DNA of 64,000 bases from contig JAICYD010000015.1 of the NCBI GenBank assembly GCA_025934375.1, positions 15,073 to 79,072 on the forward strand, read 5' to 3'. Below are positions 1 through 64,000 of this stretch, one piece after another. Position 1 is the stretch's first letter, and the number at the start of each line of letters is the position of its first letter. Below the pieces are notes generated by a model that saw only the letters and a list, made by a program, of their open reading frames with translations, searched no databases and was not told where the DNA came from. The translations under genes were made by a program, and so were the position numbers. This DNA is from Streptosporangiaceae bacterium (GTDB lineage Bacteria; Actinomycetota; Actinomycetes; Streptosporangiales; Streptosporangiaceae).

Positions 1-1015
1 GTGCCCGCGGGTGGTCTTCGACGAGACGGACCCGCAGGTCGGGGCGCGGGTCGTGATTCACGCCAAGCCGGACTTCAACGCATCGCGGGGGTCGTTCGCG
101 CTATCGGCCCTGGAGATCCGCGCAGTCGGGCTCGGCGAGCTGCTCGCCCGGCTGGAGCGGCTGCGCAGGTCTCTGGCCGCCGAGGGCTTGTTCGCCGCCG
201 AGCGCAAGCGGCCGCTGCCATTCCTGCCGGGCATGGTGGGACTGGTATGCGGCCGGGATTCGGCGGCCGAACGGGACGTGCTGGAGAACGCCGGCCGGCG
301 ATGGCCGGCCGTGCGCTTCCGCGTCGAGCAGGTCCCGGTTCAGGGGGCGTACGCGGTGGCAGAGGTCACCGCCGCCGTGCAGCGGCTCGATGCCGATCCC
401 GAAGTTGACGTGATCATCATCGCGCGCGGCGGCGGCTCCATCGAGGACCTGCTCCCGTTTTCAGCCGAGGAGCTGGTGCGGGCGGTCGCGGCCTGCCGGA
501 CGCCCGTGGTCTCCGCGATCGGGCACGAGCAGGACTCCCCGATCCTGGATTACGTCGCCGACCTGCGCGCCTCCACTCCCACGGACGCGGCCAAGCGCGT
601 CGTCCCCGACGTGTCAGAGCAGCTCGAGCTGGTCTCCCAGCTCCGGGACCGGGCACGGCGGGCGGTGAGCGGCTGGCTGGCCAGGGAGGAGTCCTGGCTC
701 GCGGGCGTGCGGTCACGTCCGGCCCTGGCCGACCCGGTCAGGGAAATCGAGCGGCAAGCTGAGGGCATCGGCGCGCTGGTGGCGCGCGCCCGCACGTGCC
801 TTGATTCCCGGCTGGCGCGGGCCAGCGATGACGTGGCCCACACGAGGGCACGCCTGCTCGCCCTCTCGCCGGCGTCGACGCTCAAGCGCGGTTACGCCAT
901 CGTCCAGCGCGAGGACGGCGCGGTAGTCCGCGCGGCCGCCGACGTGGGCGAGGCCGAGGCGCTGATGATCCGCTTTGCCGAAGACCACCTGATGGCCGTC
1001 CGCGCTGATGGCTAG
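1..1015 (+). CDS. xseA: Exodeoxyribonuclease VII large subunit, C-terminal part (5' end outside the window)
   Basis: The ORF is open to the window edge. The translation (...[30 protein letters not shown]...[21 protein letters not shown]...[32 protein letters not shown]) matches the conserved XseA catalytic core, and xseB follows directly. Confidence 0.85.
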
Positions 1016-1141
1016 GAGGGAAGCTGGCGGCAGGCGCCAGCTGAACGCGGGGATGCCCCGGTGATCGCCGCACCGCCACGGTCTCGCGGCGGGTGAGTAA
1101 CCGACAGCCGGGCGGGCTGCGTTGAGGATAGGCTGGGTTTT

Positions 1142-1375
1142 GTGACCGATCGTGACTCGCTGTCCTACGAGCAAGCGCGCGACGAGCTGGCCAGCGTGGT
1201 GAAGCGGCTCGAGGCTGGCGGGCTGTCCCTGGAGCAGTCGCTGGAGCTGTGGGAGCGCGGCGAGAAGCTCGCCGCGATCTGCGGTGAGTGGCTGGACGGC
1301 GCCCGGGCACGGCTAAGTGCCGCCATGGCCGCCCGCAAGGAAGGCGGCGATAGGGCCGCCGACGCACCCTTCTAG
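1142..1375 (+). CDS. xseB: Exodeoxyribonuclease VII small subunit
   Basis: 77 aa. The pattern SYEQARDELASVVKRLEAGGLSLEQSLELWERGEKL is typical of XseB, and the gene lies directly downstream of xseA. Confidence 0.85.
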   Translation: MTDRDSLSYEQARDELASVVKRLEAGGLSLEQSLELWERGEKLAAICGEWLDGARARLSAAMAARKEGGDRAADAPF

Positions 1376-1546
1376 CGTCCCGTGGCGCCAGTGCTGTGCT
1401 GATTTCAGCGATGTTCACGGGAAATATTACGATTACCGGGGAGTAGCGCCGGGAGGTCCAGCTCCGGGGCGGCCGGGACCGGTAGCAGCGTCGCCGCTCC
1501 GCCGGGCAGGGGTTCGCGCCGTTTGCCCGGGACCTACCCTTATTGC

Positions 1547-2194
1547 ATGCGCGTGGATATCTGGAGTGACGTCGTCTGCCCGTGGTGCTATGTCGGGAAG
1601 GCCCGGTTCGAACGGGCGCTCGACGGGTTCCCGCACCGGGACCAGGTCGAGGTCGTCTATCACTCATTCGAGCTCGACCCCGATGCGGTGGACACCGGGG
1701 AGACGAACATCCAGATGCTGAGCAAGAAGTTCCGCATGCCAATCGCGCAGGCCTGGGAGGCGGAAGAGCGGGTGGCGGGACTGGCCCGCGCGGAGGGCCT
1801 GGAGTATCAGCCAGAACGCCCGGTCGGCAATACGTTTGATCTGCACCGAGTCCTTCACCTGGGGCGCGACAAGGGCGTGCAGGGCGACCTCGTCTCGGGG
1901 ATCTACCAGGCGCACTTCGCGCAGAACCGGCCGATCTTCGACGCGGGGGTGATCACGACGGTCGCGACCAAGGCGGGCCTGGACGCCGCGGACGTTCGCA
2001 AGGTGCTCGACAGCGACGACTACGCGGACGCCGTGCGCGCCGACGAGGCGCAGGCGCGGACGCTGGGGATCAGCGGCGTGCCGTTCTACGTGTTCGACAT
2101 GGCCCTGGGCGTGTCCGGCGCGCAGTCGGTCGAGACGTTTGGCACTGCCCTCACCAAGGGATGGGAGCGCGGGCAGGGTAATACTTCCTCATGA
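1547..2194 (+). CDS. DsbA-family (FrnE-like) thiol-disulfide oxidoreductase
   Basis: N-terminal [16 protein letters not shown] with a CPWC redox motif, and C-terminal [10 protein letters not shown]. The start is taken at ATG 1547; an upstream TTG at 1523 is also possible. Confidence 0.8.
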
Positions 2195-3228
2195 GCGACA
2201 TGAGCGAAATCCCTACCCCGCAGACCGTCACCCGGGACACCCCCGAGAACGCGCCCAACCGGAACCTGGCGCTCGAACTGGCCCGCGTCACCGAGGCCGC
2301 CGCGATGGCCGCCGCCCGGTGGGTCGGGCGCGGCGACAAGAACGGCGCCGACGGCGCCGCCGTCAACGCCATGCGGGCGCTGATCAACTCGGTATCCATG
2401 AACGGGGTCGTCGTCATCGGCGAGGGCGAGAAGGACAACGCCCCGATGCTCTTCAACGGCGAGGAAGTCGGCGACGGGACGGGGGCAGACTGTGACGTGG
2501 CGGTCGACCCCATCGACGGGACCCGGCTGTGCGCGAATGGCATGCCGAACGCGGTCTCGGTGCTGGCGGTGGCCGAGCGCGGGTCGATGTATGACCCGTC
2601 GGCCGTGTTCTACATGAAGAAGCTGGCCACCGGGCCGGAGGCGGCGGCCGTGGTGGACATCGAGGCGCCGCCGGCGGTGAACATCGCCGCGGTCGCCAAG
2701 GCCAAGGGCGGCTCGCCGGCCGACGTGACCGTGGTCATCTTGGACCGCCCGCGGCACGCCTCCCTCATCGCGGCCGTGCGCGAGGCAGGCGCGCGGATCC
2801 AGCTCATCACCGACGGGGACGTGGCGGGGGCGATCATGGCGGCCCGCGCGGGTACCGGCATCGACTTGATGCTCGGCATCGGCGGCACTCCCGAGGGGGT
2901 CATCGCGGCGTGCGCGCTGAAGTGCCTCGGCGGCGTCATCCAGGGCAAGCTCGCGCCGCGGGATGAGGCGGAGCGGGCGAAGGCGCTAGACGCCGGGCAC
3001 GACCTTTCCCGGGTGCTGACGACCGACGACCTCGTGTCGTCGGACGACGTGTTCTTCGCGGCGACCGGGATCACGGACGGGGAGCTGGTGTCCGGCGTGC
3101 ACTACGCGCACGGCGGGGCGTCAACGCACTCGCTGGTGATGCGGGCGCGCTCGGGGACCATCCGGAGCATCAAGAGCGAGCACGCCCTGTGGAAGCTCCG
3201 TGCCTATAGCGCGGTCAATTACGGCTAG
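2191..3228 (+). CDS. glpX: Class II fructose-1,6-bisphosphatase
   Basis: 345 aa, with [37 protein letters not shown]...[14 protein letters not shown]...DPIDGT...GIGGTPEGV, characteristic of GlpX. The start overlaps the upstream stop codon. Confidence 0.9.
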
Positions 3229-3878
3229 CCGCGGACTTCGCGGCGGCGGTTGCCGCCGGGGAGCCAGCGGCGCGGCTTTGGCGGGGCCTTGACGATGACC
3301 TCGCCAAGCAGGGCGAAGCACCGGACCTCGATCAGGGGGGCGTCCGGGGGAAGCGGCGCGGGTGCGCGGCGGGACGCCGGGCTCCCGTAGCCGTCGCTCA
3401 GGGCCGCGGCGGGCGTGGCGCCCTTCTGCCGGCCCAGCAGCATCGTGCCGCCCACGGTTACCGCGACGCCATCGGGGACGACCAGCTTGATCGTCCCGGC
3501 GACCGCGTTGGCGTGGACCACCGTGTGCCGCTCGGTCAAGATGGCCTCGCGGAAGTCCAGGATCACTTCGCCGGCCATGGCGTAGACGGTGAGCTCCTCA
3601 GGGACCACCCAGCGGCCGTAGCGGGACGCCTTGCTGAGAGCCCCGGTGATCATCCGCCCGCCGTCCACCTGGATCGGCTGCCCCTCCGGGGGCACCAGGT
3701 CATGGGTCAGCGAGGCCAGGCTGCCCAGGGTGCGTGCGGTGAGCGCGGCGTGCACCCGGCCCGAGTGCTCCTCGTCGGTCAGCCGGCCGTCGGCGAGAGC
3801 GGCGTTCAGGACGTCCACCACTCGCTCGCGATCGGCGTCTGAGGCACGCAGGTCACGGGGTGCAGGGCGCGACGGCAT
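3225..3878 (-). CDS. DUF1707 domain protein with a C-terminal LiaF-like beta-rich domain
   Basis: N-terminal [51 protein letters not shown] is the DUF1707 signature. Confidence 0.7.
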
Positions 3879-3933
3879 GCCCTTAACGATAGCCCCACCC
3901 GGCGAGCCAGGCGACGGCCGCGCACGGCCTCGG

Positions 3934-5157
3934 TCATTGCCGGGTGATAACCCCGGATGACGAGATCTGGGCCGCGCTCGAGCCGAAGTCCTGTGCGGAC
4001 AGCTGGGCGACGAAGGCGGCGGACCCTCCGCCGGGCTCGGGCCGGCCTTGCCCGCTGAGCACGACAGGATAGAGGTGGGCGCGCTCGAACTGGCCGGCCG
4101 ATGACAGTGTCACCCGGAGGATCGCGCTCATGTCACGGTTGCCGCCGCTGGCGAAGTTGCCGTAGCCGGCGAAGTTCCCGAGGCTGTAGGCAATGAGGTG
4201 CCCCTTATAGAACTGCATGCCCCGCAGGACGTGCGGGCCACTGGCGATCACCAGGCTGGCGCCGGCGTCGATGGCCATGTGCGCGAACGCCTCGGCATTG
4301 CCACGGTCCTCGCCGAGGTAAATCTCTTCCTGGCCGGTCACGTGATCGGCGGTGGGCCCCTCCGCTCCAGCGTGCATGTACACCACGACGATCGGGGCCT
4401 GCTGGTGGGCCTGCTCGATCAGGGCGCGCGCGGCGGCGACGTCGAGGAGGCTGGCGGCCCAGTTATAGGGCGCGAATCCCAGGATCGCGACCTTGACCCC
4501 GTTCGCCGTCACGGTCGTTATCTGCCCCGGCAGGCCGGTCTGGGCCAGGCCAGCGGCGTGGATTGACTGCACAGTCTGCTGCTGGCCCGCGGCGCCGAAG
4601 TCGAAGGAGTGATTGTTGGCGTCGTTGAGTATCGTGAACCCGGCCTGCTTGAAGTACTGCGCGTAGCTGGGCGGATTGCGGAACGCGAAGCAGGTCGTGC
4701 CCGCGCCGGCGCCGCACTTGCTGCCCGGGGCGGTCGTGAGGGTGCCCTCGAGGTTGGCGAAGACAACCTGGGCACCCGATGTGAGGCTCGACTTCACCGC
4801 GTCGAAATACCCCGCCGGGTCCGGGGCCAGGTTCGGCGTATTCCCGAGCATCGTGTCGCCGACCGCGGTGATAGTCACCGAGGCCCCGGCTTTGGCGGCA
4901 GTCGAGCTCGCGCCTGGATGGGCCGTGCGGGCGGAGCCGGCGCCGGCCCGGGCCGGATCGGTCCATCCGGCTGAAGACCCGGTCAGAGCGGTCGAACTGG
5001 CGGATGAGCAGGCTGACGCGGCCAGCACGACGGCGCAGCCGACGGTAGCGCAGAGCCCTTTCAGCCCATGCCGCAAAGCGAGCCGGCGGCGGGCCAGGAT
5101 CGTTTGGTCCCCCATGAGGTCCAACTTAGCGATCCCGGGCCGCGAGCATCCGGACAT
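3934..5157 (-). CDS. CapA-family (PGA_cap, metallophosphatase-fold) lipoprotein
   Basis: Lipobox-like signal (VLAASAC), then VTITAVGDTMLG...VVFANLEGTLT...NDANNHSFDFG...VVVYMHAGAEG...SGPHVLRGMQ, typical of CapA. An alternative start lies at about 5115. Confidence 0.75.
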   Translation of the reverse strand: MSGCSRPGIAKLDLMGDQTILARRRLALRHGLKGLCATVGCAVVLAASACSSASSTALTGSSAGWTDPARAGAGSARTAHPGASSTAAKAGASVTITAVGDTMLGNTPNLAPDPAGYFDAVKSSLTSGAQVVFANLEGTLTTAPGSKCGAGAGTTCFAFRNPPSYAQYFKQAGFTILNDANNHSFDFGAAGQQQTVQSIHAAGLAQTGLPGQITTVTANGVKVAILGFAPYNWAASLLDVAAARALIEQAHQQAPIVVVYMHAGAEGPTADHVTGQEEIYLGEDRGNAEAFAHMAIDAGASLVIASGPHVLRGMQFYKGHLIAYSLGNFAGYGNFASGGNRDMSAILRVTLSSAGQFERAHLYPVVLSGQGRPEPGGGSAAFVAQLSAQDFGSSAAQISSSGVITRQ

Positions 5158-5193
5158 TCGCGGCGACTGTTATCACCCGGCTGCGCAGTCGCC

Positions 5194-5796
5194 CTACCCG
5201 GCTAGCCACGCGACGGCCGCCGCGACTGACGCGAAGGTGCCGGTGACGGGACCCTGGGCCACGCTCACCGACCCCTTGGCGACCTGGATGGCACGGGTGC
5301 CGTCCTCGCGGGTCAGCCCGAGCCAGGCCGCGGCCGACTGCCGCTCATCCCCGTCGGCGGTGGTGAAGCCGTCGTTGAAGACGGCCTCGGCAAGCTGCGT
5401 CAGCGCCCACCACTGCCTGGCCGGCGGGTCGATGCGGAAGGCGTGCACCCCGGCCGGGGACACCAGCTGGCTCATCTCGATGTTCTCGGTCGTAGGCCCG
5501 TACAGGTAGATCGTCGGCCCCGCGGTCACCCAGGACCCGCCGGCATCGACCACGAGGAACATGGCACGCGGGCCGCCGCCCAGCCGCCCCACGACCTGGG
5601 CCGCGTCCCCCACCAGCAGGCCATCCTCGCTGGCCAGGCCGCGGACCACCATGGATCGCCGGCCGCGGATGATCGCCGGGACCACGCTGTCCTCATCGTC
5701 TTCGTCCACGGTGGGCAGCAGGGCGCTCCAGGCGCCCCCGGCGACAAGGGCGATAGCGGCGGCCTCGTCGTCGGTCAGCATCAATGTCTCAGTCAT
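5194..5796 (-). CDS. Hypothetical acidic cytoplasmic protein (candidate immunity or chaperone partner of the upstream WXG-fusion protein)
   Basis: 200-aa ORF with normal GC3-rich codon usage, 13 bp downstream of the 5810..6706 gene on the same strand. No signal peptide, TM segment or recognisable domain. Confidence 0.6.
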   Translation of the reverse strand: MTETLMLTDDEAAAIALVAGGAWSALLPTVDEDDEDSVVPAIIRGRRSMVVRGLASEDGLLVGDAAQVVGRLGGGPRAMFLVVDAGGSWVTAGPTIYLYGPTTENIEMSQLVSPAGVHAFRIDPPARQWWALTQLAEAVFNDGFTTADGDERQSAAAWLGLTREDGTRAIQVAKGSVSVAQGPVTGTFASVAAAVAWLAG

Positions 5797-5809
5797 CGTC
5801 GTCTCGTCG

Positions 5810-6706
5810 TCAGGGCAGCAGAATGTTCAGGACGTGGTGGGACATCTTGCCGGCCATGGACCCGAGGCCGGGCAGGATCCCCTGGTTCCAGTCGGTGTGC
5901 ATCCCGGTTTGGACGGCGTCGTCGGCAAGCGACAAGCCGACCCCGAACAGGTAGGTATCGGGAAAGCTCTTGAGGATCTTGGAGCTCTCGTCGACGGTGC
6001 CGAAGACGTCGCCGTGGTAGGCGTCACGGGCCGCGCGGACCCCGTCAACGCCGACGGCCAGGACCGTAAGGGGGCCGGTGACCTTCTCCGCTCCTTCAGC
6101 CACGCCGGGCAGGACATCATGACCCCACTGGGTGACCTTCCAGCTCTTGAAGTCCATCAGCTTCGACTCCGGATTTCCGCTCAGCTCCCGCCAGGCACCG
6201 CGCACTTGATCCCAGTTCTTGGTGTACCGGCCCGTCACCCACTTGTTGTCGCCGAGGGCTTTCATCGCCTCGCGCGGCTTCCAGGTGAGTGGCTCGAACC
6301 TGAGGGCACGCTTGTCAGCCGCGTCATAGCCGCCGACGACCTTGCTGGCCAGCGAGCCACCCAGCAGAGCCCCGCCGACCAGGCCCGTGGACACGCCGGC
6401 GGTGCCGCCTGCGCTGGTTCCCGCGTCGGCAGCGGCCGCCGCGCTGGCCTGCTGCTGCTCGCGGATGTTGACGGTGAGCCGGGCATGCATGTCGGAAAGC
6501 GCGTGCGCGGTCGCGGTGAGCGCGGGGCGATGCCGCCCCTCCCATTCCTGGTGGAAGGTCGCGGCGGCCGGTCCGCGCCAGTACAGCGAGAGCTGGGCAG
6601 CCAGGTCCGCGGCGGCGGCGGAAATCTGGGCCAGCGCCTGCGCATGGTAGCCGAGTTGCCGCCCCAGGCTCTGCGCCTGGTCAACGTCCATTCCCTCGAA
6701 GGCCAA
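5810..6706 (-). CDS. WXG100-domain fusion protein (candidate T7-like secreted polymorphic toxin)
   Basis: The N-terminal ~95 aa is a WXG100 helical hairpin (MAFEGMDVDQ...LSLYWRGPAAATFHQEW, W-R-G motif). It is followed by an Ala/Gly linker, a glycine-zipper segment (GLVGGALLGGSLASKVVGG) and a ~190-aa domain I cannot assign. TTG start at 6706, preceded by AGGAG. Confidence 0.75.
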   Translation of the reverse strand: MAFEGMDVDQAQSLGRQLGYHAQALAQISAAAADLAAQLSLYWRGPAAATFHQEWEGRHRPALTATAHALSDMHARLTVNIREQQQASAAAAADAGTSAGGTAGVSTGLVGGALLGGSLASKVVGGYDAADKRALRFEPLTWKPREAMKALGDNKWVTGRYTKNWDQVRGAWRELSGNPESKLMDFKSWKVTQWGHDVLPGVAEGAEKVTGPLTVLAVGVDGVRAARDAYHGDVFGTVDESSKILKSFPDTYLFGVGLSLADDAVQTGMHTDWNQGILPGLGSMAGKMSHHVLNILLP

Positions 6707-6745
6707 GGTGGCTCCTGTAGCTGCTTGTTTCCCTGCTCAACGCAC

Positions 6746-6778
6746 CCGGCTGGCTGCGGGTCGCCCCGTGCCAGCCGG
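6746..6778 (-). other. Intercistronic stem-loop between the WXG100 gene and the WXG-fusion gene
   Basis: CCGGCTGGC (6746-6754) pairs perfectly with GCCAGCCGG (6770-6778) around a 15-nt loop, inside the 89-bp gap between the two genes. Confidence 0.4.
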
Positions 6779-6795
6779 CCTGCGCTGCGCGCTAA

Positions 6796-7068
6796 TCAGT
6801 AGTTCTGCGAGGCGGCGACCTGCTCGTGCAGGTTCGCCTGGGTGTGATGGACCATCGTCTCCAGGCCGGCGAGCGCGCTGTTCAGCTGGGACTGGTGACT
6901 CGGCCACTCCGAGGCGAACCGCTGGGCGTCGGGGCCCTTCCAGGCGCCCTCCAGCGAGTTGACCACGCCTGGCATTGCCGCGACGACGCTCTGCAGCTGC
7001 TGCTGGAGGCTGGTCATGTGCTGCAGGACCTGGGTGACCTGGTCGACATCCATGCCTTCAAAGGCCAT
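6796..7068 (-). CDS. WXG100 family (ESAT-6-like) small secreted protein
   Basis: 90 aa with a central W-K-G motif (LEGAWKGPDAQRFASEW) and a helix-turn-helix length typical of the family. Strong RBS (AAGGAGG). Lies directly downstream of the FtsK-family ATPase. Confidence 0.85.
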   Translation of the reverse strand: MAFEGMDVDQVTQVLQHMTSLQQQLQSVVAAMPGVVNSLEGAWKGPDAQRFASEWPSHQSQLNSALAGLETMVHHTQANLHEQVAASQNY

Positions 7069-7125
7069 GGGGTTTCCTCCTTACGTGCGCGGCGGCCTGG
7101 TGCCGCCGGCGTCTGTGGGTGTGGC

Positions 7126-10100
7126 TCATTCGGGGATGGCTATCTGGGCGAGGCGCGCCCGGCCCGCTTCCACCAGCAGGCCGCGCCCGGGCGGGAACTC
7201 GCTGCGCCGTGACTTGGGGAACTCGGTCTTGAAGACCAGCGAGCCGTCGGCCGGCTCGGGCTGCAGCGCCAGGCCGGTGCGAGCGGACTTGACCGCGTTG
7301 AGCAGCGGCCAGCTCTGGCCCATCGCGGAGGTCTCTCCCTCGGCGATGACCAGGTGGCCGCCGCTGGCGAGCTTCTTGATCAGCGACCCCAGCGGCATGT
7401 CGGCCGGGGTGCCGAGGAATTCGTTGATGCCCTCGATGACCACGGCGAACGGCCGGCCGGAATCCCCGTCGCGGGTGATCTCCGCCTCCAGCTTGGCGGC
7501 CAGCTCGGCGGCCTCCTGCGGGTCGGTGGCGACCTGCTGCCAGGCGCCCAGTCCGATCAGCGGCGACCGCCGGCCGCCGAAGAACACCGGGACGGTCCGC
7601 GGCTGCGCCCGCGTCATCGCGATGACGACCGTCGCCACGGCGGTGGTGCGCCCGCTGGCCGGCGGCCCGCAGACCAGGAACACTCCCTCGGGCCGGAAGC
7701 CCGTCGCGGTCAGCGTGTCGTCGGCGATGCCGATGACCGGGCGCCCGTCCGCGGTGGCGGGCAGCTCGCTGAGCCGGACCAGCTCGGGCAGTTGCTCGAC
7801 CCGCGGCGCGGCCGCCAGCCCCCGCCGTCGCATCGCCCCGGCGAGCTGTGAGATGGCGCGGGCCTGCCCGATGTTGTCCGGTGCTCCGCCCAGCACCGCG
7901 ACCTGGAGCTCGGCGCCGCTGAGGACCGCGCGGCCAGCCGGAGCGTCGGGGCCGAGGATGCCGCGGCCGATGCCGGCCATCGCGTAGTCGTTCTCGTCGG
8001 CCAGCCGCATGATGAGGCGGCGCTGGATCGAGGAGGTGAGCCGGGCCGGCAGCGCCGACAGGCGGTCCGCGGTGACGATGACGTGGATGCCCAGGGGGCG
8101 CCCGTCGGCGGCCAGCGCGTTCAGCGCCTCGAACCACTTGCCGCCATCGAGCAGCTCGTACTGCTGCCGGAAGGCGGAGTAGCCGTCCAGGAGCACCAGG
8201 ATGCGTGGCTCGGCGGGCCGGCTGGCCAGCCGGCGGTAGTCGGTGATCGTTCCGGCGCGGACGCTGGCGAAGCGGCGGGCGCGATCGTCGGCGATGGCCA
8301 TCAGCGTGCGCAGCAGCCGGTTGATCCGGTCCCGTTCATCGGCGGCGATGATCGCGCCCACGTGCGGGAGCTCACCGAGCATGTCCAGGCCGCGGGAGCT
8401 GAAGTCGATGCCGTACACCTGGCAGGGGCCGCCGCGCACGGTGAAGCCGGCCGCGAGCGCCAGCGAGCGCAGCGCCGTTGACTTGCCGGCGCCCCCGGCC
8501 CCGATGATCGCCAGGTTCCCGTCCCGGTCCGGGTAGAACACCGAGGTCACCTGCCGCTGCCGGTCCGGCTCGTCGATCACGCCGAAGACAAGCTCGTCGT
8601 CACGTCGGCTGGAGGGCAGCCTGGCCAGGTCGTAGGCGGTCGCGAGCTCACTCAGCCACGGCCGGCGCGGGGCGGGCAGTTCGGCCTGCGCGGCCGCGCG
8701 CCGGATCGTGTCGGCAATCCGCTGGATATCTGTCGGACGCCGCGACGTCTGCGAGGCCGCGCCGCCGTCTTCGGGTGCCCGCCAGCGCTGGCCGGCGCCG
8801 ATGACGAGCTCCTCGATGGTCACGTCCGGGCGGCGGTGCCCGGTCGTCGTCCAGCCGCCGACGTACGCGGACTGGAACGGGACCAGGCGGCCGGGCCCGG
8901 TCTTGGAGACGGCCCGGCCGGGTAGCGCGGGGTCGATGTGCGCGGCCTCGGCCGAGCCGAGGACGTCGGAGCTGTCGGCCTCGTCGGCCACTCGCAGCGC
9001 GAGCCGCAGGTTCGTGTTCGCGCGCAGGTTGTCCTTGATCACCCCGGCCGGCCGCTGGGTGGCCAGGACGAGGTGCAGGCCGAGGGAGCGGCCGCGCTGG
9101 GCGACGTTGACGACGCCGTCGACGAAGTCGGGCACCTCCTGGATGAGCGCGGCGAACTCGTCGACCACGATCACCAGGCTGGGCGGGGTGTCCGGGTCAC
9201 CGGCCTTCTCCAGCTCGGGCAGGTCCTTGACCTTCTTGCGGGCGAACAGGTGCTCGCGGTAGGTGAGCTCGGCACCCAGCGAGACCAGCGCCCGGCGGAC
9301 CAGGTGCGGGCTGAGGTCGGTGACCAGGCCGACCGTGTGCGGCAGGTGGACGCAGTCGCGGAACGCCGACCCGCCCTTGTAGTCGACGAGCAGGAAGTTG
9401 ACCCGCTGCGGGCTGTGCGCCGCGGCCATGGCCAGGATCCAGGTCTGCAGCAGCTCGCTCTTGCCCGCGCCGGTGGTGCCGCCGAGCAGCGCGTGCGGGC
9501 CGTGCGCGCGCAGGTCCAGGGCGTGCGGGCCGGCGGCGGCGGCGCCGCCGCCGGCCCGCAGGCCCCCCGGCCGGCGCCGGCCGGCGGCCGGGGCGGCCGG
9601 GCCGGTGAGGATGGAGGTGGACTCCTGCCAGCGCTCGATCACCGCGGCGGGATCCTCGGCGAGCCGCGGGTCGGTCAGCTCCAGCCAGGAGACCGAGCGC
9701 GGCAGGTCGCTGTCATCGTCGAGTACCGCGCCCGCGTCGATCAGCGGGGACAGCAGCCGGCTGAACGACGTCGCGGTGGGCAAGTCGACCGCTTCGACGC
9801 CGACGTGCTGGGTGGTGATCCCTGTCAGGCCGTCAGCGATGACCGCGGTCCCGTCACCGCGGGCGTCGAGGTAGGCGGTGCAGGCGGCGGGCAGGTGCTC
9901 CGCGCGGGGGGCGACCCACAGGCAGTGGATGCCCGCCGCCGGGCCGACCCGGCTGAGCTCGACCAGGCGGGCGCGGTCAGCCTGGGCGCGGGCGTCGATC
10001 ATCACGACCACCGAGGCGCCGCCGGCACTGGCGGCGCCCGCCCCGCCCGGAGGAAGCGCCCGCGAGCGGGCCAGTTCCTCGAGCTGGCCGAGCAGCGCGG

Positions 10101-19100: not shown

Positions 19101-22100
19101 ACCGCGCGGACGATGACCCGTGCCTGCGAGGGGGCCGTGGAGCCGTCGGTGGCGCCGTAGGTGAGCTGGGCCGGGGGGTCGGCAGGGCTGGCGGGCGCCT
19201 TCAGGTAGACAAAGGACCCGTTGAGGCGGGCCCCAGGGGGCAGTGACTTGTTCGTCTGGTCCAGCGGGGCGACGGTGACCGGGTCGCCGGGGGCGATGAC
19301 GTCGTTGCCGAGGACGTCGACGTGGACGGTGGCGCCCGGCGGCGCGGACAGGACGTCGTCGACGGCGACCGGGGGCTGCGGCGGGCCGGGCGGCAGCACC
19401 GCGATGCTCACCTGCCCGGTCCCGGTCATCCCGTACGGGTCGGTCACCTGGTAGGTGAACGTGTCCGTCCCCGAGGAGGCGGGATAGGACTGGTAGCGGA
19501 TCGAGTTCGGGGTGACCGCCACGATGCGGCCCAGGGTCGGCGCGCCGGTGACGGCGGTGACGGTCGTCGAGTCGCCGTCGGGGTCGATGCCGTACGTCGG
19601 GATCTCGATGACCGCGACGTCCCCGGCCGTCTCGCGGGTCGTGACGGCCTGCGGGCTGGGTGCCTGGTCCGGGTTGGCCTTGGACGGGGGCGGTTCGACG
19701 GTGACGAACAGCTGGCCGGTCGCGGTGGTGCCGCTGGCGTCGGTCGCGACGTAGCTCACGGTCGTCTCCTGCTGGGTGGTGACGTTCGCCGGCGCGTCGA
19801 CCCGGACGGTGCCGCCCTGGTTGCTGGCGAACAGCCCCGCGATCGGCGGGGTGGCCTGCGGCGGGGTGGTGCCGAGGCTGAGCGCGAGCCCGGCCGAGCT
19901 GCTGTCGTTGGCCAGCACCGCGACGGCGGCGCTGTCGCCGGCCCTGATCGTGACGGAGGCGTCCTGCGTGGTGACCTGGTCGTCGCTGGTGGCCGGCTCG
20001 GCGGTGATGCTCACCGTCCCGGTCGCCGTGGCGTACCCGTTGCTGACGATGTAACTGGCGGTGCTCGCCGAGCCTGGCACCGGGTTGTCGGCGCTGATCC
20101 GCAGCCAGTGCTGGCTGACGACCGCGACGTGGATGCCGGCGTCGGTGGAGCTGGCGCTGGTGACGCCGAGGACGTAACCCTGCGGGTCGTAGTCGTTGGC
20201 CAGCACGTCCACCAGGGCGGGCTGCTGGCCGTGCAGGACCGCCAGGTCCGGGACCGGCACCGGCGGCTTGGGGGTGCCCGGCTTCGGGCTGGCCTGCACG
20301 CGGATCGTCCCGGTGGACGGGACGGTCGCGCCGAAGGCGGCCTGGTAGGTCAGGAAGTACGCGCCCGGCTGCTTGGCGGTGAAGGTGACCGTCCCGGCGT
20401 GCACGTCGGTGCTGACGGTCGCGCCCGCCGCCTGGGTCACCAGCCGGGCCGGGCCGGCGATGGTCAGGTGCGCCTGCGGGTCCGTCGGGTCGGCACCCGG
20501 GGTGTCGTTGCCGAGCGGCTTGATGGTGGCTGGCATGCCGACGATGGCCTGGGCGACGTCTGGCTCCGCCTTCGGCGACACCAGGTGCGTGCTCGTGGTG
20601 GCCAGCACGGTGACGGTGAGCGGCTTGCCCGGTTGCGGCGTGGCGGAGATGCCGTCGGTGACCGCGTAGTGGATGGTCGCGGCGCCGGTAGAGGTGACCT
20701 GGGGGGCGGTGTAGGAAATCGCTCCGCCGCTGGCGATGCCGACAGTGCCGCCGCCGCCGGCGCCGGTCACGGAGAGCGTCTGGCCGCTGGGGTCGCTGTT
20801 GTCATCGACGTACAGCGGGTCGCCGTCAGGGTCGCGCCAGTCGCCGACGACCGCGATGATCAGGTGCCCCCCGGAGGCGACGCTGAGGTCGGGGAGGTCG
20901 TAGTTGTCGCGCAGGCGCGGCGGGGAGTTCTCGCCGGCCTGCCGGGGCTGCAGGGTGACCTGCGCTGAGGCCGTGTGGCCCTTCCCGTCGTCGATGGTGT
21001 ACTCGAAGTGCGCGTTCGTGGTTAGCCCGGGCCCGACGGTAGCGAGCACGGTCTGTCCGTCGGGCGCGACGGCGACGCTGACCTGCGACTGATCCGGCGG
21101 TCCGACCTTGACCACGGCGAGCACGGCGCCCAGCGGCCCGCTGTCGTTGTCGAGCACGTGGACCACCGTGGTGCGTCCGGGGCGGACGCCCTGCGTGTCC
21201 GGCTTGGCCTGGAGCGGCGTGGCCTCCGGGCTGGCGATGGGACTGTTGCTGTCCTTGTTGTCCCGCTTGATGAACTGCTGCCACTGCGGCTGGATCCGGA
21301 TGACCTTGGAGTCAAGCAGGAAGACGTCGCCGTTGGCCGTGTCGTTCAGCACCACCTGGTTGTGGTTGACGCGGAAGACCAGGTCCGGGTTGTCCGAGCC
21401 GACGAGGAACGGCGCCACCATGGCCGGCGTCCCGGCGCAGGCCCGGACGTAGGTGGCACTCCCCCCGTTGGCCCAGGCGGCGTGCGCGCAGCCGCTGACC
21501 TGAACCGGGGCGGTCGCTGTGCCGGTGCGCCCGGAAGTGACCGTGTTCCACGTGCCGTTGGCCAGGTTGATCTGGTACAGCGCCGTTGAGGTGGCGGCGT
21601 AGGCGTACGGGCTGGCCGCGGAGGACTGCTGCAGGGCCAGGCCGGCCGGGCTGGGCAGCGGCGAGACGGGGCGGTTGCTGGCCGGCAGGTAGATCTTCCC
21701 GCTGGTGATGTCGGCGACGACGGGGACGTCCCCGATCGTCGTGACCTGAAGCTGGTCGCCACCGGGGAGGTTCAGGCTGGTGGCTTGCGCTTTGCCCCAG
21801 CTGGTGCCGTCGGCGGCGGCGGGGTATCGGCGCAGCAGCCCCCCGCCAGCGACGAGGATGTCGCTGTCACTGTCGACCGCGACGGCCGCGTTGCCGGGGA
21901 GCGTCGCCTTGTCCAGTGGCGTGGAACTAGCCGCGACGGACTGGACGCTCGCGCCGGGCGCCGTCATCGGCGCCGCGCGGAGCTTGTGGTCGGCGCCGAT
22001 GACGGCGAACGCGGCGCCGTTGAGCGCGGCCTGGGCATTGGAGGTGATCGGCGCCTGCGTGCCGTCGTCGGTGAACGCCGTCGTGGCCGGGTTGACGGAG

Positions 22101-22390
22101 TACACTTTTCCGCCGCTGTAGGTGGCGACCAGGCCGCCCGCCTGCCACACGTTCATGTCCCCGGCCGCGGTGGCCGGGACAATCGCGCCGTCCACCTGGT
22201 CGATCGGCTTGTTGAAGCGGCCGATCTGCCCGTCCGCCTTATCGGTGACCCACACGCCGCCGTCGTTGAGGCTCAGGTGCTGGACGGGGAAGCCCTGCGA
22301 GCGTGAGGCCAGCGCCGCCAGCGTGACCATGGCGACGCACAGCACTATGGGCGTGCCCAGGCGACCTGGGCGCGTGAATACGCGGCGCAC
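16139..22390 (-). CDS. Giant secreted or surface protein with Ig/cadherin-like repeats and five FN3 domains
   Basis: 2083 aa, GTG start, N-terminal signal or anchor (IVLCVAMVTLAALASRSQG).
- Repeated beta-sandwich modules carry VLxNDxDP-type motifs (VLDNDSGPLG, PLGNDTPGADP, VLANDYDPQG, VLGNDVIAPGDP, VLKNDDDPVG).
- About five FN3-like modules follow (e.g. VTLTWPAAPDGGSPVQQY, ITVSWAAGQDNGNAITGY).
- The C-terminus is a Cys-containing beta-sandwich. Confidence 0.85.
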   Translation of the reverse strand: MRRVFTRPGRLGTPIVLCVAMVTLAALASRSQGFPVQHLSLNDGGVWVTDKADGQIGRFNKPIDQVDGAIVPATAAGDMNVWQAGGLVATYSGGKVYSVNPATTAFTDDGTQAPITSNAQAALNGAAFAVIGADHKLRAAPMTAPGASVQSVAASSTPLDKATLPGNAAVAVDSDSDILVAGGGLLRRYPAAADGTSWGKAQATSLNLPGGDQLQVTTIGDVPVVADITSGKIYLPASNRPVSPLPSPAGLALQQSSAASPYAYAATSTALYQINLANGTWNTVTSGRTGTATAPVQVSGCAHAAWANGGSATYVRACAGTPAMVAPFLVGSDNPDLVFRVNHNQVVLNDTANGDVFLLDSKVIRIQPQWQQFIKRDNKDSNSPIASPEATPLQAKPDTQGVRPGRTTVVHVLDNDSGPLGAVLAVVKVGPPDQSQVSVAVAPDGQTVLATVGPGLTTNAHFEYTIDDGKGHTASAQVTLQPRQAGENSPPRLRDNYDLPDLSVASGGHLIIAVVGDWRDPDGDPLYVDDNSDPSGQTLSVTGAGGGGTVGIASGGAISYTAPQVTSTGAATIHYAVTDGISATPQPGKPLTVTVLATTSTHLVSPKAEPDVAQAIVGMPATIKPLGNDTPGADPTDPQAHLTIAGPARLVTQAAGATVSTDVHAGTVTFTAKQPGAYFLTYQAAFGATVPSTGTIRVQASPKPGTPKPPVPVPDLAVLHGQQPALVDVLANDYDPQGYVLGVTSASSTDAGIHVAVVSQHWLRISADNPVPGSASTASYIVSNGYATATGTVSITAEPATSDDQVTTQDASVTIRAGDSAAVAVLANDSSSAGLALSLGTTPPQATPPIAGLFASNQGGTVRVDAPANVTTQQETTVSYVATDASGTTATGQLFVTVEPPPSKANPDQAPSPQAVTTRETAGDVAVIEIPTYGIDPDGDSTTVTAVTGAPTLGRIVAVTPNSIRYQSYPASSGTDTFTYQVTDPYGMTGTGQVSIAVLPPGPPQPPVAVDDVLSAPPGATVHVDVLGNDVIAPGDPVTVAPLDQTNKSLPPGARLNGSFVYLKAPASPADPPAQLTYGATDGSTAPSQARVIVRAVTGAKLAPIANDDIATPASPSAATVTVNVLKNDDDPVGSASDLKLSWAPAGVTKQGPSLVIPVKANPREVPYQVTAPDGLTATAVVFVPGTATSAIRLKEGARITLPPRGSVTVPLASVLTDSFGRPLRITTTDQLISSPAGNITVTTHQDTSFQVQAQGTYAGPGAVSVQVYDGSTIQDPKGHVATLTIPVQVGVDTPVLRCPSGNGNALQVVEGGASATYNISLLCHVWTDTTIATAAPRYAAGGWTTPVTGVTATIVGNGTGLRLLAASSAKAGDRGTLRITADGAAASSGGLLSVTVVAAPPPSGRAVSLATNAGQPAFADLAQYVSSPLPQPAISIPDAPKVARASVTVSGSRLTVTPEPSFHGTLQFVVTVADEPGRVDRQIQLAVSVSVIARPGAPGPPSAKTSSHTAQVFFSPAAPNGAPVQLYTVFTDRQGHQCAASPCTISGLANGHSYDVYVTATNSAGQGAASLHGTAKPDEVPSQITGLNTTPGDQQVTLTWPAAPDGGSPVQQYLAEVSPAPASGASLQKLAPSARSVTFTGLTNGTSYSFRVQASNSLGPGPWSAAVPMTPYGKPLTMGAPTATGAAVPNPATTRAITVSWAAGQDNGNAITGYTVTPYSSGSSGGPWTAGTPAAVGGGTTSTSFTVTNDGTYYEYTVTATNAAGDSTPSPQSSPPVQGIAPPDAPATPSAADHDASTGKGYDGAIQVTFTAPNGNGGSITSVEYGLNGQSTSGTWNGPFTAGASVTQTASGLANGSNYVVYVRGCNSLACGPWSSASNQVTPYGAPGAPTNVTAASSGTTISYSWGGGAGNGRPLDHYIYCIDGANCQNSTGTTASGSYGYSSSHNVTVYAVDSAGQQSAGATSNTATTAAPPSPTVSISRGPNEPTATCTSGSGCSAVHVIGNNFTPGATLTYTCSDNHGGTWWTDTRAWGGALVKADGSGHTDFETNCVWGNNNWSLSNWTLTINVSDGSKSASGSYTG

Positions 22391-22609
22391 AGCTTGCTTA
22401 AACCCCCTGCCGGTCTGGCGATGCCAGCAGCCTCCTCAGCGAATAGTAGAGATCGCCCGGCAGGCAGGCTCGGGAAAGCGCTCATCGGGTAGCGAACGTT
22501 AGAAAAATGGGTTATCGCTGGTCAGCCGCCGCGTGTTCAAGGGCGGATTTTCTACGCCGATCGCCAAGGGTGACGGGCAAGCCACCATAGGGTCACTGAT
22601 CGAAGCTCA

Positions 22610-24469
22610 TTAGCCACAGGCAGCGCTTGAATACGGGGAGGACTGCCCGGTGCCCGCGCGCACCACACGTACCTGGATGCACACTCGCCCCGGGCCGGAT
22701 GCCGGAAGGGAGATCGGCTCGCGCGCGACGGTCCGCGGCGAGCCGGCGTCTCCGGCGCGCTTCCACTGAAAGGAGTCTCCCGTCCGGGCATTAGCGTAGG
22801 TCCACGAAAAGTGGACCTCGCCGCCGCTCACCGTCGGGGTGGCTATCGTCGGCGTCCCTGGCGGGGCACCACCGGGACCGATCGCGCTTTGGTCGGCGCC
22901 GTTGCCGAGTGCGGTGGTCGCCGGAGCCTGCGGCGGCCCGCCGCCCGCGGCGCCGTGCAGCGCCACCGCTGCGCCGACGGCGGCGACCGCCGCGACCAGC
23001 ACGCCGCCGATCACCAGGCCAGCGCGCCGCCGGGGGCCGGGCGAGACGGTCTCGTCCTCCAAGCCGGCCACGGCCGGCGGCCCCGTCCTCAAGGGCCGTC
23101 CGGGGGTGAAGCCCGGGCTGGACGTTCCGCCGAGCAAGCGCGCGTCTCCCCGCCGCATCGTGGTGTCCGGTTCGCCGGGCAGCGGCGGCAGCACCCGCTC
23201 GCGGGCCGGCGGGGGCGACCCGAAGGCGCCTTCATCCCAAGGGGCGACGCGCCGCGGGCTGCGCTGCCGGGTCACGTCGTCATCAGACGGCCGGGACGGC
23301 GGGCCAGGGAACGGCTCCTGGTACACCTCCCGGCGGGAATCGGCGAAGCCCTGGGGGTCCAGCACGCGCGGGCCACGCTGCCGGGTGACATCGTCATTCC
23401 CGCCGCGAAGCGGCCAGCCGTCGGGGTTAGCAGTGCCGGGGTTGACTGGGCCGGGGTTGACTGGGCCGGGGTCCCAGGGGCTGGGTCGCTGACCCCGCCT
23501 GGCCACGGTGGCGTCCCCGAAGCGGGCGCCATCCCCGGGCCGGGCCGGGAAGCCGTACCCGGGAGTGTGCGGCCCGGGGCCGCCGGCCTGCGGGGGGTCA
23601 TCGTCGGGGACGATCACCTGCGTGTGCGGCAGGTGCAGTTCCTGCTCGATCGCCTGGAGCTCACGGGCCAGGTCAAGCGCGCGCTGCGGGCGCGCGTCGG
23701 GGTTCTTCGCCAGCGCCTGGCGCAACAGCCGCTCCAGGCTGTCGGGGACGTCGGCTCGCCCGGTGCGCGGCGGGCTATCGGCCTGGACGCGGCGCATCAA
23801 GGCGAACGCCGTGTTGTCCCCGCCCGGCACCTCATACGGTGACCGGCCGGCCAGCAGGTGCCACAGGGTCGCGCCGAGCGAGTACACGTCAGAGCGCTCA
23901 TCGCCATCGGAGGTGCCGAACAGCACCTCCGGCGGCGACCACGGCACCGACATCCCCTCGGCCCCGCCGGCGCCCTTGGCGCTCGCGATGCCGAAGTCGG
24001 TCAGCGCCGGGGTGCCGAACTTGCCGGTCAGGATGTTGTGCGGCTTGATGTCCCGGTGCAGGATCCCGCCCCGGTGACTCGTCTCCACCGCGCCGGCGAT
24101 CTGCACGCCGACCTTCAGCACCTCGGAGACGGGGAAATGGCCGCGCCGCGCCCGCACCCCCAGGTTGGGCTGGGAGTAATACTGCATGACCAGGTACGGG
24201 CGGCCATCGGGCGCGATGTCGGCGGTGAACACCGACGCGATGTTCGGGTGATCGGCCAGCCCCGCCATGGCGTTCGCCTCGGCGGTGAACTGGCGGGCGA
24301 CCGCGTCGGTCAGCCCCGCCTCGTTGAGCACCTTCACCGCGACCTCGCGCTTGGGCCGCTGCTGCTCATACAGGAAGACCTCGGCGTTCCCGCCCGAGCC
24401 GATGTGGTGCAGGTACCGGTAGCCCGGCAGCTCAGGCGGCGGCTGCTTACGGGGTGGTCCGGCGCTCAT
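22610..24469 (-). CDS. Membrane Ser/Thr protein kinase with an FN3-like ectodomain
   Basis: Hanks kinase motifs are intact (GSGGNAEV, VAVKVL, HRDIKPHNIL, DFGIA, SPPE). A Pro-rich linker, one TM helix (LVIGGVLVAAVAAVGAAVAL) and a ~90-aa beta-rich C-terminus follow. Confidence 0.9.
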   Translation of the reverse strand: MSAGPPRKQPPPELPGYRYLHHIGSGGNAEVFLYEQQRPKREVAVKVLNEAGLTDAVARQFTAEANAMAGLADHPNIASVFTADIAPDGRPYLVMQYYSQPNLGVRARRGHFPVSEVLKVGVQIAGAVETSHRGGILHRDIKPHNILTGKFGTPALTDFGIASAKGAGGAEGMSVPWSPPEVLFGTSDGDERSDVYSLGATLWHLLAGRSPYEVPGGDNTAFALMRRVQADSPPRTGRADVPDSLERLLRQALAKNPDARPQRALDLARELQAIEQELHLPHTQVIVPDDDPPQAGGPGPHTPGYGFPARPGDGARFGDATVARRGQRPSPWDPGPVNPGPVNPGTANPDGWPLRGGNDDVTRQRGPRVLDPQGFADSRREVYQEPFPGPPSRPSDDDVTRQRSPRRVAPWDEGAFGSPPPARERVLPPLPGEPDTTMRRGDARLLGGTSSPGFTPGRPLRTGPPAVAGLEDETVSPGPRRRAGLVIGGVLVAAVAAVGAAVALHGAAGGGPPQAPATTALGNGADQSAIGPGGAPPGTPTIATPTVSGGEVHFSWTYANARTGDSFQWKRAGDAGSPRTVAREPISLPASGPGRVCIQVRVVRAGTGQSSPYSSAACG

Positions 24470-26112
24470 CCGGCGACCTCAAAGCGGAAGTAAATCCCAT
24501 CGGCCAGGGTCACCACGGTTGCGTTGGGGATGAGGACGGGCTCTTTGGGCCTGAGCCGCTCGGGCGGCCGGCCCGGGAACTCCACCAGCGTCCCGTTGGT
24601 GGACTCCAGGTCCGTCAGGAGCACGTGCCAGCCATCGAGGGTAATGGTGAGGTGGGTCCGGGAGATCTCGCCGTCGCCGCTGGGCAGCTTGACCACGTGC
24701 GGACGCTCGTCCCCGTTCAGCTCCGAGCGCGGGTTGCGGCCCATGACGACGCTGCGGTCCAACGTGATCACGTCACCGGTGGACAACCGCAGCAAGCCGA
24801 GCGCCGGGCGGGATACCAGGACCGGCTCTTGCGGTGGCAGGGGCTCGCCGCAAACCCGGCAGGCGACGCTGTTCGGCGGGCTGACATGCCCGGCCAGGCA
24901 GAGCAGGCCCTGCACGATCGGGCCGATGCGGTCGACGAGCGCCGGGACGGGGACGGCCTGGGCCAGGCTGGCGCGCCGGATGGTGTTGGTGTTCTCCGGG
25001 TTGCCTGGATCGGGCGGGGTCCCGTTGGCGCTGCCGGGGAAGGGCTCACCGCCGGGAAGGGGGCCGCTCGCGGGGAAGCTCCCGGGCGGGAGGGGCGGCG
25101 GGACCGTGATGGTGGAGATCAGCGCGCGCGGCGGGAGCGTCGCGGTCGGGTCCAGGGGCGCGGCCGGCTGGGCAGGCAGAGACGCTGGCAGGGGCGGTGG
25201 GGCGCTTTCCCAGGGGACGCGGTCGATCATGCCGCCGCCCCCGGGGCCGTCTAGCGGGACGGGCGCCGCCGGAGGGGGCGGGGCGGAAGGGGCGAGCGGC
25301 CATTCGGCGGGAGGGGCGCTTTCCGGGCCTAGGGTCCCCGGGACCGGGCCTCCCAGGACCGGGCCTGCCGGCAAAGGACTCGCCGGTACAGGGCTTCCCA
25401 GGATCTGGGCGTGCGGTTCGGGCGGCGACCCGAAGCCGGGAAACGAGGACCCGCCGGGGAAGGAGAAAAGGGAGTCGCCCCCGCTGTCGGGCCGGATCGC
25501 GGCATCCTCAACCGAGCGCATCTGAGTCGCCTCGAAGAGGAAGTCGTAACCGGGGTCACCAGCCTCGTCGCCGGCGGGGAGCACGGGAGCGGGAGCGGGA
25601 GCGGGCCAGCCGGGAGCGGGAGCGGTGACGGGCATCGGGCGAGACTGCTGGCCCGCGCCCGACAGGTCCACGATCACGGAGCTGGCCAGGAAGATCCCGG
25701 CGGACGCCGGCAGCCGCAATGAGCTCTCTGTGGCCGGCTCGCCGATCACCACGCACGTGACGCCGGCCGGCATCGGGTAATCAAGCCAGGTCGCCAGCCC
25801 GGCCCCGGTAACGCGCTGCGCGCTGCCGTCGAGGTCCTCCACGACGGCGCCGCCGCTGCCCCGGCAGATCAGGTGCCGCCGCCCGTCACCACCGCAGGCC
25901 AGCAGGGCGAAGTCCGGCATGTGCGCGAACCCGAACTGCAAGACCCCGGCGAACAGCTCTTCCAGCCGTGCTTGCGGCATTGGCCCGGCCAGGCCCATCC
26001 GCCGCCAGATCTCGGCGACGACCGCCGAATCCGGCGAGGCGTCGATCAGCACCCAGCACGAATCGCCAGCGATCGCGGTGCGGCCACCCGGTACGTAGCT
26101 GACGTCAGCCAT
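24466..26112 (-). CDS. FHA-domain protein with zinc-ribbon and an unassigned N-terminal domain
   Basis: C-terminal FHA (VVMGRNP...GEISRTHLTITLDGWHVLLTDLESTNGTLV), preceded by a CxxH...CxxC ribbon (CLAGHVSPPNSVACRVCGEPL) and a long Pro-rich linker. The start is set at ATG 26112 (MADVSYVPGG...). The longer ORF to 26385 runs inside the PP2C gene. Confidence 0.8.
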   Translation of the reverse strand: MADVSYVPGGRTAIAGDSCWVLIDASPDSAVVAEIWRRMGLAGPMPQARLEELFAGVLQFGFAHMPDFALLACGGDGRRHLICRGSGGAVVEDLDGSAQRVTGAGLATWLDYPMPAGVTCVVIGEPATESSLRLPASAGIFLASSVIVDLSGAGQQSRPMPVTAPAPGWPAPAPAPVLPAGDEAGDPGYDFLFEATQMRSVEDAAIRPDSGGDSLFSFPGGSSFPGFGSPPEPHAQILGSPVPASPLPAGPVLGGPVPGTLGPESAPPAEWPLAPSAPPPPAAPVPLDGPGGGGMIDRVPWESAPPPLPASLPAQPAAPLDPTATLPPRALISTITVPPPLPPGSFPASGPLPGGEPFPGSANGTPPDPGNPENTNTIRRASLAQAVPVPALVDRIGPIVQGLLCLAGHVSPPNSVACRVCGEPLPPQEPVLVSRPALGLLRLSTGDVITLDRSVVMGRNPRSELNGDERPHVVKLPSGDGEISRTHLTITLDGWHVLLTDLESTNGTLVEFPGRPPERLRPKEPVLIPNATVVTLADGIYFRFEVAG

Positions 26113-26926
26113 TGCCAGGCTGGCCGGGCAGCTCACCTCGTGGCAGCGTCGTGACGTCCACGCGGGTTTCGTCCAGGGCCCCGCCGGAGCCACCCAGGTC
26201 GCCGAAGCCGACGACCTCGGCCACGATGACGGTGACGTTGTCGTGGCCGCCGGCGTCCTCAGCGGCGGCGACCAGCGCGGTGGCCGCCACCTGCGGGCTG
26301 CCGGAGGCGAGGAGCACCGCGATCCGCTCGTCGGGGACCTCGGTGTACAGACCGTCGGAGCACACCAGGAACCGGTCCCCGGCATTCGCGGGCAGCAGCC
26401 AGTAGTCGGGCCGGGGGCCCGGGTCGGTGCCCAGCGCGCGGGTCACGATGTTGCGCCGTGGGTGGACGCGCGCCTGGTCGCGGGTGATCACGCCAGCCAG
26501 GACCAGTTCCTGGACCTCGGAATGGTCCACGGTGACCTGGTCAAGCCGCCCCTCGACGAGCCGGTAGACCCGGGAGTCGCCGACGTTGAAGACCATGAGG
26601 TGGTCACCGCCGCCGGTCTCCAGCAGGGCCAGCCCGGTGATCGTGGTGCCCATGCCCTTGGCGCCCTCGTACGTGACGATGGCGCGGTTGGCGGCATCCA
26701 GGGCGGCGAGCACTCCATCGGCGGTCAGCGGCCGGACCCGGGCCGCGGAGGTCAGCGTGTCGATGGCGAGCCTGCTCGCCAGGTCCCCCGCGCCATGGCC
26801 GCCCATGCCATCTGCCACCGCGAACAGCGGCGGTATGGCCAGATAGCTGTCCTCGTTCACCCGGCGGACCCGGCCCGGGGATGTCGCCGCGCTATGCCAG
26901 AACCGGGTCATGGGGTGGCAGCGCAC
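26105..26926 (-). CDS. PP2C-family Ser/Thr phosphatase
   Basis: GRVRRVNEDS...FAVADGMGGHGAG...GTTITGL...NVGDSRVY...LVCSDGL...DNVTVIV are the canonical PPM motifs. Confidence 0.9.
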   Translation of the reverse strand: MRCHPMTRFWHSAATSPGRVRRVNEDSYLAIPPLFAVADGMGGHGAGDLASRLAIDTLTSAARVRPLTADGVLAALDAANRAIVTYEGAKGMGTTITGLALLETGGGDHLMVFNVGDSRVYRLVEGRLDQVTVDHSEVQELVLAGVITRDQARVHPRRNIVTRALGTDPGPRPDYWLLPANAGDRFLVCSDGLYTEVPDERIAVLLASGSPQVAATALVAAAEDAGGHDNVTVIVAEVVGFGDLGGSGGALDETRVDVTTLPRGELPGQPGNG

Positions 26927-27135
26927 GCTGTTCTAAGTGCCACAGGCCCCTCCCAGTCCTGCCGCGAGCAATATTTCCTGGCAGTATGCCAGAGCAAGCG
27001 GCCCGTTGCGATAACAATCGGACGACTCTGGACACCGCCTCTAACACGCAGGTAAGAACGGCGCCGCAGGCTCCCTTTTACTATTTTGTCGAACGCCGCG
27101 AGCACGGTGTTCACTTCCCGTTTTACGCGCTCATG

Positions 27136-27169
27136 CCTGAGGCCAGCGCCGGGTGGCGCTGGCCTCAGG
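27136..27169 (-). terminator. GC-rich hairpin downstream of the MFS gene
   Basis: Perfect 15-bp stem CCTGAGGCCAGCGCC / GGCGCTGGCCTCAGG with loop GGGT, 10 nt past the MFS stop codon. There is no clear U-tract, which is common in actinobacteria. Confidence 0.5.
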
Positions 27170-27179
27170 GCGGGCGGTG

Positions 27180-28700
27180 CTACGTGCCTGGCGCCGTGCC
27201 CGGATCCCCCGAGCGGAATATGGTCTGCGCTGGTTTCGCGATGACCGACAGCGGCGTGGCGACGTCTTCCAGGGACTTGCCCTCGGCGTTGACGCCGAAG
27301 AAGATCGCCACCACACCGCCGATGATCATGGCTATCGCGCCGACCAGGTAGCCGACGAACAGCGAGTTCCGGTCGTGGCCGGTGCCGATCAGGTGACCGT
27401 ACCAATGCGAGCCGAACGCGCCGAACAGCTGCGCGATCGCGAAGAATACCGCGATGGCCTGCGCCCGGACCTCCAGCGGGAAGACCTCGCTGGCGGTCAG
27501 GTAGCCGGCGCTGGCCCCGGCGGAGGCGAAGAAGAACACCACGGCCCAGGCGATCGTCTGGGTGGTCGCGGTCAGCTGGCCGTTCTTGAACAGCACGGCG
27601 GTGATGATTAGCAGCGCACCGGCCAGGATGTAGGTGCCGGAGATCATCTTCTTCCGGCCGATGGTGTCGAACAGGCGGCCCAGCGTCAGCGGGCCGAGCA
27701 GGTTCCCGGCCGCGAACGCGAAGAAGTAGTAGCCGGTGTCCGTCGCCTTGACCCCGAAGAAGAACTCCAGCACCAGCCCGGAGGTGAAGAAGATCGCGTT
27801 ATAAAGGAATGACTGGGTGATCATCAGCGCCGCGACCAGGATCGACCGGGTCGGGTAGTGCTGGAAGAGCACCTTCAGGAGGGCGAGGTAGCCCAGCCGT
27901 TCCGTCGGCCGGATCTCCAGCTCCTTGCTCTGGTCGACGGGCGGGAGCGCGCCCTTGGTCTCCGCGACGTCGTTCTCGATCTCCTGGATGGAGGCCTCCG
28001 CCTCGGCAGCCTTGCCGTGCATCACCTGCCAGCGGGGGGACTCGGGCAGGTTACGCCGCACGTAGATGATGACCAGCGCCAGCACCGGGCCGACAAGGTA
28101 GGCGATGCGCCAGCCCCACGCGGCCGCGACGTGGTTCAGCAGGAACAGGGTGGCGATGGTGCCCAGGATCGCCCCGGCCCAGTATGTGCCGTTGACCGCG
28201 AGGTCGACGCGGCCCCGGTATTTCGCCGGGATCATCTCGTCGATCGCGGAGTTGATGGCGGCGTACTCGCCGCCGATGCCCATGCCGGCGATCACCCGGG
28301 TGGCGTACAAGAAGATGAACCAGTAGCCGCCGGCGGGCGTGATCGCGGTCAGGCCGCTACCTATCAGGTAGACGCCGAGGGTCACGACGAAGAGGTTCCG
28401 CCGTCCGAGCCTGTCTGAGAGCCTGCCGAAGAACAGCGCTCCGATGACCTCGCCGATCAGGTACCACCAGGCAATGTCGGCGACGCTGCCTGCCGACATG
28501 TTCAGGGTGTTCCGCAGCGTCAGGTCCGGGCCGACGTTGCTGGCGATCGTGATCTCGAGGCCGTCGAGGACCCAGGCGACGCCGAGCGCCATCACTAGCC
28601 TCGTATGGAACCGCGACCAGGGCAGCCGGTCGATCCTGGCTGGGATAAGGCTGCGTATGTGAGGGGTGCCCCTCTCGGTCGCTGACACGCTAGTCGCCAT
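27180..28700 (-). CDS. MFS transporter (sugar-porter/metabolite:H+ symporter type)
   Basis: 506 aa, about 12 TM helices, with the MFS signature GRLSDRLGRRNLF and PESPRW after TM6. Confidence 0.85.
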   Translation of the reverse strand: MATSVSATERGTPHIRSLIPARIDRLPWSRFHTRLVMALGVAWVLDGLEITIASNVGPDLTLRNTLNMSAGSVADIAWWYLIGEVIGALFFGRLSDRLGRRNLFVVTLGVYLIGSGLTAITPAGGYWFIFLYATRVIAGMGIGGEYAAINSAIDEMIPAKYRGRVDLAVNGTYWAGAILGTIATLFLLNHVAAAWGWRIAYLVGPVLALVIIYVRRNLPESPRWQVMHGKAAEAEASIQEIENDVAETKGALPPVDQSKELEIRPTERLGYLALLKVLFQHYPTRSILVAALMITQSFLYNAIFFTSGLVLEFFFGVKATDTGYYFFAFAAGNLLGPLTLGRLFDTIGRKKMISGTYILAGALLIITAVLFKNGQLTATTQTIAWAVVFFFASAGASAGYLTASEVFPLEVRAQAIAVFFAIAQLFGAFGSHWYGHLIGTGHDRNSLFVGYLVGAIAMIIGGVVAIFFGVNAEGKSLEDVATPLSVIAKPAQTIFRSGDPGTAPGT

Positions 28701-28902
28701 CTTCTGCTCCTAACTCACCGTCCCCTACCTGAACCGCGTTCCACACTTTCCGGTTTCGTTTCCCGTATGTTTCCGGGCTATCTCCCGTTGATGTGACCTG
28801 CGTCACGTCTCTGACCTGCGCGCGCAGCCCCTTGGCGGCGGCCAGGCCTGGCCATATAGTTAGCATTGCGAACGATTCTCGGGCTGACCCGCGGAGGGTG
28901 CC

Positions 28903-29748
28903 GTGACGACAGAGAGCACCGTGACCACGTCCGCCGCGACCGTCGCCGAGGCGGTGCGCTGCACGGGCCTGACGTATCGTTTCGGCCCCCAGGTCGCCGT
29001 GAACGAGCTGGACCTGGCGATCGGGCCGGGCGAGGTGTTCGGCCTGCTCGGGCCGAACGGGGCGGGCAAGACCACGACCATCCGGATGCTAACGACGCTG
29101 CTCAAGCCGGCCGCGGGCAGCATCAGCGTCTTCGGCACCGACGTGGCCGCGCACCCGATCCGGGTCCGCCGCGTGCTCGGCTACGTGCCGCAGGCGCTGT
29201 CCGCTGACGCCAACCTGACCGGCCAGGAGAATGTCGAGCTTTTCGCGCGGCTCTTCGACGTGCCCCGCAAGGTGCGCAAGGCGCGGGTCGCGGGCGCCCT
29301 GGAGGCGATGGGCCTCACCGAGGCGGCCACCCGGCTGGCCGGCACCTACTCCGGCGGCATGATCCGGCGGCTAGAGCTAGCCCAGGCGCTCATCAACGCG
29401 CCCCGGCTGCTCGTGCTCGACGAGCCGACCGTCGGGCTGGACCCGATCGCCCGCGGCGTCGTGTGGGAGTACATCGCGCGGCTGCGCCAGTCCCACGGCA
29501 TGACCGTGCTGATGACCACGCACTACATGGACGAGGCCGACGCCAACTGCGACCGGGTCTCGCTGATGCACCGGGGCAAGATCCGCGCCACCGGCAGCCC
29601 GGCTGGGCTGAAGGGAACCCTGGGCGACGGCGCGACGCTGGATGACGTGTTTCGCCACTACACCGGCGACGCCCTGGGCGGCCAGCCGGAAGAAGGAGGC
29701 ATGCGTGACGTACGCCGCGCCCGGCGCACCGCCCGCCGACTTGGCTAG
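28903..29748 (+). CDS. ABC transporter ATP-binding protein (DrrA/ABC-2 type)
   Basis: GLLGPNGAGKTTTIRML (Walker A), YSGGMIRRLELAQAL (signature), LLVLDEPTVGLD (Walker B). Confidence 0.9.
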   Translation: MTTESTVTTSAATVAEAVRCTGLTYRFGPQVAVNELDLAIGPGEVFGLLGPNGAGKTTTIRMLTTLLKPAAGSISVFGTDVAAHPIRVRRVLGYVPQALSADANLTGQENVELFARLFDVPRKVRKARVAGALEAMGLTEAATRLAGTYSGGMIRRLELAQALINAPRLLVLDEPTVGLDPIARGVVWEYIARLRQSHGMTVLMTTHYMDEADANCDRVSLMHRGKIRATGSPAGLKGTLGDGATLDDVFRHYTGDALGGQPEEGGMRDVRRARRTARRLG

Positions 29749-30559
29749 CACAGCCGGCCCGCTCGGCGTCGCCGAGGGCCCGCTGGCCTACCTGGCCCGG
29801 CTCGGCAGCCGGGTTACCGCGCTTTGCTGGGTGGAAGTGCGCAAGATCCGGCACGACCGCACCGAGCTGTACACCCGCGCCATCCAGCCGGCGCTGTGGC
29901 TGATCATCTACGGCGAGGTGTTCACCCACGTCCGGGCGATTCCCACGCCGAAGGGCATCCCGTACCTGGCCTACCTCGCGCCAGGCATCCTGGCCCAGTC
30001 GGCGCTGTTCATCGCGATCTTCTACGGCATCCAGATCATCTGGGAGCGCGACGCGGGCGTGCTGACCAAGCTCATGGTCACTCCGACCCCGCGGGCCGCC
30101 CTGATCACCGGCAAGGCGTTCGCGTCCGGGGTCCGGTCGCTCATCCAGGGCGTCGCCATCGTGATCATCGCCGCGCTGCTCGGCGTCTCGCTCACCGCTA
30201 ACCCGCTCAAGCTGCTCGCCGCGGCGGTCATCCTCATGCTCGGCTCGGCCTTCTTCGCCTGCCTGTCGATGACGATCGCCGGCCTGGCGGTCTCTCGCGA
30301 CCGCCTGATGGGCATCGGCCAGGCCATCACGATGCCGCTCTTCTTCAGCTCAAGCGCCTTGTACCCGGCCTCGATCATGCCCGGCTGGCTCCAGGTCATC
30401 AGCGCCGTCAACCCGCTGACGTACGAGGTTGGGGCGCTGCGCGGCTTGCTGATCGGCGTCCCGACCACGTTGTGGCTGGACACCCTCGTCTTGACCGGCG
30501 CCACGGTGGCGGGCATCACGGCCGCCAGCCTCCTGCTCAACCGCCTGGCCAGCCGGTAG
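29705..30559 (+). CDS. ABC-2 type transporter permease
   Basis: Six-TM hydrophobic profile, directly after and overlapping the ATPase gene. The start is tentatively GTG 29705; the ORF is open from 29642. Confidence 0.8.
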   Translation: MTYAAPGAPPADLASTAGPLGVAEGPLAYLARLGSRVTALCWVEVRKIRHDRTELYTRAIQPALWLIIYGEVFTHVRAIPTPKGIPYLAYLAPGILAQSALFIAIFYGIQIIWERDAGVLTKLMVTPTPRAALITGKAFASGVRSLIQGVAIVIIAALLGVSLTANPLKLLAAAVILMLGSAFFACLSMTIAGLAVSRDRLMGIGQAITMPLFFSSSALYPASIMPGWLQVISAVNPLTYEVGALRGLLIGVPTTLWLDTLVLTGATVAGITAASLLLNRLASR

Positions 30560-30570
30560 GAGCGGCGCTA

Positions 30571-30598
30571 GGTCCGGCCTTTCCGGCTTCGCCGGACC
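30571..30598. terminator. Hairpin between convergent genes
   Basis: GGTCCGGC (30571-30578) pairs with GCCGGACC (30591-30598), between the permease stop and the hydrolase stop. Confidence 0.45.
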
Positions 30599-30606
30599 GA
30601 GCGCGG

Positions 30607-31371
30607 CTAGTGCCGTGCGTCGAGGAAGGCGAGGATCGCGGCGAGCATCTCGGGCCTGCCCAGAGCGTCGTGGTCGCCCGGCACGGTGGTGTACTGGGCG
30701 GACGGGATGGCTGCAGCCAGTGCGGCGGCCGAGGTGCGGGGGTCCCGTTCGCCGATCACGACGAGGGTGGGGATGGTGATCCGGGCGAGCGCTTCCGGTG
30801 GCGTTTCGACGAAGCTGTCCAAGACGAGGAGGAGCGCCTGCGGATCGACGCCGCGCTGGGCCATCCAGTCAGCCAGTGCTCGCTCCCGGGACTCGAGCGG
30901 GGCGCCCTCGATCATCGCCCTGAGCAGCCGTCGGTGGCCAGCCGTCCGGTCACTGGCCGGCCTGGTCACATCGAATCCCTGGCCGGCCACCACCGCCCTG
31001 GCCGGCCTCGCACCGCACACGAGCATCCGCAGCACTACCCGGGCGCCCATGGAGTACCCGACAAGGTCGTAGCCGTTGTCCGGCAGGCCCAGTGCCGACA
31101 CCAAGGCCCGCCCGTCGTCGGCCAGAACATCTGGTGGATAGTCCGACGCCAGGTGCGGGCGAGCGCTGGCACCGTGGCCGCGCAGGTCCGGCATGATCAC
31201 CCGGTGGCCGGGGGCGGCGAAGGCGGCGGCGAGCCCGTGGTCGATCCACTGCCGGCTGTCGCTGGAGAAGCCGTGGACGAGGACGAGCGGCCGGCCCTCG
31301 CCGACCTGCCGGTAGGCCAGTTCGACCCCGTCCGGCGCGGTGCAATGGTGGATCATCGGGTCAGGCTTCAT
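30607..31371 (-). CDS. Alpha/beta hydrolase
   Basis: LVLVHGFSSD, nucleophile elbow GYSMGA, and a C-terminal His region (VPGDHDA). Confidence 0.85.
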   Translation of the reverse strand: MKPDPMIHHCTAPDGVELAYRQVGEGRPLVLVHGFSSDSRQWIDHGLAAAFAAPGHRVIMPDLRGHGASARPHLASDYPPDVLADDGRALVSALGLPDNGYDLVGYSMGARVVLRMLVCGARPARAVVAGQGFDVTRPASDRTAGHRRLLRAMIEGAPLESRERALADWMAQRGVDPQALLLVLDSFVETPPEALARITIPTLVVIGERDPRTSAAALAAAIPSAQYTTVPGDHDALGRPEMLAAILAFLDARH

Positions 31372-31466
31372 CTCCGGACTCTAGCGTCCGGGGCGAGGCG
31401 TCCATGCCGTCGGCGGGCTGGTGGCAAGCCCGAGGTCAGAAGTCCCTTCAGACGAGCTGCACCCGA

Positions 31467-31508
31467 ATTATTTAGGCCCTCGGCGCGCGCGCCGAGGGCC
31501 TAAATAAT
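31467..31508. repeat. 42-bp perfect palindrome
   Basis: ATTATTTAGGCCCTCGGCGCG|CGCGCCGAGGGCCTAAATAAT is read directly from the sequence. It has a GC-rich core and AT-rich outer arms, and lies between divergently oriented genes. Confidence 0.95.
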
Positions 31509-31779
31509 GCGACGGCGCCGCAGCTCAGCCGCTGCGGACGGGGGCACCGCAGGGCGAACAGATCCAGCCGCGGACGGGGGCACCGCGTGGCGCAGCGCCG
31601 CCGCACAGAGCCACTTTAACATCGTTCGGTTTACGCAAACAAGTCATCTAGGTAAGAACGTCGGCTAGGTCAGGGAAGTTCCGGGATGCCCCCTCCGTCC
31701 GGGGGTGTCCGCGCACCCACCGGGAGGGCGGAGCGGCGCCCGCCTAAGCTTGAGACCGGGGTACCACAGACTGACGGGA

Positions 31780-33438
31780 ATGGCGACCATGGCTGATTTT
31801 GCTTTCACCGAGCTGCTGCCGCTCGGGCACGACGACACCGCTTACCGCAGGATCGGTGACGGCGGGGTAGTCAGCCGGGTCGCGTTGGGCAGAAAGTTCC
31901 TGGAAGTTGAGCCAGAGGTCCTCACGCTGCTAACCAGGACGGCGTTCCGTGACATCGCCCACCTCCTGCGTCCCGCGCACCTGCGGCAGCTGCGGTCGAT
32001 CCTCGATGACCCGCAGGCCTCGCCAAACGACCGGTATGTGGCTCGCGACCTGTTGCAGAACGCGAACATCGCGGCCGGCGGGATCTTGCCAATGTGCCAG
32101 GACACGGGGACCGCGATCGTCATGGGCAAGCGCGGCCAGCAGGTACTCACTGACGGGCGTGATGAAGAACACATCGCCCGCGGCGTGTACGACGCCTACA
32201 CGCAGCTGAACCTCCGCTACTCCCAGATGGCCCCGCTGACCATGTGGGAGGAGAGGAACACCGGCTCCAACCTGCCCGCCCAGATCGAGCTGTACGCGAC
32301 CGACGGGGACGCCTACAAGTTCCTGTTCATGGCCAAGGGCGGCGGCTCGGCGAACAAGTCCTACCTGTACCAGGAGACGAAGGCGGTACTGAACCCGGCG
32401 CGGATGACCTCGTTCCTGGAGGAGAAGATTCGCTCCATCGGGACGTCGGCGTGCCCGCCGTACCACCTGGCGATCGTCATCGGCGGGACTAGCGCTGAAT
32501 TCGCTCTCAAGACGGCCAAGTACGCGTCGGCGCGCTACCTCGATACGTTGCCCGGTTCGGGGGACCCGCTCGGGCACGGGTTCCGCGACGCTGAGCTGGA
32601 GGCGACGGTGCTGGGGATCACGCGCGAGATCGGGATCGGGGCGCAGTTCGGCGGCAAGTACTTCTGCCATGACGTGCGGGTCATCCGGCTGCCCCGGCAC
32701 GGCGCGTCGTGCCCGGTCGCTATCGCGGTGTCCTGCTCGGCTGACCGGCAGGCGGTCGGCAAGATCACCGAATCCGGGATCTACCTGGAAGAGCTCGAGA
32801 CGGACCCGGCGCAGTACCTGCCAGATCCCGCGTCACTGGCATCGGAGGGCGCCGGCGAGGTCGTGGAAATCGACCTGAATCGCCCAATGTCCGAAATTAG
32901 GGCGGAATTGACGAGGTACCCGGTAAAGACCCGGCTGTCGCTTACCGGGCCAATGGTGGTGGCCCGGGATATCGCGCACGCGAAGATCGCCGGGCGCCTT
33001 GACGCCGGCGAGCCGATGCCTTCGTACCTGCGCGATCACCCGGTGTACTACGCAGGGCCGGCGAAGACCCCGGCCGGGTACGCGTCCGGGTCGTTCGGGC
33101 CGACGACGGCCGGGCGGATGGACTCGTACGTGGAGCGGTTCCAGTCCCTGGGCGGCTCGCTGGTCATGCTGGCCAAGGGGAATCGCTCCGGCGCGGTCAC
33201 CCAGGCGTGCAAGCGGCACGGCGGCTTCTACCTGGGGTCGATCGGCGGCGCGGCGGCGCGGCTCGCCCAGGACTGCATAACGCGCGTTGAAGTGCTCGAA
33301 TATCCCGAGCTGGGCATGGAGGCGGTGTGGAAGATCGAGGTACGGAACTTTCCGGCGTTCATCATCGTCGATGACAAGGGGAATGACTTCTTCGCCGAGG
33401 CGTCAGGCCCCCTCCTGTCCATCGGCAGTCACCCTTAA
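31780..33438 (+). CDS. Class I (Fe-S) fumarate hydratase
   Basis: About 550 aa with [29 protein letters not shown], and a C-terminal beta-subunit-like region (GPTTAGRMD...LAKGNRS). The start is set at ATG 31780 (MATMADFAF...); the ORF is open from 31705. Confidence 0.9.
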
Positions 33439-33456
33439 TCCTGGTATCTTCCGGCT

Positions 33457-36400
33457 ATGTCCCCTATGACTGGACGCGTTATCGCGGGACGTTACCGCCT
33501 CGCTGAGCCGATTGGCCGCGGGGCGATGGGTGTTGTCTGGCGCGCCAAGGACCAGCTCCTTGACCGGGATGTCGCGATCAAGGAAGTCCGCTTCAACGAG
33601 GCACTCGGCGAAGTCGAGCGGTCCAACGCCTACAAGCGGACCCTTCGCGAGGCCCGGACCGCGGCGCGCCTCAGTCACCGGGGCGTGGTCACCGTCTTCG
33701 ACGTGGCCGAGGAAGACGGGCGGCCGTGGATCGTCATGGAGCTCATCCGCTCCCGGTCGCTGGATGAGCTGCTGGCCACCGACGGACCGATGCCGCCCGG
33801 GCGCGTGGCCAGGATCGCCCAGCAACTGCTATCCGCGCTGGCGCACGCGCACTCGGCGGGGGTGCTGCACCGGGACGTCAAGCCGAGCAACGTGCTGATC
33901 GCGACGGGCGGGCTCGACGAGCGCGCGGTGCTCACCGACTTTGGCATCGCCCAGTTCGAGGGCGACCCGCGGCTGACCCAGACGGGCATGGTCATGGGGT
34001 CGCCGGGCTTCACGGCGCCGGAGCGGATCCGGGGCGGGGACGCGACGCCCGCCTCTGACCTGTGGTCGCTCGGCGCGACGATCTACGCGGCCAGCGAGGG
34101 CCGGGGGCCTTACGAGCAGCGCGGCGGCGCGATCACCACGATGACCGCGATCATCAACGAGGACGCGCCGGTCGCGCCGTCGGCCGACCGGCTCCAGCCC
34201 GTCATCGCGACGCTGTTGCGGCGCGACCCGATGCGCCGGCCGCCGGCCGCGGTCGCCGCGAGCATGATCGCCGAGGTGCTGCCGTTGCTGCCGGAGACCC
34301 GGGGCGGCCGTGGCGGCACGGTGCTCTCGCAGTCGCCAGGCTCCGCGCGGCGGTCGCCGCTGGCTGGCCCGGTGCCACCTCCGGCGCCGTCGACGCCGGC
34401 CCGGGGGCAGGGGGCCGGATCGGTGCCGCCGCCGGCGCCTTCTGGCGTCGCCGCGACGGGGATCGACCCGCCGGCGCCCAAGGCCGCCGCGGCGAGGGCC
34501 GCGGAGGCAGCGAAGGCGGCCGAGGCCGCCAAGGCGGCGAAGTCCGACGGGGCAGGGGAAGGGGCAGGGGCAGCAGCGGCGGCGGGCGGGGCCGCGGGGG
34601 TTGCGGCGCCTAAGGGAACTGCGGAGGCCAAGGGATCTGCCGGGGCCGCGGCGAAGGTGGATGCCGCGCCGTCGGGGACGCCGGATGCTGCGGACGCGAT
34701 CGTTTCGCAGGCGGCCGGCGCTGAGGACGCGGGCGCGGCTTCGGGATCGGGATCGGCTTCGGGTCCTGACTCGGTTGAGGAGGCGCCCGACGCGGCCCTC
34801 GATGAGGCAGGGTCGCCTGAGGCTGCGCTGTCCGAGGCAGTGCCGGAGAAGGCAGGGTCGGCCAAGGAAGCGCCGGAAAAAGGGGTGCCAGATAAGGCGG
34901 GGTCGGCTAAGGAAGCGGCCCTGGCGCAGGCCGTTGCCTCCGACGGTAGCTCCGCGGGCGAGCCGGAACTCGAGCCCACGGCGCGGGGCATCCCGGTGGC
35001 CCGCGTGCCTGTCCCGGCGAAGCCGACGCCCGATAAGGCGGTTCCCGGCCAGGCGGACGCGGGCGAGTCGGGCGCCGCCCCGGCGGCCGCCAGCAGCGCG
35101 GCTGCCGGGTCAAGCGACACCGACCAGTATGCGAAGACGTCACTGACGAATTCCGGCGCGATCTTGGCGGCGGCCGAGAGCAGGAGCGCCGCCGCCGCGA
35201 GCAGTCCTGCGGGAAATGCCGCGGGAAGCGGCGCGGCGGGCCACGAGGTGACCGTGAAGGCGAGCACCGCCGCCCCGGCCAGTGCCACGCCCTCGGGATC
35301 GGCGGCTCCCGAGCCCACGGTCAAGGTGAGCACTCCGTCCACGCCCAGCGCCACCGTGAAGGCAACCACCCCGCAGGCACCTCCCGCGCCGAAGCCTGCC
35401 CCGCCGCAGCCCGCGCCGCCGCAGCCGTCTGAGAAGGACGCCTGGTGGTCCAACGCCTACCAGACGCAGGGTCCCTCGTTCTCACCGTCGCAGAACAAGC
35501 CCGCGACCCCGCACACCCCCGCACAGCCTGGCCCTGCTTCGCCCTTCTCGCAGCCAACGCACTACGCGCCGCCGGGGCGGTACACCTCGCCAGGGCGCCC
35601 GCCCGGGCCGGCCACCACCCCGCACTCGCCGCAAAACTACAACTACCAGTATCCGGCGGGCTCCAACCCGGACGGCAGCGGCGGCCGGGTCGAGTCCACC
35701 TCGCCTCCCCGTAAGGGCAGCGCCGGGAAGAAGATCCTCCTCGGCGTCCTCGCGGTGATCGTGGTCGCGGCGGTCGTCGTTGCGGCGACGCTCCTCGGCA
35801 AGCGCCACGCGTCCACGCCGAACGCGGCGAACTCATCGACGCCAGCCGGATCCAATGGCCCGTCGACCTCGGCCAGCGCAGCGGCGGGCGGCCCGGTCCC
35901 GCCGGTCACGCGGGACACGCCCACGGTCGTGCGGGCTATCGATGACCACAGCGACACGGTGCCGGCCGGCTACACGCCTTACACGCTGCACCCTTCCTCC
36001 GCTGGGACGACGGCCGGCTTCGAGCTCGACGTCCCGCCCGGATGGCAGGTTGAGCAGCAGACGCCCCAGCGGATCTTCTTCAACGCGCCGGACGGCCTTA
36101 GCAACGTTGAGGTTGACCTCACCCCGCACACCAGGCCGGACATGGTCGCCGAGGCGCAGTTCCTGAAGCAGCAGACCGTCAGCCAGGGCAAGTTCTCGCA
36201 GTACAAGGAGCTCGAGCTCGGCCCCGAGAACGTCCTCGGCACGCGGGGCGCGCTGTGGCGGTTCGACTGGACGAACCCGAAGACCGGCAGGCAGATGCGC
36301 GTGGACGACATGCTGTTCGTCTTGCAGACGCCGAACGGCCCGCAGTCCTACGCTATCTTCATGACCGCGCCGGACGGGAAAGCGGCCGGCAGCTGGAATG

Positions 36401-36459
36401 CCACGATCTTGCCGATCATCGCCAACATGATGCAGTCCTTCAAGGAGGCCAGCTCCTGA
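33457..36459 (+). CDS. Ser/Thr protein kinase with a long low-complexity linker, TM helix and extracellular sensor-like domain
   Basis: Hanks domain (GRGAMGVVW, VAIKEV, HRDVKPSNVL, DFGIA, APE). About 450 aa of Ala/Pro/Gly/Ser-rich sequence follow, then a TM helix (ILLGVLAVIVVAAVVVAATLLG) and a ~190-aa globular C-terminus. Confidence 0.85.
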   Translation: MSPMTGRVIAGRYRLAEPIGRGAMGVVWRAKDQLLDRDVAIKEVRFNEALGEVERSNAYKRTLREARTAARLSHRGVVTVFDVAEEDGRPWIVMELIRSRSLDELLATDGPMPPGRVARIAQQLLSALAHAHSAGVLHRDVKPSNVLIATGGLDERAVLTDFGIAQFEGDPRLTQTGMVMGSPGFTAPERIRGGDATPASDLWSLGATIYAASEGRGPYEQRGGAITTMTAIINEDAPVAPSADRLQPVIATLLRRDPMRRPPAAVAASMIAEVLPLLPETRGGRGGTVLSQSPGSARRSPLAGPVPPPAPSTPARGQGAGSVPPPAPSGVAATGIDPPAPKAAAARAAEAAKAAEAAKAAKSDGAGEGAGAAAAAGGAAGVAAPKGTAEAKGSAGAAAKVDAAPSGTPDAADAIVSQAAGAEDAGAASGSGSASGPDSVEEAPDAALDEAGSPEAALSEAVPEKAGSAKEAPEKGVPDKAGSAKEAALAQAVASDGSSAGEPELEPTARGIPVARVPVPAKPTPDKAVPGQADAGESGAAPAAASSAAAGSSDTDQYAKTSLTNSGAILAAAESRSAAAASSPAGNAAGSGAAGHEVTVKASTAAPASATPSGSAAPEPTVKVSTPSTPSATVKATTPQAPPAPKPAPPQPAPPQPSEKDAWWSNAYQTQGPSFSPSQNKPATPHTPAQPGPASPFSQPTHYAPPGRYTSPGRPPGPATTPHSPQNYNYQYPAGSNPDGSGGRVESTSPPRKGSAGKKILLGVLAVIVVAAVVVAATLLGKRHASTPNAANSSTPAGSNGPSTSASAAAGGPVPPVTRDTPTVVRAIDDHSDTVPAGYTPYTLHPSSAGTTAGFELDVPPGWQVEQQTPQRIFFNAPDGLSNVEVDLTPHTRPDMVAEAQFLKQQTVSQGKFSQYKELELGPENVLGTRGALWRFDWTNPKTGRQMRVDDMLFVLQTPNGPQSYAIFMTAPDGKAAGSWNATILPIIANMMQSFKEASS

Positions 36460-36593
36460 GCGGCGGGCGCGATCCCGCCCGCCACCCAGTCCAGCCGCGA
36501 TCCCTTCGCCTTGGCGACCGTCCGCGGGTCACCGGACGCGGCCGCGCGGGCCGCCGGGGCGATCTGTTCGCCCCGCCCGGCGCCCGGTAGGGG

Positions 36594-37427
36594 CTAGTAC
36601 CAGCCGGTGGACTGCTCGTGGGACCACGCCGTGCAGGGAGAGCCGTAGGTGCCGTCGATGTAAGACAGGCCCCAGCGGATCTGGGTAGCGGCGTTGGTCT
36701 GCCAGTCTGGGCCGGCGCTGGCCATCTTCGAGCCGGGCAGGGCCTGCGGGATGCCGTAGGCGCCCGAGCCCGGGTTCTGGGCGTAGACGTTCCAGCCGCT
36801 CTCCTGTGCCCATAGGGAGTCCAGGCACGAGAACTGCCCGGACCGGCCCTGAGAGGCGAGGATCTGCTGCGCGATCTGCCGAGGCGACCCGGACGGGGCC
36901 GAATGCGACGAGCTCGAGCCAGCGGAGCTGGAAGAGGTCGAAGAGCTTTGCTGGGCCGCCTTGGCCGCGGCGGCCTTCGCGGCCGCGGCCCTCGCGGCCG
37001 CCGCCTTCGCCGCTGCCGCCCTCGCGGCGGCCGCGGCAGCCGCCTGGCGGGCCTGCTCGGCGCGCTTGGCCACCACCGCGAGGTGGGCCGCGTGCAGGCG
37101 GGCCGCTGTAGCGCGCATCTGCGCAATCTGGATCTCGTGGACCCGGCTAGCCGCCGCGGCCTTGCCGCTGCGGACGTCGGCCGCCCCGGTTGCCAGGGAG
37201 GCGGACTTCGCTACCGATTGCTGCTGGTGGTTGACGATCGCCAGGTCGGCGGTCGTCGCCTTGCTGGTGAACGCCGCGGGTGACGCGGCGGGCCAGGTGG
37301 CCGCCGTGAGGGACACGGCGGTGACGGCGCAGAGCACGCCGCCGCCAACGACAATTGAGAGCTTGCTAGGTCGTGGCATGCGAAAATGCCGAGCCAACTT
37401 CGAGCCTTCAGTTCTGCGCGGGCGCAT
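36594..37427 (-). CDS. Secreted SLT-like (lytic transglycosylase fold) protein with an Ala/Lys coiled low-complexity region
   Basis: Signal or TM segment, an (AAAAK/R)n region, and a C-terminal ~85 aa reading CLDSLWAQESGWNVYAQNPGSGAYGIPQALPGSKM...QIRWGLSYIDGTYGSPCTAWSHEQSTGWY (E-S plus GAYGIPQ pattern). The start is uncertain: 37427 or 37379. Confidence 0.7.
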   Translation of the reverse strand: MRPRRTEGSKLARHFRMPRPSKLSIVVGGGVLCAVTAVSLTAATWPAASPAAFTSKATTADLAIVNHQQQSVAKSASLATGAADVRSGKAAAASRVHEIQIAQMRATAARLHAAHLAVVAKRAEQARQAAAAAAARAAAAKAAAARAAAAKAAAAKAAQQSSSTSSSSAGSSSSHSAPSGSPRQIAQQILASQGRSGQFSCLDSLWAQESGWNVYAQNPGSGAYGIPQALPGSKMASAGPDWQTNAATQIRWGLSYIDGTYGSPCTAWSHEQSTGWY

Positions 37428-37630
37428 CCATGCGCTTCGCGCGAGCTTTCACCCCTGACGCATAGCGGGCCGTTTCGCCACTCGCGGGCCAACATTTCCC
37501 AACGTCGGGCTAACGGACTCGGTGCGGGGTCAGGGCACCAGGGCCACTCAGAGGCGGCCATCGCGTCAGCCGGGATGCTGTCGCTAACAGACCATGCCAG
37601 AAGACACGCCGAACAGTGCACTAATCGTGA

Positions 37631-37646
37631 TGTGACGTAGATCACG
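37631..37646. promoter_or_regulatory. CRP/FNR-type palindrome TGTGA-N6-TCACG
   Basis: TGTGACGTAGATCACG matches 9 of 10 positions of TGTGA-N6-TCACA. It lies about 200-250 nt upstream of the 36594..37427 gene. Confidence 0.35.
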
Positions 37647-37805
37647 TCAACGATATCCGGATTACCGTTTGAAAGGCTGAACCGCTGGTCGGGAGCGGGT
37701 TTTAGGCCCCCGACCAGCACTTCCGGAGTTCCTTATGGCGAACGTCACATCTGACCCCAAAATCGCCCGCCGCACCAGTTTGAGGCATGAATCGCAATGA
37801 CGGAT

Positions 37806-37821
37806 TGTGACGTAGGACACA
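37806..37821. promoter_or_regulatory. CRP/FNR-type palindrome TGTGA-N6-ACACA
   Basis: TGTGACGTAGGACACA shares the identical 10-mer TGTGACGTAG with the 37631 site and has one mismatch in the right half-site. Confidence 0.3.
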
Positions 37822-37861
37822 CGTGAATTGCGCTTCCAGTAAGGGGTCCCCGGCAAACGCA

Positions 37862-37906
37862 TACTGCGCGTGTCGCCAGTTTGCAGCAAAGGCGACACGC
37901 GCAGTA
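37862..37906 (-). terminator. Hairpin downstream of the 37954..38799 gene
   Basis: Perfect 16-bp stem TACTGCGCGTGTCGCC / GGCGACACGCGCAGTA with a 13-nt loop, 48 nt after the stop codon. On the minus strand it is followed by GCGUUUGCC, a weak U-tract. Confidence 0.5.
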
Positions 37907-37953
37907 ATTAAGTGAATAGCCCAGACTAGCTAGATCGGATTGGTTAGTTGTGA

Positions 37954-38799
37954 CTAGTACCAGCCTGAGGATTCCTCGTGGCTCCACGCACCGCACGGGG
38001 TTCCGTAGGTCTGGGAGATGTAGGTCAGGCCCCACTTGATCTGGGTGGCTGGGTTCGTCCGCCAGTCAGAGCCGGCAGTTGCCATCTTCGAGCCGGGCAG
38101 GGACTGCGGGATGCCATAGGCGCCGCTGGCGTTCTCCGCGTCCCAGCGCCAGCCGCTCTCCCGGTTCCACAGGCTCACCAGGCACGAGTACTGCGACCCC
38201 TGGTTAAAGCCGTAGCTCGGCAGCATCTTGTAGGCGATGCTCTGGGCCGATCCGGGGTCTGGCGGCGGCGCGGCGGGCGCGTTGCTGGTCGAGGACGAGC
38301 CACTCCCGGTCCCTGTGCCGGTCCCGGTGCCCGTCCCCGTCGTAGCGGAACTGGCCTGCATCGAAGCGAGGACCTTGGACGGGCTCACCATCGCCGGCTT
38401 GGATACCGACGAGAGGGTCTGCGCGGCCACGTTCATCACGATGAGCTGCTGGCGCTCCTGCTCGAGCAGGGTGATCGAGTTACTGTGCGGCAGAGAACTC
38501 AGGAAGGGCGTCAGCCCGGCCGCGCCGCCGCCATTCGGGCTCATCACGTACGCCGCGATGGTGACCACGGTTACGAGGAAGGCAGCCAGTCCGATCGCCG
38601 GGAAGACCACTCCGGTCCGCCGCAGCAGCCCCTTCTTCTTCCGGGCGCTGCGGGGCTTCGCGAGCGGCCCTGTGTTGCGGGACGCGCCGCTAAAGGACGG
38701 CCCCTTCCGGGACGCCGACGACGGCCGGTAACCCAGGTCTGACGCTGGGTCCGAAGCTGCCTCGGTCGGCTCCAGCGTCGCAGTCCGGTGTCGTGACAA
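37954..38799 (-). CDS. Membrane-anchored SLT-like protein, paralog of 36594..37427
   Basis: The same C-terminal domain (CLVSLWNRESGWRWDAENASGAYGIPQSLPGSKM...QIKWGLTYISQTYGTPCGAWSHEESSGWY). It has an N-terminal basic tail plus TM helix and a (TG)n linker. TTG start preceded by AAAGGA. Confidence 0.7.
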   Translation of the reverse strand: MSRHRTATLEPTEAASDPASDLGYRPSSASRKGPSFSGASRNTGPLAKPRSARKKKGLLRRTGVVFPAIGLAAFLVTVVTIAAYVMSPNGGGAAGLTPFLSSLPHSNSITLLEQERQQLIVMNVAAQTLSSVSKPAMVSPSKVLASMQASSATTGTGTGTGTGTGSGSSSTSNAPAAPPPDPGSAQSIAYKMLPSYGFNQGSQYSCLVSLWNRESGWRWDAENASGAYGIPQSLPGSKMATAGSDWRTNPATQIKWGLTYISQTYGTPCGAWSHEESSGWY

Positions 38800-38915
38800 C
38801 GCAGTCCTTTCGGTTCAAGCCGCACCCATCTCGCTGCCGAACAACATTGCCATAACGGAAGATCAGCCGTCCGCAAGTTCCCAAAGAAAATACGTATGAG
38901 CCATCCTTACCATTT

Positions 38916-38931
38916 GGTGACGCTTATCACA
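38916..38931. promoter_or_regulatory. CRP/FNR-type palindrome GGTGA-N6-TCACA
   Basis: GGTGACGCTTATCACA lies in the 201-bp divergent region between the SLT-like paralog (start 38799) and the nucleoside phosphorylase gene (start 39001). Confidence 0.35.
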
Positions 38932-39000
38932 GTCCAATAACACGGATCGTGACATCGGAGCTCGCCGGCCGGCTCGGGGGCGCCGGCCGGCCAGCGTGCG

Positions 39001-39849
39001 ATGATCAGCGGCATGAGTGACGACCCGGAGTATCATCCAGACCCCTACTCCCGTGCAGCCGCCAGCGCTACCAGGCTCACGCAGCTCGCGGGCACGAGCT
39101 TCGACGCCGCCGTCGTCCTGGGGTCCGGCTGGCTCGCCGCGGCCGACGCCATTGGCACCGCGGACGGCGAGGTCCCCCTGGCGGACCTCGGCGGCTTCCC
39201 GGCGCCGACGACTGCGGGGCACGGCGGCGCCGTCCGCTACCTGAACGCGGGCGGCCAGCGCGTCCTGCTCTTCCTCGGCCGGGTGCACATGTATGAGGGG
39301 CATGAGCCGGCCACCGTCGTGCACGGGGTGCGGACCGCGATCGCGGCGGGCTGCCGGACCGTCATCTTGACCAACGCGGCCGGGGGGATACGGGCCGACT
39401 ACACGGTCGGGCAGCCGGTCCTGGTCAGCGACCACCTGAACCTCACCGGCCGCTCCCCGCTGTGGGGCCCGCAGCCTCCGGCCGGGTACCCGGGCCGGTT
39501 CGCCGACCTCACCGCGGTGTACTCTCCCCGGCTGCGAGAGGTGGCCCGGTCGCTGGACCCGGCGCTCGCTGAGGGCGTGTACGCGGCGCTGCCGGGACCG
39601 CACTACGAGACGCCGGCCGAGATCCGGATGCTGCGCGGTCTCGGCGCGGATCTCGTCGGGATGTCAACCGCCCTGGAGGCGATCGCCGCCCGCCACCTCG
39701 GCGCCGAAGTCCTTGGCATCTCGCTGGTCACCAACGCGGCGGCGGGCCTGTCGGAGGAGCTCCTCGACCACGCCGACGTCCTCGCCGCCGCCAAGTCCTC
39801 CGCCGAGCGCGTCGGGTCGCTGCTAAGCCAACTCCTCCCGAGGATCTAG
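39001..39849 (+). CDS. Purine nucleoside phosphorylase (trimeric PNP family)
   Basis: VVLGSGW...GHGG...GRVHMYEG...NAAGG...[27 protein letters not shown]...TNAAAG are typical PunA/PNP-I motifs. Confidence 0.85.
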
Positions 39850-39928
39850 CGCCCTGCCCGCGACACCCAACCGGACAAACCGGAGCTCCGCATACCAGGG
39901 AACCGAAAATGGAGGCGTTTTGTCGCAT

Positions 39929-40984
39929 TTATCCGGCAGCGGGGATGGTCGGGGTTAGCGGTTGCCAGGCGAGGGCGGCGCGGCCGAGGACGGTTCCGGC
40001 GCGGACGTCGGCCAGGGTCGCGGCTACGTCGCCGGGGCCGACGACCTTGCTGACGACGGGGCGGACCCGGCCGGCCTGGAGGAGCCGCGCGGCCAGGCCG
40101 ACCTCATGGCGCGAGTTGTACCGCGAGCCGGCCACGGTCAACTGGCGCTGGACCAGCTCGCGGGAGGACACGGCGAACTGCTCACCGGGAAAGGTCGTCA
40201 AGGCGACGAGCGTGCCGTTGCGGGCCAGGTGGTCGACCGCCCAGCGCTGCGCCGGAGGACGCCCGTAGAGGTCCACGACGACGTCGGCTTGCCCGCCCCA
40301 CGACGCCGGCAGCCGGACCGCGGCGAAGTCCGAGGAGTCGATCGCGGTGACGCCAAGCTCGCGTTCCAGGTAGGTGAGCTTGGAGGCGACCACGTCCAGG
40401 CCGGCCACCTCGGCCCCGTACACCTTCGCGACCTGCACCATGTGGATGCCGACGCCGCCGCCGGCCGCCAGCACCGCGACCCGGGCGCCGGGCGCGATGC
40501 CCGCCAGCCGCGCCACGTGCACCGGCGTCGCGATCGCGTCCGGGATCGCCGTGGCCGCCACCGGGTCGACGCCATCCGGCACCGGGATCGCGTTCAGCGC
40601 CGGGAGCACCGCGTACTCGGCGTAGCCGCCGTCGATCGCCACGCCGACGTTTCCGCGGAAACGCTCGCACAGCGACTCCGAGGACGCCAGGCACTGGGGG
40701 CACGAGCCGCACACCAGGTAAAAGTAGGCCGCGACGCGCTGTCCGGCCAACGCCGCGGGCACCCCAGACCCGACTTCCGTCACGACGCCCACCAGCTCGT
40801 GCCCCGGCGTGCGGGGCAAGAACGCCGGATCATCGCCGAGGTGCCCCCGCATGCAGTTCACCACCGTCAGCCCGATCCCGCAGGCCTCCACCCGCACCAG
40901 GACCTCGCCGTCGCCCGGCGATGGCCGGGCTATGTCAGCGGCCTCCAGCGGCCCGCCCCATGCCTTGATCCGCAGCGCTCGCAT
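39929..40984 (-). CDS. Zinc-dependent alcohol dehydrogenase family (MDR) oxidoreductase
   Basis: GHELVGVV, a structural-zinc Cys cluster (CGSCPQCLASSESLC), and a Rossmann motif (VLAAGGGVGIHMVQ). Confidence 0.85.
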   Translation of the reverse strand: MRALRIKAWGGPLEAADIARPSPGDGEVLVRVEACGIGLTVVNCMRGHLGDDPAFLPRTPGHELVGVVTEVGSGVPAALAGQRVAAYFYLVCGSCPQCLASSESLCERFRGNVGVAIDGGYAEYAVLPALNAIPVPDGVDPVAATAIPDAIATPVHVARLAGIAPGARVAVLAAGGGVGIHMVQVAKVYGAEVAGLDVVASKLTYLERELGVTAIDSSDFAAVRLPASWGGQADVVVDLYGRPPAQRWAVDHLARNGTLVALTTFPGEQFAVSSRELVQRQLTVAGSRYNSRHEVGLAARLLQAGRVRPVVSKVVGPGDVAATLADVRAGTVLGRAALAWQPLTPTIPAAG

Positions 40985-41167
40985 CGACGGCCTCCTTACG
41001 GGAATCGGGGCTTAACCTACTGGCTGCGTAGTTGCCGATGATTGGCCTTTAGCCCAATCTGCGGGGCGACTGCTATGCCCACGGCCCAGGCCGACGCCCA
41101 ATGCCCTTGCGGTTCGCCGCCGGGCGAGAAGGATGGAACCTGCGAGCGTGAGAACAGGAGGCGCCCC

Positions 41168-42367
41168 ATGACGCGGGTGGCGATCATCGGCGGAGGCATC
41201 GGCGGGCTGACGGCGGCGAACGCGCTGACGCGGGCCGGGATCGAGGTGGCGGTCTACGAGGCCGCCGGCGAGCTGAAGGAGATCGGAGCGGGGGTCGCGC
41301 TGCACCCCAACGCGATGCGGGTGCTGCGGTCGATCGGCGTGGAGGACGCCGTGCGCGGGATCGCCGGGCGGTCGCAATGGCAGTGGACGCGCGCCCGGAC
41401 CGGCCGGGTGATCGCCAGGTCGACCCCGGCCCAGCAGGCGGCCAGCTTCGGGCTGACCGGGGCGACCGTGCACCGGGCCGACCTGCTGGACGTGCTCGCC
41501 GCCGCGTTGCCGGATGGCATCGTGACGCTCGGGAAGCGCTGCACCGAGGTGCTGCCCGGCGGGGACGCGGACCCGCCCGTCGCCCGGTTCGCCGACGGCA
41601 GCGAGGCCACCGCCGACGTGATCATCGGCGCGGACGGGATTCACTCCGCGGTGCGGACGGCGCTGTTCGGACCGGACGCGCCGCGCTTCACCGGGAAGAT
41701 CTGCTACCGCAGCGTCATCCCGGCCGCGGCGGTCGCGGGCAAGCAGGTGAACACAGACGGAGCGCAGTGGTTCGGGCCGCACGGGACGATCGTCGTGTAC
41801 CCGTTGCGGGGCACCGACTTGCTGAACGTGGTCTGCCACTACGACGACGACGGGTACCGGCACGAGTCGTGGGTGACCGAGTGCGAGGGCGCCGAGGTGC
41901 TGGAGCGGTACGCCGACTGGCACGAAGAGCTGCTGCGGCTTTTCGCCGCCGGTGACACCTGGTACAAGTGGGCGCTCTACGATCGCGACCCGATCCCCGA
42001 GTGGACCCGCGGCCGGGTCACGCTGCTCGGCGACGCGGCGCATCCGATGCTCCCCTACCTCGGGCAGGGTGCCTGCCAGGCGCTGGAGGACGGCGCCGTG
42101 CTGGCGACCGCGATGGCCGCCGGGGCCGCCGACCCGTCCGCAGGGCTGGCCCGGTACGAGGCAGCCCGGCGGCCGCGGGCCAGCCGCGTGGTGCTAGCCG
42201 CCCGCGAGCGGGGGCTGAGCAACCACCAGTCGTCGCGGTGGGCAGCCTGGCGGCGCGACGTGGCGATCGCGGTCCGCCGCCGGGTCAACCGCCGCGACCC
42301 GGAGGGCCGCGGCACCAGCTGGCTCGCCGATTACGACGCCACCTCCCCCGACGTGCTGGCCGGCTAG
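41168..42367 (+). CDS. FAD-dependent aromatic-ring monooxygenase (salicylate hydroxylase-like)
   Basis: VAIIGGGIGGLTAA (GxGxxG), GADGIHSAVR, LLGDAAHPMLPYLGQGACQALEDG. ATG 41168 is preceded by AGGAGG. Confidence 0.85.
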   Translation: MTRVAIIGGGIGGLTAANALTRAGIEVAVYEAAGELKEIGAGVALHPNAMRVLRSIGVEDAVRGIAGRSQWQWTRARTGRVIARSTPAQQAASFGLTGATVHRADLLDVLAAALPDGIVTLGKRCTEVLPGGDADPPVARFADGSEATADVIIGADGIHSAVRTALFGPDAPRFTGKICYRSVIPAAAVAGKQVNTDGAQWFGPHGTIVVYPLRGTDLLNVVCHYDDDGYRHESWVTECEGAEVLERYADWHEELLRLFAAGDTWYKWALYDRDPIPEWTRGRVTLLGDAAHPMLPYLGQGACQALEDGAVLATAMAAGAADPSAGLARYEAARRPRASRVVLAARERGLSNHQSSRWAAWRRDVAIAVRRRVNRRDPEGRGTSWLADYDATSPDVLAG

Positions 42368-43062
42368 TCCGCGGTCATGTCGCCTTCCGCTGGGAACTTC
42401 GTGTCGTGCATGACCGCGGTCACCGGCTCGCCCGCGAGCACGGCGACCGCCATCTGCTCCTCGCGGGCGACGACGCGCTCGGCGAACGCGATGACGTCGG
42501 CGGCCCGCTCCCGGGGGATGAAGACGACCCCGTCGCGGTCGGCGAGGACCAGGTCGCCCTGCTCGACGCGGACGCCGGCGAAGTCGACCGGCTCCCCGGT
42601 GGCGACCTGGACGATGCGGCCGCGGGCGCTGACCGGGACGACCGCCCGGCCGAAGACGGGGAAGCCAAGCTGCTCGCCCTCGGCGATGTCGCGGCAGGCG
42701 CCGTCGATCACCACGCCGCGGATGCCGCGGTACCGGGCGGCGCGAGTGAGGATGCCACCCCAGCAGGAGACGTCCAGCCGGCCGTCGTTGGCCACCACGA
42801 TGACGTCGCCCTCGCTGGCGCTGTCGATGGCGCTGGCCGCGATGTGCGCCGCCGGGCCGCCTTGGTCCCTAGGCCCGGCGGTGACGGTGCGGGCGACGCC
42901 GGCCAGAGCCTGCTCGACAGGCCACAGCCGGCCCACCCCGGTGGTGGCGCCGGGCAGCCCGAGGGCGTCCAGGGCGTCGGAGACCGCACAGCAATCCAGC
43001 CGGGCCAGCCGCTCCAGCAAGGTCACGACGTCCCTTGCGATCCGCGCCATAGGTGATGTCAC
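42364..43062 (-). CDS. RraA-family protein (aldolase / RNase E regulator-like fold)
   Basis: CAVSDALDALG...GDVIVVANDG...CWGGILTRAARYRGIRGVVIDGACRD, typical of RraA/HMG aldolase-like proteins. Confidence 0.8.
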   Translation of the reverse strand: MTSPMARIARDVVTLLERLARLDCCAVSDALDALGLPGATTGVGRLWPVEQALAGVARTVTAGPRDQGGPAAHIAASAIDSASEGDVIVVANDGRLDVSCWGGILTRAARYRGIRGVVIDGACRDIAEGEQLGFPVFGRAVVPVSARGRIVQVATGEPVDFAGVRVEQGDLVLADRDGVVFIPRERAADVIAFAERVVAREEQMAVAVLAGEPVTAVMHDTKFPAEGDMTAD

Positions 43063-43248
43063 CTTCTCTCTGCCTTTTTAGTATCAGTTGACGACGCGCC
43101 GTCGTCGATGGCCTGACCACCTGCTATGCCTGGTCGCACCGGCCGCGCGAGAGATAGTCGGGCCCACCTGCACGATGCGCTATCAGATCGAGTACTGGCA
43201 TGGGGCAATAGGATGCAAATCGTGGGCATTCACCGGCGGGGAGTGAAT

Positions 43249-44139
43249 ATGAGCACGCGAGACATCGGAGACTATGCAGCGCAGGGCGCACGGGCCGGAC
43301 GGTCGTCGGCGCGCCTAGTGCTGGGGACCAGGCTGCGGGGGCTGCGAGAGGCCGCCGGCATCACTCCCGAGGCCGCCGCCCAGGCGATCCGGGGGTCGAG
43401 ATCGAAGATCAGCCGGCTTGAGCATGGCCGGACCGGCTTCAAGTCCCGTGACCTGGCCGACCTGCTGACCTGCTACGGGGTCAGCGACATGGCCGAGCGC
43501 GCGACCTTGCTCGAGCTCGCCGAGCACGCGAACGTCGACAGCTGGTGGCAGGCGTACGGGGACGTGGTTCCCCCGTGGCTAGAGCAGTACCTCGACATGG
43601 AGCGGTCTGCCCGCCTGATCCGGGCTTATGAGGCTCAGTATGTGCCCGGCCTGCTGCAGACGGGGGACTATGCCCGCGCTGTCTTGCGGTCGAGCCTTCC
43701 GGGCGCGACCGACGCGGAGGTCGAGCGGCGGGCTGAACTGCGGCTGGTTCGCCAGCAGGTGCTGCGCGGGGCCCGCCAGACGTGCCTGTGGGTGGTGATC
43801 GACGAGGCGGCCCTTCACCGGCCGGTCGGCGGCCGGGTCGTGATGAACGCTCAGATCGAGCACCTGATCGAGGTGTCCAGGCTGCCCAACATCCGCATTC
43901 AGGTGCTGCCGCTCAGCGTGGGCGGGCACGCGGCGGGCGGCGGTAGCGTCACCGTGCTGCGGTTCCCCGAGTCTGAGCTGCCCGATGTGGTGTACCTGGA
44001 GCAGATGCTCACCGCGGTCTACCTGAACAGGCCCGAGGACAGCGCTCACTACCGGGACGTCCTGAACCTCCTGGCGGCGCAGGCGGCGGACCTCGATACG
44101 ACCGCGGCGACGCTGGAGCGGCTCCTGATCGAGACGTGA
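43249..44139 (+). CDS. XRE-family HTH regulator with a DUF5753-type C-terminal domain
   Basis: N-terminal HTH (LRGLREAAGITPEAAAQAIRGSRSKISRLEHGR). The C-terminus (YEAQYVPGLLQTGDYARAVL...QIEHLIE...IRIQVLP) is typical of actinobacterial Scr1-like regulators. Confidence 0.8.
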   Translation: MSTRDIGDYAAQGARAGRSSARLVLGTRLRGLREAAGITPEAAAQAIRGSRSKISRLEHGRTGFKSRDLADLLTCYGVSDMAERATLLELAEHANVDSWWQAYGDVVPPWLEQYLDMERSARLIRAYEAQYVPGLLQTGDYARAVLRSSLPGATDAEVERRAELRLVRQQVLRGARQTCLWVVIDEAALHRPVGGRVVMNAQIEHLIEVSRLPNIRIQVLPLSVGGHAAGGGSVTVLRFPESELPDVVYLEQMLTAVYLNRPEDSAHYRDVLNLLAAQAADLDTTAATLERLLIET

Positions 44140-44173
44140 CCGCGTTGCCAGCCCGGGGGTTTAGGATCACGTC

Positions 44174-44995
44174 ATGACCACCAGCCCCGGGGTTCCCGGC
44201 CCTCAGGTGCCGCCAGGGATCGACTCCTCGGTCTCGCACTCGGCTCGGATCTGGAACTACTGGCTCGGCGGCAAGGACTTCTATCCCGTCGACAAGCAGG
44301 TTGGCGACCAGATCCTCGCGTTCGTCCCCGAGCTGGTCCGCTCGGCGCGGGCCGACCGGTACTTCCTGGCCCGCGCGGTCCGCTTCCTGGCCGCCCAGGG
44401 AATCCGCCAGTTCCTGGACGTCGGCACTGGCCTGCCGACCGTGGACAACACCCATGAGGTGGCCCAGCGCGCGGCGCCGGAGTCGAGGATCGTCTACGTT
44501 GACAATGACCCGCTGGTGCTGGTGCACGCGCGTGCCCTGCTGACCAGCACGACCGAGGGCCGCTGTGACTACATCGACGCCGACGTGCTCGACCCGCAGT
44601 CGATCCTGGCCCAGGCCGCCCGGACCCTGGACTTCAGCCAGCCCGTAGCGATCATCATGCTCGGGGTCTTGAACTTCGTCATCGACGCCAGCGATGCCCT
44701 GCGGGTCGTGCGGCAGCTGACTGAGGCCACCGTGCCGGGCAGCTACCTGGTGATCTCGCACCCGACCACCGAGGTCGACGCGGCGCCGATGACCGAGGCC
44801 GTGCGCTTCTGGAACGAGCAGGGCTCGGCCCAGATGACGCTGCGCACCCGTGAGGACCTCGCGCGGTTCTTCGACGGGATGCAACTGCTGGAGCCGGGGA
44901 TAGTGACCTGCTCCCGGTGGCGGCCTGAGGTCATGGAGATCAGCGACATCGTCGACGTGACGCACTTCGGCGGCGTCGCGCGAAAGACCGCCTGA
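44174..44995 (+). CDS. SAM-dependent methyltransferase (Methyltransf_19 / former DUF574 family)
   Basis: IDSSVSHSARIWNYWLGGKDFYPVD...IRQFLDVGTGLPT...VYVDNDPLVLVHA...DADVLDP, the family signature as I recall it. Confidence 0.75.
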   Translation: MTTSPGVPGPQVPPGIDSSVSHSARIWNYWLGGKDFYPVDKQVGDQILAFVPELVRSARADRYFLARAVRFLAAQGIRQFLDVGTGLPTVDNTHEVAQRAAPESRIVYVDNDPLVLVHARALLTSTTEGRCDYIDADVLDPQSILAQAARTLDFSQPVAIIMLGVLNFVIDASDALRVVRQLTEATVPGSYLVISHPTTEVDAAPMTEAVRFWNEQGSAQMTLRTREDLARFFDGMQLLEPGIVTCSRWRPEVMEISDIVDVTHFGGVARKTA

Positions 44996-44998
44996 GGA

Positions 44999-46063
44999 TC
45001 AGGTGGCGGCCCGGGCGGGGGCAGGGCGGTCCGCGGCCGGACGGGCGGTGGCGGGGCCGGTTGAGCCGCGGACGACCAGCTCGGGCTCGAAGAGCAGTTC
45101 CTCGGGGTGCGGGACCACGGTCTCCATCTGGTTGACCAGCAGCGCGACGGCGGCCTTGCCCATGGACTCGATGGGCTGGCGGACCGTGGTCAGCGGCGGG
45201 TCGGTGCAGTTCAGCCAGCCCGAGTCGTCGTAGCCGACCACCGACACGTCGCCGGGAACCGTCAAGCCAAGGCGGCGGACGGCGCGGATCGCGCCGAGGG
45301 CGAGGACGTCGCTGCCGCAGATGATGCCGGTCACGCCCTGGCGCAGGATCCGAGTGGTCGCCGCCTGCCCGCCCTCCAGCGAGAACAGCGCGTTCTCGAC
45401 GGGCGCGACCGATAGCCCGGCTCGCTGCGCCTCAGCGCGGAACCCATCCAGCTTGCGGCGGGACGGCATGTGGTCCTCCGGGCCGAGGACCAGGCCGATC
45501 CGCTCGTGACCGAGGGCCAGCAGGTGCCCGAACGCCTGGCTCGCGGCCGAGATGTCGTCGGTGGCCACGCAGGGGAAGTCCAGCCCGTCGATCGCGGCAT
45601 TGATGAGCACGACCGGGACGCCGCGCTCGTGCAGCAACTCGTAGTGCTCATGGGGGGCGGCCAGCTCGGCGAAGTGACCGCCGGCGAACACCACCCCGGA
45701 CGCGTGCTGCTCTAGCAGCAAGTCCACGTAGTCGGCCTCGGACAGGCCGCCCGCAGTGCGGGTGCACAGCACCGGGGTGAACCCGCGCTGGGCCAGCGCG
45801 CCGCCGATGACCTCGGCCAGGGCGGGAAAGATCGGGTTTTGCAGCTCGGGCAGGACCAGGCCGATCAGCCGGGCGCGCTGCCCGCGCAGCCGGGTGGGAC
45901 GCTCGTACCCCAGCACGTCCAAGGCGGTGAGGACCGCCTCCCGGGTGCTGTCGGACACGCCGGCCTTGCCGTTGAGCACGCGGCTCACGGTGGCCTCGCT
46001 GACCCCGACCTTCTGGGCCACTTCCGCGAGCCGCTTGGCAGGAGTTCGCGTCATGGCTGCCAC
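44999..46063 (-). CDS. LacI-family transcriptional regulator
   Basis: N-terminal HTH LAEVAQKVGVSEATVSRVLNGK, with a periplasmic-binding-protein-like core. Confidence 0.9.
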   Translation of the reverse strand: MAAMTRTPAKRLAEVAQKVGVSEATVSRVLNGKAGVSDSTREAVLTALDVLGYERPTRLRGQRARLIGLVLPELQNPIFPALAEVIGGALAQRGFTPVLCTRTAGGLSEADYVDLLLEQHASGVVFAGGHFAELAAPHEHYELLHERGVPVVLINAAIDGLDFPCVATDDISAASQAFGHLLALGHERIGLVLGPEDHMPSRRKLDGFRAEAQRAGLSVAPVENALFSLEGGQAATTRILRQGVTGIICGSDVLALGAIRAVRRLGLTVPGDVSVVGYDDSGWLNCTDPPLTTVRQPIESMGKAAVALLVNQMETVVPHPEELLFEPELVVRGSTGPATARPAADRPAPARAAT

Positions 46064-46326
46064 GATACGGCATCCAGCCGCAAAATCTTGCAGGCTGATC
46101 GGTCACCAGCGGCAATGTTCCCGACATGATCCAGCCAGAAGGTTCCCACCAGCCGTTCTGATCCATCGTGACTAAGTTGTGTCTTTGCATAATTTCGTCA
46201 TGATCTTGCTAGCGGAAGTCGGCTTATGTATGTTCGCCGTAACGGCGACGCGCCCGGCAACAGCCGCCAGCCCCGGCGGCAGGACGCGGAAGTCGCCCAC
46301 TCATCGCCCAAGGAAGGGATTGATCG

Positions 46327-47718
46327 ATGAGAGCAGAGCGCTACCGCCTGGTAGCCGCAGCCGCCGCCGCAGCTGGGCTCGTCCTCACTGCCGCGGCCTG
46401 CTCCAGCAGCAATTCGTCAAGCGGGGCCGCCGCGAGCGGCGGAGGCGGCAAGGTCACCATCTCCATCAACTGCGCGCCGCCCGCGGCGCAGCAGCCGGTG
46501 CAGCACAAGGAATGGCTGGACGACATCGCGATCTTCGAGAAGGCCAACCCGAACATCACCATCAACAGCGTCTACAACTACCCGTGTGAGCAGCCCGCGA
46601 CGTTCACGGCCATGCTGCGCGGCGGGACTGAGCCGGACATCTTCTACAGCTACTTCACCGACCTGCCGCAGGTGCTGCTGTCCGGCCAGGCGGCGGACAT
46701 CACGCAGTACGTGAACGCCAAGACCGTGCCCACGCTGCCCGACATCCTGCCCGGGGCGATGAAGGCGGTCACCGCCGGCAAGACCATCTACGGCATCCCG
46801 ACCTCCAACTACACCCAGGGCCTGATCTACAACCGCAAGCTCTTCCAGCAGGCGGGCCTGGACCCCGGCCAGCCGCCGACCACCTGGGCGGACGTGGAGA
46901 AGGACGCCGCCGCCATCGCCAAGCTGGGCAACGGCATCGCCGGCTGGGGTGACTACAGCGCCGGCAACACCGGAGGCTGGCACTTCTCCTCCTACATCGA
47001 CGCCGTCGGCGGCTCGATGGTCAACCAGAACACCGCCCCGCCCACCGCGAACTTCAACACCCCCGAGGCCCAGCAGATCCTGCAGGTGCTGCACGACATG
47101 CGGTTCAAGGACCACGCGATGAGCGCCACCCAGGGCCTGCAGTGGGGCGCGCTGCAGCAGCAGTTCGCCGCGGGCAAGCTGGGCATGTACATCGCCGCGC
47201 CGGACGACATCTACAACGTGATCATCCCGACCGACAAGGGCAACCTCGACGACATCGGCATGGGCCCGCTGCCCAGCATCAGCGGGACCCCGGCGGCCTC
47301 GCTGTCCGGCGGCAACGACTACATCTTCGCCAAGCACGACACCCGGGCGCAGATCGAGGCCGGCCTGAAGTGGATCAACTTCGAGAGCCTGACCCCCGGC
47401 ACCGGCCAGTTCAACTTCGCCAGGCTCAAGGCGGACGGCTTCCCGGACGGCTTCCCCGAGCCGCAACTGTTCCAGGGCACGACGGGATCGGCGGTCAACG
47501 ACCTGCGCGCCAAGTACGCCACGATCAAGACCGACTACTACAAGCCGTTCGTGGCGGCCAACGAGGCCGCAGCCGGCGAGCCGACCGACGCCCAGGCCGT
47601 CTACAAGACGCTCGACCCGGTCATGCTGGCCGTGCTGACCGAGCCTAACGCCGACATCCCGTCCCTGCTCAAGACCGCGACGACCAACGTCAACACGATC
47701 CTGGCCAACGCCGGGTAG
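46327..47718 (+). CDS. Sugar ABC transporter substrate-binding lipoprotein
   Basis: Lipoprotein signal (LVLTAAACSSS) and size and composition typical of family 1 extracellular solute-binding proteins. First gene of the permease operon. Confidence 0.85.
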   Translation: MRAERYRLVAAAAAAAGLVLTAAACSSSNSSSGAAASGGGGKVTISINCAPPAAQQPVQHKEWLDDIAIFEKANPNITINSVYNYPCEQPATFTAMLRGGTEPDIFYSYFTDLPQVLLSGQAADITQYVNAKTVPTLPDILPGAMKAVTAGKTIYGIPTSNYTQGLIYNRKLFQQAGLDPGQPPTTWADVEKDAAAIAKLGNGIAGWGDYSAGNTGGWHFSSYIDAVGGSMVNQNTAPPTANFNTPEAQQILQVLHDMRFKDHAMSATQGLQWGALQQQFAAGKLGMYIAAPDDIYNVIIPTDKGNLDDIGMGPLPSISGTPAASLSGGNDYIFAKHDTRAQIEAGLKWINFESLTPGTGQFNFARLKADGFPDGFPEPQLFQGTTGSAVNDLRAKYATIKTDYYKPFVAANEAAAGEPTDAQAVYKTLDPVMLAVLTEPNADIPSLLKTATTNVNTILANAG

Positions 47719-47722
47719 CTGG

Positions 47723-48625
47723 ATGGGCAAGGTCGCTCGAGCGCAGCGCACCGCGTCCGCGTGGGCATTCCTCATCGGCGCGGTGCTCTGCTTCTCCTTC
47801 TTCTCCTGGTTCCCGATCGTCCGCGAAGTCATCATGAGCTTCTCCAAGCCCGTGTACGGCGGCGGGAACACCTGGGCGGGCTTCGCCAACTACGTCCGGA
47901 TCTTCCACGACCCGACGTTCTGGCAGGCCTGGCGCAACACCCTCGAGTTCACCGTATTGGCTCTCGTTATCGGATACGCGGTGCCGTTCTTCGTGGCGAT
48001 CTTGCTCAACGAGCTGCGGCACGCCCGCGGCTACCTGCGGGTGCTGGTCTACCTGCCGGTGATGCTGCCGCCCGCCACGGCGCTGGTGCTGTTCGGCTAC
48101 TTCTACAACCCGCAGTACGGGCTGTTCGACCGGCTCCTGCACGCGGTGGGCCTGCCCGTCTCGCAGTGGGTCCTCACGCCCGGCGGCGGGTTCTTCAGCA
48201 TCGCGATGATCTCGGTGGTCATCGCCTCCACGTGGATGAACATGGGCAGCGCCACGCTCATCTACCTGGCGGCGCTGCAGAACATCCCCGGCGAACTGTA
48301 CGAGGCGGCGGAACTGGAGGGCGCGAACCTGTTCCAGCGGATCCGGCACGTCACGATCCCGCAGACCCGCCTGGTGCTCGTCATGCTCCTGATGCTGCAG
48401 GTCGTGGCGACCATGCAGATGTTCATCGAGTCGTTCGTGCTCACCAACGGCGGCGGCGGAGTCGACAACAACACCCAGTCCGTCGTGATGCTCATCTACC
48501 AGTACGCGTTCGCGATGAGCGGGGCCAGCAACTACAACAGCGCCTCGGCACTGGGCGTGGTCCTCATGCTCGTGCTCGCGGCCTTCTCCGGCGGGTTCCT
48601 GTGGGCGACCCGCGAGCGCGGCTAG
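47723..48625 (+). CDS. Carbohydrate ABC transporter permease (MalF/UgpA-like)
   Basis: 300 aa, six TM helices, with the EAA loop (LYEAAELEGANLFQRIRHVTIP). Confidence 0.9.
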   Translation: MGKVARAQRTASAWAFLIGAVLCFSFFSWFPIVREVIMSFSKPVYGGGNTWAGFANYVRIFHDPTFWQAWRNTLEFTVLALVIGYAVPFFVAILLNELRHARGYLRVLVYLPVMLPPATALVLFGYFYNPQYGLFDRLLHAVGLPVSQWVLTPGGGFFSIAMISVVIASTWMNMGSATLIYLAALQNIPGELYEAAELEGANLFQRIRHVTIPQTRLVLVMLLMLQVVATMQMFIESFVLTNGGGGVDNNTQSVVMLIYQYAFAMSGASNYNSASALGVVLMLVLAAFSGGFLWATRERG

Positions 48626-48639
48626 GAAGGAGCGCCTCC

Positions 48640-49614
48640 ATGGCCACAGCAACCAGGGAAGCCACGCGAGCCCCGGCGGCCCCAGCGGCCGGGGCAAGCC
48701 GGGCCTCCCGCCGGGCGCGCATGGCGGCCGGGAGCCACCAGCGTACGCTGGTCTCCAGCGTCACGCTGAACAGCCGGCGGGGCAAGATCATCTACCGGGT
48801 CGTGCTGGCCCTGGTGATCGTGGTGTTCACCCTGGTGTTCATCGGCCCCATGTACTTCCTGTTCACCACCGGGCTGAAGTCCACGCAGGAGGCTATCGCC
48901 ACGCCGCCTACCCTCTACCCGCACCATCCGATCCCGGGCACCTACTCCGAGGCGTGGAGCCACCTCGACGTCGCCCGGATGATGGGGAACACCCTGTACT
49001 ACGCCTTCGGCGCGCTGGCCTTCCAGCTCGTCTTCGACATCGCCGCCGCGTACTCGCTGTCCAAGCTGCGCCCGTTCCTCGGCAACCTCGTGCTGTTCGG
49101 GATGCTGGCGACGCTGATGATCCCGGTCACGGTGCTGGTCGTCCCGCAGTACGTGACGGTGGCCGACCTGCCGATCCTGCACGTGAACCTGATCGGGACG
49201 CCGGAGGCGATCTGGCTGCCGTCGGTCGCCAACGCGTTCAACATCTACCTGCTCAAGCGGTTCTTTGACTCCATACCGAGCGACTACATCGACGCCGCCC
49301 AAGTCGACGGGGCGTCGCGGCTGCGGATCCTGTGGAACATCGTCCTGCCGATCTCCCGGCCGATCATCGCGGTGGTCTCGATCTTCAGCCTCGTCGCGGT
49401 CTGGAAGGACTTCCTGTGGCCGCTCCTCGTTGAGTTCGGCTACAGCCCCACCCGGGAAACCCTGAACGTCGGCATCTGGCAGGGCGTGATCGGCACCCCG
49501 CCGAACCTGCTCATCGCCGCCTCCGCCATCGCGGCCGTCCCGACGATCGCGTTCTTCCTCATCTTCCAGCGCAACATCATGGCCGGCCTCACCGCTGGCG
49601 GCATCCGCGGCTGA
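48640..49614 (+). CDS. Carbohydrate ABC transporter permease (MalG/UgpE-like)
   Basis: EAA loop (YIDAAQVDGASRLRILWNIVLP). ATG 48640 is preceded by GGAAGGAG. The longer ORF from 47761 overlaps the previous permease out of frame. Confidence 0.9.
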   Translation: MATATREATRAPAAPAAGASRASRRARMAAGSHQRTLVSSVTLNSRRGKIIYRVVLALVIVVFTLVFIGPMYFLFTTGLKSTQEAIATPPTLYPHHPIPGTYSEAWSHLDVARMMGNTLYYAFGALAFQLVFDIAAAYSLSKLRPFLGNLVLFGMLATLMIPVTVLVVPQYVTVADLPILHVNLIGTPEAIWLPSVANAFNIYLLKRFFDSIPSDYIDAAQVDGASRLRILWNIVLPISRPIIAVVSIFSLVAVWKDFLWPLLVEFGYSPTRETLNVGIWQGVIGTPPNLLIAASAIAAVPTIAFFLIFQRNIMAGLTAGGIRG

Positions 49615-49655
49615 CGAAGCCCCTGCCCACGACCAACCCAGAAAGCAGGTCAACC

Positions 49656-51296
49656 GTGCCCGAGCACGCCCCATCGGACTTCTGGTGGCGCACCGCCGCG
49701 ATATACCAGCTCTACATGCGCAGCTTCGCGGACGGCGACGGCGACGGGACTGGCGACCTGGCCGGAGCCAGAGCGCGGTTGCCCTATCTGACTGACCTCG
49801 GCGTTGACGCGATCTGGTTCAACCCGTGGTACGCCTCCCCGATGGCCGACGCCGGCTACGACATCGCCGACTACCGCGCCATCGAGCCGGTCTTCGGCAG
49901 GCTGGCCGACGCCGACGCGCTGATCAGCGAGGCGCACGGGCTCGGCATCAAGATCATCATCGACGTCGTGCCCAACCACGGCTCCGACGCCCACCCCTGG
50001 TTCGCTCAGGCGCTGGCCGAAGGCCCCGGCTCGCCAGTCCGCGAGCGGTTCTGGTTCCGGGACGGGCGCGGCCCGGACGGCGGCGAGCCGCCGAACAACT
50101 GGCAGTCGATCTTCGGCGGCCCGGCCTGGACGCGGGTCACCGAGCCGGACGGCACCCCAGGCCAGTGGTACCTGCACCTGTTCGCGCCCGAGCAGCCGGA
50201 TTTCAACTGGGGCAATCCCGCGGTCCGCACCGAGTTCGAGGATGTGCTGCGGTTCTGGTTCGACCGCGGCGTCGACGGCATCCGGATCGACTCCGGCGCG
50301 TTGCTCACCAAGGACCCGGCGCTGCCCGACGTTAGCCCGGACGAGCCCCCGGGCCCGGCGCACCCGTTCACCGACCGCGACGACGTGCACGACATCTACC
50401 GGTCGTGGCGCGCCATCGCGGACGAGAAGCCGGGACGGGTGCTCATCGGCGAGATCTGGCTCCCGGACGCCCAGCGCACCGCCGCCTACGTAAGGCCCGG
50501 CGAGCTGCACACCGTCTTCAACTTCCCGTACCTGAGCTGCCCGTGGGACGCCACCGCGCTACGCCAGGTCATCGAGGAGGCCCTGGCGCTCAACGCGCCC
50601 GCTGGCGCGCCGGCGACCTGGGTCCTGTCCAACCATGACGTGGACCGGCCCGTCTCCCGCTATGGCCGCGCCGACACTCATTTCGACCTGGCCCGGCGCC
50701 GCTACCTGCACGGCTTCCCGGTGGACCTGGCGCTGGGCACCCGCCGGGCCCGGGCGGCGGCGCTGCTCACCCTGGCCCTGCCCGGCTCGGTCTACATCTA
50801 CCAGGGCGAGGAGCTGGGCCTGTGGGAGGTCCAGGACATCCCCGACGAGCTGCGCCAGGACCCGATCTGGCGGCGCACCGGCGGCGAGGATCCCGGCCGC
50901 GACGGCTGCCGGGTCCCGCTGCCCTGGTCAGGCACGGAGCCCCCGTTCGGCTTCTCCCCGCCCGGGTCGCCGGGCGAGCCATGGCTCCCGCAGCCCAAGG
51001 AGTGGCGCGACTACACGGTGGCCGCCCAGTCGGCCAGCGCCGGCTCGATGCTCGCCCTCTACCGGGAGGGGCTGGCAATGCGCCGCCATGAGGGTGCGTT
51101 GCGGGCGGAAAGTGGCCTTGACTGGCTCCCCGCCCGGGACGGCGTGATCGCCTTTGACCGCGGGGACGTGCGGTGCGTCACCAACCTGTCGGAGCAGCCG
51201 GCCGGCCTGCCGCCGCACGCCGAGGTCCTGCTGGCCAGCGACCCGCTGGCCGATGGCCAGCTCCCCCCGGACACGACCGCATGGCTGCGGGCATGA
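49656..51296 (+). CDS. GH13 alpha-glucosidase / oligo-1,6-glucosidase
   Basis: YQLYMRSFADGDGDGTGDL, DVVPNHGS, GVDGIRIDS, GEIW, LSNHD are the conserved GH13 regions I-IV. Confidence 0.9.
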   Translation: MPEHAPSDFWWRTAAIYQLYMRSFADGDGDGTGDLAGARARLPYLTDLGVDAIWFNPWYASPMADAGYDIADYRAIEPVFGRLADADALISEAHGLGIKIIIDVVPNHGSDAHPWFAQALAEGPGSPVRERFWFRDGRGPDGGEPPNNWQSIFGGPAWTRVTEPDGTPGQWYLHLFAPEQPDFNWGNPAVRTEFEDVLRFWFDRGVDGIRIDSGALLTKDPALPDVSPDEPPGPAHPFTDRDDVHDIYRSWRAIADEKPGRVLIGEIWLPDAQRTAAYVRPGELHTVFNFPYLSCPWDATALRQVIEEALALNAPAGAPATWVLSNHDVDRPVSRYGRADTHFDLARRRYLHGFPVDLALGTRRARAAALLTLALPGSVYIYQGEELGLWEVQDIPDELRQDPIWRRTGGEDPGRDGCRVPLPWSGTEPPFGFSPPGSPGEPWLPQPKEWRDYTVAAQSASAGSMLALYREGLAMRRHEGALRAESGLDWLPARDGVIAFDRGDVRCVTNLSEQPAGLPPHAEVLLASDPLADGQLPPDTTAWLRA

Positions 51297-51432
51297 AAAC
51301 CCGCAAACCCCCTGTAACCAGGCCCGCGAACGGGCGATGCCGCTGCCCCGGGGTGGGTGGGACAGCGGCATCGCCCTGACGTCATCGTCGACGTCGCGCG
51401 CGGGTCAGTTGGGTGTCACTGGTACCGCGGAG

Positions 51433-53361
51433 TCACGGGTAGCTGGTCACGTCGACGGGCTCGACGGTGGCCGGGTTGTCGGAGCGGACCGGGCCGCCGA
51501 CGCCGTTGACGATGGAGTCCAGGCCGCCCGAGCCGGCGATCCACACGCCGAACACGTTGTGGAACTGGACGCCGGCCGTTTGCGGTGACTGGAACGCCGC
51601 CGAGACGTGCAGCGTCGCCGGGGTCTGGATGAACACCACGTAGCTGCCCATCCCGTAGCCGTTGAAGGTCTTGACGTGGTCGCCGACCTGGAAGGCCGGG
51701 TAGCCGAGCTGGGTGGGCGACTGGTTCCAGGCGTCCTGGCTCGGCGGGTCGTAGGGCAGCTCGTTCTGGAAGAAGATGTCAGTGCCGCCGTTGCCGGTCC
51801 AGATCACCTCGCTCTTCTGGTAGTGCTCGACGGCCAGGCCGTAGGCGGTGACGTTGTCGCCGGTGACGACGGCGCCGGTGTCGCCCTTGTTGGCTGTCCA
51901 GCCGACGTTGTTGCCATGGTCGGCGCGCCACACCCACGAGTCATCGATGATCGAGTGCGAGGCGTTGTCCAGCAGGCTGACGGTCGCCGAGGTGGGCGTG
52001 GTCTCCGCGCCGCCGATCCGGAAGTGCACGTCCTGGATGAGGTCGGGGTTGGCCGCCGCCTGCCGGTCGGTCAGCTTGTCGAGCAGGCCGGGAAGGCCGA
52101 CCGAGACCAGGACCGGGGAGTTGACCGGGCCGGCGTCGACCAGCAGGTCGGACACCTTCACGCCGACGTTCGGCAAGACGACGAGCGCCGCGTTGCCCTT
52201 CTGCGGCACCAGCGTGGCCAGGCCCTGGCCGAGCACGAGGGTGCCCGGGCGGGAGACGACGATCGGGTCCTTGAGGTTGTAGACGCCGGGCGTCAGGATG
52301 AGGTTCTTGCCCAGGAGCAGCGCCGCGTTGATGGCCAGGAGCGGCGTGCCGGGGTTGGCGATGAAGAACTTCGACAGCGGCACCGACTGGCCGGCCTCGG
52401 CGCCGCCGGCCCACGAGGGTCCGGAGGAGTTGGCCTGGACGGCGGGCACGAACACCTGGAAATTGCCGTTGCCGGCGTCGTAGATGAAGGGCTCTTCCTC
52501 GGTCACCGGGCTGGTCGGCAAGACGGTGTTCTGCTGGCACTGGCCGGTGAAGACCGGGGCCGGGGCGCCCTGGACGCCGGAGTACACCATGTTCCACAGG
52601 CCGTTCGGGCAGCCGCTCTGGCCGCCGATGGTGGCGTTGCGGACCAGGTACTGCTGGTTGCCGAAGAAGTTGAGGCTGCCGCTGATCTGGCTATCGGCGA
52701 TGAAGCCGCCGCTGGCGAAGTTGTGGTTCGCGCAGTAGTCCTGGAAAACGACGCTGCCGTTGATGATGACCCGGCGCAGCGGGGCGGCCTGGGAGGCGGC
52801 CCAGAACTCGGCGCTATTGGCGCAGCCCGCCCCGAAAGGATCCAGGTTCGGTGGCGCGTAGGCCGGCGGCGAGCTCGGCAACGTCACGTTGAGCGTGAGG
52901 TTGGACAGCGAGCGCCAGAAGTTGTCATCGGCGTTGCAGTCCTGGGTGCCGGCGGTGCAGAGGTTGTTGAATACGTCGGCGGCGCCGTTGATGACCGTGT
53001 CGCCCGGGTTCTTGCCGAGCCCGGCGACCTGCGTGTAGTAGCCGACCTGGAAGACGAGCGGGCTGGCCTTGGACCCGTACGTGCCCGGCTCGAAGTAAAT
53101 GGTGTACCGGTTGCCGTTGAACTGGGCGTCCACCGGGACCTGCTGGGTGGCGACCGCGTCCAGGTCGGCCTGGATCGCCGACTGCGACATGGCCGGGGTG
53201 AACACGCAGACGTTCGGGCCGAACGTGGCCGAGGCGGCGTCCGGGCAGATGCTGGCGGGAGGCGGGGCGGCTTTGGCGGTGGCTTGCGTGCCGCCGACGG
53301 CGGCGAGCGCGCTGGCCGCGAGCACCGCCGCGAGTAGGACAGGACGTATGGTTCGACGCAT
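51433..53361 (-). CDS. Secreted right-handed beta-helix (pectate-lyase-fold) protein, probably a glycan hydrolase or lyase; function uncertain
   Basis: Signal peptide (MRRTIRPVLLAAVLAASALAAVGGTQATAKA) with ATG 53361 preceded by GAGGTG. The repetitive Gly/Asn/Val-rich strand pattern is consistent with a parallel beta-helix. I cannot assign a family without a search. Confidence 0.6.
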   Translation of the reverse strand: MRRTIRPVLLAAVLAASALAAVGGTQATAKAAPPPASICPDAASATFGPNVCVFTPAMSQSAIQADLDAVATQQVPVDAQFNGNRYTIYFEPGTYGSKASPLVFQVGYYTQVAGLGKNPGDTVINGAADVFNNLCTAGTQDCNADDNFWRSLSNLTLNVTLPSSPPAYAPPNLDPFGAGCANSAEFWAASQAAPLRRVIINGSVVFQDYCANHNFASGGFIADSQISGSLNFFGNQQYLVRNATIGGQSGCPNGLWNMVYSGVQGAPAPVFTGQCQQNTVLPTSPVTEEEPFIYDAGNGNFQVFVPAVQANSSGPSWAGGAEAGQSVPLSKFFIANPGTPLLAINAALLLGKNLILTPGVYNLKDPIVVSRPGTLVLGQGLATLVPQKGNAALVVLPNVGVKVSDLLVDAGPVNSPVLVSVGLPGLLDKLTDRQAAANPDLIQDVHFRIGGAETTPTSATVSLLDNASHSIIDDSWVWRADHGNNVGWTANKGDTGAVVTGDNVTAYGLAVEHYQKSEVIWTGNGGTDIFFQNELPYDPPSQDAWNQSPTQLGYPAFQVGDHVKTFNGYGMGSYVVFIQTPATLHVSAAFQSPQTAGVQFHNVFGVWIAGSGGLDSIVNGVGGPVRSDNPATVEPVDVTSYP

Positions 53362-53547
53362 AGATGGCACCTCACTGTGCTGGCGGTCCCAGGTCGTGCA
53401 AGGGTTCCCAGCTCGGAAACTAGACCAACCGCGGGCGCGTGAGAAGACTAGCCTTTGAACTAAGCCGTAAAAAAACCGTGAAAGCTTTGACGCCCGACGG
53501 CCTCGGGGGCGCGTCGCCGACGGCTTTAGGGGCACTGCCGCGCCGGA

Positions 53548-54627
53548 CTAGGCAGGAAACTGACCGAGCACCGCGGCGCCGAGCATCGTCAGTGAGTGCC
53601 GTACTGAGCGGCCCGCGCGGCTGGTCTCGATCAGGTGCGCGTCGCGCAGTACCTTCGCGTGCTCGGAGGCCGACGCCGGGCTGATGCGCACCTCCTGGGC
53701 CAGTTCGGCAGTTCCTCGAGGCGTGCGCAGCGCCCGCAGCACGGCGGCCCGGGTCGGGCCAAGCAGGGCCGCGAGGGCGTCGGAGACGGGCGAGCCGGCG
53801 ATCGCGGCGCCGGCCAGCACCGGGTCCGGAGGGCCGGGCTGGCTACTCGGCGCGCAGCCGTACAGGAGCACGGGGGCGACCCCGGCCGGGCCGTCGCCGC
53901 AGCTGAAGACGGGCGGGCCCGCCCAGCAGGCAAGCGGCTGGATCAGCAGGCCCGACCCGTCGAGCTTCATCTCCCAGTCCCATTCGGAGTCGACGTCCGT
54001 GCGGTCGAGCCCGTCGTCGCGCCAGCACAGCCGTGGGTCCAGCGCGGCGAAGAGCTTCTCATGGCCGCCGGAGGCGAGCACCGACATGCGGCTGGCCGCC
54101 CTGGCGTGAAACGCGCTGAGCACGCAGTCCCAGCGCGGGGCGACGACGGCGGCGTGCAGGTCGCTGAGCGCGCGCACCAAGACATCGCGCGCCTCGCGGT
54201 CGCCGTCGGCCAGTTGGCGCACCCAGGCCGGCGGGCGGCCGGGACGGTATTCCCAGACCGCTCCGAGCTCCATGCGCAGCAATTCAGCGGGCATCGCACG
54301 GAGTGTCTCCAGTGCCTCATCCATATTGGGAGTAACGGAATTCGCGAAGAACAGCCACGGGCCGCGCGGCCCGATCAGGTCCAGCAACGGCCGCGCGCTG
54401 GCCGGGAATGCCAGGCGCGCCTCGCTCAGCCAGGGGATGACGCGGCCGGGAGCGCGTGTCGTCGCCATCCGGCGCAGTTCGGCCAGCGCCATAGTAGTCT
54501 CGAGGAGCGGGGCCGGAGCCGGGCTGAACCGCGTACGGGCAACATCGTCGGCGGTGAACACGACGCGAGCCAAGGATGCCTCCGTGAAGGTGTATCCCGG
54601 TGATCCTTCGGCCGTGCCCGAATTCAT
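53548..54627 (-). CDS. ArsR-type winged-helix regulator with a large N-terminal domain (DUF5937-like)
   Basis: C-terminal wHTH: TRAAVLRALRTPRGTAELAQEVRISPASASEHAKVLRDAHLIETSRAGRSVRHSL. Confidence 0.7.
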   Translation of the reverse strand: MNSGTAEGSPGYTFTEASLARVVFTADDVARTRFSPAPAPLLETTMALAELRRMATTRAPGRVIPWLSEARLAFPASARPLLDLIGPRGPWLFFANSVTPNMDEALETLRAMPAELLRMELGAVWEYRPGRPPAWVRQLADGDREARDVLVRALSDLHAAVVAPRWDCVLSAFHARAASRMSVLASGGHEKLFAALDPRLCWRDDGLDRTDVDSEWDWEMKLDGSGLLIQPLACWAGPPVFSCGDGPAGVAPVLLYGCAPSSQPGPPDPVLAGAAIAGSPVSDALAALLGPTRAAVLRALRTPRGTAELAQEVRISPASASEHAKVLRDAHLIETSRAGRSVRHSLTMLGAAVLGQFPA

Positions 54628-54775
54628 TATCCGGAACCTGTATGCCAGGTTTCGCTATATCTCAGTCCATCATAGGGTCCCGCGAGACCCGTTACGACAT
54701 TTGGCTCCGGGGTCCAAACGATTTTCAGAACTTCGCCGGATGGTTAATTCGCAATGCACAGCGGCGCGCGCGAGG

Positions 54776-55690
54776 TTAGCCGGGGGCGCGGGTGCGAAGG
54801 CGGCGGAGCATGCGGGCGTCTTGGAAGCCGACCGCGCGGGCAGCGGCCTCGACGGTGGCGCCGTGGCCGATCAGGTGCTCGGCTCGCTCCAGCCGCAGGA
54901 CCTGCTGGTAGCGCAGCGGGGTGATGCCGGTCGCCTCCGCGAACCGGCGGGTGAGGGTGCGCTCGCTGACGCCGCATTCGGTTGCCAGGTCGGTGAGCGG
55001 GAGCGGGCCGGCGAACCGGGCCTCGATGTGATCCTGGGCGCGGTGCGCGGTGTCGCTGAGGTGGTTGCGGTGGCGGAGCATGGCGCTGACTTGCCGCTCG
55101 TCCCCGTTGCGGCGGGCGTAGACAACCATCTCGCGGGCCACCTTGGCGGCGGTTGCCGGGCCGTCGCGGACGGCGATCAGGTGCAGGGCCAAGTCGATGC
55201 CGCTGGCGATCCCGGCGGAGGTGGCGATCCGGCCGTCGATGACGTAGAGCACGTCGCGGATGACGGTCGCCTTCGGGTAGCGCCGGGCGAGCTCGTCCTG
55301 GATGTCGTGATGGGTAGTGCAGCGACGGCCGTTCAGGAGGCCCGCGCGCCCGAGGGCGTCGGCGCCCGCGCAAACGCTGACCACGGTCCCGCCGCTGGCG
55401 TGGTGGCCGCGCAGTCGCCGCAGCGTTTGCCTGGCGAGCGGGCCGGTGCCCGCGATGACGGGCGCGGCCCGCCAGCCGGGGACGATGACGAGATCGTGCC
55501 GGGTGAGCGCGGGCCAGTCGGTGGCCGCGTTCATGATGACGCCCTGGGCGCTGGGGATGTCCTCCTGCTCGCCGACGTAGGCCAGCTCGTAATCGCAGCC
55601 GAGGTCGGCGGCGATGCCGAACGCCTGCGCGGGACCCGCCAGGTCCAGCAGGTGCAGCCCACGGACGAGCAGGAAGACAACTTTGCTCAC
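54776..55690 (-). CDS. GlxA-family regulator (DJ-1/PfpI domain plus AraC HTH)
   Basis: N-terminal DJ-1-like fold (VVSVCAGADAL) and C-terminal AraC HTH (LTDLATECGVSERTLTRRF...TPLRYQQVLRLERAEHLI). Confidence 0.85.
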   Translation of the reverse strand: MSKVVFLLVRGLHLLDLAGPAQAFGIAADLGCDYELAYVGEQEDIPSAQGVIMNAATDWPALTRHDLVIVPGWRAAPVIAGTGPLARQTLRRLRGHHASGGTVVSVCAGADALGRAGLLNGRRCTTHHDIQDELARRYPKATVIRDVLYVIDGRIATSAGIASGIDLALHLIAVRDGPATAAKVAREMVVYARRNGDERQVSAMLRHRNHLSDTAHRAQDHIEARFAGPLPLTDLATECGVSERTLTRRFAEATGITPLRYQQVLRLERAEHLIGHGATVEAAARAVGFQDARMLRRLRTRAPG

Positions 55691-55697
55691 GATCTGG

Positions 55698-56279
55698 TCA
55701 TTTTATCGCCTCGGCGATGGTGACGATTGTGGCGAACCTCCCGGCGAGCGCGTACTCGGTTCGCTCGATGACGGCGGCGGCCGGCAGCGTGCGCGGGTCG
55801 CTGAGCAACTCCTCGACAGTCCGGTCCTTCGGGGCATCCCGGTGCGCGATCGGGTTGGTGGCGGTCGCCTCGGTGACGAAGGTGACCTGGTAACCGAGAT
55901 CGGAGGCGACCCGGGTGGTCGTTTCGGCGCACTGCTCGGTCCTGATCCCGCAGACGACGAGCTCGGTGATGCCCTGCTGGGTCAGTAGTTGCTGCAGGCT
56001 GGTGGTGGTGAAGGCATTGTGCGAGGTCTTAGCGAGCTCCGGCTCGCCGGGCTGGGGGGCCAGCGGGGCCATGTAGCGGACGTGCCCGCTGGCGGGGTCG
56101 AACGGTGTCCCCGATCCGGGCTCGGAATGCAGCACCCACACGACGAGATCGCCGCGGGCTCGCATGCCGTCCACGAGCCGGGCGACGTCGCTGGCGATCT
56201 CGGGGTTGGAGATGGTCGGCCACAGCGGGCCGTACCGGAACGATTCCTGAACATCGATGACGAGAAGAGCGCGAGGCAT
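55698..56279 (-). CDS. Isochorismatase-family cysteine hydrolase
   Basis: ALLVIDVQESF...and VVCGIRTEQCAETT (catalytic Cys context). The start is set at ATG 56279, preceded by AAGGA. Confidence 0.8.
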   Translation of the reverse strand: MPRALLVIDVQESFRYGPLWPTISNPEIASDVARLVDGMRARGDLVVWVLHSEPGSGTPFDPASGHVRYMAPLAPQPGEPELAKTSHNAFTTTSLQQLLTQQGITELVVCGIRTEQCAETTTRVASDLGYQVTFVTEATATNPIAHRDAPKDRTVEELLSDPRTLPAAAVIERTEYALAGRFATIVTIAEAIK

Positions 56280-56457
56280 ATCCTTAGGATTACCTGAGTG
56301 GAACCTCCGCCCGTAAGGCCAGATCACGTCCAGAACCGGACCGATCTGGTCACAGGCCTGGGTCGGCGAAATTTCGGGCTCAACAACTGCGCGCGGTCGC
56401 GGCACCTATAGAGGTGAACGGCTAGCAGCGCGCCCCAGTCCTAGGAGGAACAGCGCG

Positions 56458-56967
56458 GTGACCTTCGATGAGTTCGTCAACGCCGAGTTGGACGGACTCA
56501 TCAGCTTTGCCGCCGCGCTGGCGGGCGACCGGTACCTGGCCGAGGACATCTTGTCCGACGCGCTCGTTAAGGTCGCGCTCCAGTGGCGGCGGATCTCGGC
56601 GGCGGACAACCCTACCGCCTACGTCCGGCGCATGGTGGTAACGACCTACCTCGCCGATCGCCGCAAGGCACGGCGGCGCCGGACCGAGCCGACCAGCGAC
56701 CTGTCCGTGCTTGACTACCCGACTGCGGACCAGACCGACGCGATCCTAGCCCGGCAGGAGGTGGCGGGCCTGCTCGCCCGGCTGCCCCCGCAACAGAAGG
56801 CCGTGATCGTGTTGCGCTACCTACTCGATGAGCCCGATGACGAGATAGCGCGCGCTCTTGGCTGTACGCCGGCCACGGTGCGCTCGCACCTGTCCCTCGC
56901 CCGCGCCGCATTGCGGCTGGCCGCCGCGGCATCGGTGTCCGTTTCGGGACGGGCAGGCTCCCAATGA
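56458..56967 (+). CDS. ECF-type (SigE-family) RNA polymerase sigma factor
   Basis: 169 aa, GTG start, with region 2 (AEDILSDALVKVALQWRRI) and region 4 (LPPQQKAVIVLRYLLDEPDDEIARALGCTPATVRSHLSLAR). Confidence 0.85.
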   Translation: MTFDEFVNAELDGLISFAAALAGDRYLAEDILSDALVKVALQWRRISAADNPTAYVRRMVVTTYLADRRKARRRRTEPTSDLSVLDYPTADQTDAILARQEVAGLLARLPPQQKAVIVLRYLLDEPDDEIARALGCTPATVRSHLSLARAALRLAAAASVSVSGRAGSQ

Positions 56968-57998
56968 GGACGATGGAACTCGAAGAGCTTACGGCCGCGC
57001 TCGCCGGGCCTACTAAGCCTGATCGAGAGGCGGTCCTGGCATCGTTTCGTCGCAAGCACCACAAGACGAAGGTCAAGCGGCGCCTTTGGTGGCTCGGCGG
57101 CCTCGCCGCATGCGTCGTGGTCGCCCTCACGTTCGTCACCACTGGGCAGACCCGGCCCCGCACTTCGGTAGCGGTCTCCCCCGCGGGTTGCGCGCCGGCC
57201 CCGCTGGCGCAGTCCCTGGCGCGAGCACGGCAGGCCGGTGCCTCCATCCTCATCGCTTACGGATCGCCGACGGGCACGACCGCCGCTTCCGGCTACCAGG
57301 GAGTCGTCCTGCAGTCGGTACGGATGCTCAGCGGCCCGCCCATCGCTTCCGGCACCACCGCGTGGACCGACGACGCAGCGGCGACCGGAACGGGGCCGAC
57401 GGCGGCCAGGATCACGAGCGGCCAGATGCTGGCCATCGCGTGGCCCGCGGCAGTCGCCGGGTCCGCGGTCGGTCCCATCGTGCACACGGCTCCCGTCAGG
57501 GGCGGCAACGTGCTCCTCACCAGGTCGGGATGCCAGGACGTGGCGATCTTGGCCGCTGCGCCCAGCGCGAGTCCGGGGACGACGGCGAGCACCGGGGGCG
57601 CCCCCGCTCCGGATGGGCTGTACGCCATCCCCCTGCGATCGGTGGAACAGGCCGCGACCAGCCCGCTAGCGGAAGACCCGGGGGACGCGAACAAGCCGGC
57701 GCCAACGACGCCGGCCACCCTCCCAGGCCCCGGCAACGGCAACCAGAACGCCGGGAACAGCGGAAACAACGGGAACGGCGACAACGCTGGGAATACCGGG
57801 AACAGCAGCAACGCCGCGAGCACGGGGAACGGCGACAACGCCGCGAACAGCGGGAATACCGGGGACGGCAACGGCAACGGCAACGGCAACGGGAACGGCA
57901 ACGGGAACGGGAACGGGAACGGGAACGGGAACGGCAAGGCGAACGGGAACACGACCGGCAAGGCAAAGGCCAAGGGCAATGGCAACGGTAATGGCTGA
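56964..57998 (+). CDS. Single-pass membrane protein downstream of the ECF sigma factor (anti-sigma-like) with an Asn/Gly repeat tail
   Basis: 4-bp overlap with the sigma factor gene. One TM helix (WWLGGLAACVVVALTFV), a ~170-aa extracytoplasmic region, and a ~100-aa tail rich in N/G ending in (GN)n. Confidence 0.6.
   Translation: MRTMELEELTAALAGPTKPDREAVLASFRRKHHKTKVKRRLWWLGGLAACVVVALTFVTTGQTRPRTSVAVSPAGCAPAPLAQSLARARQAGASILIAYGSPTGTTAASGYQGVVLQSVRMLSGPPIASGTTAWTDDAAATGTGPTAARITSGQMLAIAWPAAVAGSAVGPIVHTAPVRGGNVLLTRSGCQDVAILAAAPSASPGTTASTGGAPAPDGLYAIPLRSVEQAATSPLAEDPGDANKPAPTTPATLPGPGNGNQNAGNSGNNGNGDNAGNTGNSSNAASTGNGDNAANSGNTGDGNGNGNGNGNGNGNGNGNGNGNGKANGNTTGKAKAKGNGNGNG
57867..57950 (+). repeat. 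Hexanucleotide tandem repeat (GGNAAC) x14, in frame (Gly-Asn)
   Basis: Counted directly: GGCAAC x4, GGGAAC, GGCAAC, GGGAAC x5, then GGCAAG, GCGAAC, GGGAAC. The array is codon-aligned with the 56964 ORF. Confidence 0.95.
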
Positions 57999-58788
57999 GG
58001 CCGGGCGGCCCATGATCGACGTCTCGAAGCCTAACAACGCCCGTGTGTACAGCTACCTGCTGGGCGGGAAGGATAACTTCGCGGTCGACCGGGAGGCCGT
58101 CGAGCGGATACTGATCCGCGATCCGGGACTGAAGCGGCGAGCGCGGCTCAACCGGGCGTTCGTGACCGGTGCCACCAAGCGCGCGATCCGTGCCGGGATC
58201 GATCAGTTCATTGACCTTGGATCCGGCCTGCCGGTTCATCCGTGGGTTCATGAGGTGATCCGCCTGGGCAGCCCGCTCGCGCGAGTCGTCTACGTGGACA
58301 GTGACCCGGTCGTGTTCTCGCACACCAACGCCTGCGCGGCCGTGGAAGAGGGAATCGTGGCCGCCCGGGCCGATATCCGGGACCTGGACGCCGTCCTCGC
58401 CGAGCCCGCGGTCCACGCGGCCATTGACCTTTCCCAGCCAGCCTGCGTCATCTTGGCGGCTGTGTGCCATCTCCTGCCGCCGGCGGATGTCGCCGCGGTC
58501 GCCGCCGGGTACATGCGGGTCATGCCCCCGGGATCGTGGCTGGTCTTCTCCACTGAGCACGTAACTGACCTTGTCCTGCGTGCCCAGCTCGCCAAGCTGT
58601 ACGGCGTGGATCGCTTCTACGACCACTGCCAGGAGATCGTCGCCTCGTTGTTCGCCGATCTCGACCTCGTCCCGCCGGGGATCTGCGAGGCACGGCGGTG
58701 GCTTTCGAGGCTGGGCGGCGTGCCCGCGCAGGCCGACCAGCCGGGCTACATGCTATGCGCCGCGGGGGTAAAGCCCTTGGCCAGTTAA
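57979..58788 (+). CDS. SAM-dependent methyltransferase (Methyltransf_19 / former DUF574), paralog of 44174..44995
   Basis: IDVSKPNNARVYSYLLGGKDNFAVD...IDQFIDLGSGLP...VYVDSDPVVFSH...ADIRD. The start could be 57979, 57991 or 58012. Confidence 0.75.
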   Translation: MATVMAEAGRPMIDVSKPNNARVYSYLLGGKDNFAVDREAVERILIRDPGLKRRARLNRAFVTGATKRAIRAGIDQFIDLGSGLPVHPWVHEVIRLGSPLARVVYVDSDPVVFSHTNACAAVEEGIVAARADIRDLDAVLAEPAVHAAIDLSQPACVILAAVCHLLPPADVAAVAAGYMRVMPPGSWLVFSTEHVTDLVLRAQLAKLYGVDRFYDHCQEIVASLFADLDLVPPGICEARRWLSRLGGVPAQADQPGYMLCAAGVKPLAS

Positions 58789-58898
58789 CTGGCCAATGGG
58801 GGCCGGCGGCCGGGCGGTGAGGGGCCGGCCGCCGGTCACAAGGGGATCGCGCGGCCGGGCAGTGAGGGGCCCGGCCGCACGATACCCGGCGGGCAGGT

Positions 58899-59546
58899 TC
58901 AGAAGCCGCGGAATTCGGGGTGGTGGTCGTGCCACCAGGTCAGGATCACCGTGCCGACGATGCTGGACCCGGTGATCGGGCCCCAGAACCGGCTGTCGCA
59001 GGAGTCGGACCGGTTGTCGCCCATCACGTAGAACTCGCCGGGCGGGACACGGTAGGGGTGCTGGCTGGTCGCGTTCGGTATGGGCGGCCCGAGTAGGTCG
59101 CTGGGCGGCAGGTAGAGCTCGGCCAGCGGGCGGCCGTTGACGTAGATCGTGTTGCCAGCGGAGTAGATGGACTGGCCGGGTAGTGCGATGATTCGCTTGA
59201 CCAGATCGTCTTGGGGTGCGCTGCAGCGATCGAGCGGCGGGTGGCTGAACACCACGATGTCGCCCTCGCGGATGTCGCCCGGGCTGAAGAACGCCTTCTG
59301 GACCAGGATCCGGTCGCCTACGGCGAGCGTCGGCACCATGGACGATGAGGGGATCCAGAAGGTCTGGAAAACGAACGTTCGGGCCAGGCCGGCCAGCAGG
59401 ACCGCCATGAGAATCGTGATGACCGTCTCCGCTGCCAGCCGCCATCGCCGGTGACGCTTCGGGCGGGCGCCGACCGTGCTGGTGTCATCCGGGTCGGTGC
59501 CGGCCCTGCTGGCGTCAGCAGGGCCGGCGTCAGCAGGGCCGGTCAT
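58899..59546 (-). CDS. lepB: Signal peptidase I
   Basis: IPSSSMVPTL (catalytic Ser box), GDRILV, and GDNRSDSCDSRFWG (box E). Confidence 0.85.
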   Translation of the reverse strand: MTGPADAGPADASRAGTDPDDTSTVGARPKRHRRWRLAAETVITILMAVLLAGLARTFVFQTFWIPSSSMVPTLAVGDRILVQKAFFSPGDIREGDIVVFSHPPLDRCSAPQDDLVKRIIALPGQSIYSAGNTIYVNGRPLAELYLPPSDLLGPPIPNATSQHPYRVPPGEFYVMGDNRSDSCDSRFWGPITGSSIVGTVILTWWHDHHPEFRGF

Positions 59547-59952
59547 GTCCGGGCTCCCGGTTGGCGGGCTGCGGGCGGTCGGTGGCGGGGGCCGCGTTGG
59601 GAGCGTGGCTTGCCGGGATGGGCACGCAGTGCGCGGGCGCGGGCGGCCGGCTGGGGCTGACGACCGCCCGGGCTGGCTGCGTTGAGGCCACCAGGGCGAC
59701 AGAGACGCCCAGTGAGCAGACCGCGACCAGCAGCGCGCAGGCCACCACGCTCAGGCGGCGGCCAGGGCGCGGGGTCAGCCACTCTCGTGCCGCGCCGGCC
59801 AGGTAGCTCCAGGCGATCGAGCGGGCCGGGGTACCGTCCCTGATTAGCAGCATGGCCAGTTCGGCCGCCTCATCGGCGTGCCGCCGCCGCCAGCGGGCCG
59901 GGTAGCACCGCAGCGCGGCCTCGACTAGCCGGCCCGCCCGGGGGGCATTCAT
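59530..59952 (-). CDS. Hypothetical membrane protein co-transcribed with the PadR regulator
   Basis: 140-aa ORF whose start overlaps the PadR stop. One TM helix (LSVVACALLVAVCSLGVSVALV). No recognisable domain. Confidence 0.5.
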   Translation of the reverse strand: MNAPRAGRLVEAALRCYPARWRRRHADEAAELAMLLIRDGTPARSIAWSYLAGAAREWLTPRPGRRLSVVACALLVAVCSLGVSVALVASTQPARAVVSPSRPPAPAHCVPIPASHAPNAAPATDRPQPANREPGHDRPC

Positions 59953-60290
59953 CAGATGCCCCCCAGCTGCAGCCGCAGCCGCCCGGCCGCGCTGACGCGC
60001 TCAAGTGAGTCCAGGTGCACGCGAAGCGCCGCCGCCCCCGGCGCGGTAATGCGGTAGGGGTGGCGCCGGTCCTCGGCGGGCAGGGACTCGATCAGGGTGA
60101 GCCGCTCGAGCCGGTCCAGCGCACCGTAGAGCGTGCCAGGCCCGAGCTCGACGCCGGCCAGCTCCTTGATGTCCTGGATCAGCGCGTACCCGTGCTTGGG
60201 GCCGTCGGCGAGGCTGATCAAGATCAGCACCGACGCCTCCCCGACCCGGCGCAGGACGTCCGGCCCGGCCCCGTCATCTCGTTTGCCCAC
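59952..60290 (-). CDS. PadR-family transcriptional regulator
   Basis: LILISLADGPKHGYALIQDIKELAGVELGPGTLYGALDRLERLTLIE is the PadR wHTH signature. Confidence 0.9.
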   Translation of the reverse strand: MGKRDDGAGPDVLRRVGEASVLILISLADGPKHGYALIQDIKELAGVELGPGTLYGALDRLERLTLIESLPAEDRRHPYRITAPGAAALRVHLDSLERVSAAGRLRLQLGGI

Positions 60291-60406
60291 GGCCTCCGCC
60301 TCTCTAGTACGTTGGCCAATATATCAGTCAACGTAATAGTGAGGCTAGTGGCCGCCCTAGCGGGCCTCGATGGGGGCGGCGCGGACGAGCGGTCGATAAT
60401 GGCTGC

Positions 60407-61033
60407 ATGGACGCAGAAGGGCTAGGGGTAACGCGGCGCAGCTTGCACGCGGTGGCCGAACTGGTTCTGGCGGGGCCGCAGTACCGCGCGACGGGCAGGC
60501 TACGGCTGCGCGTGGTGCCCGGGGGGTTCGCCACCGCGTTCCCGCCGGACGTGCGCGTCCGGGGCTCTTCCGTTGAGGCCGGGGACAACCTGTCGCAGAT
60601 CAGCGGCCAGACCGCGCGGGCGCTGGGCGCGCGCCTCGGCATTGCCGCGGGCGAGCCCGAGGGCGCCTACCGGGACGGTTGCGGGGTCGGGATCGACGAG
60701 CCGCTGGCGCTTCGCGCCGACCACGCGGCCGTGGTGCTCGACGCGCTCGCCCTCGGCGACGGCGCGCTGGCCGCGTTCGCGCCCGGCGAGGCGCCGGTCT
60801 TGTGGCCGGAGCATTTCGACGTGGCGATCCGGGTGGATGAGGTGAACTACGGCGTGTCCCCGGGCGATGGCTTCATCGCCGAGCCGTACGCCTACATCGG
60901 GGTGGGCCACGTCCCGGCGGGCGACGCGTTCTGGAACGCCCCGTTTGGCGCGGCGCGCCCGCTGCGGGATCTCAACGGCCTGGATGGCACGGTCACGTTC
61001 TTCGCCGAGGGCCGCGAACGCGCTGCCCGCTAA
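60407..61033 (+). CDS. Hypothetical protein
   Basis: 208-aa ORF with a coding-like GC3 pattern. No motif recognised. Confidence 0.55.
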   Translation: MDAEGLGVTRRSLHAVAELVLAGPQYRATGRLRLRVVPGGFATAFPPDVRVRGSSVEAGDNLSQISGQTARALGARLGIAAGEPEGAYRDGCGVGIDEPLALRADHAAVVLDALALGDGALAAFAPGEAPVLWPEHFDVAIRVDEVNYGVSPGDGFIAEPYAYIGVGHVPAGDAFWNAPFGAARPLRDLNGLDGTVTFFAEGRERAAR

Positions 61034-61108
61034 CCCCAATTTCCAGCGCGGGGGCACCGGAAATGACTGACGATCATCAGCAAAGGCCGATGAGTTACGC
61101 TTGAGGCC

Positions 61109-61660
61109 GTGGCACCGACCGACGCCGAGCGAGACCGCCTGCTGATGGAGGGTGCCGCCGCCTACCGCCGGTATGTCAGCGCGGAGGTCTTGCACGGCCA
61201 CGCCACCGCGGAGGCTGCCGGGCTCAACGCCACCGACTTCTTCTGCCTCAACCTGCTATCGCTATCCGGGCCGCTCACGGCCGGCCAGCTCTCGCAGCAG
61301 ACCGGGCTCACCACCGGGGCGACCACCCGCATGATCGACCGGCTCGAGCGGGCCGGATACGTCCGCCGCGGCCGAGACGCCGGCGACCGTCGGCAGGTCA
61401 TCGTCGAACCCCGCCAGCCTGACCGGCGCGAGGAGATCGAGGCGGCCGTGACGCCCGCCCGGCGGCGCTTGCAGGCGGTATTCCAGAGGTACAACGCCCA
61501 GGAAGTACGCGTGCTCGTCGATTACTTCACCCACGCGGCGCCGGCGCTGCTCGCCGCGGTCGACGATTTGCGGGACCGCCGGCGTTTAGAGGGCGCGGCC
61601 AGGCCCCGGCCGACCCCGGCCGAGGTGAGCTTCTACGGCGGCGTGGCGCGCAAGGTGTAG
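61109..61660 (+). CDS. MarR-family transcriptional regulator
   Basis: GPLTAGQLSQQTGLTTGATTRMIDRLERAGYVRRGRDAGDRRQVIVEP is the MarR wHTH with wing. GTG start. Confidence 0.85.
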   Translation: MAPTDAERDRLLMEGAAAYRRYVSAEVLHGHATAEAAGLNATDFFCLNLLSLSGPLTAGQLSQQTGLTTGATTRMIDRLERAGYVRRGRDAGDRRQVIVEPRQPDRREEIEAAVTPARRRLQAVFQRYNAQEVRVLVDYFTHAAPALLAAVDDLRDRRRLEGAARPRPTPAEVSFYGGVARKV

Positions 61661-62151
61661 CGGGCCTCGGCGGACTGTCGCTGGCCGGCGCGCTTGTCGA
61701 GCCAGGCGTGGAACACCACGAGCCAGCCAGTTGGCACAGCTGTGTACAACGCGAACATGAGCAGGATGAACGGGATGGCGAATGGCGAGTCATCCGGTAT
61801 CCACGGCATCATGAAGATGATGGGGAGCGCGAAGGTGGCGCCGGTGAGCGCCACGATCGCCTTCTTGTTCCTCGATGACTCCCTGGCGGGCGGTGACGGC
61901 GGCTGTGCTGTCTCCAAGACCGGGGCGCTGGCCAGCCGGGCCGGAAGGTCAGCGGTGAGGGTGGCCAGGTCGGCGTAGGCCCGGGACGTGAGCGCGCGGC
62001 CGATCCGCAGGCCGAACTCGTCACTGTCTAGCCGTCCCTGGACGAATGCGGCCTTGAGCACCTCGACCACCTGCTCGCGGTCGGCGTGCGACGCTCGCAT
62101 TCGGTCGTGACGGGCTGCGCCTGTCGTCATCTCATTACCGGGTCCTGCCAT
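61633..62151 (-). CDS. DUF1707 domain membrane protein
   Basis: RASHADREQVVEVLKAAFVQGRLDSDEFGLRIGRALTSRAYADLATLTADLP, followed by two TM helices. Confidence 0.7.
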   Translation of the reverse strand: MAGPGNEMTTGAARHDRMRASHADREQVVEVLKAAFVQGRLDSDEFGLRIGRALTSRAYADLATLTADLPARLASAPVLETAQPPSPPARESSRNKKAIVALTGATFALPIIFMMPWIPDDSPFAIPFILLMFALYTAVPTGWLVVFHAWLDKRAGQRQSAEARYTLRATPP

Positions 62152-62387
62152 CCCGCCACCTCCCCCACGGCGCGATCTGCGGCAAGCGTAGCGCCGTTAC
62201 CCGCAACCCCGGTAGTGCGCCCTCGTCAGGTCGCTGGGGGCATCGATCCCGCCAGGGTGTAGAGGTTGCACAGATCGCGGACCAGCAGCCGCGCCGTCGT
62301 CACAGCGTCCCGATCCTGGTCAGTCACAGAACCTCACGGGGCCGATCCTGCCACAATCCGGATACACCTCGTGGTTTCCTGGGCGTC

Positions 62388-62813
62388 ATGACTGACAGCG
62401 AGCAGGCAGCCCTGGAGATCCACGAGATCACCTTCGACGCGCGGGACCCGCACGCGCTGGCCGGGTTCTGGGCCGCGCTGCTGGAACGCGAGATCCGGCC
62501 CGGCGACATGCCGCAAGACGACTCGGTACTGGTGGTGCCGACTCCCGGCCAGCCGGGCCTGTTGTTCCTGCGCGTCCCGGAGGGGAAGACGGCGAAAAAC
62601 CGCATCCACTTTGACCTGTGGCCAACGTCGGCCAAGCGAGACGAGCAGGTTGAGCGAGCGACCCGCCTGGGCGCGACGGTGCTGGATGACCAGCGCCGGG
62701 CGGACGGGAGCGGGTGGGTCGTGTTCACCGACCCGGACGGGAACGAGTTCTGCATTGGAAGCAGCGCCGCCGAGAGGGCGACACGACGGGCGACGGCCGG
62801 GAAACCGGGATGA
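62388..62813 (+). CDS. VOC-family (glyoxalase/bleomycin-resistance fold) protein
   Basis: ITFDARDPHALAGFWAALL...NRIHFDL...GWVVFTDPDGNEFCI is the typical pattern. Confidence 0.8.
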   Translation: MTDSEQAALEIHEITFDARDPHALAGFWAALLEREIRPGDMPQDDSVLVVPTPGQPGLLFLRVPEGKTAKNRIHFDLWPTSAKRDEQVERATRLGATVLDDQRRADGSGWVVFTDPDGNEFCIGSSAAERATRRATAGKPG

Positions 62814-62820
62814 GCGAATG

Positions 62821-63240
62821 TCAGGCTGCGATGGCGAGGTCGCTGCCGCAGTGCCAGCACCTGATGGCATCAACGGCCAGGTCGGCCTGCTTGCAGTATG
62901 GGCACGCCTTGGTCGGCGCCGGGTCACCGAAGACGGTCTGGCCCCGCTTGCGCATGTAGGCCCGGTAGGGCACCACGATCAGGAAGTAGACGACGGCCAC
63001 GAAGATCACGAAGTAGATGAGCGCGCCAATGAACGCGCCCAGGTCGATTCGCTGACCGTTGAGCGTCCACCCGATCCCTTTGCCGGCCGGCCCGCCACCC
63101 GCTATCGCGTTGATCAGGGGGGTGATGACGCTGTCGGTGAACGCCTTGATCAAGGTGCTGAACGCGAGCGCCACGACAAGGCCGACCGCGATGACGATCA
63201 GGTCGCCCTGCATGAGGAAGTTCTTGAAACCGCGGAGCAT
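62821..63240 (-). CDS. mscL: Large-conductance mechanosensitive channel with a C-terminal CxxC...CxxC extension
   Basis: MLRGFKNFLMQGDLIVIAVGLVVALAFSTLIKAFTDSVITPLI matches the MscL TM1 signature, and TM2 follows. The C-terminus reads ACPYCKQADLAVDAIRCWHCGSDL. Confidence 0.85.
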   Translation of the reverse strand: MLRGFKNFLMQGDLIVIAVGLVVALAFSTLIKAFTDSVITPLINAIAGGGPAGKGIGWTLNGQRIDLGAFIGALIYFVIFVAVVYFLIVVPYRAYMRKRGQTVFGDPAPTKACPYCKQADLAVDAIRCWHCGSDLAIAA

Positions 63241-63387
63241 CCTCGACTCCTTTCTGAGACGGCATCAGTGGTGCTGGTGGTGTAAGCCCGCTTCCCTCCT
63301 CCTTCACACTTCCCATCCATCCCAGGTATATGATCGTCTCGGCACAAGATCGACTGGCGGGGCAGGCCGGAAATTCGACTCCTCCGG

Positions 63388-64000
63388 TCAGGAGGCGCGG
63401 GCTACCAGCGATCCCGGCTTGATTGAGATTATGGTGGCGCTGACCACCTCGGTCGTGGATGCGCCGGTCACGAGGAAGTCGGCGGCCATCCCGGCTTTCG
63501 CCAGGTCTTCCAGGCTCTCGAACCTGGATCCGGCGTTGAAGTTGTAGATGTCCCACAGGAACGACCTGTACCGGATCCGCACCGGCCGGTCGCCGTCTGG
63601 GCCGACGGGGCCGATCCAGGCGTCGCCGGCCATCCGAGCCCAGAACCTGCCGAGGGTGTAGTGCCAGTCGGTGTTGGCATCCTCCGTGTCGAACGATCCC
63701 CATCCTCGCCCTGCTCCGCCGCTGTCCCACGTGACTGACGCGGAGCGGTCTGGCGGAGTGTCACGCAGGCGATGCAGCGCGGCGGCCACGCTGGTCCGGA
63801 GCCAGGACTGAAGCTGTTCCCGGAAGCCGGGAACCTCCTGGTAGACGCCCGCCATGGAAACGGTGAGGGGTACGCCGCTGGCACTGAGGTAGTGCTGGCC
63901 AGCCCGGGTGCAGTTGCTGTACCCAGCCGCCCGGCACAGGCTGAGCAGTCCGGTCATCTCGTCATAGGCGCTCGCGTAGCGGTCCCGGATGGCCTGTGTC
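63388..64000 (-). CDS. Hypothetical protein (5' end probably outside the window)
   Basis: The reading frame stays open upstream of the first Met (63957) to the window edge (...TQAIRDRYASAYDEMTGLL...). Codon usage is coding-like. No domain recognised. Confidence 0.5.
   Translation of the reverse strand, partial: TQAIRDRYASAYDEMTGLLSLCRAAGYSNCTRAGQHYLSASGVPLTVSMAGVYQEVPGFREQLQSWLRTSVAAALHRLRDTPPDRSASVTWDSGGAGRGWGSFDTEDANTDWHYTLGRFWARMAGDAWIGPVGPDGDRPVRIRYRSFLWDIYNFNAGSRFESLEDLAKAGMAADFLVTGASTTEVVSATIISIKPGSLVARAS

Follow-up and report, generated by a model that had tools for sequence, protein, structure and literature searches.

An actinobacterial operon that probably couples surface threat sensing and phospho-threonine signaling with a type VII secretion ATPase of the EssC type

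Gene arrangements of the kind described here were published between 2018 and 2021, in 2024, and in September 2026. The PFNA operon of Bifidobacterium encodes kinase, FN3, MoxR, DUF58, transglutaminase, PP2C, and FHA proteins and has the same eight non-secretion genes as our locus, with five core genes ordered as here (PMC8430577); the Bifidobacterium clusters were described without type VII genes. In the T7SSd of Garrett et al. (2024), the ATPase bears an FHA domain and is accompanied by a membrane kinase and a large Ig protein exported by Sec; those authors explicitly proposed the kinase as the analog of EssB and the Ig protein as that of EsaA, and phospho-threonine motifs are conserved in FHA-bearing type VII ATPases that co-occur with kinases (PMC11217815). 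The closest match is a sensing pathway (Esr) coupled with Esx secretion (Esr-Esx; Wang et al., bioRxiv, September 2026; PMC13622651), for which 3502 Esr loci were found, 40% of them adjoining esx genes, together with EsrG-EccC fusions. In Schaalia odontolytica, threonine phosphorylation of the FHA protein and export of some Esx substrates are both sensor dependent; deletion of esrA2 blocks the export of AesA/AesB but not that of EsxA/EsxB, and deletion of esrD releases EsrA. The Esx-adjacent Esr2 system of Schaalia acts post-translationally, while zinc-finger EsrG variants have been suggested to act on transcription (PMC13622651). All three systems precede the present locus, the composition of which the first-pass annotation had taken to be undescribed; it is a new example of this arrangement, not a new kind of system.

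The locus occupies positions 5194 to 26926 of the window, the 64-kb stretch of DNA from an uncultured member of the Streptosporangiaceae that was analyzed, and is a real actinobacterial operon of eleven open reading frames, all on the minus strand. The ATG of the FHA gene at 26112 overlaps the PP2C stop codon as ATGGCTGA, 4-base stop/start overlaps occur at 24466/24469, 13934/13937, and 11529/11532, and the other intergenic gaps measure 9 to 13 bp, apart from gaps of 57 bp, 89 bp, and 219 bp. These coordinates agree with the layout first annotated, and Pfam and NCBIfam profile searches confirmed the domains assigned at that stage. A scan of the sole sizeable gap (22391 to 22609, 219 bp) found no sigma-70-like consensus and no terminator; its position suggests a possible internal promoter between the phospho-relay genes and those for sensing and secretion. 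All features of the locus given below are on the minus strand.

Three genes make up a phospho-threonine set. The PP2C-type Ser/Thr phosphatase (EsrF-like, 273 aa; 26105 to 26926) matched PP2C_2 in Pfam (3.1e-11) and Stp1_PP2C_phos in NCBIfam (1.6e-59), and its motifs for metal binding are present at residues 39 (DGMGG) and 226 (GGHDN). The FHA output protein (EsrG-like, 548 aa; 24466 to 26112) contains a zinc ribbon of the form CxxxH...CxxC (C405, H409, C418, and C421) and an FHA domain (Pfam, 3e-8) with the phospho-threonine motifs GR458, SRTH484, and NG506; no Pfam, PDB, or PP2C similarity was found for its N-terminal domain. The membrane Ser/Thr kinase (EsrE/TsdD/Pkb2-like, 619 aa; 22610 to 24469) comprises a kinase domain (residues 17 to 283; Pkinase, 9.2e-35), a disordered linker, a single transmembrane helix (481 to 510), and an external domain of ∼110 aa, as placed by a transmembrane scan. 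Unlike EssB, it is catalytically intact, with VAVK43, HRD138, and DFG158 all in place, which fits a signaling role; its proposed identity as the EssB counterpart is therefore mostly not favored, although it may have an EssB-like scaffolding role. Many related loci also have with them a strongly conserved FHA-like protein (∼240 aa) whose C-terminal domain is basic.

The 2083-aa giant surface protein (EsrA-like; 16139 to 22390) shares with EsrA its hallmark signal sequence, Ig repeats, and beta-propeller at one end. Residues 9 to 31, recognized as a hydrophobic N terminus in the transmembrane scan, form a signal peptide or signal anchor and are followed by the propeller (46 to 366), Big_9/cadherin Ig repeats (∼400 to 1500), fn3 repeats (∼1500 to 1960), and a Cys-containing C-terminal domain; Pfam matches included six to Big_9, three to fn3, and others to cadherin-like domains. 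Neither a C-terminal transmembrane helix nor an LPXTG motif was found by the transmembrane scan and motif check. The propeller, a putative ligand-sensing head (21293 to 22255), is all-beta in an AF2 model of residues 1 to 384 (pLDDT 82.6, pTM 0.80), and beta-propellers dominate the PDB matches listed by Foldseek, including BamB, WIPI/Atg18, EMC1, and NirF (E values of 1e-7 to 1e-5). The Janibacter analog has 472 aa (L006, 3740 to 5158), with one transmembrane helix and a weak PQQ_2/BamB propeller only. Because of the Sec signal and N-terminal propeller, this short propeller-only form, and the unaffected export of EsxA/EsxB when the Schaalia counterpart is deleted (PMC13622651), the giant protein appears to behave as a sensor, and its earlier casting as an EsaA-like conduit or as type VII cargo is mostly not favored.

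Downstream lie the genes of the MoxR-DUF58-transglutaminase (TGase) triad. The MoxR-family AAA+ ATPase (330 aa; 15134 to 16126) matched AAA_3 (6.9e-63), AAA_lid_2, and bpMoxR (45 bits; cutoff, 27), has Walker A (GTGKT) and Walker B (VLADEINR) motifs, and is 61 to 77% identical to its homologs at related loci. The vWA-like DUF58 protein (396 aa; 13934 to 15124) was identified by its Pfam match (3e-9) and has an N-terminal transmembrane hairpin (residues 37 to 72); the DxSxS MIDAS motif is absent from it (VVDGATASY instead) and likewise from 25 homologs. The polytopic TGase-like membrane protein (EsrD/TgpA/Tgm-like, 802 aa; 11529 to 13937) matched Transglut_core (1.6e-13) and TgpA_N in Pfam, and the transmembrane scan placed ∼8 helices in it: ∼7 at the N terminus, an external TGase-like domain (∼270 to 640), and one further helix before a cytoplasmic tail. 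This protein lacks the catalytic cysteine: D528 (GDDEQYA) occupies the nucleophile position, and C715 is the only cysteine. The Cys-less motif recurs in 26 of 26 locus homologs and in 22 of another 23 homologs from the database. Because the catalytic cysteine is missing and DUF58 has no MIDAS, the published covalent anchoring, judged from these residues, may not hold at this locus.

The EssC-type ATPase (1468 aa; 7126 to 11532) comprises a ubiquitin-like beta-grasp domain (residues 1 to 81), an FHA domain (93 to 187), two transmembrane helices (237 to 279), D0, and three FtsK-like domains. It matched FtsK_SpoIIIE in Pfam (7e-53), and its NCBIfam scores were 506 bits for T7_EssCb_Firm (cutoff, 778), 359 for EccCa (cutoff, 509), and 322 for EccCb (cutoff, 347); D1 is 45% identical to S. 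aureus EssC versus 27% to EccC. The Walker A motifs of D1 (GTTGAGKS, residue 685) and D2 (GAGGAGKS, residue 1011) are canonical, but that of D3 (GPPASGRT, residue 1289) is degenerate, so "triple P-loop" overstates the case. The YukD/EsaB-like beta-grasp (11290 to 11532) was retained in 18 of 18 aligned homologs; its family profile matched a redesigned ubiquitin (E = 4.5e-4) and also SAMP1, weak YukD matches were obtained for 5 of 18 members, and the AF2 model (pLDDT 82 overall, ∼85 in the domain) has a beta-beta-alpha-beta-beta-beta topology, so that profile and model agree with the fold first assigned. In the FHA domain (10972 to 11256), G119, R120, S134, H137, N156, and G157 (the GR, SxxH, and NG motifs) are invariant in 18 of 18 homologs, and the nearest folds are those of GarA, OdhI, and FhaA (30 to 32% identity; rmsd, 1.4 to 1.6 Å), from which the domain is predicted to be competent to bind phospho-threonine. 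Next to the ATPase gene, a 90-aa EsxA-like protein (6796 to 7068) with WKG at residue 43 scored 29.1 bits against the 27.3-bit Pfam WXG100 cutoff and 30.7 bits for TIGR03930, with PDB EsxB matches reaching an E value of ∼0.006. The locus is an EssC/WXG100 (type VII) secretion locus, as first annotated.

The MoxR-DUF58-TGase triad lies upstream of and co-directional with the ATPase gene in 24 of 32 related loci, compared to 1 of 23 EccC-type loci (Fisher P = 8e-8, uncorrected for phylogeny), and the 24 linked loci span at least 12 genera, several orders, and two classes. This bears out the expectations that the association exceeds chance and that the locus is conserved as a unit with the triad, the giant protein, and the kinase/phosphatase/FHA genes. 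Two paralogous loci with 70% identical ATPases (L001 and L027) retain the PP2C, FHA, kinase, EssC, and WXG genes but are without the triad and giant gene within the ±10 kb read, and L020, L028, L036, and L037 likewise have neither; the sensor and secretion modules are therefore separable. Because those two ATPases occur without it in the 10-kb flank, the triad is probably regulatory and not part of the translocon, the machine is unlikely to have MoxR, DUF58, TGase, and the giant protein as obligate components, and the suggestion that MoxR and DUF58 serve as assembly chaperones is mostly not favored. TGase and EssC genes are adjacent in most loci, with exceptions in order (L023, L025, and L040). 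As first annotated, Ecc/Ess membrane genes are missing nearby; none was found among ∼41 open reading frames scanned across the 64 kb or within ±10 kb of ∼30 related ATPase genes.

We consider it probable that this locus couples an Esr-type module, for envelope threat sensing and phospho-threonine signaling, with a type VII (Esx) ATPase of the EssC type and its substrates, a membership assigned by architecture rather than by sequence comparison with the S. odontolytica Esr or Esx proteins. This reading is supported because the locus agrees with it in domain set and gene order, the motifs of the kinase, PP2C, and MoxR are all preserved, and the ATPase FHA domain keeps its phospho-threonine residues in a fold near those of known binders; it also draws on the triad linkage, the separable modules, the fast evolution of the effector described below, the published Esr-esx linkage (PMC13622651), and the motifs of FHA-bearing type VII ATPases (PMC11217815). 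The analysis itself shows which domains are present, that the residues for catalysis and for phospho-threonine binding are intact, how the proteins are placed in the membrane, and that the gene linkage is conserved; the following route is proposed. The giant protein would leave via Sec and display its propeller head atop an Ig/FN3 stalk, held at the membrane by the external Cys-less domain of the TGase-like protein. A ligand signal, whether from epibionts or another trigger, may then pass via membrane DUF58 and MoxR to the kinase, as in the published Esr model, and the kinase would phosphorylate threonines in disordered regions, for example of the zinc-ribbon/FHA protein, with PP2C resetting the system. 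FHA domains, including that beside the ubiquitin-like domain of the ATPase, would read the phospho-threonine, and a post-translational switch could thus govern how the EssC hexamer assembles or is gated. The ATPase would export the 90-aa WXG100 protein and a 298-aa WXG100-fusion effector, with a 200-aa protein as the effector's partner. Counting against the Esr reading, the 4-base TGase/EssC overlap would also fit stoichiometric co-assembly, and the polytopic proteins may have a structural role, since no channel-forming partner of the ATPase was identified.

A new type VII apparatus is an unlikely alternative in which the TGase-like and DUF58 proteins replace EccD and EccB, the active kinase replaces the EssB pseudokinase, the giant protein is an EsaA-like wall-spanning conduit, and MoxR is an assembly chaperone. 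The lack of Ecc/Ess genes in the regions scanned, the TGase/EssC overlap and frequent adjacency, and a dead TGase-like protein and MIDAS-less DUF58 that resemble scaffolds more than enzymes all favor such a machine, and Garrett et al. drew the same analogies for T7SSd (PMC11217815), but the six loci without triad and giant gene in the 10-kb flanks read, the varying TGase/EssC order, and the intact kinase argue otherwise, as do a stalkless Janibacter propeller too short to span the wall and the esrA2 deletion that spares EsxA/EsxB export (PMC13622651). It is less likely still that the output is mainly transcriptional, with the zinc-ribbon/FHA protein regulating genes elsewhere in an Esr1-like mode and the adjacent type VII genes as one member of the regulon; the zinc ribbon of the EsrG-like protein, the action suggested for zinc-finger EsrG variants, and the conserved ∼240-aa protein are consistent with this, whereas the ATPase-fused FHA domain favors direct post-translational control, the mode of Esx-adjacent Esr2 in Schaalia (PMC13622651), and the two modes can coexist. 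That a PFNA-like surface-sensing operon and a minimal type VII cassette are merely uncoupled neighbors is very improbable: each module does occur alone, as in Bifidobacterium PFNA clusters or in L001 and L027 (EssC without triad), and 60% of Esr loci do not adjoin esx genes (PMC13622651), but linkage persists across orders and classes, stop/start overlaps run throughout the block, the ATPase carries a fused FHA domain predicted to bind phospho-threonine, EssC is still accompanied by the kinase, PP2C, and FHA genes where the triad is missing, and a genetic link is published in Schaalia (PMC13622651).

What this locus newly adds is a TGase-like protein that lacks its catalytic cysteine and an effector domain that is almost an orphan. 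The latter belongs to the candidate type VII effector (298 aa; 5810 to 6706), in which a WXG100-like N terminus (17.6 bits, a weak match; 34% identity to the 90-aa WXG100 protein) is joined by a Gly/Ala linker to a 174-aa C-terminal domain with no match in Pfam or PDB; a search of 1.84 billion cluster representatives gave this domain a single true relative. Conservation within the locus is lowest for the effector gene (31% identity in L018), which is, on the homologs compared, the fastest evolving. The adjoining 200-aa acidic protein (5194 to 5796) had no match in Pfam, NCBIfam, or PDB; it always follows the effector gene, co-occurring with it in L001, L027, and L070 to L073, and from this position it is a candidate immunity protein or export chaperone.

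The eleven co-directional minus-strand genes at positions 5194 to 26926 match, component by component, the published description of Esr, an epibiont sensing and response pathway reported by Wang et al. (bioRxiv, 9 September 2026; PMC13622651), and they probably encode an Esr-type sensor together with a phospho-threonine relay that gates an EssC-type ATPase through FHA domains. Esr comprises EsrA, a filamentous protein exported by Sec that combines a signal, Ig repeats, and, at one end, a beta-propeller; MoxR and a vWA protein; EsrD (transglutaminase), EsrE (kinase), and EsrF (phosphatase); and EsrG, an FHA protein that serves as the output. In all, 3502 Esr loci were reported, 40% of them immediately beside esx genes and some with an EsrG-EccC fusion, and the pathway is described there as effectively confined to the class Actinomycetes. 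When Schaalia odontolytica senses a Saccharibacteria epibiont, EsrG becomes phosphorylated on threonine in an EsrA-dependent manner; deletion of esrD releases EsrA into the medium, and without esrA2, which is Esx-adjacent, the effectors AesA and AesB are no longer exported, although EsxA and EsxB still are (PMC13622651). Matched by architecture, the locus in the window has the same component list, here with a zinc-finger variant of the FHA output protein and its disordered region; like the Esr2 cluster of S. odontolytica, it lies directly beside genes for an EccC/EssC ATPase and WXG100 proteins, its FHA-ATPase fusion corresponds to the reported EsrG-EccC fusions, and its effector is, as in that system, variable with a helical N terminus. 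Several features nevertheless set it apart from Esr-Esx. The host is an uncultured environmental actinomycete, with Trebonia-like MAGs among its nearest relatives, from outside the orders in which Esr is reportedly common; its ATPase has a ubiquitin-like domain added at the N terminus; the transglutaminase (TGase)-like protein has no catalytic Cys and the DUF58 protein no MIDAS; and in place of the AesA/AesB pair of Schaalia there is an effector that joins WXG100 to an orphan C-terminal domain. The host, the fused ubiquitin-like domain, and the cysteine-less TGase are thus variant features of this locus. The accessible portions of the cited papers contain no mention of a Cys-less TGase, a MIDAS-less DUF58, a fused ubiquitin-like domain, or a near-orphan effector.

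The gene coordinates and shared orientation proposed in the first-pass annotation were borne out by an ORF listing, and the domains named there were all recovered with Pfam and NCBIfam, including PP2C, FHA, Pkinase, AAA_3 (MoxR), and DUF58. The FHA gene starts with an ATG at 26112 that overlaps the PP2C stop codon as ATGGCTGA, and 4-base overlaps join the FHA and kinase genes, the DUF58 and TGase-like genes, and the TGase-like and ATPase genes; this last overlap, of the TGase stop with the ATPase start, together with the WXG100 genes that follow the ATPase gene at gaps of 57 and 89 bp, constitutes the esx adjacency known from Esr loci. The remaining gaps measure 9 to 13 bp, with one exception of 219 bp upstream of the giant gene. 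This gap (22391 to 22609, between the kinase and giant genes) contains no ORF and is the sole plausible place for a putative internal promoter in the block; it showed no sigma-70-like consensus, and a promoter and terminator scan across the locus was uninformative. The window has a GC content of ~70%, and the locus is flanked by housekeeping genes, which on one side are xseA, glpX, and genes for a DUF1707 protein and a PGA_cap protein and on the other encode an MFS transporter, an ABC transporter, a hydrolase, a fumarase, and a second Ser/Thr kinase. The gene for this second kinase (33457 to 36459, plus strand; 1000 aa) follows immediately on that for the class I fumarase and is ~6.5 kb away from the locus. 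Some 20 of the ORFs at 36 to 64 kb were scanned, and their products are metabolic, regulatory, or unmatched to any family; two minus-strand ORFs of 700 aa (51433 to 53535) and 369 aa (57517 to 58626) have a strong coding-type GC3 bias and no Pfam family. The first-pass observation that the window holds no Ecc or Ess membrane gene also stood, with no match to EccB, EccD, EccE, mycosin, EssA, EssB, or EsaA among the ~41 window ORFs scanned.

The giant protein (2083 aa) has the features of EsrA, namely a Sec-type signal, Big_9 and fn3 repeats, a predicted propeller, and no LPXTG motif. Its N terminus is typical of signal peptides, Pfam recovered six Big_9, three fn3, and cadherin-like domains, and no C-terminal hydrophobic helix was found. 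Residues 35 to 400 have no Pfam match; an AF2 model of the N-terminal region built with 22 homologs is all-beta (pLDDT 82.6, pTM 0.80), and the Foldseek matches listed for residues 46 to 366 of this model are overwhelmingly beta-propellers (BamB, WIPI/Atg18, EMC1, and NirF). From the signal, the Pfam repeats, and these propeller matches, the predicted architecture of the protein is therefore a signal followed by a propeller, Ig/cadherin repeats, and FN3 repeats. A Janibacter gene in the equivalent position has a product of just 472 aa, made up of a single hydrophobic helix and a weak propeller resembling BamB; what is conserved of the giant protein is the propeller, and the stalk is optional.

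The MoxR protein and its vWA-type partner, the TGase-like membrane protein, and the Ser/Thr kinase with its phosphatase likewise all have counterparts in Esr, and the catalytic motifs of the kinase, PP2C, and MoxR are intact. MoxR matched AAA_3 (6.9e-63) and scored above threshold on bpMoxR (45 bits). The adjacent gene encodes DUF58 (3e-9 in Pfam), which we take to be a vWA-like fold on the basis of the established Pfam classification. The DxSxS MIDAS motif is absent from all 26 DUF58 sequences inspected (the window protein, in which residues ~244 to 253 read VVDGATASY, and 25 homologs), suggesting a role independent of metal binding. The TGase-like protein (11529 to 13937) matched TgpA_N and Transglut_core and has ~8 transmembrane helices, but where the canonical GxCxx[FY]A is expected it reads GDDEQYA, at D528, and its sole Cys sits in the cytoplasmic tail. 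Cys is likewise missing, with the motif reading G[DNST]xEQ[YF]A, in 26 of 26 homologs from related loci (L002 to L042) and in 22 of 23 further database homologs (P0151 to P0177); the one canonical motif, GHCEYFA, occurs in the most distant database match and served as a positive control for the motif search. The histidine is mostly retained in these homologs and the aspartate is mostly gone. Canonical Cys chemistry is thus impossible for the "transglutaminase" of this clade, which makes it doubtful that the sensor is anchored covalently here; non-covalent docking by the TGase-like protein would equally explain the release of EsrA from the esrD mutant. To judge from their motifs, both the TGase-like and the DUF58 proteins appear non-enzymatic, and a Cys-less "transglutaminase" sharpens the question of how the sensor is anchored in Esr systems generally.

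On the output side, domain, topology, and motif results identify the kinase as a Ser/Thr kinase that crosses the membrane once and has a conserved active site, and the FHA/zinc-ribbon protein resembles the Esr output protein in its Pro-rich region (residues 150 to 400), its zinc ribbon (C405/H409/C418/C421), and its FHA domain (residues 440 to 548, with GR, SxxH, and NG motifs). Tested as a possible pseudophosphatase, the N-terminal domain of this protein showed no similarity to the PP2C of the locus, to Pfam, or to PDB entries, and its homologs are too few for a profile. Nine related loci also encode a cytoplasmic protein of ~240 aa that is missing from the window and is 52 to 57% identical across orders, above the ATPase itself. 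It has a degenerate FHA-like N terminus, a basic C-terminal domain that may bind DNA, and no Pfam match, and its gene lies immediately upstream of essC or directly after the kinase gene (positions 8941 to 9675 in locus L001, 8979 to 9695 in L027, 9252 to 10004 in L025, 8904 to 9653 in L028, 4390 to 5085 in L002, and 3016 to 3732 in L006).

The ATPase (1468 aa), with FHA and FtsK_SpoIIIE domains in Pfam, scored best against the Bacillota EssC model (506 bits; cutoff, 778) and fell below the cutoffs of all three NCBIfam type VII ATPase equivalogs, including EccCa and EccCb. The initial description of it as a triple-P-loop enzyme needs correction: only two of its three FtsK-like domains have a canonical Walker A motif, the third reading GPPASGRT. 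Residues 1 to 81 form a beta-beta-alpha-beta-beta-beta unit in a confident model, and a profile of the N terminus from 18 homologs matched ubiquitin-like sequences (E = 4.5e-4) and, weakly, Pfam YukD; in a Foldseek search with the two-domain N-terminal model, FHA matches dominated and no independent fold match was obtained for the beta-grasp part. Searching with the N-terminal profile returned mostly short, unrelated FHA proteins, with no named ATPases of Schaalia, Olsenella, or Bifidobacterium and no taxonomic spread, and the sequences recovered were used for structure alignment only. Residues 93 to 187 are an FHA domain in which G119, R120, S134, H137, N156, and G157 are invariant in 18 of 18 homologs, and its nearest structures are GarA, OdhI, and FhaA, all of which bind phospho-threonine. 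Judged from sequence, the ubiquitin-like domain and the phospho-threonine-reading FHA domain would offer a concrete, mutable site for kinase gating of a type VII machine. Crude and merely indicative D1 identities, calculated from OCR-derived sequences of a published alignment, are 27% to EccC, 37% to TsdC, 45% to EssC, and 46% to TsjC. The N terminus of the Olsenella uli TsdC aligns with the tandem FHA region of EssC, whereas that of the window ATPase consists of a beta-grasp domain and a single FHA domain; the window ATPase therefore appears not to be simply a TsdC. The same ATPase type (beta-grasp, FHA, and EssC; 43% identical to that of the window) is encoded in Buchananella hordeovulneris of the Actinomycetaceae (positions 3524 to 9983 of locus L037) and was taken as the nearest proxy for the Schaalia Esx ATPase. 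The triad of MoxR, DUF58, and TGase-like genes is replaced there by a divergently transcribed operon for a Ser/Thr kinase, a periplasmic-binding-protein-like protein, and a 1043-aa helical protein, which is a different sensory front end.

Although the first-pass annotation held the composition of the locus to be undescribed, its parts had already been published as the Bifidobacterium PFNA operon (PMC8430577), the type VII system T7SSd (PMC11217815), and Esr-Esx (PMC13622651). Garrett, Higginson, and Palmer (2024; PMC11217815) defined T7SSc to T7SSj, among which the actinobacterial T7SSd (Olsenella and Bifidobacterium) combines WXG100, a phospho-threonine-competent FHA ATPase, an active membrane kinase, a small single-helix protein, and a large Sec-exported Ig protein "akin to EsaA." The kinases of these systems were also compared with EssB there, and the working hypothesis of the first-pass annotation, with the kinase in the role of EssB and the giant protein in that of EsaA, is therefore essentially theirs. 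The window locus and T7SSd share an EssC-like rather than EccC-like ATPase with the FHA motifs GR, SxxH, and NG, a WXG100 protein, an active single-pass Ser/Thr kinase (TsdD), a large Sec-exported Ig protein, and the lack of T7SSa or T7SSb membrane components. In contrast to T7SSd, the window locus has no small single-helix protein like TsdH, and no such family emerged when related loci were clustered; its giant protein, unlike TsdI, has no transmembrane helix at the C terminus, and its N-terminal propeller is unreported for TsdI; a ubiquitin-like domain, the TsxB component that T7SSd reportedly lacks (PMC11217815), is fused to its ATPase; and the published component list of T7SSd does not include MoxR, DUF58, TGase, PP2C, or a separate FHA protein.

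The PFNA operon (pkb2-fn3-aaa_atp-duf58-tgm, plus prpC, a hypothetical gene, and fha) is co-transcribed and was found in 71 of 86 species (PMC8430577). Compared by domain order, it has the core order of the window locus (kinase, FN3 protein, MoxR, DUF58, and TGase, in one direction), accessory PP2C and FHA genes that complete the same non-secretion gene set, and fast divergence of the kinase and surface proteins; it differs in that it was described without FtsK/EssC or WXG100 genes and read as host cytokine sensing, its FN3 protein is far smaller, and its PP2C and FHA genes lie downstream rather than upstream. The MoxR-vWA-centered ternary conflict systems of Kaur, Burroughs, Iyer, and Aravind (2020; PMC7159879), a survey that according to Wang et al. 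did not pick up the Esr class (PMC13622651), likewise pair MoxR and vWA with a third, fast-diversifying sensor and with signaling or effector outputs, and bpMoxR, on which the window MoxR is above threshold, is the model of the MoxR-vWA-beta-propeller systems. In the window, by contrast, a membrane DUF58 to which no effector domains are fused takes the place of the vWA protein, the separate giant protein bears the propeller outside the cell, and the output is a secretion system. Common to the window ATPase and those of T7SSa and T7SSb are two transmembrane helices, D0, three FtsK-like domains, and WXG100 substrates, and T7SSb additionally has a ubiquitin-like module and an N-terminal FHA; however, EssA, EssB, EsaA, EccB, EccD, EccE, and MycP were all not found among the window ORFs scanned, the ubiquitin-like (YukD-like) module that is free in T7SSb is fused to the ATPase, the single FHA of the window ATPase has a phospho-threonine pocket that the tandem FHA domains of EssC have lost, and the EccC of T7SSa, to which D1 is least identical in the indicative comparison, has no FHA.

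To assess how the parts of the locus are linked, we compared 69 loci with relatives of the ATPase, taking one genome per species and locating homologs of all window proteins in each. A close set, limited to loci whose ATPase shares 41% identity or more and whose upstream flank is 4.4 kb or longer, contains 32 loci, of which 24 carry the triad co-directionally and in the same order, compared to 1 of 23 EccC-type loci from Streptomyces, Mycobacterium, and Corynebacterium (Fisher P = 8e-8, a value that ignores the relatedness of the loci). Triad-positive loci occur in Janibacter, Marihabitans, Pedococcus, Segeticoccus, Microbacterium, Pseudolysinimonas, Nakamurella, Propioniciclava, several MAGs, and Acidiferrimicrobium, with PP2C, the FHA protein, and the kinase present too wherever the flank is long enough. 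This neighborhood survey supports the earlier view of the locus as a functional unit, and the conserved linkage therefore argues against a fortuitous adjacency that is not conserved in related genomes. In Acidiferrimicrobium sp. of the class Acidimicrobiia, the giant gene, MoxR, DUF58, the TGase-like gene, and essC follow the order of the window, extending the class beyond the taxa reported so far; a Candidatus Microthrix locus has the ATPase and a weak FHA match only, without the triad.

The secretion and sensory modules are nonetheless separable. Two paralogous ATPase loci (L001 and L027), ~65 kb apart on the single MAG contig CAVPIM010000017.1, encode ATPases each 70% identical to that of the window and retain the genes for PP2C, the FHA/zinc-ribbon protein, the ~240-aa FHA-like protein, EssC, WXG100, the effector, and the 200-aa protein, with genes for a 778-aa 2xFHA-ABC transporter fusion and for a kinase downstream, but they have no MoxR, DUF58, TGase, or giant gene within the 10-kb flank. 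Four further loci also lack the triad, and the order of the TGase and essC genes deviates in three others (L023, L025, and L040). Transposase genes (DDE_5 and HTH) upstream of L001 suggest that the secretion cassette is mobile and duplicating.

These observations bear on whether the triad and giant proteins regulate the ATPase or form part of the secretion apparatus, the latter being the structural view of the first-pass annotation, in which MoxR and DUF58 additionally served as chaperones. A regulatory or sensory role is favored by four lines of evidence, namely the separability of the modules, the variable order of the TGase and essC genes, the optional stalk in Janibacter, and the basal export that is spared by esrA2 deletion in Schaalia (PMC13622651). 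We consider a structural role unlikely. It would account for the lack of a channel partner for EssC, none having been found nearby in the window or in any related locus (clustering of ORFs from 43 loci revealed no conserved hidden membrane component and gave only housekeeping neighbors, such as inositol-phosphate synthase, PBP, ssb, and ribosomal protein genes), and it is consistent with the polytopic nature of the TGase-like protein, the translational coupling of its gene to essC in the window, and the non-enzymatic appearance of both it and DUF58. However, the triad and the giant gene are absent beside the 70% identical ATPases of L001 and L027, and a conduit spanning the wall is hard to reconcile with the propeller-only form in Janibacter. 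A more specific version, to which we assign a similarly low likelihood, is that in a clade without any T7SSa or T7SSb membrane partner the TgpA-like and DUF58 proteins form a non-enzymatic platform that both docks the sensor on the outer face of the cell and is part of the EssC translocon, in which case the EssC-fused ubiquitin-like domain would replace the free EsaB or the ubiquitin-like domain of EccD; if true, the same components would serve both sensing and translocation, and the T7SS would have a distinct, minimal architecture. The original interpretation thus stands insofar as the locus is a functional, non-canonical unit; it is not an undescribed one, and structural roles for its accessory proteins are not favored. 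Read as an Esr-type sensor coupled to an EssC-type ATPase, the locus is an environmental, non-oral example of a class just linked by experiment to defense against epibiotic Patescibacteria, and the lack of a known channel partner nearby sharpens for the Esr and T7SS field the question of what makes up the translocon.

The likely substrates are encoded at the downstream end of the locus. The 90-aa protein matched WXG100 above the gathering score and the N terminus of the 298-aa effector matched it weakly in Pfam; the two are paralogs, with 34% identity over 83 residues and identical first ten residues. Neither the C-terminal domain of the effector nor the 200-aa protein has a Pfam, NCBIfam, or PDB match, and kinship of the 200-aa protein with the ~240-aa FHA-like family was rejected (hhalign probability, 18%). 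The C-terminal 174 aa of the effector (5813 to 6334) have one true relative among 1.84 billion cluster representatives, a protein with 42% identity and the same 298-aa architecture, and the effector is the least conserved gene product of the locus, at 31% identity in the related locus L018 compared to 54 to 77% for the machinery. A near-orphan domain and low conservation are what arms-race cargo would be expected to show. A protein identical to the 298-aa effector was recovered only on Logan metagenome contigs of 2 to 4 kb (SRR22941848, SRR22941849, SRR28085312, and SRR28085314), which points to an uncultured environmental source.

What the first reader, a model, noticed from the sequence alone, without database searches (positions are those of the whole stretch)
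5810..6706. WXG100 domain fused to an unassigned ~190-aa C-terminal domain with a glycine zipper: candidate T7-like polymorphic toxin
- Residues 1-95 form a WXG100 hairpin (W-R-G in LSLYWRGPAAATF).
- The first ten residues (MAFEGMDVDQ) are identical to those of the stand-alone WXG100 gene at 6796..7068, so the delivery module looks like a duplication of the substrate.
- After an Ala/Gly-rich linker comes a GxxxG-type glycine zipper (GLVGGALLGGSLASKVVGG), then a domain with further Gly-rich hydrophobic stretches (GPLTVLAVGVDGV, YLFGVGLSLADDAV). I cannot match this domain to any toxin family from memory.
- A secretion domain plus a variable C-terminal domain, followed 13 bp later by a small acidic ORF, is the classic polymorphic toxin/immunity layout.
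- The glycine-zipper and hydrophobic content hints at a membrane-targeting activity rather than an enzyme.
- The gene starts with TTG behind a good AGGAG site.
Basis: partly seen in the sequence, partly recalled or inferred. Interest (0 to 1): 0.72.

Follow-up and report, generated by a model that had tools for sequence, protein, structure and literature searches.

The report
Hypervariable type VII effector–partner cassette
A soil actinomycete gene joins a conserved secretion tag to a fast-changing tail of unknown function. That tail and the neighbouring chaperone-like gene differ as one block between almost identical strains, which suggests a strain-specific secreted weapon of a known general kind, not a classic toxin/antidote pair.

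Summary
ORF 5810..6706(-) encodes a true WXG100 hairpin, then an Ala/Gly linker, then a ~170-aa C-terminal domain (CTD) with no Pfam or PDB match.

- **Same CTD family everywhere.** About 25 related loci, all from uncultured Trebonia-like soil actinomycetes, carry the same CTD family. No different toxin fold is ever swapped in.
- **A real hypervariable block.** In a relative with ~95% identical flanking DNA, identity collapses exactly at the linker. The CTD is 38% identical in protein, and the downstream gene 58% in protein and 70% in DNA. Identity then recovers. The block is window ~5100..6440.
- **The "immunity" ORF looks like a chaperone.** The 200-aa ORF models at pLDDT 93.5 and matches only EspG type VII chaperones by fold.
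- **The glycine zipper is weak evidence.** It is not conserved and not hydrophobic enough for a membrane helix.
- **Genomic setting.** The trio sits behind an FHA-EssC ATPase with a possible N-terminal ubiquitin-like domain. That ATPase follows a transglutaminase, DUF58, MoxR, an Ig-repeat surface protein, a kinase, an FHA protein and a PP2C phosphatase. This resembles the Esr–Esx threat-sensing clusters (2026 preprint) and T7SSd.

Best reading: a polymorphic, EssC-exported effector with a cognate EspG-fold partner. Its activity is unknown. This is a new variant of a known kind.

The parts
5810..6706 (-). WXG100-linker-CTD fusion gene (298 aa, TTG start): the finding itself
   Evidence: ORF and translation. 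RBS AGGAG. Orthologues in about 25 loci.
6422..6706 (-). WXG100 hairpin domain (residues 1-95; W43-R44-G45): the conserved delivery module
   Evidence: Pfam/NCBIfam weak hit. 16 of 19 relatives hit WXG100. PDB EsxA hits. Foldseek TM 0.86-0.88. 91% identical to L031.
6317..6421 (-). Ala/Gly-rich linker with the GxxxG run (residues 96-130); the upstream edge of the hypervariable block lies at about 6385..6444, which overlaps the end of the WXG hairpin and this linker
   Evidence: Composition G 27%, A 25%. KD19 maximum 1.24. Identity to L031 falls from 95% to 68% to 48% across 6504..6325.
5813..6316 (-). C-terminal domain (residues 131-298) of a new, rare family; the window allele lacks the family's G-x-P-N-P-F...D-Y-x-P motif
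   Evidence: No Pfam or PDB match. Only 10 proteins found in 5.8 billion and 2 real hits in 1.8 billion representatives. AF2 pLDDT below 50. In-frame deletions, no frameshift.
5194..5796 (-). 200-aa acidic cytoplasmic protein with an EspG-chaperone fold; cognate partner of the CTD
   Evidence: AF2 pLDDT 93.5. Foldseek top 14 hits are all EspG1/3/5, probability 0.99-1.0, E down to 2e-5. 108 homologues, always next to a fusion gene in intact loci. Divergence tracks CTD divergence.
5100..6440 (.). Hypervariable cassette (linker + CTD + partner gene), bounded by about 95%-identical DNA in a close relative
   Evidence: blastn and 60-nt sliding identity, window versus L031. Both alleles are seen in several independent assemblies.
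6796..7068 (-). 90-aa stand-alone WXG100 protein, the presumed heterodimer partner
   Evidence: Pfam WXG100 E 1.2e-6, above the gathering score. 99% identical to L031. Present in every intact locus.
6735..6790 (-). GC-rich intercistronic hairpin between the two WXG genes
   Evidence: MFE -44.4 kcal/mol, z -3.4. A hairpin at the same place in 6 of 6 loci with unrelated sequences.
7126..11532 (-). EssC/EccC-type FtsK/SpoIIIE ATPase with an N-terminal YukD-like segment and an FHA domain
   Evidence: Pfam FtsK_SpoIIIE and FHA; TIGR03928/03924/03925. YukD E 0.0097 over the full profile. GR/SRRH/NG motif. ATGA overlap with the transglutaminase gene.
11529..26926 (-). Esr-like sensor/signalling genes upstream in the same orientation: transglutaminase 11529..13937, DUF58 13934..15124, MoxR 15134..16126, 2083-aa signal-peptide Ig-repeat protein 16139..22390, Ser/Thr kinase 22610..24469, FHA protein 24466..26112, PP2C 26105..26926
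   Evidence: Pfam. ORFs. The same order in L006, L008 and L030. Compared with the Esr description in bioRxiv 10.64898/2026.09.08.750141.

Best explanation
The gene encodes the large partner of a two-protein WXG100 substrate pair, exported by an Esr-linked, T7SSd-like type VII (Esx) system.

**Shown**
- Residues 1-95 are a WXG100 hairpin.
- An Ala/Gly linker joins it to a fast-evolving C-terminal domain of a new family. An all-helical structure is only a low-confidence AF2 guess (pLDDT below 50).
- Linker, CTD and the downstream 200-aa gene form a ~1.3-kb hypervariable block inside otherwise ~95%-identical DNA.
- The 200-aa protein has an EspG-chaperone fold, and its divergence tracks that of the CTD.
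- The trio always follows an FHA-EssC ATPase, which carries a possible N-terminal ubiquitin-like segment. That ATPase lies behind transglutaminase, DUF58 and MoxR genes. In the window, an Ig-repeat surface protein, a kinase, an FHA protein and a PP2C phosphatase lie further upstream.

**Inferred**
- The hairpin pairs with the 90-aa WXG100 protein to make the four-helix secretion signal that EssC reads.
- The EspG-fold protein binds its cognate CTD in the cytoplasm. It keeps the CTD soluble, secretion-competent and perhaps inactive, and it stays behind.
- The CTD is the payload: an extracellular, strain-specific antagonistic effector.
- The surface sensor releases the effector by signalling through threonine phosphorylation to the FHA domain of EssC.

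The biochemical activity of the CTD is unknown.
For: **WXG100 identity of the N-terminus:**

**Conserved gene order.** EssC, 90-91-aa WXG, fusion (251-323 aa) and a ~200-aa gene occur in this order in every intact locus examined.

**EspG fold of the partner.**
- AF2 pLDDT 93.5 and pTM 0.88.
- The Foldseek top 14 hits are all EspG. The next hits have probability 0.15 or less.

**Hypervariable block, window versus L031.** Both alleles were assembled independently in 4 and 2 sequencing runs.

| Protein | Identity |
|---|---|
| EssC C-terminus | 96.5% |
| small WXG | 98.9% |
| fusion residues 1-90 | 91.1% |
| fusion residues 91-end | 37.8% |
| partner | 57.8% |
| PGA_cap | 92.5% |
| GlpX | 98.5% |

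**The same pattern elsewhere.**
- L015/L017: WXG 89%, CTD 38%, partner 84%. L017/L018: 91%, 22%, 68%.
- Two paralogous cassettes in one MAG also show it: CTD dN/dS 0.46 against 0.17-0.32 for the other genes, and dS of the fusion gene is 2-4 times that of its flanks.

**Coupling of CTD and partner.** The partial correlation of CTD and partner distances, controlling for WXG distance, is 0.53. The CTD-WXG correlation controlling for the partner is 0.09.

**Signalling context.**
- bpMoxR, DUF58, transglutaminase, kinase, FHA and PP2C genes.
- The FHA domain of EssC keeps the GR/SxxH/NG phosphothreonine-binding residues.
- In the distant locus L025, the fusion and partner genes sit directly beside PP2C, FHA and kinase genes.

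**Precedents in the literature.**
- Esr-regulated Esx effectors AesA/AesB.
- EspG-fold chaperones in T7SS variants, and EsaE for the toxin EsaD.
Against: - Nothing has been shown experimentally: neither secretion, nor binding, nor activity.
- The CTD model is unusable (pLDDT below 50), so its fold and function are unknown.
- The EspG match is at fold level only. TM is 0.47 on the query, rmsd is 7.5-14 A, and there is no sequence-level hit to Pfam EspG or to the PDB.
- Co-replacement of the CTD and the downstream gene is also exactly what a toxin/immunity pair would show.
- No membrane channel components (EccB/D/E, MycP, EssA/B, EsaA) were found in window 1-55 kb.
- No YxxxD/E export motif is present in the small WXG protein.
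- The window allele lacks the family's best-conserved C-terminal motif.
Confidence: 0.55

Rival explanations
1. Classical polymorphic toxin/immunity pair. The CTD is a toxin, either membrane-active or enzymatic, delivered into rival bacteria. The 200-aa acidic protein is its cognate immunity protein and neutralises it in producer and kin cells.
For: - A conserved N-terminal module is joined to a hypervariable C-terminal region, and the downstream gene changes with it between near-identical genomes.
- The two genes abut or overlap (13-nt gap here; overlapping or directly abutting stop and start in L008, L010, L030 and L031).
- The partner is small, acidic and cytoplasmic.
- One intact orphan copy exists after loss of the EssC and WXG genes (L007).
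- T7SS toxins with glycine zippers exist: TspA (PMC7456083) and TelE (PMC10434224), both listed.
Against: - The partner has the EspG chaperone fold.
- The partner diverges much less than the CTD (84% against 38% in L015/L017).
- All CTDs belong to one family, with no known toxin domain or catalytic motif.
- No arrays of orphan CTD or immunity modules occur in about 25 loci.
- The orphan copy is a decaying remnant: it is 123 aa at the same site in L033.
- The Gly-rich segment is absent in some relatives and below membrane-helix hydrophobicity.
- A soluble cytoplasmic protein is an unlikely antidote to a toxin that acts on the membrane from outside.
Confidence: 0.25
2. The fusion protein is a structural or core component of this minimal secretion machine. 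For example, it could be an EsxA-like piece whose tail anchors in or spans the envelope. It would then not be a payload.
For: - It occurs strictly 1:1 with EssC and the small WXG gene in every intact locus.
- No other known T7SS membrane components lie nearby.
- A semi-hydrophobic Gly/Ala segment follows the hairpin in most members.
Against: - A structural part would not be the fastest-evolving piece of the locus, with large indels and 22-38% identity between near-identical backgrounds.
- The hydrophobic segment is not conserved.
- Having a dedicated EspG-fold partner is typical of substrates.
Confidence: 0.1
3. The window allele is a decaying, non-functional copy of the family.
For: - It lacks the G-x-P-N-P-F...D-Y-x-P block and a second ~14-residue conserved block.
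- Its CTD is only 14-37% identical to the others.
Against: - The ORF is intact, and both deletions are in frame with no rescue in other frames.
- GC3 is 0.85, like neighbouring genes.
- The allele is 99.9% identical in four independent metagenome assemblies.
- The nearest allele, P0006/L030, shares its layout.
Confidence: 0.05

Closest known systems
AesA/AesB effectors of the Esr-regulated Esx system of Schaalia odontolytica (Wang et al., bioRxiv 10.64898/2026.09.08.750141, Sept 2026)
   Same: - A small helical partner sits beside a larger protein with an N-terminal T7 targeting helix bundle, a Gly-rich variable region and a C-terminal region with a short conserved motif.
- AlphaFold cannot model the C-terminal part in either case.
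- Both are encoded beside EccC and an Esr-type sensor set: an Ig-repeat surface protein, MoxR, vWA, transglutaminase, kinase, phosphatase and an FHA protein.
- The FHA domain is fused to EccC in some loci.
   Different: - Here the turn motif is a canonical WXG, not FXG.
- The Gly-rich stretch is about 35 aa, not about 160.
- The CTD is aromatic-rich and lies on the folded side of the charge-hydropathy plot, so it is not a charged disordered region.
- The conserved motif of relatives is G-x-P-N-P-F, not GYNVP, and the window allele lacks it.
- An EspG-fold partner is present, and the paper does not mention one.
- The host lineage is Streptosporangiales. That order is not among those the paper names as carrying Esr pathways.
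- Homology to AesB could not be tested because no AesB sequence was available.
PE/PPE pairs with the EspG chaperone (mycobacterial T7SSa)
   Same: - A ~90-100-aa helical hairpin protein pairs with a longer WxG-bearing protein that has a variable C-terminal extension.
- A cognate cytoplasmic EspG-fold protein binds the longer partner.
- The three genes lie together beside EccC (Foldseek; literature).
   Different: - There is no PE or PPE sequence signature and no YxxxD/E motif.
- The partner is 200 aa rather than about 270-300 aa, and Pfam EspG does not detect it.
- The ATPase carries FHA and YukD-like domains.
- In mycobacteria, EspG does not co-vary allele by allele with PPE C-termini (my own knowledge, not tested here).
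LXG polymorphic toxins of T7SSb with Lap partners, the EsaE chaperone and immunity proteins (e.g. EsaD/EsaE/EsaG, TelA-LapA3-LapA4)
   Same: - A conserved N-terminal helical targeting domain carries a strain-variable C-terminus.
- Small WXG-like partner genes lie upstream.
- An EspG-fold chaperone (EsaE) exists for some of these toxins.
- Variable blocks are bounded by conserved DNA.
   Different: - The N-terminus is a ~95-aa WXG100 hairpin, not a ~200-aa LXG domain (the Pfam LXG model hit 1 of 19 members at E 0.18).
- The C-termini are all one family rather than many unrelated toxin folds.
- No separate immunity gene exists.
- The host is an actinomycete.
Membrane-depolarising T7SS toxins TspA (S. 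aureus) and TelE (S. gallolyticus)
   Same: They are T7SS substrates with Gly-rich or glycine-zipper segments that were proposed or shown to act on membranes (papers listed).
   Different: - In TelE the zipper is C-terminal, conserved and required for toxicity.
- Here the Gly-rich run is in the linker, is not conserved, and has a KD19 of 1.24.
- A membrane-protein immunity factor such as TsaI is absent.
T7SSd of Actinomycetota (Garrett et al. 2024, PMC11217815)
   Same: - An FHA-bearing EssC-type ATPase with an intact phosphothreonine-binding motif.
- A WXG100 protein, a membrane Ser/Thr kinase and a very large Sec-exported Ig-repeat protein in one cluster.
   Different: - MoxR, DUF58, transglutaminase, PP2C and FHA-protein genes are present in addition.
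- There are two WXG genes plus an EspG-fold gene.
- A YukD-like segment may be fused to EssC, whereas T7SSd is reported to lack any ubiquitin-like protein.
- The large Ig-repeat protein has no C-terminal membrane helix.
- No TsdH was identified.
- The phylogenetic placement of the EssC was not tested.

Membership tests
WXG100 superfamily (PF06013 / TIGR03930) | About 100-residue helix-turn-helix hairpin | tested here: met
   AF2 helices 8-42 and 46-95. Foldseek to GBS1074/SAG1039: TM 0.86-0.88, rmsd 1.2-1.4 A.
WXG100 superfamily (PF06013 / TIGR03930) | W-x-G motif in the turn | tested here: met
   W43-R44-G45. W and G are conserved in the family alignment, with rare exceptions.
WXG100 superfamily (PF06013 / TIGR03930) | Profile score above the curated cut-off | tested here: not met
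   Window protein scores 17.6 bits against a cut-off of 27.3 (Pfam) and 19 against 44.85 (TIGR). Still, 16 of 19 relatives hit at E<=1, best 7e-6, and the family profile hits EsxA 3zbh at 2e-4.
WXG100 superfamily (PF06013 / TIGR03930) | Encoded next to an FtsK/SpoIIIE-type EssC/EccC ATPase | tested here: met
   EssC at 7126..11532. The same holds in all intact related loci.
Polymorphic toxin systems (Zhang/Aravind sense) | Conserved N-terminal trafficking domain with a C-terminal region that differs between close strains through recombination | tested here: met
   Window versus L031: 91% against 38%, with sharp boundaries. Two further pairs show the same.
Polymorphic toxin systems (Zhang/Aravind sense) | C-terminal domains are diverse, recognisable toxin domains | tested here: not met
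   All CTDs are one family. No Pfam or PDB match.
Polymorphic toxin systems (Zhang/Aravind sense) | Cognate immunity gene immediately downstream | tested here: inconclusive
   The downstream gene co-varies with the CTD, but it has a chaperone (EspG) fold. Its function was not tested.
Polymorphic toxin systems (Zhang/Aravind sense) | Orphan toxin-tip or immunity cassettes in arrays | tested here: not met
   A single cassette occurs in each of about 25 loci. The only orphans (L007, L033) are decaying remnants.
LXG toxins (PF04740) | About 200-aa LXG domain at the N-terminus | tested here: not met
   The hairpin is about 95 aa. Pfam LXG hit 1 of 19 members at E 0.18.
EspG chaperones (PF14011) | EspG fold | tested here: met
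   The Foldseek top 14 hits are all EspG1/3/5, with probability 0.99-1.0 and TM(query) 0.38-0.48, using a pLDDT 93.5 model.
EspG chaperones (PF14011) | Sequence-level match to the family profile | tested here: not met
   None of 64 members hit PF14011 at E<=10. No PDB sequence hit.
EspG chaperones (PF14011) | Binds the longer partner of a T7 substrate pair in the cytoplasm and is not secreted | not testable with these tools
   Only indirect evidence exists: adjacency and correlated divergence.
Esr-linked Esx clusters (Wang et al. 2026) | MoxR ATPase + vWA-type protein + transglutaminase | tested here: met
   AAA_3/bpMoxR E 8e-12; DUF58; Transglut_core. That DUF58 is a vWA-like family is my own knowledge.
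Esr-linked Esx clusters (Wang et al. 2026) | Sec-exported filamentous Ig-repeat protein with a terminal beta-propeller (EsrA) | tested here: inconclusive
   The 2083-aa protein has a signal-like N-terminus, 6 Big_9 and 3 fn3 domains. The ~350-aa N-terminal region has no Pfam assignment, and no structure was predicted.
Esr-linked Esx clusters (Wang et al. 2026) | Ser/Thr kinase, PP2C phosphatase and an FHA output protein | tested here: met
   [quoted passage not shown] The FHA protein's N-terminal domain is unassigned.
Esr-linked Esx clusters (Wang et al. 2026) | Immediately adjacent esx genes; FHA fused to EccC in some loci | tested here: met
   The transglutaminase stop overlaps the EssC start. 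FHA lies at EssC residues 99-184.
AesB effector family | Sequence homology to AesB; FXG turn; about 160-aa Gly-rich disordered region; charged C-terminus with a GYNVP motif | not testable with these tools
   No AesB sequence was available. The descriptive features differ: WXG turn, a linker of about 35 aa, a CTD with 8.9% aromatics on the folded side, and a PNPF motif only in relatives.
T7SSd (Garrett et al. 2024) | TsdC FHA-ATPase with a conserved phosphothreonine-binding motif, TsdA WXG100, TsdD membrane kinase | tested here: met
   GR...SRRH...NG motif. WXG100. Kinase with a hydrophobic segment at residue 483.
T7SSd (Garrett et al. 2024) | TsdI with a C-terminal membrane helix, TsdH, and clustering of the ATPase with TsdC in a tree | not tested
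   The Ig-repeat protein ends without a hydrophobic segment. No TsdH candidate was sought, and no phylogeny was made.

The most novel reading that the evidence does not exclude
EspG-fold proteins here act as allele-specific partners (chaperone, antidote or both) of a polymorphic WXG100-tagged effector. The effector would be fired by a surface threat sensor, through the MoxR-vWA-transglutaminase, kinase and FHA route to EssC, in soil Streptosporangiales. If so, the newly described Esr-Esx defence logic extends to free-living soil actinomycetes. Its payloads would be strain-specific weapons that diversify by swapping a 'CTD + EspG-like' cassette. That mode of polymorphism has not been described for type VII systems of Actinomycetota.
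Probability: 0.3. Interest if true: 0.75.

Novelty: new variant of a known kind. Interest (0 to 1): 0.55.

Why it matters
- **Gap in knowledge.** Outside mycobacteria, almost nothing is known about what actinobacterial type VII systems secrete.
- **A compact module to test.** This locus offers ATPase, two WXG proteins and an EspG-fold partner.
  - The payload domain and its partner are clearly marked out by a recombination-bounded hypervariable block.
  - The module is wired to a cell-surface threat-sensing gene set that was described only in September 2026, in oral Actinomycetales.
- **If the reading holds:**
  1. it adds a new effector family;
  2. it shows EspG-fold proteins co-diversifying with a single substrate allele;
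  3. it extends Esr-Esx-type defence to soil Streptosporangiales.
- **A general caution.** A small acidic ORF after a variable C-terminus is not automatically an immunity gene.

Tried and rejected
- **Sequence searches for the CTD.** Pfam, NCBIfam, PADLOC, PDB profile search and a full HMMER scan of 1.8 billion representatives found nothing beyond the family itself. The two extra HMMER hits (P0007, P0008) are repetitive proteins and were judged spurious.
- **AF2 of the fusion protein.** With a 9-sequence alignment the CTD modelled at pLDDT below 50, so its Foldseek result was used only for the hairpin.
- **EspG at sequence level.** The idea that the 200-aa protein would also match EspG by sequence was rejected.
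- **'Orphan immunity' reading of L007.** Rejected, because the same chromosomal site in L033 holds a 123-aa remnant.
- **Frameshift as the cause of the missing PNPF motif in the window allele.** Rejected.
- **Assembly chimera as the cause of the hypervariable block.** Rejected, since both alleles recur in independent runs.
- **Canonical terminator or promoter scan of 3800..7400.** Nothing found.
- **YxxxD/E export motif in the small WXG protein.** Absent.
- **Supplementary tables of the Esr preprint.** Not available.
- **DNA for P0047 and P0004 contigs.** Not retrievable.
- **Look-up of the window protein with its TTG-encoded L as first residue.** Failed; P0001 worked.
Full report
**1. What is at the coordinates.**
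- The ORF 5810..6706 (minus strand) is real: 298 aa, with a TTG start 6 nt behind AGGAG. GC3 is 0.85, like its neighbours.
- Residues 1-95 are a WXG100 hairpin with W43-R44-G45.
  - The window protein scores below the curated Pfam and TIGRFAM cut-offs (E 0.0047 and 0.0012).
  - However, 16 of 19 family members hit WXG100 (best E 7e-6), and the family profile hits solved EsxA structures.
  - The AF2 hairpin (pLDDT about 70-85) superposes on streptococcal WXG100 structures at TM 0.86-0.88 and rmsd 1.2-1.4 A.
- The first ten residues equal those of the 90-aa WXG100 gene at 6796..7068.
  - The 30 nt differ at six positions, five of them synonymous.
  - The two hairpins are only 34% identical.
  - The motif M-x-[FL]-E-G-M-D-V is kept in both paralogues in every locus.
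  - So this is a selected motif in old paralogues, not a recent duplication.
- After the hairpin come an Ala/Gly linker (27% G, 25% A) and a ~170-aa C-terminal domain (CTD). The CTD has 8.9% aromatic residues and lies on the folded side of the charge-hydropathy plot.
- The ORF 5194..5796 starts 13 nt downstream and is acidic (pI 4.3).

**2. The neighbourhood.** All genes from 26926 down to 5194 are on the minus strand:

| Gene | Coordinates |
|---|---|
| PP2C phosphatase | 26105..26926 |
| protein with a C-terminal FHA domain | 24466..26112 |
| membrane Ser/Thr kinase | 22610..24469 |
| 2083-aa signal-peptide protein with six Big_9 and three fn3 domains | 16139..22390 |
| MoxR ATPase (also hits the bpMoxR model) | 15134..16126 |
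| DUF58 | 13934..15124 |
| TgpA-like transglutaminase | 11529..13937 |
| EssC/EccC-type ATPase (start overlaps the transglutaminase stop, ATGA) | 7126..11532 |

- EssC has a weak but full-length YukD-like match at residues 4-77 (E 0.0097). It also has an FHA domain at residues 99-184 that keeps the GR/SRRH/NG phosphothreonine-binding residues.
- No EccB/D/E, MycP, EssA/B or EsaA gene was found in window 1-55 kb.

**3. Relatives.**
- The CTD family is very rare.
  - A word-indexed search of 5.8 billion proteins found 5 and then 10 proteins. All but one were ~300 aa and WXG-fused; the exception, P0009 (194 aa), sits on a 2.2-kb contig and is probably a fragment.
  - A full HMMER pass over 1.8 billion representatives with the CTD alone found only itself and one relative.
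- The 200-aa protein is easier to detect, with 108 clusters.
- Every intact locus that could be read shows the same order: (MoxR-DUF58-transglutaminase-)EssC, 90-91-aa WXG, WXG-CTD fusion (251-323 aa), ~200-aa gene. Sources were species-representative genomes, ENA, NCBI, Logan and JGI contigs.
- Named sources are 'Trebonia sp.' or uncultured Actinomycetes MAGs. Trebonia belongs to the Streptosporangiales.
- All CTDs are homologous.
  - The last ~110 residues form a conserved core: H-x-Y...V-D...A-L-K...Y-L-A-G-x-D...D-W-x-x-G-x-P-N-P-F...N-F-x-x-D-Y-x-P.
  - A ~60-residue middle block is present in about half of the members.
  - The Gly-rich segment varies or is missing.
- The window allele lacks the PNPF...DY block and one other block through in-frame deletions. 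No other frame rescues them.

**4. The decisive comparison.**
- L031 is a contig from a very close relative with identical local synteny (PGA_cap, DUF1707, glpX). It is ~95% identical in DNA to the window over 8835..6397 and 5065..2416.
- Protein identities, window versus L031:

| Protein | Identity |
|---|---|
| EssC C-terminus | 96.5% |
| small WXG | 98.9% |
| fusion residues 1-90 | 91.1% |
| fusion residues 91-end | 37.8% |
| 200-aa protein | 57.8% (70% in DNA) |
| PGA_cap | 92.5% |
| DUF1707 | 96.4% |
| GlpX | 98.5% |

- In 60-nt bins, identity is 90-100% down to 6445, then 68% at 6444..6385. It is 30-65% across the CTD and 55-78% across the 200-aa gene, and returns to 95% by 5033.
- Both alleles recur in independent sequencing runs: four at 99.9% for the window allele and two for the other. 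An assembly artefact is therefore excluded.
- The same pattern appears in other comparisons.
  - L015/L017: WXG 89%, CTD 38%, partner 84%. L017/L018: 91%, 22%, 68%.
  - Two complete cassettes lie 65 kb apart on one MAG contig. Between them EssC is 88% identical, small WXG 96%, partner 89%, fusion hairpin 78% and the rest 62%, with a 41-residue indel. CTD dN/dS is 0.46 against 0.17-0.32 elsewhere, and dS of the fusion gene is 2-4 times that of its flanks.
- Against the syntenic Trebonia MAG L030 the gradient is: GlpX 86%, EssC 79%, hairpin 59%, partner 55%, CTD 37-40%.
- Across 190 locus pairs, CTD distance correlates with partner distance after controlling for hairpin distance (partial r 0.53). 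CTD distance does not correlate with hairpin distance after controlling for the partner (0.09). The conserved core of the CTD carries most of this signal.
- Conclusion: linker, CTD and partner gene (window ~5100..6440) form a hypervariable unit with its own history, attached to a conserved delivery module.

**5. The downstream protein.**
- With a 64-sequence alignment, AF2 gives pLDDT 93.5 and pTM 0.88.
- Against the PDB, the 14 best Foldseek matches are all EspG chaperones of mycobacterial ESX-1, -3 and -5. Probability is 0.99-1.0, E runs from 2e-5 to 3.5e-3, and TM on the query is 0.38-0.48. The next matches have probability 0.15 or less.
- There is no sequence-level match to Pfam EspG or to any PDB chain, so the link is by fold only.
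- EspG-fold chaperones are already known or predicted in several T7SS variants. They include EsaE, which escorts the toxin EsaD (PMC11217815).
- The protein is always single-copy.
- The only orphan copies sit at one chromosomal site in two MAGs, next to an EssC fragment. They are 190 aa and 123 aa, which indicates decay rather than retention.
- No third gene is conserved downstream, so there is no separate immunity candidate.

**6. The glycine zipper.**
- The run GLVGGALLGGSLASKVVGG lies in the linker.
- Its best 19-residue hydropathy is 1.24. The best 19-residue segment across 18 relatives ranges from 1.07 to 1.80, and in several of them it lies outside the linker.
- Some members have no hydrophobic segment there at all.
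- In an Ala/Gly-rich stretch, [GAS]xxx[GAS] runs are expected by composition. The membrane-targeting idea therefore has little support, though it is not excluded.

**7. Comparison with what is known.** The gene set upstream matches the 'epibiont sensing and response' (Esr) pathway described in a September 2026 preprint.
- That pathway comprises EsrA (Sec-exported Ig-repeat filament with a beta-propeller), MoxR, vWA, a transglutaminase, a kinase, a phosphatase and an FHA protein.
- 40% of 3502 Esr loci lie next to esx genes, and the FHA protein is sometimes fused to EccC.
- The Esx effector pair AesA/AesB consists of a small helical partner and a larger protein. The larger protein has a targeting bundle, a Gly-rich variable region and a conserved C-terminal motif.
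- The cluster also resembles T7SSd: an FHA-ATPase with an intact phosphothreonine-binding motif, WXG100, a membrane kinase and a huge Ig-repeat protein.
- The trio itself works like PE/PPE/EspG.
- The differences are listed under Closest known systems and Membership tests. The main ones are:
  - a canonical WXG turn;
  - a short linker and a probably folded CTD;
  - an EspG-fold partner that co-diversifies with its substrate allele;
  - a possible YukD-EssC fusion;
  - a host order the preprint does not name as carrying Esr pathways.
- In a distant locus (L025), the fusion and partner genes sit directly beside PP2C, FHA-protein and kinase genes, with no EssC within 3 kb. This supports a functional tie to the phospho-signalling module.

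**8. Verdict.**
The protein is a WXG100-tagged, polymorphic, probably secreted effector. However, the polymorphism is allelic divergence or replacement within one CTD family, the 'immunity' gene looks like an EspG-type chaperone, and the membrane-toxin inference is weak.
- My best explanation (0.55) is an EssC-exported effector with a cognate EspG-fold partner under Esr-like control.
- A true toxin/immunity pair remains a serious rival (0.25), because co-replacement of the CTD and the downstream gene fits it equally well.
- Shown: domain identities, synteny, the bounded hypervariable block, correlated divergence and the EspG fold.
- Inferred: WXG heterodimer formation, partner-CTD binding, export, control by phosphorylation and antagonistic function.
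- Novelty: a new variant of a known kind. Interest: 0.55.

Noticed in passing
window 6735..6790 (minus strand); also L001:10277-10339, L002:10277-10346, L006:9931-10000, L008:9122-9209, L010:9111-9215: A strong GC-rich hairpin without a U-tract fills the spacer between the small WXG gene and the fusion gene. It occurs in 6 of 6 loci, although the sequences are unrelated (window: -44.4 kcal/mol, z -3.4). It may be an intra-operon attenuator or an mRNA-stabilising element that sets the ratio of the two WXG proteins.
   Followed up: partly
window 11302..11532 (EssC residues 1-77) and 10981..11236 (FHA domain): The N-terminus of EssC gives a weak but full-length match to the YukD ubiquitin-like family (E 0.0097, profile positions 3-74 of 76). 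It sits ahead of an FHA domain with intact phosphothreonine-binding residues. T7SSd was reported to lack any ubiquitin-like component, and here one may be fused to the ATPase.
   Followed up: partly
window 11529..26926 (minus strand): A complete Esr-like sensor and signalling gene set lies directly upstream: PP2C, FHA protein, kinase, a 2083-aa Ig-repeat surface protein, MoxR, DUF58 and transglutaminase. It is translationally coupled to EssC. [quoted passage not shown]
   Followed up: partly
L007:8900-10573 and L033:5669-7372: The same chromosomal site in two MAGs holds a decaying remnant of the module: an EssC fragment joined to a 190-aa or 123-aa EspG-like ORF, and in L033 a PP2C gene as well. 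This shows that the system can be lost.
   Followed up: partly
L001 and L004 (one MAG contig, CAVPIM010000017.1, 65 kb apart): Two full EssC/WXG/fusion/partner cassettes occur in one genome. Each is followed by a ~770-aa ORF (769 and 778 aa) whose sequence in L001 looks like an FHA domain fused to an ABC transporter. That assignment is by eye only; no domain search was run. The fusion genes differ by a 41-residue indel and are the most diverged part.
   Followed up: partly
L025:2014-5785: A distant relative carries a fusion whose turn reads W-Q-A instead of W-x-G, plus an EspG-like gene. These are followed directly by PP2C, FHA-protein and kinase genes. The ORF preceding the fusion gene has not been identified, and no EssC lies within 3 kb.
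   Followed up: no
window 3934..5157 (minus strand): A PGA_cap-family gene with a lipoprotein-like N-terminus lies just downstream of the cassette. It is present in the window and in L031 but absent from the syntenic Trebonia MAG L030. Its N-terminal region (5094..5213) is also rearranged between the window and L031.
   Followed up: no
window 51433..53547 (minus strand) and 33439..36459 (plus strand): A 704-aa ORF has high GC3 and no Pfam match at all. Separately, there is a second, 1006-aa Ser/Thr kinase gene.
   Followed up: no

Follow-up and report, generated by a model that had tools for sequence, protein, structure and literature searches.

A probable receptor kinase of an Esr/PFNA-type envelope-sensing module, encoded in one gene row with a minimal Esx unit in a Streptosporangiaceae bacterium

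A stretch of 64,000 nucleotides of Streptosporangiaceae DNA (hereafter the window) encodes a membrane Hanks-type Ser/Thr kinase (22610..24469, minus strand; 619 aa, ATG start, GC3 of 0.89) in the same gene row as an FHA-bearing, EssC-like ATPase. The original prediction had placed this kinase where T7SSb, the Bacillota-type Esx systems, carry the EssB pseudokinase, and had seen in the locus a possibly preserved or reinvented, phosphorylation-driven version of the EssB-EssC(FHA) interaction. This raises the question whether the kinase is a part of the secretion machine or belongs to another system encoded next to it. We consider it probable that this is the receptor-type Ser/Thr kinase of an envelope-sensing module joined in one row with a minimal Esx unit. 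The module would be of the type known as the epibiont sensing and response pathway (Esr) in Schaalia odontolytica (Wang et al., bioRxiv 2026, doi 10.64898/2026.09.08.750141; PMC13622651) and as PFNA in Bifidobacterium (PMC8430577). By synteny and domain architecture, the kinase is the apparent equivalent of EsrE in the former and of Pkb2 in the latter.

Domains of the membrane kinase

The protein consists of a Hanks kinase domain, a disordered linker of ~200 aa, one transmembrane (TM) helix and an FN3 ectodomain of 88 aa. The catalytic domain (residues 17-283; 23621..24421, minus strand), which matches Pfam Pkinase over residues 17-262 (E 9e-35), displays the Gly-rich loop GSGGNAEV (residues 24-31), VAVK (43-46), HRDIKPHN (138-145), DFG (158-160) and SVPWSPPE (174-181), and likewise the alphaC Glu, the alphaF Asp and the alphaH-I Arg of active Hanks kinases. 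The catalytic motifs quoted in the original prediction (VAVK, HRDIKPHN, DFG, SPPE) are therefore all in place. Scored on a family alignment of 90 sequences, G26/G27, K46, E64, H138, D140, N145, D158-F159-G160, S174, W177, S178, E181, D194 and R260 are invariant, and K142 is conserved in at least 90% of the homologues. The predicted model of the domain (mean pLDDT 86, pTM 0.86) has a bilobal kinase fold, with PknB, PknA, Stk1 and PknE as its best Foldseek matches (E 2e-19 to 1e-16) and TM-scores of 0.75-0.87 against PknB and PknA. Judging from these intact motifs, the kinase looks enzymatically alive, and phosphotransfer can be predicted. The overall architecture, with HRD and DFG, one TM helix and an ectodomain of 85-119 aa, is kept in nearly all of the 58 orthologues that we extracted.

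The juxtamembrane part of the disordered linker (23144..23395, minus strand) contains three Thr motifs: DDVTRQRGPRV (residues 359-369), DDDVTRQRSPRR (396-407) and PDTTMRRGD (434-442). In the first two, at least 90% of the 90 homologues keep the Thr and the Arg at +3; among more distant orthologues, the TRxRGP repeats are clade-restricted and occur in part of the family only. These motifs could offer a docking site for FHA domains. A hydropathy scan places the single TM helix at residues ~485-504 (22958..23017, minus strand). Beyond it lies the extracytoplasmic FN3-like domain with a conserved Cys pair (residues ~532-619; 22613..22876, minus strand), and the C-terminal ~88 residues were modelled as an all-beta domain with block-mean pLDDT values of 87-97, mostly >90. 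The stretch FSWTYANARTGDSFQW (residues 554-569) is found inside this domain. Its best PDB matches in Foldseek are FN3 domains, including those of tissue factor, cytokine receptors, LAR and chitinase A1 (TM 0.70, normalised to the target). Both the arrangement of one TM helix followed by a small extracellular beta-domain and the FN3-like pattern proposed for the latter thus held up, in the hydropathy scan and in the predicted structure respectively. The pattern FxW...GDxF/Y...C...C is conserved across orders, and the ectodomain is kept together with its Cys pair in Propionibacteriales, Micrococcales-type genera, Pseudonocardiales-type genera and the Trebonia-like clade.

A row of eleven genes and its conservation

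The kinase gene is part of a co-directional row of 11 genes, all on the minus strand, which begins with genes for a PP2C phosphatase, an FHA protein, the kinase, a 2083-aa Ig/FN3 surface protein, MoxR, a DUF58 protein and a transglutaminase, and continues with those for an FHA-bearing EssC-like ATPase, a WXG100 protein, a WXG-fused protein and a 200-aa protein (orf200). Neighbouring genes overlap by 4-8 nt at PP2C/FHA, FHA/kinase, DUF58/transglutaminase and transglutaminase/ATPase. The first gene (26105..26926) encodes a PP2C-type Ser/Thr phosphatase equivalent to EsrF and PrpC (Pfam PP2C_2 3e-11; NCBIfam Stp1/IreP PP2C 1.6e-59) and stands directly upstream of the FHA-protein gene in relatives too. 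The FHA protein (24466..26112; Pfam FHA 3e-08), the EsrG equivalent, is encoded directly upstream of the kinase. Its mechanical open reading frame extends to 26385, and its start is likely the ATG at 26112, which overlaps the PP2C stop codon by 8 nt (ATGGCTGA), an overlap also present in the gene calls of relatives; at the other end, there is an overlap of 4 nt between its stop codon and the kinase ATG. The protein contains a zinc-ribbon-like motif and a disordered linker, while its ~150-aa globular N-terminal domain gave no Pfam or PDB sequence match, and its FHA residues GR, SxxH and NG are conserved in at least 90% of 67 sequences. The linker carries a conserved short motif, YDFLFEATQMRS(VEDAAIR) (25513..25548, minus strand), which recurs as YDxL[FW]xxT(V/Q)xRx[VI]E[DE]AAVR in 23 of 62 EsrG-like open reading frames from several families, and whose Thr196 is a candidate phospho-acceptor.

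The four genes following the kinase, about 11 kb in all, separate it from the ATPase. The first of them (16139..22390) encodes the giant surface protein, equivalent to EsrA and to the FN3 protein of PFNA, with six Big_9 and three fn3 matches in Pfam. It starts with an N-terminal signal-anchor (TM residues 9-31) and a ~400-aa N-terminal region, whose profile hits solely beta-propeller proteins, if weakly (E 0.05-0.2; NHL repeat match E 1.7), and then runs into the Big_9/fn3 repeats; no C-terminal TM helix was detectable. The MoxR-family AAA+ ATPase (15134..16126; AAA_3 7e-63) is 61-84% identical to the MoxR proteins of related loci, and its partner, a DUF58 protein (13934..15124; Pfam DUF58 3e-09), has one TM helix (residues 39-72); DUF58 is a vWA-like domain. 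The polytopic TgpA-like transglutaminase (11529..13937; Transglut_core 1.6e-13, TgpA_N), equivalent to EsrD and Tgm, has about 7 TM segments, and its gene overlaps those of the DUF58 protein and the ATPase by 4 nt each.

The 1468-aa ATPase (7126..11532) is an FtsK/SpoIIIE protein of the EssC/EccC type, which matches the EssC model TIGR03928 (2e-151) as well as EccCa and EccCb. Its 506 bits against TIGR03928 stay under the model cut-off of 778, and the EccCa and EccCb models score nearly as high. It combines a beta-grasp, YukD-like N-terminus (residues 1-85; YukD match E 0.011), an FHA domain (residues 99-184, 10981-11238; FHA and Yop-YscD_cpl matches), 2 TM helices and P-loop motifs at residues 684-692, 1011-1018 and 1289-1296. 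At least 90% of 8 sequences share its FHA residues GR, SxxH and SANG. As had been predicted, FHA domains are thus recognised by Pfam both in the ATPase and in another protein of the locus, and in each of the two domains the canonical residues for phosphothreonine binding (GR, SxxH and NG) are retained. The next gene (6796..7068) encodes a 90-aa WXG100 protein with a WKG motif (Pfam WXG100 29.1 bits versus a cut-off of 27.3); WXG100 genes are the sole broadly conserved neighbours of this ATPase clade besides the Esr genes. A 298-aa protein (5810..6706) follows, in which a WXG100-like N-terminus (weak WXG100 match, E 0.0047, and a weak match to TIGR03930), conserved in the related locus L081 and other loci, is joined through an Ala/Gly linker to a C-terminal domain; it is a candidate Esx substrate. 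The last gene of the row, orf200 (5194..5796), is 51% identical to its L081 counterpart and had no match in Pfam, NCBIfam or PADLOC; its product is possibly a partner or immunity protein of the preceding 298-aa gene. A search of the window for EsaA, EssA, EssB, EccB, EccD, EccE and MycP found none of them.

We compared 83 loci, 80 of them anchored on MoxR and 3 on the kinase. The seven-gene segment that runs from PP2C to the transglutaminase, with six of its genes in the comparison set, recurs across Actinomycetota in dozens of genera, the phospho-triad of PP2C, FHA protein and kinase either preceding the giant protein or following the transglutaminase; Trebonia-like contigs show the identical gene order. 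Of the 83 loci, 58 had the kinase, and about 18 an EssC-like ATPase within the flanks. Linkage to the ATPase was counted on 54 loci holding its orthologues, with a window of 10 kb for the kinase. MoxR/DUF58/transglutaminase genes lie directly upstream of the EssC-like ATPase in half of these loci (27/54), and the ATPase carries an N-terminal FHA domain in 52/54, yet no kinase is found within 10 kb in 23/54, and 22 of these 23 ATPases bear the FHA domain. The linkage between the module and EssC is frequent, but not obligate in either direction, and the kinase has its conserved partners in the Ig/FN3 giant protein, MoxR, DUF58 and the transglutaminase rather than in EssC. Since 22 of the 52 loci with an FHA-bearing ATPase lack a kinase within 10 kb, the FHA domain of the ATPase may work with a different ligand or a different kinase.

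A proposed signalling pathway and its alternatives

Because an intact kinase, a PP2C phosphatase and two phosphothreonine-competent FHA domains are co-encoded, phosphorylation-based signalling touching Esx secretion is plausible, and experimental backing for it comes from the related Esr system, where esx genes adjoin 40% of 3502 loci and an esx-linked copy controls, post-translationally, the export of a subset of substrates (PMC13622651). In the pathway that we propose, the 2083-aa Ig/FN3 filament, with its putative N-terminal beta-propeller, would be displayed on the surface and anchored by the transglutaminase, as shown for EsrA and EsrD in Schaalia, while MoxR-DUF58 would remodel or control it. 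A change at the surface would reach the kinase through the small FN3 ectodomain and the single TM helix. The intact kinase would then phosphorylate threonines, for which the juxtamembrane TRQR(G/S)PR repeats and the YDFLFEA-T-QMRS motif of the FHA-protein linker are the best candidates; in Schaalia, Esr sensing leads to Thr phosphorylation in the EsrG linker (PMC13622651). Two proteins could read the signal: the zinc-ribbon-FHA protein, which may give a transcriptional or other output, and the ATPase, whose N-terminal FHA domain may gate the export of the WXG100 protein and the 298-aa WXG-fused protein. The PP2C phosphatase would reset the system. The kinase is, in our interpretation, a regulator and not a structural stand-in for EssB.

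The same pathway might operate with an input other than an epibiont, for example phage adsorption, damage to the cell wall or an encounter with a competitor, and with the ATPase link as one of several outputs, a version that we regard as possible, if doubtful. The host is a soil-type Trebonia-like actinomycete and not an oral host of Saccharibacteria; Patescibacteria are common in soils too, which speaks against this version. The MoxR protein matches the family of the "MoxR-vWA-beta-propeller ternary system" (bpMoxR 8e-12), which Aravind and colleagues tied to biological conflict generally. The input studied in Schaalia concerns Saccharibacteria and an oral host only, and the authors state that the mechanism by which epibionts are sensed is not known and describe at least 13 EsrG architectures with varying outputs; against this stands that Saccharibacteria are the sole experimental input known for the family (PMC13622651).

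A second, rather unlikely variant has the Esr kinase acting directly on the secretion motor of the minimal Esx unit. Its autophosphorylated juxtamembrane repeats (D-x-T-R-x-R-G-P-R) would provide a pTxxR-type docking site read by the FHA domain of the ATPase, and the FHA protein, with its own conserved TxxR linker motif, would compete for docking; the transglutaminase and the kinase might then be part of a membrane assembly. If this were true, surface sensing would switch secretion on within seconds and without transcription, and the phospho-independent EssB-EssC(FHA) contact known from T7SSb would have a true phospho-dependent counterpart in it.

We hold it to be improbable that the kinase is a structural core part of a variant T7SS machine, equivalent to EssB (or to TscD/TsdD) docking the FHA domain of the ATPase through phosphothreonine and required for the channel to assemble. 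Kinase and EssB/YukC are alike in gross topology only, that is a cytoplasmic kinase-type fold, one TM helix and an extracytoplasmic domain, and both are encoded in a locus with an FHA-bearing ATPase. The lack of recognised membrane partners of the ATPase in the window (EccB/D/E, MycP, EsaA, EssA/B) and the 4-nt overlap between the transglutaminase and ATPase genes would also fit a structural role, as would the listing of a membrane kinase and a large Ig-like protein among the core parts of T7SSd by Garrett et al. (PMC11217815). Moreover, EssB binds EssC FHA domains without phosphothreonine-binding residues, whereas the ATPase FHA domain here keeps them. On the other side, EssB has degenerate catalytic motifs and a helical C-terminal segment (PMC3694306 for the latter), whereas the kinase has all catalytic motifs and an FN3 ectodomain. 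EssB is a fixed neighbour of EssC; the kinase is found far more often alongside the MoxR module than alongside the ATPase, and about 40% of the orthologous ATPase loci have none within 10 kb. In Schaalia, deletion of the esx-linked esrA2 leaves EsxA/EsxB export nearly intact, which argues for regulation rather than structure, although this is not a kinase mutant (PMC13622651).

The searches showed no sequence likeness and no preferential structural likeness to EssB/YukC. Pfam YukC (PF10140) was not matched by the kinase even at E <= 10, the matches being to Pkinase-type families only, and the 50 best Foldseek matches were all canonical protein kinases, EssB being absent from them. With its intact motifs, its FN3 ectodomain, no YukC match and no fixed association with EssC, we rejected an assignment of the kinase to the EssB/YukC pseudokinase family. 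Membership of the locus in T7SSb is not borne out either: EsaA, EssA and EssB are absent from the window, a YukD-like stretch (E 0.011) is fused to the ATPase, the TIGR03928 score stays under its cut-off, and of the secretion genes only the ATPase and the WXG100 genes are there. Of the original prediction, then, the EssB-like topology and the apparently living enzyme stand, while the relation to EssB ends at the generic kinase fold, and a position in place of EssB, or a descent from it, is not supported in view of the distance of four genes from the ATPase, the other conserved partners, the FN3 ectodomain and the missing YukC match. The locus leaves the picture of EssB evolution unchanged.

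That the kinase is an ordinary housekeeping PknB-like growth/division kinase, placed near secretion genes by chance, is hardly credible: in sequence and in structure it does match PknB, PknA and StkP best, and PP2C and FHA proteins also accompany PknB in the mycobacterial division cluster, but the kinase has a single FN3 ectodomain and no PASTA domains (174 bits against a cut-off of 450 for NCBIfam PknB_PASTA), no FtsW/RodA or PBP genes were found near it, and in dozens of genera its conserved neighbourhood includes the MoxR/DUF58/transglutaminase/giant-protein set.

Comparison with known systems

In sequence and structure, PknB, PknA and Stk1 are closest to the kinase domain (about 30% identity) and likewise have PP2C and FHA partners, but the kinase differs from them in having no PASTA repeats, another outer domain and another genomic context. 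The kinases TscD, TsdD and TseD of T7SSc/d/e resemble it as membrane Ser/Thr kinases with EssB-like topology and a conserved active site; TscD is described as having this topology without apparent sequence identity to EssB (Garrett et al. 2024; PMC11217815). The idea of an active kinase with EssB-like topology that controls FHA-EssC through phosphorylation is already published for other T7SS variants (PMC11217815). The actinobacterial T7SSd shares with our locus an FHA-ATPase with the phosphothreonine consensus (TsdC, whose FHA domains keep the motif that those of T7SSb EssC do not), a WXG100 protein (TsdA), a membrane kinase (TsdD) and an Ig-like envelope protein. T7SSd is described with a TsdD outer region predicted to be helical, a small TsdH that spans the membrane once and a C-terminal TM helix in TsdI, and as lacking a ubiquitin-like element (PMC11217815). 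Here, in contrast, the outer region is FN3, no small TM protein like TsdH was noticed, the giant protein has no detectable C-terminal TM helix and the ATPase has a YukD-like N-terminus, and MoxR, DUF58 and the transglutaminase fall outside the T7SSd description.

The PFNA operon of Bifidobacterium has the order pkb2-fn3-aaa_atp-duf58-tgm, plus prpC and fha (PMC8430577, which cites Nezametdinova et al. 2018 as the PFNA source), and hence the same succession of kinase, FN3 protein, MoxR, DUF58 and transglutaminase along with PP2C and FHA genes. Pkb2 is likewise built of a catalytic domain and a single TM helix, followed by an outer C-terminal region that varies; autophosphorylation has been reported for it, as has phosphorylation of the MoxR ATPase, and PFNA has been interpreted as a sensor of host cytokines (PMC8430577). 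The latter role is not applicable to a soil organism; in addition, the giant protein is much larger here, and the row runs into an EssC-like ATPase.

The Esr pathway comprises the EsrA filament, MoxR, vWA, the EsrD transglutaminase, the EsrE kinase, the EsrF phosphatase and the FHA protein EsrG (PMC13622651). It corresponds to our locus in the Ig-repeat filament, MoxR, vWA/DUF58, transglutaminase, membrane kinase, PP2C and an FHA protein with a disordered linker, as well as in its frequent adjacency to EccC/EssC ATPase and WXG100 genes, the joining of FHA to the ATPase being described there too. EsrA is reported with an N-terminal beta-propeller and EsrG1 with an N-terminal pseudophosphatase domain (PMC13622651). 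Differences are the zinc-ribbon-like motif of the FHA protein and the host, as Esr is known mainly from Actinomycetales and Propionibacteriales. The locus adds a soil, Trebonia-like lineage of the Streptosporangiales to a threat-sensing module that experiments have only recently linked to type VII secretion. In this lineage, a single row with tight gene overlaps encodes the whole putative chain, with filament, MoxR/DUF58, transglutaminase, kinase and phosphatase as well as two phosphothreonine readers, the ATPase and substrates, and the candidate sites, Thr196 in the FHA protein and the kinase's TRQR repeats, bear on how an Esr signal may reach the Esx ATPase.

The membrane kinase and its outer domain

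The open reading frame at 22610-24469 (-) encodes a membrane Ser/Thr kinase of 619 aa with an ATG start and a GC3 of 0.89, amid DNA of ~72% G+C, and matches the Pfam family Pkinase over residues 17-262 (E = 9e-35). It carries a Gly-rich loop (GSGGNAEV, residues 24-31), VAVK (43-46), HRDIKPHN (138-145), DFG (158-160) and SVPWSPPE (174-181), and each of the kinase motifs quoted in the original prediction was found. More than 5000 database proteins match it at E ≤ 1e-10, the closest relatives being full-length and derived from soil metagenomes and from MAGs of Trebonia sp., a member of the Streptosporangiales. The glycines of the Gly-rich loop, K46, E64, H138, D140, N145, D158-F159-G160, S174, W177, S178, E181, D194 and R260 are invariant in an alignment of 90 proteins. 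The alignment shows the catalytic core to be intact and, since every catalytic residue is kept, indicates that the family is selected for catalysis. StkP, PknB and PknA came out at the top of a PDB sequence search, and the model of the kinase domain (mean pLDDT 86) is closest by Foldseek to PknB, PknA, Stk1 and PknE (E = 2e-19 to 1e-16, best 50 of at least 2000 matches).

A single hydrophobic helix (residues 485-504) precedes a C-terminal region of which the last ~88 residues are modelled as all-beta (block-mean pLDDT 87-97). FN3 domains are the best PDB matches of this ectodomain model, in agreement with the earlier guess of an FN3-like outer domain, which includes the stretch FSWTYANARTGDSFQW (residues 554-569). 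The protein has the build of a type-I membrane receptor whose outer domain is FN3, and motif, TM and model evidence together confirm the ORF, motifs and topology as originally described. Nearly all of the orthologous kinases that we extracted have HRD and DFG, one TM helix and an outer domain of 85-119 aa, in which a pattern FxW...GDxF/Y...C...C is kept across orders.

The gene row and its recurrence

The kinase gene is the third of 11 co-directional genes, all on the minus strand and separated by short gaps or overlapping by 4-8 nt. The row begins with a PP2C phosphatase (26105-26926) and an FHA protein (24466-26112), for which the ATG at 26112, overlapping the PP2C stop codon, is the most likely start and is called likewise in relatives. 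Downstream of the kinase follow a giant Ig/FN3 protein of 2083 aa (16139-22390), a MoxR ATPase (15134-16126), a DUF58 protein (13934-15124), a polytopic TgpA-like transglutaminase (11529-13937), an FtsK/SpoIIIE ATPase of 1468 aa (7126-11532), a WXG100 protein of 90 aa (6796-7068), a WXG100-fused protein of 298 aa (5810-6706) and a 200-aa protein without family match (5194-5796). A profile of the N-terminal region of the giant protein gave weak matches to beta-propeller proteins only. For the N-terminal part of the FHA protein, Pfam and PDB sequence searches gave no match, which left the label 'pseudophosphatase' unconfirmed. In the 298-aa protein, the WXG100-like N-terminus is followed by an Ala/Gly-rich linker and a C-terminal domain of ~170 aa without assignment. 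Both this gene and that of the 200-aa protein (together 5194-6706, -) are conserved in the closest related locus, L081, and the two resemble a pair made up of an Esx substrate and its partner or immunity protein.

The large ATPase matches TIGR03928 at 2e-151, yet below the model cut-off and with EccCa and EccCb nearly as good, and on these profile matches it is best described as EssC/EccC-like. Its first 85 residues (11278-11532, -) form a predicted beta-grasp, YukD-like stretch with a weak Pfam YukD match (E = 0.011), whose start MK[LIV]K[LFV]T is kept in orthologues. An FHA domain (residues 99-184) and two TM helices come next, ahead of three P-loop motifs (684-692, 1011-1018 and 1289-1296). 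Actinobacterial T7SSd loci are reported to lack any ubiquitin-like component (Garrett et al., PMC11217815); in the clade of the present ATPase, such a component may be fused onto the ATPase itself.

Directly downstream of the row (3225-5157, -) lie genes for PGA_cap (capsule-synthesis-type) and DUF1707/LiaF-like proteins, both envelope-related. A second, unrelated Ser/Thr kinase of 1000 aa (33457-36459, +; Pkinase 5e-44), with no domain listed for its long C-terminal part, adjoins a fumarate hydratase gene. The coding-like ORFs at 51433-53535 (-; 700 aa) and 56964-57998 (+; 344 aa) had no Pfam match at E ≤ 0.001. PADLOC matched the row's kinase (PD-T4-6, mad6) and ATPase (mad8, SspH) through generic domains; the partner genes are absent, and we did not accept these matches as evidence of a known anti-phage system.

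A contig scan anchored on the kinase was dominated by generic HRDIKPxN matches, with only three loci orthologous (L001-L003), and scans anchored on MoxR and on the EssC-like ATPase were therefore adopted; one anchored on the transglutaminase, with a single-sequence query, found nothing. In the resulting 83 loci (80 MoxR-anchored, 3 kinase-anchored), the set of PP2C, FHA protein, kinase, giant Ig/FN3 protein, MoxR, DUF58 and transglutaminase is shared by many genera, e.g., Nocardioides, Aeromicrobium, Kutzneria, Actinokineospora, Intrasporangium, Cellulosimicrobium, Arthrobacter, Leifsonia and Microbacterium, with the phospho-triad of phosphatase, FHA protein and kinase placed upstream of the giant protein in some and downstream of the transglutaminase in others. 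Kutzneria, Intrasporangium, Terrabacter and Janibacter (loci L084, L088, L176 and L181) are examples of relatives whose row is the same as here. We detected the kinase in 58 of these 83 loci and an EssC-like ATPase in about 18. Seen from the ATPase, 54 orthologue loci had enough upstream sequence: 52 encode an N-terminal FHA domain, half (27/54) have the MoxR/DUF58/transglutaminase genes directly upstream, four have nearby kinase, PP2C or FHA genes only, and 23 lack a kinase in the surrounding 10 kb. A search of these 23 for a conserved membrane partner returned WXG100 genes alone, which are also the only conserved neighbors of the ATPase clade besides the genes of the epibiont sensing and response (Esr) pathway. 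The kinase is therefore fixed in the MoxR/giant-protein module, whereas it often, but not always, lies near the ATPase. Eight Esr loci of Microbacteriaceae (L118, L121, L123, L130, L132, L133, L148, L149) have a nearby FtsK-like ATPase of only 900-1000 aa, with TM helices from the start and neither beta-grasp nor FHA domain, so that the Esr module has a link to a type of ATPase without FHA as well.

Candidate phospho-sites and the proposed signaling route

The FHA domains of the FHA protein and of the ATPase both keep the phosphothreonine-binding GR, SxxH and (S/T)xNG across orthologues, and a PP2C is encoded beside the kinase. The juxtamembrane linker of the kinase contains two to three repeats of the type D-D-x-T-R-Q-R-(G/S)-P-R: DDVTRQRGPRV, DDDVTRQRSPRR and PDTTMRRGD (residues 359-442; 23144-23395, -). 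The Thr residues concerned are T362, T400 and T436. In the first two repeats, Thr and +3 Arg reach at least 90% conservation among 90 close homologues; among distant orthologues, only some have the repeats. TRxRGP repeats occur in loci with an adjacent FHA-ATPase (L081, L088, L093) and in loci without one (L097, L110, L145). A second motif, YDFLFEATQMRSVEDAAIR (25513-25548, -), lies around Thr196 in the Pro-rich disordered linker of the FHA protein; the motif recurs in 23 of 62 proteins like EsrG, the FHA protein of the Esr pathway, from distant genera (e.g., in Arthrobacter, Leifsonia, Herbiconiux and Acidimicrobiaceae), in linkers that are otherwise unalignable. The repeats and the motif are both of TxxR type, and we propose the repeats as candidate phospho-sites and Thr196 as a candidate phospho-acceptor.

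Elsewhere, the family has been shown to sense at the surface through a filament that a transglutaminase anchors, to phosphorylate Thr in the linker of EsrG and to control Esx output (PMC13622651). The FN3 domain and TM helix of the present kinase would couple the state of the assembly at the surface to the kinase, which might phosphorylate its own juxtamembrane repeats and/or Thr196. Two FHA readers would give two outputs, one via the zinc-ribbon-FHA protein and the other on the ATPase, which would export the WXG100 protein together with the 298-aa WXG fusion. The weakest step is the direct link from kinase to ATPase, since there is no kinase near many of the ATPases that carry FHA. What the locus offers is a compact, single-row arrangement and specific candidate phospho-sites relevant to the route from the Esr signal to the ATPase.

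The input could be something other than oral Saccharibacteria; the host is a soil organism whose signal may well differ, and we hold this to be possible, if somewhat unlikely. It is improbable that the kinase has a structural, EssB-like role in the secretion machine. The ATPase has no recognized membrane partners in the window, where no further known type VII component, neither EsaA, EssA, EssB, EccB, EccD, EccE nor MycP, was found over the whole 64 kb, and a structural kinase would suit this gap, but the linkage counts of kinase versus ATPase and the Schaalia esrA2 phenotype speak against it. Nor did comparison with EssB bear out the position or descent that the original prediction had proposed. 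The kinase had no match to Pfam YukC/EssB even at E ≤ 10, EssB was not found among the best 50 of at least 2000 Foldseek matches, all of which are canonical kinases, and the outer segment of EssB is helical (PMC3694306), whereas that of the kinase is an FN3 domain. Relatedness to EssB thus did not extend beyond the generic kinase fold in sequence and structure searches; phospho-signaling around an FHA-bearing ATPase, the other part of the prediction, is plausible. A housekeeping, PknB-like role is scarcely credible for a kinase that lacks PASTA domains, has no division genes nearby and is conserved in synteny with the MoxR module.

Relation to PFNA, Esr and type VII secretion variants

The gene set has been treated in three lines of published work. 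The PFNA operon of Bifidobacterium comprises pkb2, fn3, aaa-atp (MoxR), duf58 and tgm together with prpC and fha, and its TM kinase Pkb2, in which the outer region varies, is reported to phosphorylate both itself and the MoxR ATPase (PMC8430577). Garrett et al. (2024; PMC11217815), who defined the variants T7SSc to T7SSj, noted membrane Ser/Thr kinases that resemble EssB in topology, lack apparent sequence identity with it and keep the kinase active site, found the phosphothreonine site absent from the FHA domains of T7SSb EssC but kept by actinobacterial TsdC, and raised control of assembly or activity by Thr phosphorylation as a possibility. The EssB comparison for active kinases is therefore already in print. 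In Schaalia, the Esr pathway (Wang et al., bioRxiv September 2026; PMC13622651) consists of EsrA (a secreted beta-propeller and Ig filament), MoxR, vWA, the transglutaminase EsrD, the kinase EsrE, the phosphatase EsrF and EsrG, and contact with an epibiont leads to EsrA-dependent Thr phosphorylation in the EsrG linker. In the same study, esx genes adjoin 40% of 3502 Esr loci, EsrG is fused to EccC in some cases, and an esx-linked Esr2 copy exerts post-translational control over export of a subset of substrates. The row agrees with the Esr/PFNA gene set in each feature except two that the searches did not confirm: the filament propeller, with weak matches to beta-propeller proteins only, and the fold of the N-terminus of the FHA protein, which gave no Pfam or PDB sequence match. 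Its system is a member, in a Trebonia-like lineage, of this already described kind.
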